Below are positions 1-64,000 of a stretch of 64,000 nt of DNA, piece by piece. The position numbers and the translations under genes were made by a program. The stretch lies in NCBI GenBank assembly GCA_002633005.1, contig NMRA01000128.1, positions 453,711 through 517,710 of the forward strand, read 5' to 3'. The notes under the pieces are model-generated. The model made no database searches, was not told the DNA's origin, and saw only the letters and a program-made list of their open reading frames with translations. This stretch comes from Phoronis australis. Taxonomy: Eukaryota > Animalia > Phoronida. How positions within the stretch are numbered: position 1 is the first letter of the stretch; every line of letters starts with the position of its first letter.

Positions 1-1082
1 TCTTTTTTCACAAACAATTTTAGTGACTAAAAACAAAATATAGAGTGAGTAGCGCACTTTGGTCACATGACACCGTTTTCCCATTCAGTGACTTTACCAG
101 ACGTAGGGGATCTGAGCGTGTGATAACATCTAGCTTCTTTGTTAACTGCCAAGCACACTCTTTTGTCTGTTATGACAACAGGCAGGCCAATTATCTACCA
201 GGCTTATTACAGACCATGTGTGAACACAGTCAAACCCAGAGTGAATTGGTGTATTCGGAAAGAATAGATTGCCGTAACTTCGGTTGCTGTTGGGCGATTT
301 TGGTGACTCAAAAACTAAACAAGATCACCATTAGACGAAGATTTAAGAAATGCTATTGGTTTATGTTCAAATATGATATAACTTAACTTTTATTTTTAAC
401 AGTACAGCCCAGGCAGGGTAGATACGATCTTATTGGAGATTAGAGCAATTATCGAACAAAAGAGAGCTGGCCCTCCAACCATAAATGCCAGAATGGAGTT
501 AATCAGTCGTGTACGATATTGGCTACAGGGATAAACTTCCGAACTAGTTGTTGGGCTATAAAATCGAACAATTTGGGAGCAACGGGAAAACGCCGTAATG
601 ATTTGTACTAAAAATTGTCTGTGGTAAAAATACAGAAGCAGGCTGGGTGTGGTTGTATTTCATATTTTGTGTGTGGCAAAAGCTTTTGCAATGAGTGGTA
701 AGCGTTGGTCCCCCCTGTCTTTAATATGTGCAAAGAACAGTGTTTTTGAAAATTCTTTAATACTGGGTAACATTATCTCCCTCCCCAATGAACAGCTTTG
801 GCGGGTGCTCTAATCCCAGGAGTGGACCAATCTTAGAAGGTAACCAGTGAATGACTTTTTCACTACCAATTTCCCTACAAAAGGAACATTTTCCAGTTGA
901 ATTCTTTACAGAAGGTTCCTTTTTCCAACAAAACTCTGCAGAAGCATTATCAACAGAATCCATATTTCTAGAAACCGTTGCACAAAAGGTGTAGGCTCCA
1001 TTCTTTACAAAATGACATCTCTTCTTGAGTAATAGTCAGATAGGCGCCTGATTAAAAATGACTTTTAGAACCAGTTACTAAC

Positions 1083-1241
1083 CAGCAGCAGATCCAAGAT
1101 TTTGAGTTGGGGGGAGGGAGGGCAGATAGCCAAGATTTTGGCCATCAGATATTCGCACCCCCGTACTGCCAAATGAAATCTTGGAGAATTTTAGGGGTGG
1201 GGGGAGGGATGTGTCCCTTTCCCCCTTTAAGTCCAGCACTG
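1083..1241 (+). mobile_element. Short MITE, same family as 57360-57517
   Basis: Shared internal sequence GATTTTGAGTT.GGGGG...ACTGCCAAATG.AATCT.GGAGAATTTTAGGGG. Confidence 0.5.
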
Positions 1242-2399
1242 CTACCACTCAAAAACGGGCGTTATTCAGTGGAAGTAACTGGTTCTCATATCAAGGACCA
1301 ACCGACCATACCGACCTCTTCTTGTACATCAAACGCTTAATTGGTTGAAAAGTTAGCTGTACAAAAATCCTTGCGAGGGACTGCGTGTTCCCTAGACGGT
1401 TAGCTATCTGTATCAAAACTATCGTCAATAAAAGTTTAGTACGCAGCTTTGAAAGAAGTCGAAGGCTACGTGTTGCCTACTCCGAACGAAAGCCTGAAAA
1501 GGCCAAGACAAAACTGCCTCCCAGTCCCAGAACCATGTTGGAACTTAATGCACAGATTTACCAACATATCAGACGGTCAATGCACTTCAGTGGATTATCC
1601 TGGACAGACAACTTGGCCGAATTTCTATCACAATATCGCACTTTTGGTATATTTGGTGGTTTTGGATCTACAGAACAGGAGGATGCCATTTTGTGTGTAA
1701 CCACGTGATATGTCATGTGACTCCTTTGGTTCTCAGGCTGGCATGCAGATTTTTGCAAGTTTCCTTCGCGAAACGAAATGTATCGATTACAGTGACACAT
1801 TTTAAAAATGCGCGTTTTTACTTTACCCTATATATCCACAAACGGGCAGGCAGGCACTAGGCGGGCACCAGGCGAGCACTAGGCAGGCTCTAGATAGGCA
1901 GGCAGCCATGGCCAGACACTCAGGCTGACGAGACAGGCAGGCAGGCCGGAGGCAGGCAGCACTGAGGCAGGCAGACACACAGATGGACCGGCGTTGAGCC
2001 AGAGGGTCTTCTCAAGTAATTATAAATACAATGTGTACACAACGACAATATTTACAAATGATAAGTTAAATTAAATTTAAAATAAGTTAAAATTAAAATA
2101 AGTTGCCAGTGGAATTTTACATATTGAAAACTGAAGGTGAGACTGATTCATAACTCAGTTCTCTAGTAAAAGGGATCAATCTTGAATGTTGACTAGTAAA
2201 GAATTCCATAAAGGGATGACCTTAATAATTAAATGAATTTTGACAAGTTCGGAAGTTTACATTTAGGTATAGTTGGTTCCACTCGTTGTTGCACGGGTGG
2301 TCCTTTGATGGACCGTCGTCCGTCAGAGACAAGTCTGAAATTAAACCCGAGATTCGGGTTGGAGCCGAAATCCATTTCGAGTTTTACACATGAGAAGTG

Positions 2400-3460
2400 C
2401 CTGATGGTAAATGACAAGCTTGGGAAAAGTCACTGAACCACTGAGTTAAGATCTTTAAACATATCAGATGATGGTGTTCGAACATGACAATCAAGTAGGC
2501 ACTGACCCTTCCAGCTCTACTTGACCCCATGCGCTTAGTCACCCACTGCAGGAGGCAAAAAGTACCGGCGCCCGAGTCCGAGAGAGACAAAGTGAAGTCC
2601 GAGAAAACGAAACAAAAATCTCCTAAAAAGACAAGAATTCGGCGCGAATGCACAATTCACAGCTCTGGAAGCAGTACTACGTTTTTTAGTCCCCGTTTTT
2701 TTAGTAAGACGGAGATCCACATTCTCAAAATTTCGAGACCTACCGAAGCCGGGCTGCCCGAGTGGGTGCAAGCATGAATAAGTTAAGATAGGATGGACAT
2801 AGCAATTATAAAAAATCAATGAGGATAATGTGTCTAGAAAAGGTCTAAGTCTTCTCAACTGAACAATCTGATACCACACTGTCTACAAGCAAGTGAGATT
2901 GGAAGTTCCAGGAGAGACAGTCGTCAATCTTCAATCCCACTGAGGAGTTTTGCAACAATAGACCAACTTTTTTTATTGAAGTCATCTAAACAAATGTTCA
3001 AACAGTCATTAGCATGGGCGGCGCACCATAGGGGCTGGGGACTATAGCCCCCAATTTATCAGTGCTGCGCCGCCCATGGCCGGGTGCACCACAGAGAGGC
3101 TTTGGGTCACGTTTTCAGTACTGCGCCGCCCATGATTAGACCTGGATTTGTTTTGTCTGGTACCCGCCTTGGTTTTTTCAGTGTTAATATGCATAGCATC
3201 ACGATATCAAGTTTGGTGTTTAACTCATAAACTGATTTAGCATATACGTAGGCCGCAGTATCATCAGCACGATACATGTACATTGAACAATGCTGAGTGA
3301 CCCAAGGTAAATCATGAACATAAGCGGACCCCAATACCTGATAGACCCTTGGGGCACACTGCCAACCCGTTAAGTGGCAATTGTTGGCTTATGGGATATT
3401 ACCAATACTGACTAACTGAGTTCTATCACACAAATAGGTACATAGCAACCATTGAGTTTA
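2400..3460 (-). mobile_element. Decayed LINE (CR1/L2-like) reverse transcriptase fragment, interrupted by small insertions
   Basis: Relic motifs GVPQG.., YVHDLP, YRADDT, LRRLRPFLD...FYNCYVHPIL, RTPSSDMFKDLN, with many stops and frameshifts. Confidence 0.6.
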
Positions 3461-5149
3461 TTATCGTGCCACTGTTGGATATGCACCCTTTGAGGGCCCT
3501 GGCCAAGATATTCACGGTTGTCAGGGTCTCCTTTTTTGCAGCATAGGTCGTCTAAACGCACCTGAAAACGTGCACTTAATCATTCAATGTAAAAATCAAG
3601 AAAATTGGTAAAGTGAAGCTTTTGTGTTGTGTGGATTTTTATATTCAATAAGACAGTTTTGCTGCAAAACTACATTTCCAGAGGCCCCTCTCTGGGTAGT
3701 GATAACGGAGACAAGTGTGACGCTCTATTTTTTCGTTTTTTTTTCTCAGAATTGTATATCACTTGAGAAAAATTGGTGACCTGACAGATAGTATCAATTC
3801 TTCGAATTCGTGATTTTTGTAAACTAATATAGATTTTTTTTCATATTTGGGGGCCCAGCCGTTGAAGTGAGTCATTGATGACATTCAAGTTAGAACCCTT
3901 TTCGTGTTTTTATTGACAAATAGGGACCGCTCACGGAGAGAGGGTCTAATGTTGGACTCGACTACCTCTATTTTATTTTTTTTTGTGAAATCGTACAACC
4001 GATTTTCATGTTGATGAAGATCACTTCTTGTAGGGTCACACGTCGATGGAATGAACTGTTTTCCAAGCTTGGTTGTTTAGCCTTTCTTCTTAAGGCGTCC
4101 CATTGCAGACGGGACGCTCTCTCGGTGGCGCGGTTTGGGAGAATTGTCCCTTTGTCACTCTATACACGTAAATCCGACACTGCCATGTAATTACGAGGGG
4201 AAGCTAAGATTCCAAAGTCATTAAAGAACACATAAAATTCGTGCACAGCTCAGCAGTATCAAGACATTCGTTCCAAACAACCAAAAACGTGAAAAATACA
4301 GTAGGATTGACCGCCATCGAAAAGGTGGAAATTTGAAGAACATGAAGAACTATTTGTGAATTACACAAAAGGACCATTTCTGATGGTTAGTTACAAAATA
4401 ATTTTACTTTTTTCCCATAGTATCACAAGAATAGTACTTCTTTTGAAAATTGTTACTGTGGGTTGTTTGTAAGGAATTCGCACATGTCGAAAAGACTGTC
4501 GAGGCTACGATTTGTGATTGAACGGTGTACTCAATGTACTTGAAAACAAAATTTGGGCGTTTTTGTTTTGAAGTTCATGTTGAAGTACCTCTGAAATGAG
4601 CAAAAAAATACCTTAATACGAATGCCCCACCCCCATGTTGCTTCGGTTACCCGTCAAAAATCTCCGAACATGCCTTCGGAATTTGCTAACAACATTTCGC
4701 TTTGATAAACAAATTCGTTGATTTCTGATTTATACGTTCATGTATCTACGAAAATTTATAGATGAAGATTTATAGATGATTTTTGACAACTAAAAGCTAA
4801 CCTTGTAAGAATTGATGATGTTTTTAGTGAATTTAGTTGCAGCCTGAAGTTGTAAAAACTCTATAATACAATTCCAAAATAGTAAAGTGCACTTAGAGAC
4901 GGAGATCAAAAAAGGAATTAAGTCATTGAATCAAGGTAAACGCATTACTCATGGAATCGGTTGCTGGTTTCTGATTCACATGTTTATGCATCTACGAAAA
5001 TGGATTGATTGATAGATGATTTTTTACAGTTAGACGCTAATCTTATAAGAAATTATGATGCTTAACTGAACTAAGTCGCAAGCTAACATTGGGGAAATTC
5101 GATCTATCATCAGATGGCCAATTAGTAAATAAGTACACTAAACGATTTC

Positions 5150-5694
5150 GACCGGCAGCCCAGAGCACTTAGCATACATGTAGATGAACGAGGTACCAAC
5201 ATCTGACCACGGGAGCATTTAGAGCCCACCTCAGTATGTACAGATAGCTTACCGTGGTTGAGATTTTTTGGGGGTTTCTGCCGGGCACATTCCAGAGTGT
5301 AATTTGTCTGTCATAGGGCATTTAGTGATCTGTGACATGTATTGAATCATGTGGAATTGGTTTTGTGTGGTACCTCGAATGTATGTGGTAGCTCATTTTT
5401 GAGGGGTCCTTTTTTGGTTTCTGTCGGACCCATTCCAGAGTGCAGTTTGTCTGTCATGGGTCATTCGGTGTTGAGAGCGGTACTATTGTTCGTTTTAAAT
5501 CAGTTTTGGCCGGTACCTCAAATATCTAGTCTCACTCATTTTCTGGGCCCTTTGTAAGGCCCCCAGAGGTCACACCCAGAGTGCAGACAACGGCAGACGT
5601 CCATTTCCGTACATACTGAGGTGGACTCTAAATGCTCCCGTGGTCAGATGATGGTACCTCGTTCATCTATGCTAAGTGCTCTGAGGTGCCGGTC
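5150..5694. mobile_element. MITE with about 95-bp terminal inverted repeats (GACCGGCA...)
   Basis: Arms 5150-5243 and about 5605-5694 are reverse complements; TA follows the right end. A related inverted copy starts at 26431. Confidence 0.75.
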
Positions 5695-5737
5695 TAATTT
5701 TTGTCTCAAGGATATTGATGAATGTCGAACAGCTCTA

Positions 5738-6128
5738 CAAAGTGTCCCAAAATTTTCCTCACAATTCAAATGATAATAAATTGTTTATTAACTTAGGAAC
5801 TAAATTAGTGGTTTAAATTTACAAACAGTATACCGAAAAAGAATTTCAAATTTTTAAATAAATCGAATTAAACTCATTGCTCATTAACTTGGAAAGGTTG
5901 TCTTTCTTGGTGTTTTTAGTTTTCAGTGGTACTGTGTCATGAATTTTCTTCTCCAAAAGTTTGCCTGCCATTTCACAGTACAAAGACGGAGCACACGTCA
6001 TGACTGACGCACCCACGTTAGAAATAAAGCGTATCCATGCAGTAAGTCCGCGAAGGATCTCAGGGATCCATGGGAACTGAATTTGAACTCCAGACATTGA
6101 AGTGTGTATAATTTTGGGACACACTCTG
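5738..6128 (-). mobile_element. Tc1/mariner-derived non-autonomous element
   Basis: TA|CAAAGTGTCCCAAAATT ... AATTTTGGGACACACTCTG|TA TIRs with TA flanks. A degenerate RSPDLT.MD.FLWG-like relic is on the minus strand at about 6010-6075. Confidence 0.6.
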
Positions 6129-8050
6129 TATCATTTTCCCCAGCCTCCAGAAAATGGACTACTGGCCGTGTTTCAACAAGGGATTTTGAAACAGCCACAA
6201 ACACTTTTCCAGGGACCTCTGGACCTCACTTTTCAAAAAAAAAATCCTTCAAAGAATGACCACAAGTAAAATGAACTTTTCCCGAAACTGGATCAAAACG
6301 AATCCTGACCTTAGAGGTAGCGCAGACGGATATAGGTACGAGTTAAGCTGCCCATCTCAAGTGAATCGTACCTGAGCAGACCAGCGACTAGCCCAGTTCA
6401 CTGAATTTCGTATTTTCACACTGTCAGATCTCAGCTACAGTTACCTGAGGCAGCTCCCAGCCACCTTCAGTGTGCTGCATGGCCCTAGGCCTATTCTTAC
6501 TGTCCGTGAAATTTTTTTTGTTCACGGTTACTCAAATATGGCGGTATCCGGANGCTAGTTTGGCGAAGTGGCGAAGTCGAATTGGTTTGAACCACCCAAT
6601 AATTTTTACCTTCCCACGCGCCTGATACTATAAGGTGGACGAGATAGTGTTCAGCAGTTTTTTACAGACTCATGATTTAACTGTCCTGAGAAAAGTTACT
6701 AGATATTTAATTAATGCGGAGAAATGTCGAAATGAATTCCTTGAAATGAATTGATTTAGATTTGAAAAATCTTGTACTCTCTATGTATTATATATTTGTA
6801 ATGTGGGCTGGAGGCCTGCTACATGAAATAAACCTATATATGTAGGGAGGGACATGATTTTACTTGCTATTTGGAAAGACTTCATTTTTATGCTTTACAG
6901 CTTCCAACTGTCAACATGTAGTCTGAGGCCAAAATCAGTGAAATAAAATTGCCTGTGCGATTTGCAATAATAACATCATGAATAAAGCACCCCGGCGAGA
7001 TGTCTAAATTAAAACTGTCTCGGACAAGGGAGAATCATAAGTATGCAATATCCTCTACCAGTTCATGACTTGAGTTTTTGCACGATTCTGCTAAAACGAT
7101 GTACGTTGTACTGAGTTGTAAGGGACAATCAGGTGCTGGCGGCTGCTACAGACATCAACCACTTGGTTTTCCACTGACCCCGGCAATTTCCTGCAATCAG
7201 TAAACTATCCATCACCGTTATTGTGCTGCTCTGTCTCGGGAACAAATGTTCACCTTTATTCGAATAATTGGGATCAGAATCGAGAAGACGCCGTGGTGTT
7301 ACCGTTCACGCCTCAGTGTTGACGCGATCGAACTCCCGACCGTGTAGAACTTAACAAATCGTGAGCGAATTCACGAAAGGTACCCCATCGACCTGTTGCA
7401 TGAGAGGCCACAGAACAGTTTTCACTAGTTTTTTTTTCTGGCAACGCACATCAAAAACATATTAGCTAAAACTCGTTTACGACTTCAGTAGGCAGTGTTC
7501 CGAAAGTTGTTTAGGTCTACAAACTCGTATTTTAGTGCGAAAAATGCGATTTCGGTGTTTAAACAGGCACTTTGATTAGCTGACACAAATGGGAACAGAT
7601 GGCTATCTCCGTTGAACTGGGACACAGTATGGCCCACGTAACTGGAGCCATCTTGATTCCCAGGGCTCACGCTATGACGTCAGTGATAGGTATCCGGTGA
7701 TCGACGTGTGACAAGTAAGCTTGAGTTACAAAACATCGTCTTCGGTAGCCAAAGGTAATACTATGTGACGATTTCAGATTACTTGGTGGAATCTGTGATT
7801 AGTTTGATTAACTGCGTCATCGAAACGAAAACTGTCCATATTGTGACCTCGACTAGCGTAAATATTCCTTATTGTCAGATCAACTAATGCGTTGAAATCT
7901 CAAGGACACATCGAATGTTTTTCAGGCGTCATTCGCTTTCGTTTACTCAATGTATGTTTTGAAGGTCTAATAAGTTATGTTTCAAAGATTTTTTTCAACG
8001 AATTACCTATAGGTGTACCATAAAATCTCACATTGCAGTCACTGACAGGT

Positions 8051-8115
8051 GACAGTGTGGTTCTGTGGTTTGAGCTCCGGAATCTTGTTTGGGAGACCCG
8101 GGTTCGAATCTTGGT
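8051..8115 (+). mobile_element. Possible tRNA-derived SINE head
   Basis: A-box-like TGGTTCTGTGG and B-box GGTTCGAATC at Pol III spacing. No convincing cloverleaf. Confidence 0.35.
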
Positions 8116-8399
8116 TTTACTGGCAGACCTAGAGAATGCTATACTCGTCTCCAGTTTATGACATGAGCAAAACCTCTTGGAAATTTCGTCAAAATCCCGA
8201 GGCTTGCAAAGGGATTTTGACGAAATTTCTATATCACCAGTATCTAGTAGAAGGTGCCAGATGGCTTTGCAACGTCGGAAAATATATATTTTATTTCGTT
8301 TCACTTTTTATTAGACCCCCGCCAACATTACATAAATGTGATTACAATGTACATTAATTTGCCAATTTTCAAAAGCCATGGAAATGTCATCTATTGTTC

Positions 8400-9600
8400 G
8401 TAATTGAGTTAAGTATTTTTGTCTGAGATCTGAATACAGTGAACACTCTAGCAGTAAAAGTGTAATTCAGTGTCTACCTTATCTGTTACACATTTACATC
8501 CTGTCCTCTCTATTTATAATCATATGTCTATCTTTTACCACAAGAGAACTTGCGGAACATTTTACACGACAGTTCTATATAAAAATATGTAATTTTCTAC
8601 ATACAATTCCGACTTAACTAATTTGTACACATCTAGATTTTGACTGAAAGCGTTTTCTCTAATTGTGTTAATAACGATATCAACACATCGTAATTTGAAT
8701 TGTTCAATAAATACCGATTCGTTGTCTATCGTCCCTGACTGGGCCAAACAATGCCAGGTCCATTTTGTTCCATCATATCAAATTGTACATGGATAACTCG
8801 AAGAGTCGAAAATATTGTTGTAAGACACTACTCAATCAAAGAATGTAGGTGCATTTTATTTATAGAACTGAAGACCAATGCAAGCTACCAAACGCTTTAC
8901 CTTCTTTCATTTGACTGGAAAACTGATATACGCCTTCTGCAGTAGTGACGTCATTAGTTATGCATTAACGTTCACTGTTATCGTTATCACACACCATTCT
9001 GTTCAAGTTTACTAAACGTTCGACATATAGACACGAATCTAAGGATATATGAATCATCGCTTTCAGCTTCTAAAATTTCATACCACTGGTTTGCACTGAT
9101 ATTTGACAAGCGGTTATATGCACATCTCTTGTATTTCAGCAAACTCCAAAATTCTGTACTATTTTAATGTCTTGATGTTACAAGCAACGCCTTGGTATTT
9201 TCTCTTCATATATAAATATATTTTTAATGTCAGAAGTTATTTATGCTTTCTATCATTTTCTTTGTATAGCTCAGCATCTTAGTATGCGGTACTTCCTCGG
9301 AGAACTGCCCACTTCCTGTTTTCGTGAAGAGCATGCGTGGTTAAACCAGTCATTTTTTGATTCATTAAAATAAACTTTCAATTTAACGATTCCATTCCTA
9401 CTTTTCCCACCATGCGTTCAATCAATGAATGAAAAATCTATACTCCTTCGTCTAGCTTATATTTTTGTAAAATGTTCAAATCGCCAAACTGATCATTTTG
9501 AAAAAGTATTCTCATTTTTAATCTCTTATTCTACTTGACACTTTTATTCATATCTGCTCAATTGATTTGAATTGCTTCATATTCAATCTCACACTCTAAG
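8400..9600 (-). mobile_element. Decayed LINE 3' region
   Basis: AT-rich degenerate coding-like relic (QFKLRC.D, KSELYVENY, ...CSLYSDLRQKYL) typical of LINE ORF2 C-termini; weak. Confidence 0.4.
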
Positions 9601-9639
9601 AACAAGTGGTCTGCATCAACTTGGGAACAGAAACTTTTC

Positions 9640-10520
9640 ACTGAGCATCAACAGTTCTGGTTCACAATATTACAATCAACCACTTGCCTGTATACGTGTA
9701 AATTGACCAATATCTTTTTCTACACCCACTCTGCCATTCAAGGTTCTGAGATTACATGTTCCAAAGATTGGTAAAATACAAATGAGATTGTGAATGGAGC
9801 CCAGGCTGGTGTCCGGAAGGACTACTCTACGGTTGACAATATTTTTGTATTTAACACTCTCATTACTAAATATGTAGGTAGATTTTGCTGTGTGTTTGTA
9901 GATTTTAAAAGGCTTTTGATTGGGCCTGATGTGACTGACTTCGATACAAGTTAATAAAGTATGGTATTAAAGGCAAAATGCTTTGAGTCCTTCAGAATAT
10001 ATGCGAAAGTGTGAAATCCACGGTACAAGTAGATTATGAAGGTTGTGTAACAGATCTTTTTTGATGTAGGTGTGAGGCAGGGTCACCTTTTTGTTATCAC
10101 TTTACTTGAATGACTTGGATCAAGAATTGAAAATGAGTAGTGGTTCTTCTGTTGGCCTGTTTATTGAATTTATAAATGTTTTTGTTTGCTGATGATGTAG
10201 TGATGTTTGTTAACTCTGCAATGTCAATGCAGAGACTAATTGGCCAGTAAAAAAAGGTACACCCAAATACACATATGAGTAAGAATAAAATAATGGTATT
10301 TAGAAATGGAGGATATCTGCGACGGTACGAAAACTGGTTTTAAAGGGTAACAATTAGTTAACACCAAATTACCATTACTTAGGTATCATGTTTACAGTCA
10401 AAGGTATCTGAACATCGGCTCTAAGGAACCTGAAGGAAAAAGCTTGCAAAATCGTATTTATGCCGGCAGATGAGTCCCTTTTCTTTTGTGCCAGTTACAT
10501 TTTGGTTGAAACTGTTCGAA
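9640..10520 (+). mobile_element. Decayed LINE reverse transcriptase fragment
   Basis: QAG.RKDYSTVDNIFVFNTLITKY...CVFVDFK.AFD, GVRQG, FADDVV, KNKIMVFRNGG; frameshifted. Confidence 0.7.
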
Positions 10521-12498
10521 ACAGACTCGATGTATGTACAGATTGTTAAAAATGACCTAGTGTTGAAAGCTTTGTTCAGTTATCGACCTTGGCCAGATTC
10601 AGATATGTTCAATCCAGTTTAATGTCAATAGTTGTAAGAGGAACGAGTACTGTGCAGAAATATAGCCATCGACACTTTTGTGAATATACTGAAAACAAAC
10701 AATAACGGAGTTAAGAAACCTGTCTAAATATGGATTTCGATTAAATTTGGCAAATAGTTTTTTAATAAGGAAATGATCGGCAACGCCATTCCATTTTCGG
10801 ACGGATTTGACTGCTTTTACGTCACCTCGTGGCAATTTTTGTTATTTTTGCGTCGTTTTCTGGCGTCCGCCTCTATCTGCCGAACCACTCAGAAGATCAT
10901 CATGAAAATTTACTGATGTCTTCCCCAGACTATGAAAAGGCCACGATTTTGTTTGCGTCCTTACCCCTTTGAAGGAGCCTTTGGAAGATGTGCTCATATG
11001 GAGCGACGACAAACACTACCGAGTGTCGGTGATGGTCATTTATAAGCGGCTGCTCAATCATGTAATTCTGTTGATTTTACTTTATTTCTGTTTCTGTTGA
11101 CAAAGGACGTTATTACATCCGAAAATTTCAGTTGATCTATTCTTGTTGTTTTAATTACCTATTTATATTCTACATTTCGTGAAACAATAGTATCCTTGGG
11201 AGGATCTGGATCGTCTTATTTAGTTTCAGATTTATTTTCTATGTTGTTTTATGTAATGTAAAAGTAAATTATGAATCTCTGTTTGGTAGTTTGCTTGACC
11301 CGGCAACTGTTTTAGCGCAGAACAAAACTATATCTCTTACCTAAACGCTGTGTTACTCCAACGTTACATGTCTGACAATTCAATAAAAATTGGGTCAAGC
11401 TGATTGTTGACATGGCTGGATTAAAACTTTTTGAATGACGTCTAGGTCACTCATCGTCTCGTTTTTGTTACTCTTTTGATAACAAGGTCCAAAGCAATCG
11501 ACGCACTGGCAAATTATGGTTGTCTTAAGGGGGAGGGGGGGGGGNGTACATTGTCTTGACTGAGTCCCACTGTAAAGAGAGGATCACGACTGCAAGACTA
11601 TCTATGCCAACAACCTTTCATTCCTTCCAATGACACCCAGGGAACACAGCTACACACCACAGATTCTCGAAAGAGGTCGCTGTCGTGGTACACCTCATGT
11701 GCGCATGCATCATCACACAGTGACACCATAGTCTATAATCTATGGTGACACGTAACAAATGCGAAGTCTTGCAGACCCTACTTGCACTATCGTTTTCTTA
11801 TTACGCTCCGCGAGTGCATATTTACCAGAATGGGAGATGTGTCCTAAGGAGTAGGAATCCAACTACAATTTTCGAAGAAAAGTGTCCTCGTAAGACCCCT
11901 CGCTGGTTCCCTGTGTGTTGCCGGACTAGGCACGTAGGCAACCGGCGAGAGTAAGACCCAAGAAATTTAAGGTGTAACCGTTTATTTGGTCTGTTGATGG
12001 AAGGCCCTATAGACTTCTTAAAATCCTCCTATGTACCACAGGCTGAAAAATACGCACTGAGGAACCAGCTCAGTTGGGGTTGTACTTCATGGAAATCAAG
12101 ATGCTTTATAAGTGAACCTAGTTCTTAGGATAATATAGGATGAAATTATGTTGGTTCAGTGGCGGATCTAGGATACCATAAGGGGGGCCCAGCATGTTGC
12201 CTCGGAGAATTGGGCAAAGGGCGATCTGGTATGCGCAGGCAGGGGCTGCCGATGTGGACTCGTTGTTCCCAAAGTACTAAAAAATTCGCGTATGCGGTTA
12301 TTTGTACAATGAATATAAGTCCATGTTTGTACAAACAAGGTTGAGAATAGGTAAAATAGGATGTTTACATTGTACGTAAGGTTTTTGGTACTTTTGAGTC
12401 AAATTTCTCTGAATTTATTGTAGACGTTTGCCAGTTTCTTCAATACAGCGATGAACGATGGCTAGAATGTAGGACTCAAGTCTATCGTCTTCTGAAGA

Positions 12499-12832
12499 AT
12501 GGATGCAAAAGATAAACGTCGACTTCGGTTAAACTATGATTTCCTTCTAGAAAATCTTAGCGACGTGCATAGCATTGCAGTACGCGTAATTTCCAAAACG
12601 GGCACTCGTTCTCTCGACAAAATTACAGGCACCAACAACGAGGAGTGTAAAGCATTTCTGGAATGCTTGCAGAAGATAGAAGGCGGTTATGCAGCATTCT
12701 GTGCGAGCTTAGATGAACTAGAGCTCAGTTGGATAGTGGAGAGATTGGAAGAGACGGACATTAGCCGAGACGACGACCAAACTGTACCAGCGGGACCTTT
12801 GAGGAGAAGTTCATCATACCTTGAATCAAAAC
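12499..12832 (+). CDS. NLR-like/STAND receptor copy 1, coding exon 1: CARD-like death-fold effector domain
   Basis: ATG at 12499. About 90-aa helical domain with a CARD-like pattern (RRLRLNYDFLLENL...FLECLQK..GGYAAFCASLDE...WIVERL). Canonical donor C|GTAAGT at 12833. The 334-nt exon ends in phase 1, matching the acceptor at 17957. Confidence 0.8.
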
Positions 12833-13154
12833 GTAAGTAGCAGTGGTGGATTTATAGGGGGGCCAAGGGGGCCACACACCCCTAAAACCCTCCCAGAGAT
12901 AGCCATTTTAAAACCAATATTTTAGAAAGTAAAAGTAAGTTTTAGATTATTTCAAATGAAGCAAATTACAGACGCAAATTATTACTGTCACTGATCAGCC
13001 CGGTATTGGCTGCCAGCGAAGCTAACTTCACGAGTAATCCGAAAGCCTTGTGTGTCCTAACAACCCAGCAGAATTCACGTACTGATGGTATAGACCCAAT
13101 TCACGCCGACAGGAGGAGCGTTCCACAACGAGGCTCGCTACGACTGGAAATAGC

Positions 13155-13838
13155 GCAGAATGGTGAATGTTGACCAAATCAAAGACGCTACGGTCTCTGA
13201 CCAAATCCCCTTTTGTCCGCTGACGTCACACGCATACTGGCGCCCCCAGTGGAGGCCCTGAGAACTCGTAAATAAGCACGCTGGCGACTGTGATTAAAGT
13301 ATTTTTTATGATTTTTCCAGAGTCGCTATGTTTTAGTGTGTTTTTTAAATAATGTTGCATGTCATACCTCTCAGAAAATTAATATTGTTCCAATAAATTA
13401 AGAAAATTGGAATATTCATTCTCGCGATCTTGCAACACCATCCAAATGTTCTTCTGTGTTACACACGGCAAAGCCAAAATTTATCCCCACGCGAAATAGC
13501 CTTGTTCACGCTCGACTAAAAAGGAATCTTTCAATCATAATTAATTGGTACTTTATCCCATTCATTATTATATACCATGCATTATGTTTTTAGAAAAAAA
13601 AACGATACTCAACGTCCCACAATAAATACAAGTCTGTTCGCCAGCTACCCTCTGACACAGCGTCACCTATACTGTGATAGAGTGTATTCGCCAGCTTGGC
13701 TCGGCCGCTGCTAGGCTTGATACTACCGGGTTCATGAACTCGGTTTATTTACGAGTTCTCAGGGCCTCCACTGGGGGCGACAGTATGCTTGTGACGTTAG
13801 TGGACAAAAGGGGATTTGGCCAACATTCACCATTCTGC
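13155..13838. mobile_element. Foldback/MITE-like element with about 100-120 bp inverted arms
   Basis: GCAGAATGGTGAATGTTG...CGCCCCCAGTGGAGGCCCTGAGAACTCGTAAATAA (13155-13277) is mirrored at 13744-13838. Confidence 0.7.
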
Positions 13839-13982
13839 CTGGATTAGCTCTGTTGGCTTATCGGGACTCTATTCACGAGGCGGACATTAAAATCCAAAGC
13901 GAGGCTCACTGCGATAAACAAAGCGGAAATTCACACTGCGTGAGTTAAATGGCCGGTCTTTGGAGTCCAACCTGAATATTAA

Positions 13983-15616
13983 AGGAGAATGCCACCCGAT
14001 TTAATTAGTCTTTTTTGTCGTCTTAATCGGTCTATATCCACATCGCCTCGCATACGGTCGACCTTACCTTGCCAAGAGGTGTCGCGTTAACCTGTGAGGA
14101 AGGTGAGAAACTACGCTAGCGACGTCAGTGGTTCATATGCAGAATGAATGCCGCTATGTTGCGGTGCATCGTTCCCGCTTGTCCGAACTAAGCAGCTGCG
14201 AGGAAAGCGGGTATATCGTTTTTTTTTACTTCCTCGAGAGTCCGAAATGCTTAGGAAGTAGCTCATCGTAGTCACGGTGAAGAATGAAATGTAGGCTGTA
14301 AATAGCAAGTATGAGGCCGTGAAACATCTCCGTGTCTGTGGTCTGCAGACGTCGACAGTGCCTGACGAATGCCGACTTACAAAATAACTCCATACGTTAC
14401 GTTGTCTGAGCTTGTTCACGGTACCTCTCTAGTATTTCTTCATCACTGTATTCCTGTTCGAATTGATAGCATGTAAAACTTAACGATCCACCTGCGAAGT
14501 CGGGAGTGATGAGCTCTAGCTAGTCCTAAGTCGGGATTGCGAGTTGCCATGTTGGCGTTTATTACTGAGCGTTCTGTTTCAAAATGAATTATTCTCATCC
14601 TAACCAATACTTATATAAAACTGAAACAAAGTCTGCCTCATTAGATGCAATTTGTAATACCTTTGGAGTGTTCGTGAGTGCAAATGATTTGAGAAGCCAG
14701 CAATGAATAAATCACTGCGTTACCGGCTTTACTTTTTGACGGGACACCGAGGCCGTTTGAGCTCATGCTAATTTATTGTTTGCTGGCAGAAACTGTTGTG
14801 AAACAACTCGATTTCCATCCCACGGCCAGGTGTTAGGGGAATCTTTATTTACATTTACATTACTCAAATAATGATTGTCAATGTACAACTTCTGCCCTGA
14901 CGGTGCTGTGGCCAAAGCGGAACCTGAATTCGCGGCACCCGACGAGTAAGTAGATTTGCAGTTTCGTGCCAAATTCACCAACATAATCACGTGCACATTA
15001 CTTTGGCTCACTAGTATAGTATTTTCTTGACTGGAAGTTTAGTTTCCACTGAACTTTGGCTGGTTTATGTTCGTGATGTCTGATCAGTTGGCACTGGCCG
15101 GCCGCGACGGGCCTGATCGGGCTCCGAGCCACTGGCCAGGATAACAAGCGTTTTGTGTTTAGAACTCAAAAAATCACAAGTCTAAACAACACAGATCAAA
15201 GTTCTCGTGTCTGTATTTCACGAAAAATACTTCGAACAGACCCCAAACTCCTGCTACGGACCTTATTGGCCTGCCGAACTTTGTAGGCTAAGGTTTGTCC
15301 AAAAACCAATAAATCCGTAAGAGCGAAATAAAACAACACGTTTTCATCAGAACTCGGTGTATTTTTAAGGGTTTTACATCGAAGTTTGATGATTTATTGG
15401 TGTTAAACGATGACTTCAAGCGATAAGCTGACACCAGTAACCCGTGTTGAGAACTGCTGAACAGACTGCGTGTGACACCGATGACATCACTGGATAATTT
15501 CAACACCTCCGTCTGCCGTCAGGTGTCAGGTAACGCAACCGTACGTGTAGTTATGGAGTAGAACTACTTGATCTAAATCGATACAAATTAGGTTGTTTTT
15601 TGGGTGGCATGCTCCT
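13983..15616 (+). mobile_element. Non-autonomous Kolobok-like DNA transposon with decayed THAP domain, in the intron of receptor copy 1
   Basis: TTAA on both sides (13979-13982, 15617-15620). TIR AGGAGAATGCCACCC / GGGTGGCATGCTCCT. Frameshifted MPLCCG...SFF.LP...HLRVCGL THAP-like relic at about 14148-14350. Second copy at 62115-63759. Confidence 0.8.
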
Positions 15617-16489
15617 TTAAGACATGCGCACAATTTCGCATGCACATGAAATTTGACTACCGTTTCTAGTTGTGCTGGCCAGCTGGAGACGGTGGTCACT
15701 GTCTACATGGAATCCAAATCAAGTGTTTTACTGCCCGGGTGTTGTTTTCGGTATAGGTGCATCTGATAACCGAAATATCGTTTGTTTTTGCATGTAAAAG
15801 TTTAAAAATCACATCTAAGTTTGAAAGTTTAGATATTTTTGGAGCGGTGAATCTTCGGAGTAGTGAATCGTCGAAGAAGTGAACTTTCGGAATAGTGAAC
15901 CTTCCGAGTAATAAACCTTCGAAATAGTGGGATGTTCCCATTTCCAGCGATGTAAGCAACTTAAGTAACACGCTAAAATACAACCAGATAAACAATTTTA
16001 TTAAGTCAGTCGCCGACTAAACTTCATATTTCCGTCTGAGTATGCAATGAGGTGTAATCACTCATTTAAACATGGCTGATTTGAAACTTTGGCAGGAAAT
16101 AATGCGAGAATGTTCTCTTTCTGGAGCACATTACATCCTAATTTGTGTTCCGTTCTTTGCGAGCAACCGTCACAGCATCCTCGTCTCTGGTATTACAAAT
16201 TCCTTCTCATCTCATGAACATAGAGCTGAGAGTCATGGTTGTGCTGCGTCAAAGGCCTTACCGAAAACTCTACAGTGTCGACGCTTGCAAAATACCAAAG
16301 GTTCACCGTTCTTGAAATTCGAACCACCCACTCAGTGCTGGCTACCGGCCTGAATAGGATATATAAATTTGAGTAGAGAGATGGGGGAGTCTAACAAAAA
16401 GTCACCCCTGCATCGGCCAAACCTCTGCATGCTACTGCCTGACCGCTAAAATGTCTGTAAAATACCCTTTGTTGCATGCAGAATGTTGC

Positions 16490-17450
16490 TCGACATTATG
16501 CAAATGGTTTCAAACGGTTACCTGGCAGGTAAATTTGGCAGAACTCAGATATTTGATTGTGTGTCGCGGGGCTAATCCAGAGCAAGACTTGTTTCGCTGT
16601 GTTTATTCATGATACAAGGGCTTACGTAGAATATTTTGCATCTGGTTTCATGCGGTCCCTTGGGTTGATTTACGTCAAATTTTAGCCCTTTCTTTAGTCG
16701 TCTCGCAGGGTCACCCCACCCCTGAAATTGTCTGGCATCTTACTGTTGTACGATGTGCAGTGACACTGATCAGCATCGTGCAACTGGCTTCAAACGGTTA
16801 CCTAGTGGGTTCATCTAGCTCGACTCAGGCATTTGGGCGTGTCTGACGGGACCACCACTAGATTTGTCTGGCAGTGTTTATTCGTGATACCTGGGCTTAC
16901 AGTGAATATTTTGGAAGATGGTTTTAAGCGGTTACCTCTTGGGTTGATCTAGGTCAATTTTAACCCTTTTTGATAATCGTCTGGCAGGGGCACCCCATCA
17001 CTGAAATTGTCTGGCATCTAACTATTGTGCCATGTACAGTGATGCTGAACGTCGTGTAATTGGTTTCAAACTGTTACCTGGTGGGTTGATCTAGCTCAAC
17101 TCGGCTATTTTGGCGTGTCTGGCTGGGCTAACCCACCACTAGATTTGTGTGACAGTTTTCCTTCGTGATACCTGGGCTCACGGTGAATATTTTGCAACTG
17201 GTTTCATGCATTTACCTCTTGGATTGATCTAGCTAATTTTTTTACCTTGTTTATAACCGTGTGGCTGATACTCCCCACCACTGAAAGTGTCTGGCAGTGA
17301 CCAATTTTGATACAGTGGATTACGTAGTAGGTATCCAAAGCAGTTTGAAGTGGTTACCAGAAAAGTTGATCTAGCTCAATTTTTTAGTGTCATTCTCTTG
17401 GCTCCCCTGACCACACCCACCAGAGCGAACCTGCCAGACGGCCATTTCCA
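16490..17450. repeat. Degenerate tandem array of about 280-bp units in receptor copy 1 intron
   Basis: TGG(T/C)TTCAAAC.GTTACCT recurs at about 16505, 16785 and 17061, with a weaker copy near 17340. CACCCCA...CTGAAATTGTCTGGCATCT also recurs. Confidence 0.65.
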
Positions 17451-17957
17451 AACTTCAGGATACCCACAGAGCACTGTGGCACCAAAGAAAATTGGTTACC
17501 TTTTCATGCCCAAAAAAGCTCTGGGATGCCGGTCTACAGCTTTTCTTGAGTTGGGACTCGTCTCTGTTTGATTGAATGAACGTGGATTTGGAATTCGCCG
17601 CCGAAGATTGATCCGTTTAAAAAGCTTTTGCACGTACTTCCGATTGGAAGTACGTACAGTTGGGACACCCGATTTGTCAATTATAACCTTGTCACCTTCT
17701 CGGAATTCCGATATTGTTTTGTGTTTTGCAGACGATAAAATGTAAGGCGTATGAGAGTCTACTTTGCACTACTTTGTCATTCGCCCATGTAATATAAAAA
17801 TACGTACTCGGTGTTATTAAACAGTCGTGTTGTAACACATTCCAGGTCATGTGAGAAACATAAATACTCATTAAATTGGGAAAGTGTTCAGTAGTTATAA
17901 AATTGGGAAAAGTCAGAGAGTATAGACATACCTTTAAATATATCCTTTTTTCTCCAG

Positions 17958-20140
17958 TGAAGTACTTCCCTAGAAGAAACGAAAATTTTACTGGCCGAGA
18001 GAGGGAGCTTGAATGTCTACATGATGAATTTCACAAGTCATCTACGAAATCTGCGAAATGTCGCTCTCAGGCAACCAGTCGACAAGAGATACGGATTCAT
18101 GGATTAGGGGGTGTCGGTAAATCCCAAATCGCTATTGAGTATATTCATCGCCACCAAAACGAATATCGTCTTATTAGATGGATTCGCTCAGGACCACATT
18201 CCATTAGAAACTCCATCATTAACTTTGCAAAAGATCTTGACGTTAATGTTGAGGAAGTAGTTGACGACAAGGATATTGCTCTTAGAATATCAGATGTTTT
18301 ACTCACTTATGATTCTTGGCTTCTGGTGTTCGATTACGTAGTGTCGAATGATGATATTAAACCATTCATGCCCGACTTGGACCGTCTTAAAGAAGGTCAA
18401 AATATCATCATTACTTCGGTTACTCCCACAGGTACACCTAACTGCCTCGAAGTGAATGCATTTACGGAGGAAGAAGCCTATGAATATGTGTCCAGTCGTC
18501 TTCCCCATATTGCATATTCTGACTACAAAAATGTCGAAGCAGTTAAAAACCTCACGAAACAGCTTGGCAACTTGCCCCTTGCCTTGTCACAAGCTATTGC
18601 ATTCATTAAGTTTGGCTCATGCAACATTGACAAGTATATAAAAATCCTGAGCACCAGTCACGAGTTGCTAGACGAGAATGTCCACTTTCAAAATCATGCC
18701 AAAAAGTCTGTGTATTTCACCCTTATGACTTCCATTCGGAAAATCCTCGATGATCAAAGTTCTTCCATTGGTGAACAAGCAGACACGTTACTGAAATGCG
18801 TATCTTTGTTGGATTCAGAAGATATTCCTTTAAGTTTGTTTGAAGAGGATGCATTTTTTTCAGGGGACATTTTAAATAAATCTGTTGCAAAGTTGCGGGG
18901 ATATTCGTTGATCAGTAGCCAACGACCGGGCACGGTGCGTATTCACAAACTTGTCCAAAGAGTTGTTCAAGAGTACTTATACAAGTTTGGACAACCAAGT
19001 GAAGTTGAACAGATTGGTCTCCGCCTAAAATCACTCAAACGTCTACCAACGATGTTTAAGAGGAAGTTGCCACGAGACTGCTCGTGTATTGGTTGGAGAA
19101 ATGTCAACAGAGATGTCCTCGATACGTTGCAATCCCTACTTCCGCATGCCAAGTCTCTACTTTGGCATATTGACCAGGAACTCGAGGGTCTAACAGAATT
19201 GACGCTGCCATCTGAAGACCAATGTACAGATGTGCGTAAGCAACAGGATGACCTAATTCAATGTAGGGACACGATGCTCTTTTTCATTGGATTTTCATAT
19301 TACTTTCTCCGTGACGCGCCTGAGGCTGCCAGTGCATTTAAAGACCTTGTTCAAGTGCGCTCAGAAACAGGAAAAGGTGACGATGTGAAAGAGGTCGAGG
19401 CGTTGGAGATGTTGGGAATCTGCAACCGACTGTCTCGAAATCACGAAGATTCGGTTGGAAATTTAACAAAAGCTTTGGACATTCTTAACAACTTACAGAC
19501 CAGTAATCACGACCAACTGAGAATTGCCATTATGACAGCTCTTGGCAAAACGCGTTACATAAAGGGTGAGTACCAAGAATCCTGCCAACTTTTAGAAGAG
19601 GCACTGAATCTGCAATCCAGTTATAGTAAAACATGCCCCGAGAAGAAAAGAGATGTGTTCTGCTGCCTGTTGTCCTATATTCTCCCTAAGCTTGGTAGCG
19701 CTTACCTGGGCGCGGGGAAGTTACCAGAGGCGAGGGTAAAGTTTGAGGAATGCTTAGAGGTGAGACAGAAGCTGTATTACGAAGGACATATTCTTCTTGC
19801 AGCATCGAGGTTCTGTTTGGGAAAGGTGCAACTTCTTTCTAATGACTTTGAGGATGCCCGAGAGTCATTCCAGTTTTGTCTCGAATGTGCTGAATCTAAC
19901 TACGGCAAACAGCACTCCTTTGTTGGCAAAGTAAATGCAATTATTGGCAAGTGTTGTATACTGCAAGAAAAATACCCTGATGCGTGCAAATCTTTGACCA
20001 CAGCATTAAAAATCTTAGCATGGAGTTATGGCGAGATGTCTGAAATCCATGATGTGGTTCAGAAATGGCTAAAGCATGCAATGCAGCCTGACAAATGTTC
20101 TTTCGAGGACACCGAACGATTATATTTGTTTGATTTTTAA
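17958..20140 (+). CDS. NLR-like/STAND receptor copy 1, coding exon 2: NB-ARC NTPase plus about 6 TPR repeats (spliced protein about 838 aa)
   Basis: Acceptor ccttttttctccAG at 17957 joins exon 1 in frame (C+TG=Leu). Motifs: FPRRNENFTGRERE, Walker A GLGGVGKS, Walker B WLLVFDYV, sensor IIITS, GNLPLAL (GxP), MHD-like RIHKLVQ. TPRs from about 19270 (ALEMLG.., TALGK.., PKLGSAY.., FCLGKV.., AIIGKC..). Stop at 20138-20140. Confidence 0.92.
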
Positions 20141-21609
20141 CCTACCATCCTCTTTATCTGTCGAACCTTCCCCTCTCCAGTCTCCGTCTCTCAACATGTT
20201 ATAATCTTCCCGAGGATTACTGATTGATTTTCACAGCATCTGGTGATTTTCGGACGAACCGAACTAAACATTCGCTGTGTGTGGTAATTTGTTTTTTGCA
20301 TCAGTCATCTGCCTTTCACAAAACCGCGCGTACGATATTGAAAATGTCATCATGTGGATTTGTTTCGTTGATGGCTTGCAGAAACAATTGGAAGAATTCG
20401 ACTACTTCTGGGACTGCAGCAGTTTTATTTTGTTTACGCGGCTCTTTATCTTCCAAATGACATAACATGTCTTAATGAAACCCTGCAAATTTGTTTATCA
20501 TCTTAAGAAAATGACACCTGCAAATTTCAGGACTATTCTGAAACTGTATTGCGTTTCCTAGGGACTACTGGCATTTTATTTGTTTTGCGCCCATCTCTTT
20601 ATGTGCCAAACGGTTCAGTTAAGTTCAACAAATTTTTATAACGCAGAGGACGGCAAGCGGAACCTCCAGTTTCGAACGGCTAGTGCTGTGCTCAGAGACA
20701 TTTTAAATTTTTCAATTCTTTATCGGAAATAATGAAAACCATTCAAGAATTTGAAATTGAACTTTTATCTTGACTTTTTTTGATTTGAATTAAATACGGT
20801 AACAATATTTTGCATGAGAAGTACCCATACACCGTTTGCAGTGCTTGAGCGTTGGTTTATTTAAGCGTTTAGCGTTGATCTTGTTAAAAATAGATTTAAT
20901 CTATTGCGTCAAGTGTAACACCTGTAACTGTATAGTAAGACGCCGGTCGCGAGAAGTATTGAGTAGATTGCGTGATAAAAAAATTTGAGTCGACCAAAGT
21001 TGTGTTCTGCTGTCTGATGGCAGGAATTATTAATTTCATGTTTGTTTTGTGGCTTCGTGACATGAGACAAGAACCGTTTTAAATATTACTGTATGTTAAA
21101 ATGCGACCTCTGGTGGCGCTGCTTTGTGTGCAATGTTTTTTTTTAAATATTAGTGTCTTTTGTTATTGTTCGTTACGCCTTGGCTACTACGACGCCCATG
21201 CGTTATCGTGTCGGCGATGGCAGTGATCTAGAATACAATTTCCTTTGTAACTCTTTCTTTATTATCTTGCACTTAACCAATTAAACCCGTGCGCTATACC
21301 AAGCAAGGTGGGGCGACTGTTTTATTAAGTGATACCATGTCAAATTTTACGAATACCGGAAATGCCGCCGTTTCCTAAAAAACGATAAAAGTCACACCAA
21401 ATCACCAGTATTCACCCCAAAGCCACTATTTGCATGCGATTACTGCGAACTGAGAGACAGTGCATTCCGACTAACAAAACTATCCAGATTGCAGGAATCA
21501 AGTGAAATATGGGTGTCGACCAGCCAGATCTTTTACAAATCCAAAGTGTCTGAAGTAATTTTCTGCGAAATTTCATCTTCCCGCTTGCAAACAGTAATGG
21601 TTCAGGTAA

Positions 21610-22172
21610 CTGTGAACTATGTTTACGAGGTTATATTCATGCGCAATTGTCTTAAATTCTCTTAGATCTAACCCCTACAAAGTATATTCTGAAAGGTGTA
21701 TAAATTTCCTCACAAAATTTATTATTCTTGTTTATCTGCCTTTATTATGTCACGAGACATGTGCTTTTTTAGTAGTTTTTGTTACTTTAAGTAGAGATAT
21801 TAAAAATATTGTTCCTCCAATCGTATTGGTCTTTTGTGAACATTTTGATAACGGCATTTTTGAGGGAAATAGGTCTCAGTTTTCTAATTATTGACTTTTT
21901 AGAGCATTTTGACCCAAAGCAGTCGCACTCGTGATTTTTGAAGTCTTTGTTCCGAAAAACTAGGGGAAACAATATTTTTAAAATCCCTGTTCAAAGTAAA
22001 AAAAAATAACTGAAAAAGTCACATCTCGTGACAAAATAAAGACAAGTAAACAAGAATAGTAAATGTTATTATGAAACTTATTCTTTTTTCAGGAAATATA
22101 TTCTTTATAGGGGTTAGAGCTAGCGGAATTTAAGATATTTGCACATAAGTACAACTTGGTAAACAAGGTTCA
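21610..22172. mobile_element. Long-TIR MITE (imperfect palindrome)
   Basis: Left about 200 bp mirrors right about 200 bp. Orthologous copy at about 33525-34615 and a partial copy at 45405-45660. Confidence 0.6.
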
Positions 22173-24001
22173 AAGCCACTACTGAGCAAAAAGTGCGTCA
22201 AGGGGTCAACAACTGGCAATCTTTCTGTCGTAGCCTTTACATACAACACAACACTTAAAATGCCCAGACAAGCCAGAAGGCGCCATTTTTAAGGAAATTG
22301 CCAGTCTTTAACTCAAAACAGACTAAAAAATCAAGCAAATGCCATTCATAGCATTCAAAGCAGCACAAAACTTAAAATGTCCACAAAACCCAACAGGCGG
22401 CAATTTTTAATGAATTTAGAAAAGGCAAATTCAACCGTGGCTCAACGTGACCGTTGAATGGGTCCTAACATCAATGCGAGCAACAGCCGAGGTCGACCCA
22501 GTTAGTTCACCAGGCATAGGGGAGATGGAGTAGCAAGGATGAAGCAGCAACCGTTATCGACTTTCCTATCTGCACCACTGGAACTTACTAAGGTCATATA
22601 TCGAAAGTAGAAGGGCGACGATGTAATCAGATGGGATTTTTCATGTCAAGTTCCCAAAGGAAGTGGTGATTTTTCCGAATAAAAGCGAAGCATAATTAGT
22701 AACTGTAAAATAAGGTCAATATCTGGAAAGGAACAAACAGATTTTACATTCTGTTTAGTTTTGTTTGTAATTCAAATTTAATTATTTTTTATTAAAATAT
22801 AATCGTTTCGGTACTGAATTTCACAGAGGCACTCTTGCTTCAAAATTGTGGAGTGCTACCTGTCAATCAACACCGACCAAAATTACCTCCAGAATAGATT
22901 TAACAATAGAAAACGAACCACGGAGAAGGCTCTCCCATAGTAGGGGGTGACTGGGACGTGATACAGATATTTTCCCTCTCGGGTATCGTGAAATAATCCA
23001 ACAAAAGATAGTGAATTCAAAATGGCGGCGTGTCTTGCTCGGACCAAGCACCTGTTTGAGTTTCCGAGAAACAGTCTTGGTATACGATAATGCAGAAGAT
23101 CCACATTCACTATTCAAGTGGATTCAGTTTTTATAATTGGAGATAGAAACAACATGACATGAAAATGGCGTTTATATAAGTTACCCCTATCGTTCCTCAA
23201 TGTATCCATGCAGCCCATTACCATAATCTTTGTGTTCTCAAACCTTTATTCAGTGGAAGTAATTGCATGCCGATTATGCAGAAGCAGTTCAACTCTGACC
23301 CCTCTAGGTTTATAGCTGCCAAAAGTAAAACTTTCCAGCCTGGGAACAATCTGAACTAGACTCTTGCGTAAACGCGGTTAGTGCTTAATGAACAGCATTT
23401 CAGTACTTTCAGTATTTTTGCGATAAGTTCGGGTGGCCCTCAATTTTTCAAAATCATCGTGTAAATAAAGTGCACTTTTTCATAGGAGATAAAAACAACA
23501 ACATATTCGGTTCTTTCATAATTTTATTCGCACAAGTGTTCTCCGCCTATATATTTAATATCTGTTTATGGTTTTGTACCAAAGCAAGGAATCGTTTAGT
23601 TTATGCACAATCAGGTAGGTTCCGGCAGCCGGCTTCAAATTGACTGACAAACTGATTCTAATATCTTCTTTAACCAATCGACATAATGAATTCATTTTCA
23701 CCCTTACCTAATTGCTATTGAGCAGCATGATGGAATGAATGCAGATATCTGACGAAGTACTGCGCGCAATATCTCAGAGTTGTAATTTACTAAACAGTCT
23801 TTGTTCATAACGCACGCGACATCACCAATGACACCAATGAGTTCATTTGCTGTTCCGCACTCTATCTTACGTTCAAAATGACTTCTCTCTTGTCACGTAT
23901 TTTCGGCGAAAAGGAAGAAGAGCAATAAAAGACCATTTATCTGAAAGGGCCTCAGATATTTAATTAAAATGATAGGTATGGTCTCTTAGTGCCTGGATTA
24001 T

Positions 24002-24936
24002 CTGTCGATGCCAGCTCCACACATATGACTGTACCCTCTCTGACAGTGAGACCACCGGCTACTGGCGTGCCAGTACAGGGTGCCTCGGAGGACGATAATG
24101 CGTCGATGTCGAAACTCAGGTGGATTGGTCGATCCATTCTGCAAAAGACAATTATTCAGCATAACGAATTATCGAGGTAATGATTTTCGATTATAGATCG
24201 CAAGGTCTTTGATTTATTCTTCAAATGTATGATTTACCTTCAGCTTGAATAAGTAATCGTTTTGTACCCCTGATTGCAGTTATCATTTTCATTTTACATT
24301 TTACCCTGGATTTATCAGCTCCAGAGATCTTTTGATGCAATAATGGATTCCGAATTTGTCCACCTCGTGCATAGAGAAATATGGAATCTGAAACTTGTTC
24401 AGAATGCAGGCCTCGCCTGGGTCCACGTCTCGGATACCAATGTAAGCCAAGCTTTTGGTGCTTAACATGTAAAGATAAAAAACAATCATCACTTTAATAC
24501 CTTCGAAACGCTTGATGCAAAAAGTGTATTGGCAAATCTGTGCTAACACACCATGGCTTGGCCTAGTGGTGTCATTTAAGTATCCCGGTACTCCTTAGGC
24601 ACAAAACAAGTTGGAAAAGTAAGCTATTCAAGCACCGAATAACTGGCTTGCTGAAATTTATTATTATTTGACATTACCTGCCGATAAGAAAATGTAGGTC
24701 AAGCCTTGTATGACTGGTGCCACTGAATACGCTCACTTACACAATAGATAGGTAGAAAGAAAGGAGGGCGGGAGACAGGGAGGGAGGGAGGAAGGAAGAA
24801 AGTAAGGATGGATGGATGGAAGGAAGGATAGATGGATGGATGGATGGATGGAAAGAAAGGAGGGAGGGAGGAAGGAAGTAAGGAAGGAAGTAAGGAAAGA
24901 AGGAAGGAAGGCAGGCATGCAGNNNNNNNNNNNNGG

Positions 24937-24969
<33 letters not shown>

Positions 24970-25520
24970 AGGAAGGAGGGAAGGAAGGAAGGAAGGAAGG
25001 GAGGAAGATGGATGGATGGATGGATGGATAGATAGATAGATAAACAGAAAGAAAGAAAGATAGACAGACAGACAGATTGACAGATAGATACATGTAGGGA
25101 GAGAGATAGAAAGGTAGATAGACAGATAGGGAAATAGATAGATACAGAGATAGATAGCCAGATAGATGGATGGATGGATGGATAGATAAATAATTTAAAA
25201 CAGGGAAACCATAAGCGACGACTAGTTGTCGCAGAATTGTAAACATTTGCTTACATGGTGTTCACCCATTCAAATCCCGGAAGTCCCGGGACGAAGTCTT
25301 TTAATTCATGAAGCAAGAATGACATGGGCATCCCATAAATATTGCCGCTCTTTGACGTCAACAGTGTGTTGATATCAGCATGCGCGTCGATCCATACAAC
25401 ACAAGCATCTGGCTTCGCTTACAGGTGACCATGTATACTTCCTATTGCCAGGGAGTGGTCACCCCCAACAGTTAGAGCAATTTGACCTGACGAAATTGTT
25501 TCGAATACCCTTTTTGAAAG
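24002..25520 (-). pseudogene. Truncated arginase pseudogene (copies of exons 4-6 only)
   Basis: Exon copies at 25520-25255, 24466-24305 and 24138-24002. Premature TAA at 25419-25421 (CAA in the intact copy). SGNIHG changed to SGNIYG. Exon-5 acceptor AG>AT, exon-6 donor GT>AT. Last exon deleted (junction about 23761). Exons 1-3 were not duplicated. Confidence 0.92.
24745..25190. repeat. Compound tetranucleotide microsatellite (GGAA/GGAT/GGCA/GATA) with N gap
   Basis: Directly visible. A shorter, degenerate equivalent is at 38253-38478. Confidence 0.9.
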
Positions 25521-26430
25521 CTGAAAATATAGAAGTGCCCCTGATTAGTACAATACAAACCTGTCAACCCCTTCACAACTTGTCTGAATTAGCTGAAATG
25601 GAACGAAAATTTTGAATTGACTGTCATCTCACAACTTTGAATTATATATTACTGTCGTTCGAGTGTATTTTTCGGAATCGAATGATTCTTGCACTTTTCT
25701 GCTGTATTAACTCTCTACAGCTGTTGGAACACAAAAGGGAAACATAGAATGTTGCTAGAATACACTTGTAATATTCAAAATGCACTTAGAATATTTTACG
25801 AGTGCAATTCGATTACTGCCGAATACCATACGAGATCTCATTGCCGGAGTTTCCTTTGTGGTTCTTCTGTAAATTGGCAGGCTTACTGTGAGCAAGATCA
25901 TGATCACTGTTAAATCCTGGCAAATGAAACTCGACAATTATGTCTATATCTGAGAGGCAGGAAGAGGGGATGGGGACTCTGCCTTGGAATCTGAATCTGA
26001 TTCGATATGTTGTCTGAGCAAATTCAAGTTAAGTTCCAGTGGCAGCTACAGCGTTTCTTTGCGATCTGAGACGTTCTTAATTTAAATAGCCCCCGACTCA
26101 TTTGATGGCCAATGGAGGTCCTTCTGGCTGCAATCCAAGTGTCAAGACCTCATTCGCAGTACATTTCTGATGAACAATTTGATATCGACATAAATTCACT
26201 CAGTATTAAGAGATACTTTCAAAGTGCAATCTATCTCATTATTGGGCTCTGCACTTCACGTAAGTCGGAATTTTAAATGTTATACCACAATATTAGCCTG
26301 GAATGGCTAAGACAACCGTGTAATAACCCATTTAGTTATCTCACTATTTAGATAACATTTTTGGCGGCAACCGAGGCCGGTTTCGAACGTACGATTCACA
26401 GCTGAAAAGTACTGCCTGTTGTCTTTAATA

Positions 26431-27232
26431 GACCGGCAGCCCAGAGCACTTAGCATAGATGAACGAGGTACCAACATCTGACCACGGGAGCATTTAAAGT
26501 CCACCTCATTATGTACAGAAATGGACGTCTTCCGTTGTTTGCACTCTGGGTGTGACCCCTGGGGGCCTTACAAAGACCCCAAAAAATGAGCTAGACTAGA
26601 TATTCGAGATACCAACCAAAACTGATTTAAAACGAACAATAATACCGCACTGAACACCGAATGACACATGACAGACAAATTGCACTCTGGAATGGGTCCG
26701 GCACTGAGAAGCCAAAAAAGGACCCCTCAAAAATGAGCTAGCACATACATTCGAGGTACCACACAAAACCAATTCCATGTGATTCAATACATGTCACAGA
26801 TCACTAAAACCCCTATGACAGACAAAATACACTCTGGGTTGTGCCCGGCAGAAACCCCCAAAAATCTCAACCATGGTATGCCATCAAAAATTTGAGCTAG
26901 ACTAGATTTTCGAGGTACCGGCCAAAACTGATTTTAAACGAACAATAGTACCGCACTGAACACCAAATGACCCATGACAGACAAATTGCACTCTGGAATG
27001 GGTCCGGCAGAAACCAAAAAAGGANCTAGACTAGATTTTCGAAGTACGGGCCAAAACTTATCTTGAACTTGAACAAACAATAGTACCACACTGAACTCCA
27101 AATGACCCATGACAGACAAATTGCACTCTGGAATGGGTCCAGCAGAAACCAAAAAAGGACCCCCCCCAAAAAAAAAAACAAAAAAAATGAGCTTGCTTAT
27201 ACATTTGAGGTACCTCACAAAACCAGTTCCAT
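26431..27232 (-). mobile_element. Copy of the 5150-5694 MITE family with internally amplified subrepeats
   Basis: Starts TA|GACCGGCAGCCCAGAGCAC. 26431-26880 is the reverse complement of 5250-5694. The block ...ATGACAGACAAATTGCACTCTGGAATGGGTCC... occurs three times. Confidence 0.7.
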
Positions 27233-28795
27233 GCTTATATAGACAGCGTGCTTTTTGTTTGCTATGTTCCTTATGTATATTCCTTAGTTTTTATCTATTC
27301 ATGTTAGCCTTATATTCCTCTGGGTTTCAGTTACTATGATTTCGACACCTTGTTGTGTCGATCTATAATTTTGTTTTGTTTTGTCATGCTGCCTAGCTGT
27401 ACCACTCCATGTTCGTATATTCCTATTTACATGCTTACTTTTGCCCTCTTTTTCTTATGGCCCTTTTGGCAGCCTCGCTCGCTCTCTCTTGGGTGGGCGG
27501 ATGCATCTTTCTGCTGCATCTGTGGCAGATTGTCACACACCTTTACAGTTCAACATATGTAACTTTTGTAATTACCGATATCTGTAGTAGTTTAGTTTGT
27601 CATAATATATATGACCTTTTATCTCATCTACACGTGTTGTTTACTGTAAACTAGCTTCGGTATCGCTTCGCAGTTAGCGCATATAAAAGCTAATAGTTGT
27701 GTAGTAACTGCAACCGAAATAGTCCAGAGATTCCAAATCTTCAGTTTGGCTGTCACCACATTCGTACTTTTGTATCTATGTTATAAAGATTGAACTTGAA
27801 CTAATGATATCTGTAGTTTTGTTTGCTGTGAAATGTTTACTGTACCTGTAAAGATCCAGGGATGGGTTTACAATGAACTGATTTCTAAGTTTCGCTGGTG
27901 ATCAAACTCTACGCCACTGTTTTGGTACATTAAACTTAAAACTAAAATAAAAAGACAAAAACCCGTTCCCGCCCGGCAAAAAAACAAGTAGACTGAGGTA
28001 TTAAAATATATAACAAAAACCGGTATGAAACATGTTTTTAAACATTGGTTTTAAAAAACCAATGTTCCTTTGAGGAGTGGCCCTTTGCCAACTAAGATAA
28101 ACAAAAATATAATTTACCGTTTTTAGTCCTTATGTAATACTTAAATGAACCAAGTTAAGATCACTCTCTATTGCAGGCTGTGATTATGTGCAAATGTTAG
28201 AGCAATCCAACTTGGGTGTAATAAGAACCATCATTGTTGAGAAAGTAGTGCTAGCGATCACTTTTTCAAAGCTTAGATGTAGATGAATACAAAGGGCGTG
28301 CTGACTAATAAAAGTTGCCTGGGGCAAAGGGAATTTTAGCGGAGATCAGTGTAAGCGAAAAATTCTACACATGTTTATTTCTAACCAAAATTACTGGTTT
28401 ATACATTTTGAAAATTCGCCAGTGTGTACAGGCACATAACTGGGCCTTGCTCGCACTGGACAATGCGGTCGTCACAACTGTGTCCGACTTAGGCCCCGCT
28501 CTCTTTGATCCTGGGGAAAGCCGCTGAGAAAGAGCAGCGGTGAAAATTCCCGCATATTTTTAGAAATGGGTTTTTTCCTTGTAAGCGCATTATTCACGGC
28601 ATAGTTAGTTATTTGTACCATTGACGTAAATCTATGTTTGTACAAACAAGGTAGAAAATAGGTCAAATGTGTTGTTTACATTGTATGTAAGGTTGTTGGT
28701 TTAGGTTTGGGTACCTTTGCATTTATTGTAAGCATACGCCATTTTCTTCAATATAACGACGGCTAGGATGAAGAGAGTAGATCGTTTTCTGAAGA

Positions 28796-29129
28796 ATGGA
28801 TGCAGAAGGTAAACGTCGACTTCAGTTAAACCACGACTACCTTATAAAGAATCTTAGCGACGTGCATGACATTGCAATAGGCATAGTTTCCAAAACGGGC
28901 ACTCGTGATCTCGACAAAATTTTAGGCATCCAAAGCGAGGACCGTGAAACATTTTTGGAATGCTTGCAGAAGATAAAAGGCGGTTATGGAGCTTTCTGTG
29001 AGAGTTTAGAAGAACGAAACTTCGGTTGGATAGTGCAAAAATTGAACGAGACAGACATCAGTGAAGACGGCCAAACTGTACCAGCAGAAACTCCTTTGAA
29101 TAGAAGCTTGTCATTACTTGAGTCCAAAC
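28796..29129 (+). CDS. NLR-like/STAND receptor copy 2, coding exon 1: CARD-like domain
   Basis: Paralog of 12499-12832 with the same 334-nt length and the same C|GTAAGT phase-1 donor at 29130. Confidence 0.8.
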
Positions 29130-30037
29130 GTAAGTAGACCTATTATGGGGAGTTAAACACAATACTTCACTGTTTAACAGCTGGAAGATTAATGTTTGTG
29201 TGTTTTTGCCTGTCTATGCGCCTTTGTCAATATGTTGGCCATCGGTTTTGAACTGTTTTTCCTCCCGTTTTTCTGTCCAAAGACCAATATTGAAATCAGG
29301 CCACTTGTCAAAACAAAATCGGGCTGCCGCAAAACATTATCTTATGGAATTGAAGCAGTGAGTTCAAACTCATAATTCAAAATTCCTGTCTCGCCAATCT
29401 ATACTGTAACACTAGTCCACGGTTTCGTGCACTATCTTGAATATTCGAAACCGTGGACTGGCGTATCCCATAAGCTGTCATGTATCTCATTCGGTGTATC
29501 ACTTCACACCAATTTGCTGGGATAAGCTATTAAGATACCTAGCATACATGTAGCCATCTCCGTTGCCAAGTAAAACAACCAGGATAGCGTTCCGTAGACC
29601 AACGAATCTCGCGAGTAAAACTAATCTGGTCACGTGTAACGCTTGCAATGCATGATGGTATCTCACGAAGTCTTGTGTGACCTTGCATTTTTGCGAGATT
29701 CTTTCGTTTAAGAATTGTAGCCCAGAGCATTTCGAGTCAAACGTACCCCAGAAAAGTGAATGGCTCGACCGCTCCAATTTAAACACGGATCTTCCATCAA
29801 TTGCCCAACGATGCGTTGTCCTATCATTTCTGCTTTGTGTGCCGAATTCTGAGATTGTTTGGAAATGACATCATCGGCTTTTCCGTCCTGGAATGATGTG
29901 TTAGTGGAAATTATGTGTTTATTATCCTACTGCATGTTTAATAAACATTATACTCATAAAGATGGGAAAACTATTCAGTAGTTAAAAAATTGAGAAAAGT
30001 CCGAGAGTATAGATATACCTTTTCATTCTTTTTTCAG

Positions 30038-32136
30038 GAAAGTACTTCCCTAGAAAAAACGAAAATTTTACTGGCCGAGAAAGGGAGCTTCATCGTCTAC
30101 ATGATGAATTTCACAACTCATCTGCGAAATCTGCAAAACGTCGCTCTCACGGAACCAGTCGACAAGTGATGAGGATTCATGGATTAGGGGGTGTTGGTAA
30201 ATCCCAAATTGCTATTGAGTATATTCATCGTCACCAAGACGAATATCGTCTTATTAGATGGATTCGCTCAGGACCGCATTCAATTAGAAACTCCATCATT
30301 AAATTTGCAAAAGATCTTGAGGTTAATGTTGAGGAAGTAGTTGACGACAAGGATATTGCTCTTAAAATATCAGATGTTTTATTCACTTATGATTCTTGGC
30401 TTCTGGTGTTCGATTACGTAGTGTCGAATGATGATATTAAACCATTCATGCCCGACCTGGACCGTCTTAAAGAAGGTCAAAATATCATCATTACTTCGGT
30501 TACTCCTCTAGGTACAACTAGTTGCCTCGAAGTGAAGACATTTACGGAGGAAGAAGCCTATGAATATGTGTCCAGTCGTCTTCCCCATATTGCAAATTCT
30601 GACTACAAAAATGTCGAAACAGTTAAAAACCTCACGAAACAGCTTGGTAACTTGCCCCTTGCCTTGTCACAGGCTATTGCATTCATTAAGTTTTGCTCAT
30701 GCAACATTGACAAGTATATAAAAATCCTGAGCACCAGTCACGAGTTGCTAGACAAGAATGTCCACTTTGAAAATCATGCCAAAAAGTCTGTGTATTTCAC
30801 CCTTATGACTTCCATTCGGAAAATCCTCGATGATCAAAGTTCTTCCATTGGTGAACAAGCAGACACGTTACTGAAATGCATATCTTTGTTGGATTCAGAA
30901 GATATTCCTTTAAGTTTGTTTGAAGAGGATGGATTTTTTTCAGGGGACATTTTGAATAAATCTGTAGCAAAGTTGCGGGAATATTCTTTGATCAGTAGCC
31001 AACGACCGGGCACCGTGCGTATTCACAAACTTGTCCAAAGAGTTGTTCAAGAGTACTTATACAAGTTTGAACAACCAAGTGAAGTTGAACAGATTGGTCT
31101 CCGCCTAAAAGCACTCAAACGTCTACCAACGATGTTCAAGAAGAAGTTGCCACGAGACTGCTCGTGTATTGGTTGGAGGAATGTCAACAGAGATGTCCTT
31201 GACACGTTGCAATCTCTGCTTCCGCACGCCAAGTCTCTACTTTGGCATATTGACCAGGAACTCGAGGGTCTAAACGAATTGACGCTGCCATCTGAAGACC
31301 AACGTACAGATGTGCGTAAGCAACAGGATGACCTAATTCAGTGTAAGGACACGATGCTCTTTTTCATTGGATTTTCATATTACTTTCTCCGTGACGCGCT
31401 TGAGGCTGCCAGTGCATTTAAAGACCTTGTTCAAGTGCGCTCAGAAACGGGAAAAGGTGACGATGTGAAAAAGGTCGAGGCGTTGGAGATGTTGGGAATC
31501 TGCAACCGACTGTCTCGCAATCACGAAGATTCGGTTGGAAATTTAACAAAAGCTTTGGACATTCTTAACAACTTACAGACCAGTAATCACGACCAATTGA
31601 GAATTGCCATTATGACGGCTCTTGGCAAAACGCGTTACATAAAGGGCGAGTACCAAGAATCCTGTCAACTTTTAGAAGAGGCACTGAATCTGCAATCCAG
31701 TTTTAGTAAAACATGCCCCGAGAAGAAAAGAGATGTGTCCTGCTGCCTGTTGTCCTATATTCTCCCTAAGCTTGGTAGCGCTTACCTAGGCGCGGGGAAG
31801 TTACCCGAGGCGAGGGTAAAGTTTGAGAAATGCTTAGAGGTGAGACAGAAGCTGTATTACGAAGGACATATTCTTCTTGCAGCATCGAGGTTCTGTTTGG
31901 GAAAGGTGCAACTTCTTTCTAATGACTTTGAGAATGCCCAAGAGTCATTCCAGTTTTGTCTCGAATGTGCTGAATCTAACTACGGCAAACAGCACTCCTT
32001 TGTTGGCAAAGTAAATGCAATTATTGGCAAGTGTTGTATACTGCAAGAAAAATACCCTGATGCGTGCAAATCTTTGACCACAGCATTAAAAATCTTAGCA
32101 TGGAGTTATGGCGAGATGTCNAGGATTACTGATTGA
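30038..32136 (+). CDS. NLR-like/STAND receptor copy 2, coding exon 2: NB-ARC plus TPR (3' end interrupted at an assembly N)
   Basis: Acceptor ttcttttttcAG at 30037 is in frame with exon 1 (C+GA=Arg, then KYFPRKNENF). All NB-ARC motifs are intact. At the N at 32121, 172 bp present in copy 1 (20041-20212) are missing, so the true stop is uncertain. Confidence 0.88.
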
Positions 32137-34023
32137 TTTTCATAGCATCTGGTGATTTTCGAACGAACCGAACTAAATATTCGCTGTGTGTGGTAATTTG
32201 TTTTTTGCGTCAGTCATCTGCCTTTCACAAAACTGCGCGTACGATATTGAAAATGTCATCATGTGGATTTGTTTCGATGATGGCTTGCAGAAACAATTGG
32301 AAGAACTCGACTAGTTCTGGGCCTGCCGCAGTTTTATTTTGTTTACGCGGCTCTTTATCTTCCAAATGACATAATATGTCTTAATGAAACCCAGCAAATT
32401 TGTTTATAATCTTAAGAAAATGACACCTACATATTTCAGGACTATTCTGAAACTGTGTTGCGTTTCCTAGGGACTACTGGCATTTCATTTGTTTTGCACC
32501 CATCTCTTTATCTGCGAAACGGTTCAGTTAAGTTCGACAAATGTTTATAACACAAAGGACGGCAAGCGGAACCTCCAGTTTCGAACGGCTAGTGTTGTGC
32601 TCCATAGAGACATTTTAAATTTTTCAATTCTTTATTGGAAATAATGAAAACCATTCAAGAATTTGAGATTGAACTTTTATCTTGTTTTTTTTTTGATTTG
32701 ACTTAAATACGGTAACAATATTTTGCTTGAGAAGTGCCCATACACCGTTTGCAGTGCTTGAACGTTGGCTTATTTAAGCGTTTAGCGTTGATCTTGTTGA
32801 AAATAGATTTAATCTTTTGCTTCAAGTGTAACACCTGTAACTGTAATGTAAGACGCCGGTCATGAGAAGTATTGAGTAGATTGCGTGATAAAAAAATTTG
32901 AGTCTACCAAAGTTGTGTTCTGCTGTCTGATGGCAGAAATTATTAATTTCATGTTTGTTTTGTGGCTTCGTGACATGAGACAAGAACCGTTTTAAATATT
33001 ACTATATGTTAAAATGCGACCTCTGGTGGCGCTGCTATATGTGCATTGTGTTTTTTTTAAATATTAGTGTCTTTTGTTATTGTTCGTTACACCTTGGCTA
33101 CTACGACGCCGATGCGCTATCGTGTCGGCGATGGCAGTGATCTAGAATACAATTTCCTTTGCAACTCTTTCTTTATTCTCTTGCATTTAACCAATTAAAC
33201 CCGTGCGCTATACCAAGCAAGGTGGGGCGACTGTTTTATTAAGTGATACCATGTCAAATTTTACGACTACCGGAAATGCCGCCGGTTCCTAAAAAACGAT
33301 AAAAATCACACCAAATTACCAGTATTCACCCCAATGCCACTATTTGCATGCGATTACTGCGAACTGAGGGACAGTGCATTCCGACTAACAAAACTATCCA
33401 GAATGCAGGAATCAAGTGAAATGTGGGTGTCGACCAGCCAGATCTTTTACAAATCCAAAGTGTCTGAAGTAATTTTCTGCGAAATTTCATCTTCCCGCTA
33501 GCAAGCAGTAATGGTTCAGGTAACTATGAACTTTGTTTACGAGGTTATATTCATGCGCAAATGTCTTAAATTCTGTTAGATCTAACCCCTACAAAGTATA
33601 TTCTGAAAGGTGTATAAATTTCCTAACAAAATTTATTATTCTTGTTTACCTGTCTTTATTTTGTCACGAGACATGTGTTTGTTAGTAGTTTTCGTTACTT
33701 TAAGTAGAGATATTTGTCTTTTGTGAACATGTTGATAACGGCATTTTCGAGGGAAATGGGTCTTATTTTTCTAATTATTGACTTTTTAGAGCATTTTGAC
33801 CCAAAGCAGTCGCTCTCGTGATTTTTGAAGTCTTTGTTCCGAAAAACTAGGGGAAACAATATTTTTAAAATCCCTGTTCAAAGTAAAAAAAAATAACTGA
33901 AAAACTCATATTTCGTGACAAAATAAAGACAAGTAAACAAGAAGAGTACTAAGTGTTATTATGAAACTTATTCACTTTTCAGGAAATATATTCTTTATAG
34001 GGGTTAGAGCCAGCGGAATTTAA

Positions 34024-34572
34024 GTACTAGTCCACGAGAGCACCAGCCATGAGCTGCAAGGTGGGGGTCAGCCGATTTTCACCAAATATGGCACATAGGT
34101 AGTCCTATGGGATCTATAAACAGCGGTAAAATATTTCCTCAAAATATTGCGTTTTTCTAAAGTTATAGGCTCAAACACATTTTACGGCTTCGCAGCCATG
34201 TTTTCACGGTATAAAAACTGTTCAGTTTTAACTGTTCATATTTTTCCTTGAATGAAAGCGACTGATTTATTATTCACTTGGCTTTGTTTAGTGGTGCCTG
34301 TAGATTGTTACACAGATGTCTTGAAACACGATTCCGATTTACCACCCTCATTTAGTAGTTTTACTACACTGCCCCCCGTTATGCCATTTTGAGGTTGTGT
34401 TCAGTATACTGCTGTACTAAATCTGCCCCCACTGTTATGAGAATGAAACTTAGCCAAAATGTTGACAAAACATGTTACTTTCATTTCATAAAATAAAAAC
34501 TTTGTCAGCCAGTTTATTAGTTATATATTTTGGCACCTCAAATGTACTAAAATGAGAAATTNGAACTGATAC
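34024..34572. mobile_element. TTAA-target insertion specific to duplication unit 2
   Basis: Absent at the equivalent site in unit 1 (ggaatTTAAgatattt, about 22125-22140). TTAA duplicated at 34020-34023 and 34573-34576. Short imperfect TIR GTACTAGTCC / GAACTGATAC; contains an N. Confidence 0.75.
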
Positions 34573-36886
34573 TTAAGATATTTGCACATAAGTACAACTT
34601 GGTAATTAAGGTTCAAAGCCACTACTGAGCGAAAAGGGGTCAACAACTGGCAATCTTTCTGTTGTAGCCTTTACATACAACACAACACTTAAAATGCCCA
34701 GACAAGCCAGAAGTCGCCATTTTTAAGGAAATTGCCAATCTTTAACTCAAAACAGACTAAAAAATCAAGCAAATGCCATTCATAGCATTCAAAGCAGCAC
34801 AAAACTTAAAATGTCCAGAAAATCCAACAGACGGCAATTTTTAATGCATTTAGAAAAGGCAAATTCAACCGTGGCTCAACATGACCATTGAATGGGTCCT
34901 AACAGCAATGCGAGCAACAGGTCGACACACTTAGTTCACCAGGTGGGCGACACAAACAACATGGATGAAGGCATAGGGGAGATGGAGTGGCAAGGATGGA
35001 GCAGCAACCGTTATTGACTTTCCTATCTGCACCACTGGAACTTACTAAGGTCATATATCGAAAGTAGGAGGGCGACGATGTAATCAGATGGGATTTTCAT
35101 GTCAAATTCCCAAAGGAATTGGTGATTTTTTCGAATAAAAGCGAAGCATAATTAGTAACTGTAAAATAAGATCAATATCTGGAACGGAACAAACAGAGTT
35201 TGTTTAGTTTTGTTTGTAATTCAAATTTAATTATTTTTTAAAAAAAATATAATCTTTTGGGCACTGAATTTCACAGAGGCACTCTTGATTCAAAATTGTG
35301 GAGTGCTACTTGTCAATCACACCAAAACCTCCAGAATAGATTTAACAATAGAAAACGAACCACGGGGAAGGCTCGCCCATAGTAGGGGGTGACTGGGACG
35401 TGATACAGTATGATAATATTTTCCCTCTCCGGTATCGTGAAATAATCCAAGATAGTGCATTCAAAATGGTGGCGTGTCTTGCTCGGACCAAGCACCTGTT
35501 TGAGTTTCCGAGAAACATTCTTGTTATACGATAATGCAGGTGATCCACATTCACTTTTCAAGTGGATTCTGTTTTTATAATTGAAGATAGAAACAACATG
35601 ACATGAAAATGGCGTTTATATAAGTTACCCCTATCGTTCCTCAATGTATCCATGCAGCCCATTACCATAATCTTTGTGTTCTCAAACCTTTATTCAGTGG
35701 AAGTAATTGCATGCCGATTATGCAGAAGCAGTTCAACTCTGACACCTGTAGGCTTAGAGCTGCCAAAAGTAAAACTTTCCAGCCTGGGAACAATCTGAAC
35801 TAGACTCTTGCGTAAACGCGGATGGTGCTTAATGAGCAGCATTTCAGTACTTTCAGTATTTTTGCGATAAGTTCGGGTGGCCCTCAATTTTTCAAAATTA
35901 TCGTGTAAATAAAGTACACTTTTTCATAGGAGATAAAAACAACAACATATTTGTTCTTTCATAATTTTATTCGCACAAGAGTTCTCCGCCTATATATTTA
36001 ATATCTGTTTATGGTTTTGTACCAAAGCAAGGAATCGTTTAGTTTATGCACAATCAGGTAGGTTCCGGCGGCCAGCTTCAAATTGACTGACAAACTGATT
36101 CTAATATCTTCTTTGGCCAATCAACATGATGAATTCATTTTCACCTTTGCCTGTTTGCTATTGAGCAGCATGATGGAATGAATGCAGACATCTGACCGAA
36201 GTACTATGTGCAGACAACAGTTTGTTTTCGTATCCGAACCAAATCACTAAACTTATTTATATTACATAATTGGTTGATAATCACAAAGATCTGTCCTCTA
36301 CACCCTAATTTCTAAAATTACCTGCGCACCTTATGCTACTGATGTTTAATTTCCTCCAGACTCTAAACTTAAAACGGACAGAATAAACAAGATTGTACTC
36401 AATCACACAAATATCTCAACTTTTCCGTACCATGATAGAAAATAAGTTTCCAAATAGATTATCAAGACATCCTATGGCAAGTTAAGAAAAATGTATGAAA
36501 GCCACAACTTTTGAAAGGGCTGGCGGCTAAACTTTCTTAAGTTTGGCTGTTTCATGTTAATCGTTGACTGTCATAGATGGCAGACAACACCGACTAGATT
36601 GGCGAGGAACTTTTGAGACCAGTTGGTCTGCGGTAACTAACCTATTTTATGATTTTCATGTTAAGGCCGTCAGCTGTGATCGATGAAATAGCACAGTGGG
36701 ATAATATTTAGACCTCAGTGGGTCTCCGGAAGTCATAACATGCCACGAGGCATGTCGGCTGGTCGCCACTCATGAGTGTGGTGGGCACTACAAACACAAT
36801 AAAACCAAAGCACACATTAAATAAATCCTGCCATATTTCATGTCGAATTTCATTTGGTTTTAGTTGCAGCTTTTCATAATAAGGAT

Positions 36887-39800
36887 CTAAGGCACTCTTG
36901 ACAATTCATAAGACTCGCAGTAATTGCCTGCTCGACGACTTCCAAAACAAGCCTGAATGAGCTGCAGCGCTGCATTCACGGTTCGCTCGTGGTCCTCCTT
37001 CGAGTTGCCTAAGACCGTGTTCACTTCCACGAGATCTACAGCCGAGAGCAATCCTGCGAAAGATGACCAAAGAAAGACTAATGTGAAATTGAACGACTGA
37101 GCGCAATATCTCAAAGTTGTCATTTGCCTATCTTTGTCCAAAACGCACGCGACATCACCAATCACACCAATGAGTTCATTTGCTGTTCCGCACTCTATCT
37201 TACGTTCAAAATGACTTCTCTCTTGTCACGTATTTTCGGCGAAAAGTAAGAAGAGCAATAAATGATCATTTATCAGAAAGGGCCTCAGATATTTAATTAA
37301 AATGATAGGTATGGTCTCTTAGTGCCTGGATTACCTGTCAATGCCAGCTCCTCACATATGACTGTACCCTCTCTCAGAGTGAGACCACCGGCTACTGGCG
37401 TGCCAGTACAGGGTGCCTCAGAGGACGATAATGCGTCGATGTCGAAACTCAGGTGGATTGGTCGATCCATTCTGCAAAAGACAATTATTCAACATGACGA
37501 ATTATCGAGGTAATGATTTTCGATTATAAATCGTTAGGTTTTTGATTTATTCTTCAATTGTATTTTATATCTGTGAAGAAGGGAAAACTGAGACGGTTCG
37601 TAAAACACGTGCGATTTATTGAAATATTGAGATAACACTGAAAGCAAGTAAAAACTACAGAACGCTATAAATAATATGACGAAAGGAAACTTGGAACAAA
37701 CTGATTGGAAGAATATTAGAAACGTAAGAAAGAAAATCCGGGAAAACATAATGGTAACTCATATCGCAAAGTGAACGTGAAACCTGAACAAGAAAACAAT
37801 GTTAACGTCATGGCAATATCTTCAGTTTGAACATAGATTATAGACATTTACTATAGTCTATGGTTTGAATAAGTAATCGTTTTGTACCTCTGATTACAGT
37901 TATCATTTTCACTCTACATTTTACCCTGGATTTATCAGCTCCAGAGATCTTTTGACGCAATAATGGATTCCGAATTTGTCCACCTCGTGCATGGAGAAAT
38001 ATGGAATCTCAAACTTGTTCAGAATGCAGGCCTCGCCTGGGTCCACGTCTCGGATACCAATGTAAGCCAAGCTTTTGGTGCTTAATCTGTAAAGAAAAAA
38101 AAAAAACAATCACCACTTTTTAAAATACCTTCGAAACACTTGATGCAAAAAGTTTATGCCTATTCGCAAATCTGAGCTAACACACCATGGCTTGGCCTAG
38201 TGGTGTCATTTAAGTATATCGGTACTCTTTAGGCACAAAACAAGTTGGAAAAATAGACAGGCAGACAGTCAGGCAGATAGATAAGGAGAGAGATAGAAAG
38301 GAAGATGGAGAGAAAGGGGGAGAGACAGATAGGGGGATAGATAGATAGGGACATAGACAGACAGGGGGATAGATAGATATAGAAATAGTTAGCCAGTTAG
38401 ATAGGGAGGTAGACAGATAGGGAGATAGATAGATAGATACAGAGATAGATAACCAGATGGATGGACGGATAGATAAATAATTTAAAACAGGGAAAACAAA
38501 AGCGAGGACTAGTTGTCGCAGAAGTGTAATCATCTGCTTACACGGTGTTCACCCATTCAAATCCCGGAAGTCCTGGGACGAAGTCTTTTAATTCATGAAG
38601 CAAGAACGACACGGGCATCCCATGAATATTGCCGCTGGTTGACGTCAACGGTGTGTTGATATCAGCATGCGCGTCGATCCATACAACGCAAGCATCTGGC
38701 TTTGCTTGCAGGTGGCCATGTATACTTCCTATTGCCAGGGAGTGGTCACCGCCAAGAGTTAGAGCAATTTGACCTGACGAAATTGTTTCGAATACTCTTT
38801 TTGAAAGCTGAAAAAAAGAAGTGCCCCTGAATAGTACAATACAAGTCTGTCAACCCTTTCATACCTTGTCTGAAATAGCTGAAATGGAGCGAAATTTTCA
38901 AATTGACTGGCATCTCACAACTTTGAATTATACATTACTGTTGTTCGAGTGTACTTTTTGGAATCGAATGATTCTTTGACTTTTCTGCTGTATTAACTCT
39001 CTAACAAAAGGAAAACATAAAATGTTTTTCTAGAATAAACATGTAATATTCAAAATGCTCTTAGAATATCTTACGAGTGCATTTCGATAACTGACAAATA
39101 GCATACGAGATCTCATTGCCGGAGTTTCTCTTGTCGTTCTTCTGAAATTTGGCAGGCTCACTGTGAGCAAGATCATGATAACTGTTAAATCCTGACAAAT
39201 GAAACTTAAACTTGACAATTACGTCTATATATGAGAGGCAGGAAGAGAGGATGGGACTCAACCTCAAAATCTGGATCTGATGTGATATGTTGTCTGAGCA
39301 AATTGAAGTTAAGTTCCAGCGGCAGTTAGAGCGCTTTTATGCGATTTGTGACGTTCTTAATTTGAATAGCCCCCGACTCATTTGAAAGCCAATGGGGTCC
39401 TTCTGGCGGCAATCTAAGTATCAAGGCCTCATACGCAGTACATTTCAGTTGAACAAGTTTATAACGAAATAAATTCACTCAGTATTAATAGATACTTTCG
39501 AAGTGTATTCTATATCATTCCTGTGCTCTGCACTTGACGTAGGTCAGAATTTTAGATTTTATGTGGTGAGCTGTCAGAGTGCTTCAATTCCTGTCTAGAT
39601 GTAAACTTACAGCCAGGATGCAGTCCGGCAGAATGCTCACTGAACAAGACTAGAAAGAATTCATCAAAATAGAACAAATATCTTAAACACTAATTTAATT
39701 TTTGGTGAACAAACAGACTTATTTAGGACCATATCGAAAAGTGGGTGCATTTAGCCAAATTTATTAAAAAACTAGAGATTTAAACTTGGTAAAAGTTTAT

Positions 39801-41314
39801 ATATTCTGAAAGTTGAAAGCCTGAAGAATTTTGAATTGCTACCAATCTGTCATTAATTGGGAAACATAACCATGTGTTTGTAGTAAAATTTAGCGAAAAA
39901 GATTCGCATGAAAACAAGAGTATCAAGAACATGGGCAAATTTCATTCATAAACGTTCAAGACAAAATCTCAAAAACGCCTTTACAGTTTTCTAAGTGATC
40001 ACTTTGTTTTCGTCTTACGTAAACTTCAAGTGTTTTCATCAAGAACATAAAAGTCCTATTTTAATAGCCTTTCACGCAAAATTGAAACTTTTTTAAAAAT
40101 TCCTATTTTTGGAGAACATTGCGTCAGCCGTTTCTGAGATATGATGTTACGACAAATTTGGATATTTTGCTATAGGGCCCTTCTTTTAAGGTTTTAAAAA
40201 CACCTTCACAATAATGTTGCTTGCATTATTGTGCATTCCACGTTTGTTTTTAATTACTTAAATTTTCCTTCTTTGCTTCAAAGTGTGTAATAAAAATTGC
40301 ATGTCCTGAACAATATGAAAGTTTGGTTTGTTTGCTTGGAAATAAAAGTAAGATTTATTTTCACTATCGTTATAATGTGAACTTTGTGCCAGATTTCATA
40401 TGTAATGTATTAATGTGAAGCTATGAGTCTCTGTATCGTAAATTAATGTAATTTGTCAGTCTTGTGTTTGAAAAATACTGCCCAAAGACAACGTTTATTA
40501 TATTTCTAAACAGTAACGTTTTCTACTGTATTAAGTTATACTTATGAAATAGATTTTAAAAATGACTCATTCACCCCTAACCTAAATCTGCTGAAAAAAC
40601 AAAGGCTGATTTGCGTCGCAACAAATTAGAATTTTAATAGAAAAAGAGAAAACATAAGCAGCCATTAAATTTGCTTACATTCTCGTTAGATGCACCAACT
40701 GATCGCGGTTTTTTCACCCCCTCATACGCTGGATCTTCAGCTACGGGGTCACATGCCACATCTCCAGTGTCCGTTACATTAACACCTAAAATAACACTTT
40801 TATAAAATCAATTTCATTAAGGCACACTACTAACAGAGACGCTAATTAACATATTATTGGCATTTTGCCATGAGCAAGAATGCAAAATCATTTGCTGATT
40901 GTGAATGAAGTTTAATTTACCGTACAAAATCCCATAATTAAAAAATCTTACCCAGCTCCGTCAATTTTGAAACCAATCCAGCGTTCCTGAGGTCTGACGG
41001 ACCCGTTTCAGTCCCTGCACGAGGCTACAAAAACAAAACTGCGCGGTTCAGTTCGTGGGGTTATTCCCTATCAAATACATTGAGTATCATTATTTCAATT
41101 CTACTTTAAGATTAAATAAGGCACATCGAATATGGTCTCATATCACAGTCTCAGAACATTCACGTGTACTGACGAAACACATTTAAAACCATTTCGGCAA
41201 TTGTGTTACCTGCCCATGACACAGCGGGACTCCAATCACTGCCACATCAAGACAGTAGCCCTTATCACCTCCACTTGAAGTATTGTTTTCGTTTTTATTT
41301 GGATTTGCCTGCAT
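36887..41314 (-). CDS. ARG: Arginase (ureohydrolase family), complete 7-exon gene, 338 aa
   Basis: Exons (minus strand): 41314-41210, 41024-40952, 40785-40679, 38807-38542, 38086-37925, 37471-37335, 37053-36887. All introns are GT-AG and phase-compatible; total 1017 nt. Hallmark motifs [63 protein letters not shown]. Confidence 0.95.
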
Positions 41315-41501
41315 CTTCGCCAAACCTAAAATAAAGTATTAAGGATACCATTTCGTGTATCCAAAAGTATTCAACAAGGAGAGGGGCAAACATAAAATTG
41401 TTGGGGGCCGGTGGGCAACCTGTGCGACATTTTATGGGATGGACAAACGAAAAATTCAATTTAGTTTTGACAAAGGAGAAGGAAAGGATATTTTTGCAAT
41501 N

Positions 41502-41997
41502 CTGACGTGGTCAGGCCGTTCAGTGGGGCCCAGTGCATGATACATGGTGCATCTGACGTGGTCAGGCCGTTCAGTGGGGCCCAGTGCATGATACATGGTG
41601 CATCTGACGTGGTCAGGCCGTTCAGTGGGGCCCAGTGCATGATACATGGTGCATCTGACGTGGTCAGGCCGTTCAGTGGGGCCCAGTGCATGATACATGG
41701 TGCATCTGACGTGGTCAGGCCGTTCAGTGGGGCCCAGTGCATGATACATGGTGCATCTGACGTGGTCAGGCCGTTCAGTGGGGCCCAGTGCATGATACAT
41801 GGTGCATCTGACGTGGTCAGGCCGTTCAGTGGGGCCCAGTGCATGATACATGGTGCATCTGACGTGGTCAGGCCGTTCAGTGGGGCCCAGTGCATGATAC
41901 ATGGTGCATCTGACGTGGTCAGGCCGTTCAGTGGGGCCCAGTGCATGATACATGGTGCATCTGACGTGGTCAGGCCGTTCATTGGGGCCCAATGCAC
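41502..41997. repeat. 51-bp GC-rich minisatellite, about 9.7 near-identical units
   Basis: Unit CTGACGTGGTCAGGCCGTTCAGTGGGGCCCAGTGCATGATACATGGTGCAT starts every 51 bp from 41502. The array begins at an N. Confidence 0.95.
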
Positions 41998-44086
41998 GAA
42001 ACATTTGCATATAGCACTCACACAAACTGAGACTGAGCTGAGGAGAAAGAGACCTGACTCAAGAGTCTGGCAGCAGGTTACAGTCGCAAGGTATTTGTTA
42101 AAATTGTGTTAATAAACTCTTGTAACTTCAGTTTAAAATTATTAAAAAGAGGAGTTTTTTTCTACCTCTCTTGTCTGATAAATGAAGGAAAGTGCTTGTG
42201 AAGTAATTTGTGATTTGAATTGGGGCTTTGAAAAATCTCAAATTGTAAATATGTACTAAGCGTTGACAGCTTTATTCAAGAGTACCTGCACTGACTACCA
42301 GAAATCTCTAACACAGGTGCAATTGTAGAACATATGAAGAAGTGTCTTTATCTCCTCACAATAGGAACACTTGTCATGTTGGACTACTCCCGTCTTAACA
42401 AAGTCATATTTGTAAATGATTTGTTATGGGTAAGCAGGTATCTAAAATTCTTCAATTCTGGATTGACGGGAAGGTTGTAAACTGAAATTATATATTCATA
42501 TGTTAATGTAAGCCTCTGGCCTATATTACACGTACAAATACAAACAGTTAACAACAACCTCACTAATCATTCAGATTATAGGTTATTTGCAATGAAATTG
42601 TCAAATAACTTTGTTCCTCATGCGGAACGCCTGCAATAAAAATAAGCTAATATTTTGAATGACAGATTCATTTTATAAAGACATAAGATTAGTGAAGTTT
42701 CGTTCACTCGTATTACAACAAAAAGGCTTTGGTATAAATCTTTTCCTAATGTCAGAGTATATTTTCAGTTTATTTCTTTTGTAGTACAAAGGCTTCCGGC
42801 CCACTTATATAGTTTTACAACACAAAGTTACGTATTTACATCGTCTTTTCTACCAGTAGCCAACAAATACCAAGCTATATTTAGAATATTACACTTCAAC
42901 TTGATGTTTTTCAAAGTAAATTCACAATTCATAAAGCGGACACTCGATTAAAAATTATATTCATCTTCTACAACATGAAGATCACAAACAGTACATTGTC
43001 TATTCTCTCTAGGAGTTTTCACATGTCTTCCGCTTTCTACTTGTAGCTTGTGGTTAGAACATCTGAATTTTGCTAAAACCGTCAAATGCTTTATTCTTTT
43101 ACGCTTGTGGCATACTTTTCCATAATTAATTTTCCCCTGGCCGCTAGGTTTGGGGCATTTTGCTCAAAAGCCAATAAAATTTTTCAAAACTGATTTTGTA
43201 AGATTTCTACATCCGCTGCGGGATGAAAACCCCATATCTCCGCACCATACTGTAATATTGGTTTAAATTTACAATCAAAAATATGCAGTCAGATAATAAC
43301 CGATACCTTTTCAATTTGAGACATGTGTTTTTTCAATGCAAATAAAGCTTTGAGTGTTTGATCTTCAAGATTCACGACACATTTTTCACAGTAAAGTGTA
43401 TGCCAAAGTATTTGCAGCTAGATACTACTGAACATTTTCCTATTTAAAAACCATTTTTCATAACTCCTCAGATAACCGCTTTTTCTAAAAACCATAACCT
43501 TCGTTTTGGACATTTTTAATGACCAGTTTCCATTTTCTCCAAAACATTTCAAGATTATTTATTGAACTTTGCGAATTCACTGCTGTGTTTGCAAATATTA
43601 TCAAGTCGTCGTCAAACAGTAAACAGTACATGTTTCAAATGCCAAAGATACAGTAAAATCTACCCATGTCTCTCAACAAATATTTAGATTTTAATGTGTG
43701 CAATGCAAAAATATTATCAACAGTGGAGTATTTTTTTTCTAAAGCTTGCATGGGCTCCAGATATTGTTTCTTTCGGTTCTATCTACCCGTTTAGACGATT
43801 GCACATCAATTCAGAAAGAAAATTCCAGGCAACACCCAAAAGAGTGATCCCCGTGTAGATGATAGCCTCGTCTTTTGAGTAGCTTTTGTGCAGTGAGCAG
43901 GATAAGCGTCACTGTTCAAACTATGATTATGCAATCTAATCAATAAAACTTTCAACTCTGCAGTACAACATTTATAAAAGTCTGAAGGTATCTTATCCGG
44001 TTCTGCAGATTTACCGGTCTTCATTTGCCAATCAAACACCTAATTCTGCCACAGACAATTCAGCGTTCAGTTCCTCATCGTCTTCA

Positions 44087-44371
44087 TTTATCAGTCGGAT
44101 GATTGTTTACAAGTGGACAATGATTTATCAGTCGGATGATTATTTACAAGTGGACAATGATTTATCAGTCGGATGATTGTTTACAAGTGGACAATGATTT
44201 ATCAGTCGAATGATTGTTTACAAGTGGACAATGATTTATCAGTCGGATGATTGTTTACAAGTGGACAATGATTTATCAGTCGGATGATTGTTTACAAGTG
44301 GACAATGATTTATCAGTCGGATGATTATTTACAAGTGGACAAGGATTTATCAGTCGAATGATTGTTTACAA
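44087..44371. repeat. 37-bp minisatellite, about 7.7 units
   Basis: Unit TTTATCAGTCGGATGATTGTTTACAAGTGGACAATGA. Confidence 0.95.
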
Positions 44372-44470
44372 AATGCTCAACTTAAGGAAGCCTGCATAAA
44401 GCTCGTCGTATGAAGTTTCATTATTATCCTAAATGTTTCTTAAACAAATAAGTCACTCACTAGCAGAAAT

Positions 44471-44718
44471 ATTGGATGATTTAATATTTTGATTAGGTTT
44501 AAGAAGATTCCTTATTTAGTATTGGATGATTCAGTATTTTGATTAGGGATAAGCTGATTCCTTATTTAGTATTGGATTATTCAGTATTTTGATTAGGTTT
44601 AAGCAGATTCCTTATTTAGTATTGGATGATTCAGTATTTTGATTAGGTTTAAGCAGATTCCTTATTTAATATTGGATGATTCAGTATTTTGATTAGGTTT
44701 AAGCAGATTCCTTATTTT
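44471..44718. repeat. 50-bp minisatellite, 5 units
   Basis: Unit ATTGGATGATTCAGTATTTTGATTAGGTTTAAGCAGATTCCTTATTTAGT at 44471, 44521, 44571, 44621 and 44671. Confidence 0.95.
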
Positions 44719-47700
44719 TTATTCCTTTCTTTCACCACCGCTAATAGTTTATCCGTAAACATTGTCGCATAGGACTTCTTTTCTATGGCTAGAGTTAGCA
44801 AGTATAATTACATTTTTCAACAAAATTATAAAAGAAAGTTTTATCTCAGAATCATTTAAATTTCTAAAACTCTGCTGTGTTTCAGAGTTCAGTAGTTAAC
44901 ATTCTTTATCAAACCAGTGCTTTCGTATATTGTTTCTATTCAAATTATTCTGCACTCCATCATAGTAATGAAATGAAAGTTGTCACTACCATTAAATCTT
45001 ATTTCATCTTCGACAAGATGCTTCTTCAATGCATTCATAACCATACTATACGGCAACATACACACATTTTTAAGATTGTATTACTTTTTAATAAATTCCC
45101 AACCAAGAATTTTCTTTTCATTATCTAGAAAACACTTCAAACAGTTTCTGGCAAAAAGTGACTTATTAGTTAGCAAAATAGTTTGGGTATTACACGAGAC
45201 CTGTTTGATAGTAGATGTATTTAAAATGTCCATGTAAGCTTTTAAGCACATCAGATTATAAGGAATTGGTAATTGGTGTTTTCAGAATGCTTACGCTAAA
45301 TTTTGAATTGGAAATAAGGTATCTTAGGAATTACAGATTTCGGATATACGGAACAGATTTCTTTATTGTTAGTGGTTTCCACGCCAAATAAATCTTCAAG
45401 GTAACTGTGAACCTTGTATACCAGGTTGTACTTGTGTGCAAATATGTGTTAGCTCTGACCCCCTACAAAGTATTGATTTCTATAAGGTGTATAAATTTCC
45501 TAACAAAATTTATTATTCTTATTTTTTCACGAGATATTGGTTTTTTCAGTATTTTTTTAACAGAGATTTTAAAAATATTGTTCCTGTAATAATATTGATT
45601 TTTTGTCAACATGTTGATGACGGCATTATCGAGGGAACCCCGTCTCAGATGTTCTAAAGTTATTAAAATACTCTGATCCTGATTTTGTTAGTCAAAAATT
45701 CATCAAACAATTTCAACAAAAACCAATAATGCCCATTGTATTTCCAAAGCATGATCTTTCAATATGACATACCTGTTGCCAAACTAAATGAAATTTAATA
45801 CTCCTAAGTTTAATCATATAATTTTTGGCAGTGCATCAAGAAAATGGCAGACAACGACGAGAATGATAACAAACTCACAGAAAACAGCGGATTGTAGCTC
45901 AAATCAAAGCTAATAATTTCAAGAAGCCTACCCTTCCAAAAATCCTTGTAAGTTTCGGTTTCTTTTCCAAGGTGAACTGGTGAGGTAAGTTCTGGAAAAA
46001 TAAATAGCCTCCTTTCTGGCTTTATATAGAATAATGTTTAATAAGTGTTCATATTCGACGTTATATTTTAATTTTCGAAACCAATTCTAAACTGGTGCAA
46101 ACAAAAATGTTAACTTGCAGATAACATCTATAAATTGCTGAACAACTCCATAATAATATTATAGTCTACTCACTTGTTCACAGCAAGGAATAGTTTTCTC
46201 AAAGTACAAGAAGCTTGTAACACAATAGTTTAGCTGGAATGCCTTGCTTCACATCCGCCCGTGCCTTTTATAGCCACAACATCACGAGGCCATTGTACTC
46301 GTGACACAGGCTTATTTCAATCTCCTCAGATTTATCACCACATAATAACTGTTGATAATGCAAAAATGTCATGGAAGATACCGAAAAAGCTTCCTGGGTG
46401 ACAAAAAAATGGGTACATTTTCTTGGATAGGATGGCAATAACTAGTTTACATTTGAGATAGATCTTAGATGTTATTGTCAATAAATCGCGTCGCTGAAAG
46501 TTAGTATTGGTGTAAAACATAAACGGAGCTTGTATTTTTTATCAACTTTAACTTTATTACAAGCATACATTTATCAAAGGCTTTATGACATAATGCTATC
46601 TACATTTTTTCGATTACTGTAACACGACAGGGAGATCAGTATAATGGCCGACATCTTCATCTCATTACTTGCCAACTCATCTGTTTAACGATATTCTGAA
46701 CTTCTGGATTTTCCATCGTAAAGAGCTTTCACATCTAATTGCAATAACACTTCGCCGCAGAAAGATCGTCGACGATTTCTCTCGTGAAGTGAACCCCTGG
46801 GGTCCCATCTAGTTTTGGCATGAATCTACTCCGACTTCTGAAACGCGTGTTTCCTCCAACATCGAAGGGTTGGAGAATAGATGTAGGAAAGGTCTAACGC
46901 TTTGTAGCACTCATAAACATTTTGGGCCCAATGTCTGGATTTAATGGATACCGTAGCGAAAACTGCAACGCATAGGCCTTTTGTCGAAAAAATAACAATG
47001 TGTTGTTCCCCGTCGCGAATTATCGCAACGCAGATTACATTGCATTCATGACCGCCCGTTCGGGCGCCACGTACGTCGATACCTGCGTCACATTGAAGTT
47101 GTCGACAAGTTATTTCAAAAAAGAAGCTTTGAATTTTATTCATATTTTGTACCAATGTACACGTGGGCACCTCAAGGCACTAATGGAATTCGGTGACCTT
47201 GAAGTCATTTCCAAGGTCACACCGATTTTTTAGTGGTCATAAACACGCCTAGTAATATGAAAACTTTTAATTCAGACTACTTATTGTAATGAACTTGGTC
47301 TCAAATGGCTTTTAGTCAAATTATAGGTGATTCAGGACTTCAAAAGAACTGACTGTTTATTGCATTGCAGTGCCCTGCTTGTAACGGCGTGTCATTTCAT
47401 CAGTACGTTGAGCATTGTCTCAAAGAAAAAGTAACTGTCATTTCTTTACACAAACAGACATCAGTTCTCTTCTGATAAGCAAGCAACTTGAGACCAATTG
47501 GTAAGCGTACTTTATCGACATACCGCTTCTTGAACCAAACGCAACCACATAGCTGCGTTAACAGGATACTAAACACTGTTTTGATGATTTCCACCAATCC
47601 TCGTTCTGTACTCTCCTGCTTAATGCATCATTCCAAGTTAAAGGCAAGAATCAACTAAAAACTCATGCTCCCTATGTCACAGATTGCACATTATGGTCCT

Positions 47701-49476
47701 TGGTGGGTGGTCTTTTCCATAGTTGCCGTGTAATTTGCTAAAAGCCGTGCAAGTCACGCTTGCCCGTTTAGCAAACTTTGAAAGGTGTTTTCAAGTTTCC
47801 TCTAACTTTTGAGGGTTGCTGAGAGTTACAGAGCATCATTTTGTTTCAAAGAACTGGATGGGAATGTCGTTTTTAGTATGTTTTAAAAGGCCAAAACCGG
47901 ATTTAGTATCCTTTTAAGAAAATGTCATCGTAATATCTCAAGAAGAAATCTTTGGAAGTTGCTCATATTTTTGAACCAAGGCATAGGTTAGGCATGTACA
48001 AACACCAGTCGAACTTGGTGACCTTGACATCCTTGTTAAGATCGCACAGACAAATTCAAGATTTCGACTTGTTGTTTGCACAATATACCAAACACACCCC
48101 TTTTTGTATCAAGGTGCAATTTTGGCATTTCCAGGTATCGTTTTAATTTGGTGACATTGAGCTGGTTTTCAAAGTCATAGCTATAAATTTAAGAGCTTAA
48201 ATTGTAAAATACTGGTGCCGCAATATCTCAAGAATGAAACTGGATTTTTGCACCAAACAAGCGACACTCGACAAACTTACATTTGGATCCGGTCTTAAGA
48301 ATATGTTGGCTTTATCTGATAAACGTTCCCGTACATGAACGTATACGTATGTCTCAAGTACGGCTATCATCCCATTGATTAAAAATCTAGTCTGTCAGGT
48401 GGAAAAGAACACCGAGAGACGAGAGGTTCCATAAATGCTGCGCAAATCAGACCGAAAACCAGTGATCCAAGACCCACCACATCCAAGCTGTATTTCCAGT
48501 TATGTAACACCGTCAGTTCCTTCTTAAGAGCCATTCCATGTGAAAATCAAAAGAAATAAAAACCACCACTCTAGGGTGCCTCTTTAAAATTTATCTTCAA
48601 CTTATTGTATGTGATCATGGTGTAGCTCTGATACAAAAATTACTAATTTTGTACTTATTGACCTATAGGCTTTCAAAGGTTAACAAAGAAAATGACATCC
48701 TGAGAACAGCAATTTTACGCACGCAGATTTCATGGAATGAGAGAACACATATATTGGACTTAGAAAGTGGAACATGAGGACTACCATATAAAATTGATGC
48801 TAATAATTTCGCTGCATTCATCACGTGAAAGGGGAGATAAATCTGGAAGCACTTCTAGAAGTGTTGAAAATGGGTGTCACTCAAGTGCTTCTACAAGCCA
48901 GTTTGCGGGGCTGCGGTTATTGACTGAAATATATGTTTGTGGATAGATCTTGGATGTGTGAACTAATTTAAAAAATCTTTTGTTCTAAAATGCTCCAATG
49001 TTGCATATTCTACCCTTTTAAACGAATGTTTCTCTAAGTTCATACATTTAAAATAGTTTCAAGAACAATTATAAGAATCAATATTTTAGGGACCTTCAAC
49101 TGTGTTCCCTATTGTTACCGATAGGCTAGGCAGTTTTCCGAGAAGTGTGTGTTGAAATATTATGAACAACGGTTTAGATATTTTTTTGCAAAAACTGTTA
49201 GTTTGAACATTTAGTTGTTGCCCAAATCTTCTGCATCCGGGATTGGGGTTGCATGAAAAGGCTATTTTTAGACGATTTATAGATAAAAAATGGATTAACA
49301 AAAATGACATGATGTATTAGGCGATTATGTGACGGATTTTATCAGATGGCATATGGTTTAACAGCTAAGTGCACATACACGTCATAAATAATTTATTTTT
49401 TTCCTGACAAGCTCGGCCCTAATAATGATAATTTGAAACCTCGGAAGGCACTCGCCGATTAAAGTCTGTTTCGCCT

Positions 49477-49897
49477 GCGTTTGGTGTTCAGTTCTTGAAA
49501 TTGTCGGCTCAAGGTTTGGTCAAGACCAGCTGTTTAACCTCACAGGTTCATGATAAAAGGAACGAAACAATAATTTTGCAGTTCGTTTAAATGATACTTT
49601 TGGGGCTCATCAGAACTAGTCCACAGTGCATCTATCAGTCATTCATTACGTCATACCTGCAAGAAAAGCGTTTCGTCTGCGTTTCGTGTTCAGCTCTTCA
49701 GAGTTGAAATTGCCAAGTCAAGGTTTGATTACGACCACCACTTTAACCTCCCAGCTTCACGATAAAAGGAGCAAAACAATAATTTTGCACTTGCTTAAAT
49801 AATATTTTTAAGACCATGGCTTCGGAACTCATCAAAACGAGGCCACAGCGCATCTACCAGCCATTACACTGTACGTCATATCTGTAAGAAAAGCTTT
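49477..49897. repeat. Diverged direct tandem duplication of about 200 bp
   Basis: 49477-49672 aligns with 49679-49897 (e.g. TTTAACCTC.CAG.TTCA.GATAAAAGGA..AAACAATAATTTTGCA). Confidence 0.7.
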
Positions 49898-50794
49898 TTG
49901 AAAAAGACTGCGTGTGGTCGGATACCTAAATCCAGGAAGGCGCTCTTCCCGTTAGATGTTATAATATGTACGTGGCCAAATTCGTTTGATTATTATTTCT
50001 GGCACTTGAAATCCCTTATATAAATAACTCGATTACAATAAATTAAACTTAAATGCGAAAAAGCGGTCGAAAGTGTTTTTATTGCACGGGAAAGGCTGTT
50101 TCTAGCTTTTGCAACTGACCATGAACACTGTGTCGAGAATTCAAACCAATGAGTTTTATCGATAACGTAGAAAAGTTTTAAAACACCTTTCTACGCATCG
50201 CCTCCTTTTCAACCAGCATTAGAGAAAAAAGAAAGGAATTTTTTAAAATTTACCATTGCTGTTTATTTCCCGAATAAAGCCATAAAAGTAGATAGCATTC
50301 AAAATTCGATTAATTTTTTGAAGCATCTTGAACACTGACATCAAATAGTATTATGATACTGATACCGCTGTTTTGTTATCTATGTATTTCTTTTTCTAAA
50401 ATTGACCCCATTAATAACATGTTAGCATAAGTCAAAAATCAAACTCTTTAGTCCTTCAAGTTTCAGAAAATATGTACTTTTACTAAGTTAAATTCTATAC
50501 TATTGCAGATACTTTGTTGAATATACAAAGTTTTCGATAAGGTCCTACATAGCCTATGCGAATAGAGAAGGTGCAGTAAGCAGATGAATTAAAGGTCCTA
50601 AAAGTCCTAAAAATTAGTTAAAATATAAACAATGGTAATAAGGTGAACGTACAGCGAGTGTTTTTAGGTGGCCAGCATAGCGTTGGGGTTAATCCATACC
50701 GTTGTACAATTTGGTGAAAAATGCCTATTTGAAATATGCAAGTTAACACTTTTTCAAACATTCTCATTTTGAATGAAAAACAGTACGTTTGACT

Positions 50795-53700
50795 TTATTC
50801 TTTATCGCAGTCTATGATAATTTTGATGACGTTGTCGGCCCTAGTTCTCCACTTCTCGTAGGCCGCCAGTGTCTCCTCAAGTTTGAATCGGTGCGTCACC
50901 AGTTGTTGAACGTTGATCTTTCCTGTAGCAACCATAGAGAGAGCCAAAGGATAACTGAAACAAAGGTAGAATGAAGTATACGTGAAGGCGTAGGCTATTT
51001 GCCTTGGAACGTTAGTCCTGGGGAAAGTAGAACGTGTTGAAATAATGGGACTTTGTATTCGTAGGCGTGTACTCTGTCGAATGCTGAGGAAATGCTTAGA
51101 CAGGTTAATAACTATTCGGACTAAACTATCTGCCATTCCCATTCTTTTCTGTGACACATACCAAAACAACATTCACTCACGGATCGATCACCATTGGTCG
51201 CCATAATGGCGATAGGTAACCTCAATTTTGTGCCCTGCCCCAATTGAGCGTATTATTTCTGAACTCGTAAAACTACCGCTCTCTCACTACGATCATTTAA
51301 AATTTATAGTAGCAGTAGCGCCCCTACAGGCCAATAACATAATATGTGCTTAGCCTGGTTGATACATCAATCAAGGGGTCAATTTTACTAATACAAAACA
51401 TGGCTCAAATTGACGTCGGAAATAAGCTATGTATGATTAAACCAGGAATGAACAAAGATAGTTGTATAAATGTTTGTAAGAAGTACACCAAAACACGCGT
51501 TCTATCTAAAGTACAAGGACGGTGAAAAGGTGGCGCTGTAAGAACCAATAAGTTGATACAACTGTAGAAAACCAGCAACATATTTCCCCACGCAGAAGTT
51601 GCCTCGGGCTAAGGTAGCCACCGGGAGCATAAGGAGACACGGCACATTTCACCNCAGCAATATCTTGTTTAGTTATGTTGAACACTCCTGGCTACATCAA
51701 TGTTGCCTTGTTTGTTTAAAGTTGTTCTTACCAGTTAGCGTAACGATGAACGCCACGGATGTCCACTTCCCTTAGCGTGGCTGCAACCAGCGGTAACGTT
51801 ACCGAGGGGTGGCCCAGTCCCACCAGAACAAGAACGCCGCCGGACTTTGTTGCCTAAAACAACGCAAAACTATTGAAATCATGGTCATGCATCTCCTCAG
51901 CCAAGGGGTGCGAACACACAAGCAGCGGCGGACTGCTGAAAGAACAGCCCTTAACAGTTCAACACAAAGCCATGCAACATTGCTTTTAATGGTTCTAAGC
52001 TATTCAAAAATAAGCGTACGCTCTGTTTTCTTTCCAATTTGATATTTGTTATATTGATTTTTTATATGGTGAGAGAAAATGACTTTCAAAAAATTACTAG
52101 TCAAAAGGAAAAGTTACAAAATGACTGGTGGTGCAGGTTCACAATTTCAGGTACTTGAAAAAGTTGAAAAGTTCAGAGAAATTGTAAAGGTCAAATGATA
52201 AAAAGATGGTATGCCGGTCTGAAATTTCTAGAAAATTTCTGTACCTAAAGTGGTCATAAAAATAATCACATTAAAGAGGCACTTCCAGCAATTGAAACTC
52301 TGAATGAAACAGGTTACTCAGAGACAGAAATGATGTTTAAAGCCGTTCGTCACAATAGGAAAACTGGTTTCCATCCCGAACACATCGTCCACGGCTTATA
52401 TAAGTAATTGAAAATAATTTCAAAAAGCCAGCCCATCCAAAATTGCTCCGTTTCAAGTCGATGACAGGTGAACCCTCACCTCTTCTTTTTGAAAGAACCA
52501 ATGGCTACAAGGGGAGATTATAGTTTGTGAGAACTAACATCGTGACTCCAAAAGTCGTAAAAGTTGAAGTAATGAAATGCACCCTTAACATTGAAGTCAT
52601 CCTCTGAAACAGCGAACCACGGCTTATTACTTGTTTTTCGACTACTTTCTTACTTTTTGCTTAACACAGTGTTCTTTCATCTTCGGATAAACACGAGACT
52701 TACGTCAAATTGTCAAGGAATTCTTATTTTGTACACACATTTTCAAATTGTGTTCATTTGTTCAACTTCTTAGAAATTAGAGAGCAAAAGTTCTGATAAT
52801 TACACGCTCGCACCAACCCTTTAAGTAGCTGGCTACGGACAGACGTAGAGCAATTCTGGTCGAGGGCGAAGGGCGTAGGAAACATTGTTATCCCGAGGTC
52901 AATACAACGTTATAATTATTCCCGAACGATCGGTCCATTTTGTTTTATTTTACGACCTCCGATTTCATCGCAGGTTGACAGTTTTTTTTCTAGGCTTCTC
53001 AATAACTTAATGCTATGCATTTGTCCGCACAGCCGGTCAGATCATAAGTAGATAGCTGTCGTCCAAGTAACTTCTTGGTTCTCCAGGCAACACCATCTCA
53101 AAACGGTACAGGTATCACTAGTTACACAATATTGTAAATAACCCGCTTCCAAATCCGTATTTAAGACTGACTTCAGTGTTTGATAAAAGTGTTTTCGCCA
53201 GAAACTTCCAAGCACATGCCTGCGCATACAGAATGACTGAGGGTAGAAAAGGTATTTGTCGACCTTTGTAGAATTTGAGCAAATACAGTTTACATACATG
53301 CGTAACTTAAAGCCGGTTCGTTATGTTTTCATTGCTCCGCTTGGCAATTCTTTAAATGTATTACTTTTGTGTCAATATTCGAGATCAGCAAGAGGCTAAT
53401 CAGACCTTTAGCTTTTCGACAGTTGTGATGCATGGTCTGCTATTGTCTTCTTGTAACACAATCCGTGGGACCAATGCCGCGTCTCACCTTCTGGACGTTT
53501 TGCAAACCACAACAGTGTATAGATATGTAATAATTAAATAAACAGATGCGGTCGTATTATGTATGCAGTCCTCACAGTCATCTCAAAACTTGTGATCCTT
53601 TTTTACGTGTTCGACGAATTTCTACTGCATCTGTCACAGTAATATCGTTGTAATCTCTACAAAGAATTGTTCACCAAAACCATCCAGTATCCGTTGCATG

Positions 53701-56700
53701 ATCCTAACCTGAGCGCTTCGTGTAAATTGGACACAGCTTTCGCCAAATACAACACCTTGAAGTATATACCTGTCTTACTTACAGACGACGCACGCCTAGC
53801 TGCCCGTCGGATGACGCTTCACGACCTCTGGCGAACCTGAAATCAAACGAATGTGCTTGGGAAAGGACTTTAAGAAACTTTAAACAAAAAGCTCATCTTG
53901 AAATCGGGGTTGCCCAGTTTCGAAACAGGCGGCACCTTTTTTCCAAACACTGACCAAATTTGCTGTCTCAAACAAAGATAGCACTGCTCAGGACATCGCT
54001 TTGTAAGGTTGTCTCACTAATAATTCAACGATGGCATAACCATTCAACCGATTTGCCAAGGCTTTCAAATGTTTACACCTGTGACCAAAAGCTAGCTTCG
54101 ACATGTTATTATATCGTCGGTTGCGAAATACTGTGAGCTGGACATCTTTCCTGTTTGTCTTTCAAAGGAAACAATGCCTGGTTCAGTGGTTCAGTGTCCT
54201 CGTTCAACTTAAGAACTATAGCCCAGTCTGTCACAACGTATCGTCAACTCCATGCCTCGCGATGTTCATATCTATTTGTTTATAAGCAGTAGTTGTTTTC
54301 TCACCAGATTGTTCTAAGTTTTCTATTTCAGCATGCTCAAACACATCATGCTTAACGTCTTGATTGAGTGATGCACTTGAAAGAATAGAGCTTGTCTCTA
54401 TCCTCTGGAACCGTTCAGTCATCGATCTTAGCAACAATAAATTCACCGCTGCCGATGAAGGTATCACCCAGCTACCATGTCAAGCAATCACTTATTCTCC
54501 AATATGGCAGTCGTTAGAGAATACAATTGAGCGGGCTGTGCTGGGTAACTTGTCAAGTTCTGATCAGCTTACAGACAAGAATACCGTAAAAATAAAAATG
54601 GTCATGTACAGAACACACAGGGACTTACCCTGTCACCTTAACAACAAACCGTCCCGCTGTATTGACTTAAGTGTCGCATTCGTGACCTTATAGGCTGTCT
54701 GTGGCTGCTTGCAAGTCCTCAACTCCCCACCAAAGGTATGACATCGATCAAGGAGTGTTCTTGGCATTGCAAGAGCGATCACCAAATCGTTTGGAATTAG
54801 CTGCAGGGTGCGTCTACTCTTCTTCTGTGATCCTATCATATCATCTCTTCATACATGTACTTCTAGTTATTTTGTAAGACATCATCGCTAAGCCGACCAC
54901 GTTCAGNATATGTCCCGTTTATTCCACCACTGAAGAACTTCAGAGCTGGGTCACTGAACTGGACATTTTTCCATAATTTGAAGATGAACAAAGAGAATGC
55001 AAAGCTGTTGGTAATGTTGTTATACCTGCAACAGCGATTCTCCAGCTAGTCAATTAATATAGACGACACTTCCATTGCTCCAAAACACCAATCATCCGCC
55101 TTAGAGAGTTCCAGTGCAACTATGAGTGCGGAGATAACAAACGACTGTTTGATGTTTTAGAACGTGAATATAAGGTTTTTACTCGCCAAGGATGCGGCAA
55201 ATATTTATCTTAATGAGTTAATAATGGATAGTTTAAATATTATTGGATGAAACGTGAGTGGGCTTAACAAAGGTTGACTGTTGGCTAAACATAAATGGAG
55301 ACGAAACACCTTCATTTTCGTCGCTTAAACCCACAAGTGGAAACGTGGGCGAAAAAGTAGGAAAGAAGATGTCTGTTCTGCATTTTATATTACCAATACA
55401 TACGTTACTCGAGATTCAAAAGTTATGAAGCGAATTGGGGAAAAGGACGGGTTTGTGACCCACAGGCTTTCCAGTCTATGCTTTGTTCGACGTGAAGCAT
55501 ATTGCTTCAAATGTTACCAATTGGGTTGCGGAATAGCAGTTTCTGCCTGCCACCTACGCTAGCTGACATTCTAATGACATGCCGTGGTTCACGATGGTAC
55601 AGTATAACTCACTTGAAGTCCCAACCGAATACTAGATTCTGCACCGCTGCACTCGATGGAGATGTCGGGGGCTCCTCCTAATGACTCATTGATAACCTTC
55701 GTCAATTCATCTGTGTCACGTGAGTTAACCAGGACTATGGAGTCTGCTCCCATATGCTTGGCCATTTGAGGACGGTATTCTGACGTGTCTGCCTCGTAAA
55801 CAGGAGAGTTCATTTAAAAGTGATTGAATCCTACTTGTGATAAATGCTTTTGGTTCAGGTAAGCTAGTTTCTCTCAATTGGAATTGTGAGACAACTTCCA
55901 ATTGAACTGAAGAGATCAAATTTTGTTCGGAAGCACAGTTCTCTTTACTTGTAAATGATCGACATGTTTTTCGTGGTTGTGAAAATAAAGAGCTATTATA
56001 GTAAGGAAATTTCGAAAACATTTTTGATTTTGTACAGATACGTGAAATAGTTTTAGGTTTTCGAACTGCTAAACAGTGAAGAATGCAATTTTCATTGTTG
56101 GCGTTTCCGATTCAAGGTCTTACGTTTGGATTTCACCGTCATGCACACTTTCTCAGCTCCCATCGCCTTCGCTGTCATTAAATTGACGAGTCCAATAGGG
56201 CCAGCCCCGCACACCAACACTTTGCTACCGATGGTCACTCCTCCTCGCCGACATGCATGGACTGCCACACTTAATGGCTCCAAAAGTGCCCCTTCGTCCA
56301 AGGTCACGTGGTCGGGGAGTCTGGTAAGAAATGAGAACCAATGACATGAATGTTCATCCAGCTTACTTCAGAACACCGTATACCAGAAATGGATAATCGG
56401 ATTCAAATGAAACTTTATAAGGTGCTATTGAAAACTGGGACATTTCTGATTTTATGAAAAAAGCAAGATACATAATTTAAAACACAATATAAAAAACTGA
56501 TAGCATTTGAAATAAGTTTAATAGAAATCCCATGTGTTATTGCTAAGTTGTACTAAACGACATGCTACATAACTCTTTCGATAATAGATGGATTTGCACA
56601 AATTCCATTTTATGAGGTAAACTCCGTAGATTTCTAAATGCATGAATAAATGTTCTTGCTGATTGGGTCTTTCGTAACCTTGATTAACCAAATATCTAAC

Positions 56701-59099
56701 TGTTATAGGTAATAATTACTAGCCTTCTTATACGCCAACGTGGACAGAGATATTTTCAGACTCAAAGTGCTTAAAACCACCAATTTCACATGAAAAAAAC
56801 ACAACCCCACCAGTCGATCAGCTCTCAAATTAGAAGACCACCAAGCACTCTCTGGCGATATGTTAAATAGCTAATCTCGAGTTTCACTGTACGAGCATTT
56901 ATTGGTCGATACATACAACGTAGAATCGGGACAACCATTCACAGGTTTAGGGTTTAGTGTGAAAAGTAGTGAGATATTACTACTCGTCTGCCCGCGGTCT
57001 ATAGCAATAAAAGAATGACGAAACGTTGTGTTTGTGGTGGTTGTGACAACTCAGTATTTGCGCACCCAGTTAGCTCTTTTCACTTTCCCCGTGGATGTCG
57101 GAAGCATGGATATGGCACAAATTTGTACAATGAACTTGCGTGTTGCTGGACAAGACACACTGGAGCTGATTAAGTTTATACCTCACACTCACGTCTGCAG
57201 AGCTAAGATACTGTCAATTAAAGTTGCCTTTCTTCTATTTTTTCGTATTTTGGATTATTGAATTCACAATTGTGGTATGCAGTCCTATGAAGGAAGGTTT
57301 AATGATGTTGACAATGTCAAGCCACAGGTCACCGGGGGAAGAGAACAAACGGATCGTACCAGGGGCGGATCCAGGATTTTGAGTTAGGGGGGCCAGGGCA
57401 GAGTATTAGCCAGGATTTTGCTTGTCAGACATTCTCACTCCGGAACTGCCAAATGGAATCTGGGAGAATTTTAGGGGGGATCATGGCCCCCTTGGCACCC
57501 CTCTAAATCCGCCACCGAGTACACAACCTTTACTTTTAGCCGCTATCCAATTTTGAATCGGGGCGTCGCAACGGCTTCGATCAAGAGTACGAATTTCAGA
57601 GCATAGTGACGCCGTTTATCATTGAAGCCAAGTGGCCATTTACGCTGTGTTACCACAAAGGCTTTTTGGCTAGCACTTGAACTATGGTCACAGTTTAAGG
57701 CTGCATACTTGAAACACAAATCCGCATCATGGCAATGATAGCGTCGAAGACAGCCGTCTGTAGGTGGCGCAGAGCAGAACATGACATCATGACAAAGATT
57801 ATACCGCCCGGCAAGGCACAACAAGCACATTCGGCATGGAATACCAGGTTCTATGGCAACTCGATCACCTAAAAACTAACCACAATTATATCTTGGTGAT
57901 GAAAACGATTTGATGTAAAACGATTAACTGTTATTACAACTATTTTAATAGTTGTAATTACACCTTAAAAGGTGCTGGTATAAGTCCATGAGGACTCCAA
58001 AGGTGAAACCAAAAATGTCGAGACATCAACGAGAAAAACTTTGAATGCCTTGGGAAGTTATAGTTCGCCAGAAAAAAGAACAATAAAGGAAATGGGTATA
58101 TGTGCTGAGTATCATTTATTTCCTATCTCAAAGTTTCATGAACCAGCGACAAGTTGAAATGTTGAGGTCCATGTGTAAACTTGCAATTGTTGGCAGTACA
58201 CACAAAATGTCTACAGACGCGGCGGTGCGTATTACTTGCTGCAACACACAATACTGCAAAGTTACAGAATTACTTAAAAACTAACTAACTATCAACTAAC
58301 AAAACAAAGCCCGTGAGTTTTAACAGCTCTCGTTCGGTCCGGTATGATTTGATTGGTTGAGGCTTGGTCAGGCGCACCCGGTAGTTTGGTAGCCTCTCTG
58401 ACTCGCCGTCTTCAACAGATATGGCCTCATTGTCGGGAAATTTGGGTGCTCTTTCGCATAATGATTTTGGTAGATGCCGAATATAGGCTTAAAAAGTTCC
58501 TCACGTCATTTCTCAACCTTTCACGAGCAAGCTTTTCCAGACAAGAAAATGTTTGAGTACTGATGAATCTATAATACTCGCCCACTTTCAAATTTGATAC
58601 TCCGTCTCCCACAGCACTAACGGTTCCGCTACCCTCGTGGCCAAGAATCATCGGTGCCTTGACAACGAAGTCATCCCCAATGGCGCCGTCCTGCCAGAGA
58701 TGAACGTCGGATCCACAAATACCGACAGCGTGCATGCGGATCTGAACCTCTAGAAATACAGTAAGCGGTGCAAACATCAAAGGTGGATTCGTTTCATAAC
58801 TTGCTTCATGTCTTTTGAGTTTTCAAATGTGCGTGCCTTGAAGATGCCTACGCTCACAATGAATTACATGGATATTCTCAAGTGCATCTTTGTCTAACCT
58901 GATTTTCAATGATTTCCGCTATTGTGTAAGATCTTCATGTTTCGAAAGGTGTCACGAATAGTATTTAATGCTGTAGTTCAAATTTCTTGAGGCAAAATAT
59001 AAAAAATACATCGCACAAAATAGTCAGTGCTTTCAATGCATTAGCAGGTGTATATAACGTTATACCTCCATGACCTGGCTCGGGGATGTCTGTGTCTTT
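50795..59099 (-). CDS. SORD: Sorbitol dehydrogenase-like (Zn-dependent medium-chain dehydrogenase); first coding exon not located
   Basis: Exons (minus): 59099-59066, 58749-58582 (GC donor), 57868-57709, 56320-about 56137, 55788 (or 55792)-55613, 51853-51732, 50954-50795. Motifs [24 protein letters not shown], structural-Zn CxxCxxC...YNLC, LEPLSV, GAGPIG, IECSG, REVDIRG, LVTHRF. Confidence 0.9.
57015..57205 (+). mobile_element. THAP zinc-finger relic of a DNA transposon in a SORD intron
   Basis: ATG at 57015 gives [13 protein letters not shown]...VSSFHFP, then after frameshifts IWHKFV and THVC. Confidence 0.55.
57360..57517 (+). mobile_element. Short MITE (CAGGGGCGGATCC...AATCCGCCAC termini)
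   Basis: Inverted termini. Diverged family member at 1083-1241; similar 5' ends at about 12157 and 12841. Confidence 0.55.
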
Positions 59100-59682
59100 C
59101 TGAAAATAAATACGGAAAATGCTTTAGGGTGCTATGTTTACAGATCACGTGACTCAGTCTGCGGACACGCGCCAGGCAAATCAAGCACGTGCAAATTATA
59201 CGTAGATTCCCGTTTCGACATTTTGCTTTTTCCATAGACTATAGTACATGTTGTCTATAATCTGCTTTTTCACAGAACTTTTGATTTCAGAGAATTATTT
59301 TGTCATTATTCGTAAGCACCATGTTGAGGTCCATGTGTAAACTTGAAATTGTTGGCAGTACACACAAAATGTCTATAGACGCGGCGGTGCGTATTACTTG
59401 CTGCAGCACACAATACTGCAAAGTTACAGAATTACTTTTAAAGACGACAAAAATTGTCATGATTTGTGTACATCTTCACAATAAAAATGCACACGCGACA
59501 CTTTCCGGTTGTAGTGCAGCTAACATATAAAAAGGATTGGTTAGCCAGAGGCAAACCCCGGACTCAAATCATTAATGCCACCACTCTCGCAGGACACCGC
59601 CATCTACTCTACTTTAGCCAGCTTCCTANNNNNNNNNNNNNNNNNNNNNNNNNNNNNNNNNNNNNNNNNNNNNNNNNNNNNN

Positions 59683-59740
<58 letters not shown>
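59683..59740. repeat. (TG)n microsatellite next to an N gap
   Basis: Directly visible. Confidence 0.95.
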
Positions 59741-59742
<2 letters not shown>

Positions 59743-59799
59743 CCAAAAAGGATCGTATCAAGAATCAGAATGTTGCCAGGAAAGCAACTTGGAAACGAC

Positions 59800-60430
59800 A
59801 GCTGCCAAAAGTGGACTACACGTCATGTTCAAAGTATGGATACATCAACGCAGAATTTTACCGAGGTTACTGTGTGCGGCACCAGCGCTTACTGGGCCAA
59901 CATCAGACATAATGGTACGACGAGTTAGATCTATTCTGCAAGGATGTTTGGCAGTGCCGAGGAATTTTAGCGAGCGTGGGTCTATACAGCACATGGACAA
60001 TGTTGCAGTGCTGACCACATCACTGGTGGAGGAGTTCAAATTAGGGAAAGTGATGAGCAAGATAGTACGTCGGGCGAGAGCTATAGTGGATGATCGAAGA
60101 AAGAGCTTGGCGTCCCGCTAAGCTGTTAATGAAGCAGGGGAGCGACTGAAACACACAGCGACATTTTAGGCACAGAGTTGGTGCTGCAGCGAAGGGCTTT
60201 CATTGTCACTGCAGGTCCGATGGGATCAGTTATCCCGTGACAGCAGCGTGTGGTGCACTGCTGCTAGTGAGGAATATGGAAATAAAAAGGCAGATGGCTC
60301 AACTTGCAAAGGAGTGCGGAAGAAGGTTGTTAAATGCCAAAAGATCTGGACAATGCGGGTTAGAATTCTTATTCAAATCTGTGTACGACATGTTACCAAC
60401 CCCGGCAACTCTGTGCGTGGAGAGATTGGC
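59800..60430 (+). mobile_element. Fragment of an RLE-type non-LTR retrotransposon (HERO/NeSL-like)
   Basis: Relic peptides SLVEEFKLGKV and LEFLFKSVYDMLPTPATLC resemble the post-RT region of HERO-like elements; frameshifted. Confidence 0.5.
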
Positions 60431-62114
60431 AGATGGAGAACTTTGCGTAAGGTATGGCCCTTAGGGGCCCAACAGTGAGCGACACTTTATTGTCAAGAAA
60501 TTTAACAGACGGAGAAAATACAAGATTTAACGATATATTCATTAAACTAAATGTTATAAGTGTTATAAGTCTTACTTTCTGAACCAATTCGCGCATTGAA
60601 ACGACGAGAACAAAATCATACACTTCCAAATTTCATCTTCTTGGATTTCTCTTGTCAAAACACTCACATGACTACTCTGTCACTAACCGTCTCTGTTGTA
60701 GTGGTTGTAGTGAACACGTATCAGCGGCAGGGATGAAAATCTCTCTCCATTCACCCCTGGTCATAAGAACGTGTTCACAATCTGTTAGCGGATCTCTTGC
60801 ATTCACACGAAGTCACCAGTTGTGCGGCGAAAAAAATCATCAGTACATAGACGTCTCGTCTGCCTTCAATATAGTGTGGGCACATGTTGAGGTCCCATTT
60901 TGTTGGGATTCCCACCATCATTTCCCGTTATAGTGACTCGATTGATGGTATACCGGTTTTATACATGTCGATGACTCTCTGTTGCGTTTTCCTGAGATGT
61001 GACGGAATAAAGTCTAGAAGTCAGGAAGCCAAAGCGGTTGAGGACACATTCAGATAAAATGTGACCCACAAACAGATTTCAGTGAACGGACCCACATCGA
61101 CGTTTTTCTAAAATGATCGCCGACACACAAACAATTAAGGAAACATAGAAATTCGTTGATCAACCATTGCTAAGTAGAAAACCCTCAAGTCATCATCATG
61201 CATACAACAACCCATTACCATTTGTAGGTCCTTCTTGCCATGAAGAACTGCAGACAAGTTTTTGTCCGACATTTCGCTTCACTAATGAGTACAGTTCCTC
61301 TCAATGTTCCCAGGGTTGGGAAACAATCCATTATCAAGTCGTAATAATACTGAGTGGCAGGCCTGGAATAAAAAGTGCAATAGCCTGTCAACAATTAATA
61401 GAAAACAAAAAATTAAAATTCTGTTCCCATTCAAAAACAGTGTTGCTCATTCCAGAATAGATTACGTATACTTTTACCTTCAATGTTGATGTGCTTCCGT
61501 GATTTAGTATACGTCTCTACTCAGTTGGTATCAGTTTAAGCAACAGAGTTAACATCTTTGAAACTTCTGCTGCAATAAACAGCATAGCATGTCCTTTATT
61601 GTTTCAAGGGTATTAGGTTAAAAGAAACCTGTTAAGTATTCATCCAAAAGGGCTACTAGCTTATCGATTTAAACCCTACAAAATTTGATAAGATTTCTGT
61701 AACATAGCTCTACCGCAAATGGTGACTATGTCATAGCCAGAAGCTCCCCAAAAATGATTACGTTCTAAATGGTTGGGCGTTCCAATTTTCCATCTGGAGC
61801 CTCGTCATAAATAGTTGCATGGCAGCCCCGCCTCCCAAGGTCCGCACATTGTATTTACCTGAAGAGGGGAGGATTGACCACGAGCCCGGTCATTGAATTG
61901 TTTCCCTACCCGTCTACATAGGTCAACACCGGTTATCTCAGTTATCTGTGTCACCACGAGAGTTCATCGGAAATTCATTGACGTCTATACCGACAGCGAC
62001 TGTATCCCGTCAGAACAGCAGAACAGCAGGTGTTTCAAAGGATCAATCACCAGAGGTCCCCTTCAAAGGCAAAATTACTGACGTCATGATTTTTTATTTT
62101 TCCAAAACGTTTAA

Positions 62115-63759
62115 AGGAGCATGCCACCCGAAAAACAACCTAATTTGTATCCAATTTAGATCGAGTATAGTTCTACTCTATAACGACACGTACGGTTGCG
62201 TTACCTGACACCTGACGGCAGACGGAGGTGTTGAAATTATCCAATGACGTCGGCGGTTTCACACGCAGTCTGTTCAGCAGTCCAGTACGGGTTACTGGTG
62301 TCAGCTTATCGCTTGAAGACATCGTTTAACACCAATAAATCATCAAACTTCGATGTAAAATCCTTAAAAATACACCGAGTTCTTATAAAAACGTGTTGTT
62401 TTATTTCGCTCTTACGGATTTATTGGTATTTGGACACACTGTAGCCTACAAAGTTCGGCAGGGCCAATAAGGTCACATGGAGTAGCAGGAGTTTGGGGTC
62501 TGTTCGGAGATAATTTCGAAGTATTTTCCGTGAGATACAGACAGGAGAGCCTAGATCTGTGTTGTTTACACTTGTGATTTTTTGAGTTCTGACTGAACAC
62601 AAAACGCTTGTTATCGTGGCCAGTGGCTCGGACTGAGAGCCCGATCAGGCCCGTCGCGGCCGGCCAGTGCCAACTGATCAGACATCACGAACATATACCA
62701 GCCAAAGTTCAGTGGAAACCAAACTTCCAGTCAAAAAAATCCTATACTAGCGACCCAAAGTAATGTGCACGTGATTATGTTGGCGAATTAGCTACAAAAC
62801 TGCAAATCTATTTAGTCGTCGGGGGCCGCGAATCAGGTTCCGCTTTGGACACAGCACCGCCGGTCAGGGCAGAAGTTGTACATTGACAATCATTATAAAG
62901 ATTCCCCTAACACCTGGCCGTGGGATGGAAATCGAGTTGTTTCACAACAGTTTCTGCCAGCAAACACTAAATTAGCATGAGCTCACACGGCCTCGGCCGT
63001 CCCGACAATTAGTTTTATTGCAGCTAAAGCTGGCAACGCAGTGATTTATTCATTGCTGGCTTCTCAAATCACTTGCACTCACTAACACTCCAAAGGCATT
63101 AAAAATTGCATCTAATGAGACAGACTTCTTGTTTCAGTTTGGTTAGGGTGAGAATAATTCATTTTGAAACAGAACGCTCAGTTATAAACGCCAACTGGCA
63201 TCTCGCAACGATCCGCGGGCCGACTTGGACGAACTAGAGCTCATCAGTCCCGACTTCGCAAGTGGATCGTTAAGTTTTACAGGCTATCAATTCGAACAGG
63301 AATACAGTGATGAAGAAATACTAGAGAGGCGCCGTGAACAAGCTCAGACACTGAACGGAACGTATGGAGTTATTTGGTAAGCCGGCATTCGTCATGCACT
63401 GTCGACGTCTGCAGGCCACACACACGGAGATGTTTCACGGCCTCATACTTGCTATTTACAGCGTACATTTCATTCTTCACTACCATGAGCCACATCCGGA
63501 CTCTCGAGGAAGTAAAAAAAAACACGATATACCCGCTTTCCTCGCAGCTGCTTAGTTCGGACGGCGAAAAAGATGCACCGCAACATAGCGGCAATCACTC
63601 TGCATATGAACCACTGATGTCGCTAGCGTCGTTTCTCACCTTCCTCACAGGTTAACGCGTCGTCTCTTGGCAAGGTAAGGTCGACCGTATGCTAGGCGAT
63701 GTGGATATAGATCGATTAAGATGGCAAAAAAGACTAATTAAATCGGGTGGCATTCTCCT
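62115..63759 (-). mobile_element. Second, inverted copy of the Kolobok-like element
   Basis: TTAA at 62111-62114 and 63760-63763. Same TIRs and full-length reverse-complement homology to 13983-15616. ORF 63370-63594 reads MPLCCG...RMWLMVV...HLRVCGL. Confidence 0.8.
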
Positions 63760-64000
63760 TTAATGCTGCTATGAACTCACCTTCCGTCAAAAAAAAAACA
63801 CCTCCGACTCAGAGGCCATTTACCGCAATAAACTTTGTTTCACGGGATTCTTGAATCAGATGAGAAGTAATTTCGGGACTTGGAAAGTACTACTTTCTGT
63901 TAGTTAGTGTTCAAGACGGTGCTCAGTGCGCATAAAAAGACCCGCCGTATAAAGCCAACTATTATGGAACCTGATGATCTCAATCAATAACGAACAATCA

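Follow-up and report, generated by a model that had tools for sequence, protein, structure and literature searches.

A transcribed NB-ARC-TPR gene with a likely death-fold first exon, and its probable tandem duplicate, in Phoronis australis

Introduction

Genome surveys have long tallied NB-ARC-TPR proteins in animals. In the accessible portions of the published surveys, a death fold, an NB-ARC or NACHT module and TPRs occur together in Acropora and Hydra viridissima, and in Apaf-1/CED-4 homologues of amphioxus, sea urchin and Nematostella (PMC4083563; bioRxiv 10.1101/2020.05.26.117382; PMC2246300). The same portions describe a tripartite plan in which TPRs replace the LRR or WD40 region, and lineage-specific copies whose loci lie two or three in tandem, their N-terminal domains shuffled; both features have likely counterparts at the locus reported here, and the exact CARD-NB-ARC-TPR combination in one protein is not spelled out in those portions. 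Four Trichoplax NB-ARC-TPR proteins appear without an effector domain in the available part of supplement 4 of PMC6321704. In the open-access literature we found no functional study of sensing or activation by an animal NB-ARC-TPR protein.

Outside animals, the fungal NLRs PLP-1 (N. crassa) and PNT1 (P. anserina), together with brown-algal candidates, are NB-ARC-TPR sensors whose effectors are patatin or amyloid motifs instead of a death fold. The prokaryotic antiviral Avs proteins are STAND NTPases with a TPR sensor region; a glossary passage in PMC11249213 treats them. As far as the accessible text of its report goes, PLP-1 self-associates and triggers death, and its P-loop is required for killing (PMC12881547).

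Here we analyze two neighboring loci, gene 1 and gene 2, in a 64,000-nucleotide stretch of Phoronis australis DNA (the window). A preliminary description had presented them as a tandem pair of receptors and a candidate sensor system, non-canonical for animals; as the surveys above indicate, proteins joining a death fold, NB-ARC/NACHT and TPRs had already been catalogued in invertebrates.

Results

Gene 1 starts at the ATG at 12499, with an in-frame TGA 6 nt upstream, and ends with a stop at 20140. A GTAAGT donor follows 12832 and a polypyrimidine-CAG acceptor precedes 17958; splicing between them is in frame and gives a protein of 838 amino acids without an internal stop. The intron contains a 1.64-kb terminal-inverted-repeat element. 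For RNA evidence we used four runs (X1 to X4), reading about 18-19% of each raw run. The predicted GT..AG joint, 12832 to 17958, was seen in two of the four, in X4 by eight reads with five starts and in X1 by one contig, and in no scanned read of X2 or X3. Expression is low. Depth over exon 2 is about 2-15, nearly all from one mate orientation, which is the sense strand under the usual stranded protocol, and gene 1 is transcribed in the sense direction. An X1 contig (20292-21225) lies within the 3′ UTR, and ATTAAA lies at 21280. Another, aligned to 12422-12832, carries 60 more letters that do not align, and a candidate acceptor AG is found at 12422-12423; gene 1 therefore probably has an additional, non-coding 5′ exon. 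Gene 1 is a genuine spliced and expressed animal gene; the nearby arginase and sorbitol dehydrogenase have mammalian chains as their best matches.

Table 1 Coordinates of the features of the locus within the window
Feature	Position	Strand	Basis or remark
Tandem segmental duplication, ~14 kb	12297..39562	+	Self-BLAST; unit A ~12297-26283, unit B ~28608-39562
Gene 1, 5′ UTR portion of first coding exon	12424..12498	+	Inferred; upstream exon not located
Gene 1, first coding exon	12499..12832	+	ORF and donor; RNA depth and joint
Gene 1, intron (5125 nt, GT..AG, phase 1)	12833..17957	+	
Gene 1, large exon (STAND module and six TPRs, up to stop)	17958..20140	+	
NB-ARC, HD1 and winged helix (DUF7779) module, FxSxx-TPR/AfsR type	17969..18985	+	NF040586, motif counts
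Walker A	18101-18124	+	
N→Y codon after Walker B (residue 238)	18335-18337	+	
Sensor-1 R→V codon (residue 266)	18419-18421	+	
Six TPR units (full-length residues ~548-800)	19265..20023	+	
Gene 1, transcribed 3′ UTR, end approximate	20141..21300	+	Sense-strand depth drops in last bin
Decayed copy of three arginase exons, unit A	23967..25544	-	
Gene 2, first coding exon	28796..29129	+	63% amino-acid identity to gene 1, residues 1-92
Gene 2, large exon, open until assembly join at N 32121	30038..32120	+	Differs from gene 1 at 41/693 residues
Intact arginase 3′ exons, unit B	36890..38849	-	5′ exons not located

The large exon of gene 1 matched NB-ARC (PF00931; E 2.9e-7, 30.5 bits against a cut-off of 23.5), DUF7779 and TPR_12 (E 1e-23), in agreement with the domains first proposed for it. 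The repeats, previously put at about six, form an array of six units of kinesin-light-chain-like type, spaced mostly by 42-43 residues. The NCBIfam model NF040586 was matched over exon-2 residues 4-342 (E 6.8e-62). By sequence comparison, the switch module groups with bacterial FxSxx-TPR/AfsR-type STAND proteins and not with Apaf-1, NACHT-LRR NLRs, Avs or NPHP3. These bacterial proteins are the closest sequences and have the same order of NB-ARC, DUF7779 and TPR_12 behind variable N-terminal effectors. Identity to them is at most 39%, however, and the Phoronis protein differs in its spliced animal gene, its likely death-fold effector and two substitutions in the switch (R→V and N→Y). A 20-sequence profile, mostly bacterial and so leaning that way, matched AfsR best (E 1e-25), ahead of Roq1 (4e-14) and Apaf-1 (3e-8), the last of which was not listed at E≤10 with a single sequence. 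None of the homologue matches looked up was a named animal relative.

Several described families were considered and rejected. An Apaf-1 orthologue is contradicted by the lack of WD40 among the 22 Pfam hits at E≤1 and by an NB-ARC nearer AfsR; what is shared with Apaf-1, CED-4 and Dark is a likely CARD followed by NB-ARC, with TPRs here in place of WD40. Neither NACHT nor LRR occurs among the Pfam hits, as a NACHT-LRR NLR would require by the definition in the accessible part of PMC3879445. As a TPR protein of the FxSxx-COOH system (NF040586), exon 2 scored 210 bits, below the curated cut-off of 300. PADLOC returned two generic TPR models and no Avs model, and TPR_NPHP3 scored 18-22 bits, far below its cut-off of 100, which disposes of the NPHP3-like family named as a possible identity in the preliminary description.

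The nucleotide-binding motifs had been thought intact, and this holds for Walker A, the Walker B Asp, the GxP-type motif and the MHD-equivalent His. At sensor-1, by contrast, 134 of 146 homologues have Arg and both copies here have Val, a difference from the invertebrate NLR-like proteins; the position that follows the Walker B Asp, which is Asn in 136, Asp in 7 and Tyr in none of the 146, is Tyr in both copies. Neither change is private to the assembly, because an X1 contig over the two codons differs from it at a single site elsewhere (18302). Judged from sequence, the two substitutions may cripple the nucleotide switch, and the branch leading to the protein is long (1.18 substitutions per site), as drift from the ancestral mechanism would predict. 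Gene 1 might then encode a switch-dead scaffold or decoy, which would bind partners through its TPRs and death fold, have no ATP-bound signaling state, and dampen or relay the signal of another receptor. We consider this unlikely, while granting it some weight: apart from the preserved motifs, 49 of the 56 positions conserved in at least 80% of the 146 homologues are retained, and 12 of these homologues also lack the Arg. In addition, RPP1-type TNLs signal without it, plant RPP1 still forming an ADP-bound resistosome according to the available part of the report (PMC8813719).

Residues 1 to about 88 of gene 1 likely adopt a death fold of the CARD type, followed by a linker. The CARD proposed earlier finds sub-threshold leads in Atlas and Foldseek and received no support from Pfam or the PDB. 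The first exons of both genes matched no Pfam family at E≤1, nor did residues 1-92 at E≤10 across both copies; PDB searches gave no match at E≤10 with the single sequence and three unrelated ones with a two-sequence profile, and homologue searches with exon 1 found none. In Atlas, the best match of gene 1 exon 1 was an unnamed bacterial cluster (0.90) followed by CARD clusters at ranks 2-4 (0.87), and all seven named clusters listed for gene 2 exon 1 were DED, CARD or PYRIN (0.79-0.83); these named-cluster scores are all below 0.9 and sub-threshold, and shuffled proteins often yield similar agreement. Foldseek ranked the Apaf-1 CARD first and placed death folds in eight of the best ten rows, none of them significant (E≥1, TM ~0.27, rmsd 11-14 Å). 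The AF2 model is helical, with a pLDDT of 69 and the would-be helices 1 and 2 fused.

Exon 1 could instead be some other small helical effector or adaptor, whose output would not be caspase recruitment and which would leave the STAND-TPR sensor logic unchanged. The empty Pfam, PDB and homologue searches agree with this, as does the fact that STAND-clade relatives carry many unrelated N-terminal domains. Two different methods, Atlas and Foldseek, nevertheless each tilt to the death-domain clan, and the predicted structure fits a death fold in its length of ~88 aa, its purely helical content and the spacing of its helices, so that we find another effector rather unlikely. Between the copies, 23 of the 29 positions hydrophobic in both are identical, against 35 of the 63 others (Fisher p=0.037), in a test that is partly circular, the classes being drawn from the same two sequences. 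The exon boundary falls where the NF040586 profile begins, and at the place of exon 1 the closest homologues (60 scanned) have a signaling domain, such as TIR_2, SIR2-like, kinase, SMEK or HTH.

Gene 2 is likely a local tandem duplicate of gene 1. The duplicated blocks are 78-95% identical, and the introns of the two genes are mostly unrelated. Gene 2 can be spliced in frame on paper, from a GT after 29129 to an AG before 30038 (intron of 908 nt); of the two in-frame, two-exon genes originally proposed, only the first has its joint in RNA. Nor is 32136, formerly taken as its end, a real end: the single N at 32121 is an assembly join that drops about 172 bp matching 20041-20212, which hold the final ~33 codons with the stop, and the ORF therefore ends in what is the 3′ UTR of gene 1. 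Within the portions scanned, none of the four runs listed the 29129 to 30038 joint; exon 1 of gene 2 had zero depth in three of them and a depth of 0.6-1.3 in X4. Among the 40 read differences listed, of 224, 32 had gene 1's letter, and five of the six comparable X1 contigs were nearer gene 1 than gene 2. At a few sites (e.g., 31111 and 31142), most X4 reads bear gene 2's letter. In these runs gene 2 appears to be either silent or rarely transcribed.

The gene 2 frame is open, with both exon-1 indels being 3 nt and no stop present; random substitution at 30-60 sites left it stop-free in only 7-24% of 5000 trials. The copies diverge mainly in the putative CARD, where dN is 0.21 and dS 0.20, compared with 0.027 and 0.078 in exon 2; 33 of 40 changed codons alter the amino acid in exon 1 and 41 of 73 in exon 2 (p=0.007). 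The repeats are the part most conserved between the copies, whereas in the fungal and brown-algal NB-ARC-TPR proteins variation is reported chiefly in the repeats (for the algae, in the accessible portion of that work). The open frame, the uneven divergence and the few sites with gene 2's letter would suit either a sensor and a helper that cooperate or a pair of active receptors that answer one trigger with different outputs. In sensor/helper pairs, however, the members are specialized, while the sensor exons here are 94% identical in protein and have the same switch motifs. With the joint unseen and the reads and contigs mostly favoring gene 1, we doubt that the two genes act together, and the two-gene system initially envisaged is unsupported: gene 2 is a segmental duplicate, and we saw no transcript specific to it.

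The duplication is probably genuine, as the arginase piece beside gene 1 bears three lesions, namely a premature TAA (25419-25421), a His→Tyr change in the HGMP motif and the absence of the last exon. The tandem pair is improbable as an assembly artefact, with two divergent alleles of one locus set side by side, even though the two units are separated by a single-N join (27025), one of many in the window, and RNA reads, which come from other individuals, show several percent difference from the assembly and a mixture of the two copies' letters: arginase decayed in unit A and intact in unit B is expected of a partial duplicate and unlikely for an allele, and exon 1 has only 78% DNA identity between copies with mostly unrelated introns. 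We scanned 189 of the 198 listed stop-to-stop frames of at least 62 aa in the window, and none of them was a caspase, an adaptor or another immune gene.

Discussion

We regard it as reasonably probable that the product of gene 1, in which a likely CARD-type death fold precedes NB-ARC and TPRs, is an intracellular sensor that recruits a caspase or adaptor. The TPR-sensing, oligomerizing, death-fold-signaling receptor pictured at the outset is still the best reading of the locus, its function being read from homologous architectures, which also suggest a role in immunity or cell death. At rest, the protein would be autoinhibited, with ADP held by the MHD-equivalent His. A trigger bound on the six TPRs would lead the STAND module to oligomerize, and the clustered death folds could then draw in a caspase or adaptor. 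With Val in place of the sensor-1 Arg, the residue that contacts the ATP gamma-phosphate, the oligomer in its active state would probably carry ADP, as in plant RPP1, or be held by other contacts. Gene 2 would have arisen by tandem duplication together with part of the arginase gene and kept its reading frame; its apparent silence or rarity may reflect a promoter and non-coding first exon that stayed with gene 1.

A bolder scenario, which we think very improbable, would have a bacterial-type, intron-free STAND-TPR module acquired by this animal lineage and spliced behind a host CARD exon, giving an apoptosome-like receptor that oligomerizes without the ATP-sensing Arg; after duplication, the sensor exons would have been kept alike while the CARD surfaces raced apart, so that one trigger reached two different downstream partners.

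Since the architecture class and the tandem arrangement are already in print and no partner gene was found beside gene 1 among the frames scanned, no new system is shown. Gene 1 is, rather, a compact, transcript-supported example of the animal NB-ARC-TPR proteins that is amenable to testing. Two features make it useful: its switch is without the sensor-1 Arg, which has a parallel in plant RPP1, and its sister copy has diverged chiefly in the effector domain.

A transcribed STAND-type gene and its probable local duplicate

Gene 1, the left member of a tandem pair, is a real, expressed receptor-like gene, and gene 2 is probably its local duplicate. Its coding sequence opens at an ATG with an in-frame stop just upstream and yields 838 residues across a 5125-nt, phase 1, GT..AG intron (12832 to 17958). 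RNA reads from four runs (X1–X4; two studies, one species label; less than one-fifth of the raw data of each run read) were aligned to each gene. The 12832/17958 joint predicted in the preliminary description was recovered in X4 (eight reads with five different starts) as well as in one X1 contig; it was not among the joints listed for the parts of X2 and X3 read. Depth over exon 2 was ~2–15, nearly all in one mate orientation, and the transcript extended across a ~1.1-kb 3′ UTR. Since one X1 contig matched gene 1 up to 12422 and broke off exactly at an AG acceptor, with 60 further letters unmatched, a non-coding exon upstream of the first coding exon is likely.

Features of the two duplicated units and their surroundings
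Feature	Position	Strand	Remarks
Gene 1, coding	12499-20140	+	unit A
Gene 2, exon 1	28796-29129	+	unit B
Gene 2, exon 2	30038-32120	+	unit B
Unit A	~12.3-26.3 kb		left half of duplication
Unit B	~28.6-39.6 kb		right half of duplication
Partial arginase copy	23967-25544	-	unit A; decayed: premature stop, His→Tyr in HGMP motif, last exon lost
Arginase 3′ exons	36890-38849	-	unit B; intact; top hits are mammalian arginase 2 and 1; 5′ exons not located
Sorbitol dehydrogenase gene	50795-58822	-	multi-exon
Degenerate ~280-nt tandem repeat	16448-17296		gene 1 intron; units 70-77% alike
~450-nt repeat	5147-5697, 26429-27233		several copies; inverted internal similarity; one cluster at join between units
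1.64-kb element	13979-15620, 62111-63764		two copies 87% alike, opposite orientation
Near-perfect tandem repeats	41502-42004, 44086-44723		51-nt, 74-nt and 50-nt units
Single-N joins (eight)	6553, 11545, 27025, 32121, 34562, 41501, 51654, 54907

The STAND module and its switch

Pfam profiles placed NB-ARC (E 2.9e-7, over cut-off), DUF7779 and TPR_12 in exon 2 of gene 1, and six TPR units, similar to kinesin light chain repeats, follow NB-ARC/DUF7779 at spacings of 42, 43, 50, 42 and 42 residues, in agreement with the NB-ARC domain and about six TPRs described earlier. The start of exon 2 coincides with that of the NCBIfam FxSxx-system TPR protein profile, which exon 2 matches below cut-off (E 6.8e-62; 210 bits, cut-off 300). 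Two homologue searches returned 130 and 14,592 matches; among those listed (120 of 130 and 150 of 14,592), none was more than 39% identical, and the named ones were bacterial, except for two diatom proteins. Since animal proteins appear to be sparse in the collections searched, these matches do not prove a bacterial origin. No death fold appeared in 60 scanned homologues (best five families displayed for each), and the exon 1 profile matched none of 270 fetched homologue proteins. The boldest reading, in which a bacterial-type sensor exon was captured and joined to a host CARD, together with diversification on the effector side, we consider unlikely. A 20-sequence profile ranked AfsR (1e-25) above Roq1 (4e-14) and Apaf-1 (3e-8). 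Two other identities were rejected: PADLOC returned no Avs model, and TPR_NPHP3 scored far under its cut-off, so that the protein is not the plain NPHP3-like orthologue raised as an alternative in the preliminary description.

The switch motifs, previously called intact, were compared with 146 of 150 representative homologues, four short ones being left out. Of 56 well-conserved positions 49 are retained, and Walker A, the Walker B Asp, the GxP-type motif and the MHD-equivalent His are likewise present, but Val266 takes the place of the sensor-1 Arg (found in 134 of the 146), and Tyr238 directly follows the Walker B Asp, at a position where the homologues carry Asn (136), Asp (seven) and in no case Tyr. 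Both substitutions are common to the two gene copies, and an X1 contig spanning these codons showed a single difference, located elsewhere. According to the consulted part of a review, the sensor-1 Arg touches the ATP gamma-phosphate, and RPP1, which naturally has no such Arg, assembles into an ADP-bound resistosome (PMC8813719). The replacement would accordingly suit an unusual active state as well as a dead switch; the rival in which the protein is a switch-dead decoy is less probable, the kept motifs speaking against it.

A putative death fold in exon 1

Profile and homologue searches with exon 1 gave zero matches. Its AF2 model (two copies as input; pLDDT 69, pTM 0.50) is all-helical, with helices at 3–34, 39–44, 48–59, 63–73 and 77–85, and would be consistent with the six helices of a death fold, provided that the long N-terminal helix represents two. 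Foldseek ranked the Apaf-1 CARD first and gave CARD or death domains in eight of the top ten rows, with poor TM-scores and none at E≤0.001. Atlas matched exon 1 of gene 1 to CARD clusters at 0.87 and that of gene 2 only to DED/CARD/PYRIN clusters at 0.79–0.83, matches that the tool grades as leads. The CARD exon of the preliminary description thus has structural leads but no profile match: exon 1 is probably a death fold, its assignment to CARD, as against DED or DD, is less certain, and the rival in which the effector is something else, to which the empty searches would conform, is less probable.

The domain anatomy and the gene 1 transcript are observed. By analogy with Apaf-1, plant NLRs and fungal PLP-1, we favour, with modest confidence, an autoinhibited STAND receptor: an ADP-bound monomer would bind a trigger through its TPRs and then oligomerise, and the clustered death folds would recruit a caspase or adaptor. 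The 189 of 198 listed frames scanned in the window contained no signalling partner gene.

Gene 1 is an additional member of a catalogued, functionally untried invertebrate class. In the portions consulted, published accounts describe CED-4/Apaf-1 homologues of invertebrates in which the death-fold N-termini vary and TPR replaces WD40 (Zmasek 2007, PMC2246300); Acropora genes with CARD/DED/Death effectors, TPR repeats, tandem pair or triplet loci and effector shuffling (review, PMC4083563); many TPR-type NOD-like genes in Hydra viridissima (bioRxiv 10.1101/2020.05.26.117382); four Trichoplax NB-ARC-TPR rows in supplement 4, none with an effector domain (PMC6321704); and lancelet BbeApaf-J, which has two CARDs, NB-ARC and an undefined C-terminus and binds dsDNA (PMC11747288). 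Elsewhere the term 'NB-ARC-TPR' occurs mostly in algal, fungal, plant and amoebal work, and one animal-focused paper has it solely within a cited reference. The literature searched yielded neither an exact CARD-NB-ARC-TPR in a single animal protein nor an animal NB-ARC-TPR protein that had been functionally tested; subscription papers, figures or bioRxiv supplements may contain both.

Gene 2 and the probable tandem duplication

The 29129/30038 splice of gene 2, predicted from sequence only, had no counterpart among the joints listed in the four runs (under a fifth of each). Exon 1 depth was 0 in three runs and ~1 in X4, and the sole joint, 29085 to 30040, has the shape of gene 1 reads placed on the wrong copy. 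Among 40 listed read differences (of 224) against gene 2, 32 carry gene 1's letter. The six X1 contigs listed in both alignments, paired by length and depth, differ from gene 1 at 2, 1, 3, 5, 5 and 21 positions and from gene 2 at 13, 10, 11, 4, 8 and 45. At some sites, such as 31111 and 31142, gene 2's letter predominates, which polymorphism, gene conversion or low gene 2 expression could each explain. These reads sit poorly with the rival in which both genes form a working two-gene system; on its side, the gene 2 frame has withstood about 50 differences and two in-frame indels, a sign that gene 2 was functional for much of the time since duplication. The rivals considered here are not all mutually exclusive.

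The gene 2 frame runs to the single N at 32121 and then meets sequence equivalent to the gene 1 3′ UTR, with ~172 bp (the last ~33 codons and stop) absent; the end at 32136 proposed earlier is therefore a product of the assembly join. Compared with the sister copy, at least this one single-N join has lost sequence, and gene models close to such joins should accordingly be read with caution.

Both units contain exon 1, exon 2, the UTR and, on the opposite strand, the 3′ portion of an arginase gene; upstream of the genes, repeats are all that they share. The nearby spliced genes for arginase and sorbitol dehydrogenase had mammalian chains as their best PDB matches, which marks the window as animal DNA. 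A further rival, an assembly artefact placing two alleles side by side, could appeal to the single-N join between the units, but a true tandem duplication is favoured because the arginase piece is decayed in unit A and intact in unit B. The left copy would have kept the receptor promoter and gained a useless arginase fragment; the right would have kept the whole arginase and may have lost the promoter. The two genes diverge more over the first 91 codons (dN 0.21, dS 0.20) than over exon 2 (dN 0.027, dS 0.078; last TPRs nearly identical), which gene conversion on exon 2 together with free or selected effector-surface change would explain.

Repeats and a possible mobile element

The 1.64-kb element has 19-nt terminal inverted repeats ending TTAAAGG/CCTTTAA, and its TTAA ends are reminiscent of Kolobok/T2-type MITEs. 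Its frames gave no Pfam match, and RNA depth is high on both strands. Reads link the end of the element (15617) back to its beginning (13986; 10 in X2, 15 in X3), which suggests tandem copies or circles. The 51-nt tandem repeat unit leaves frames open on both strands.
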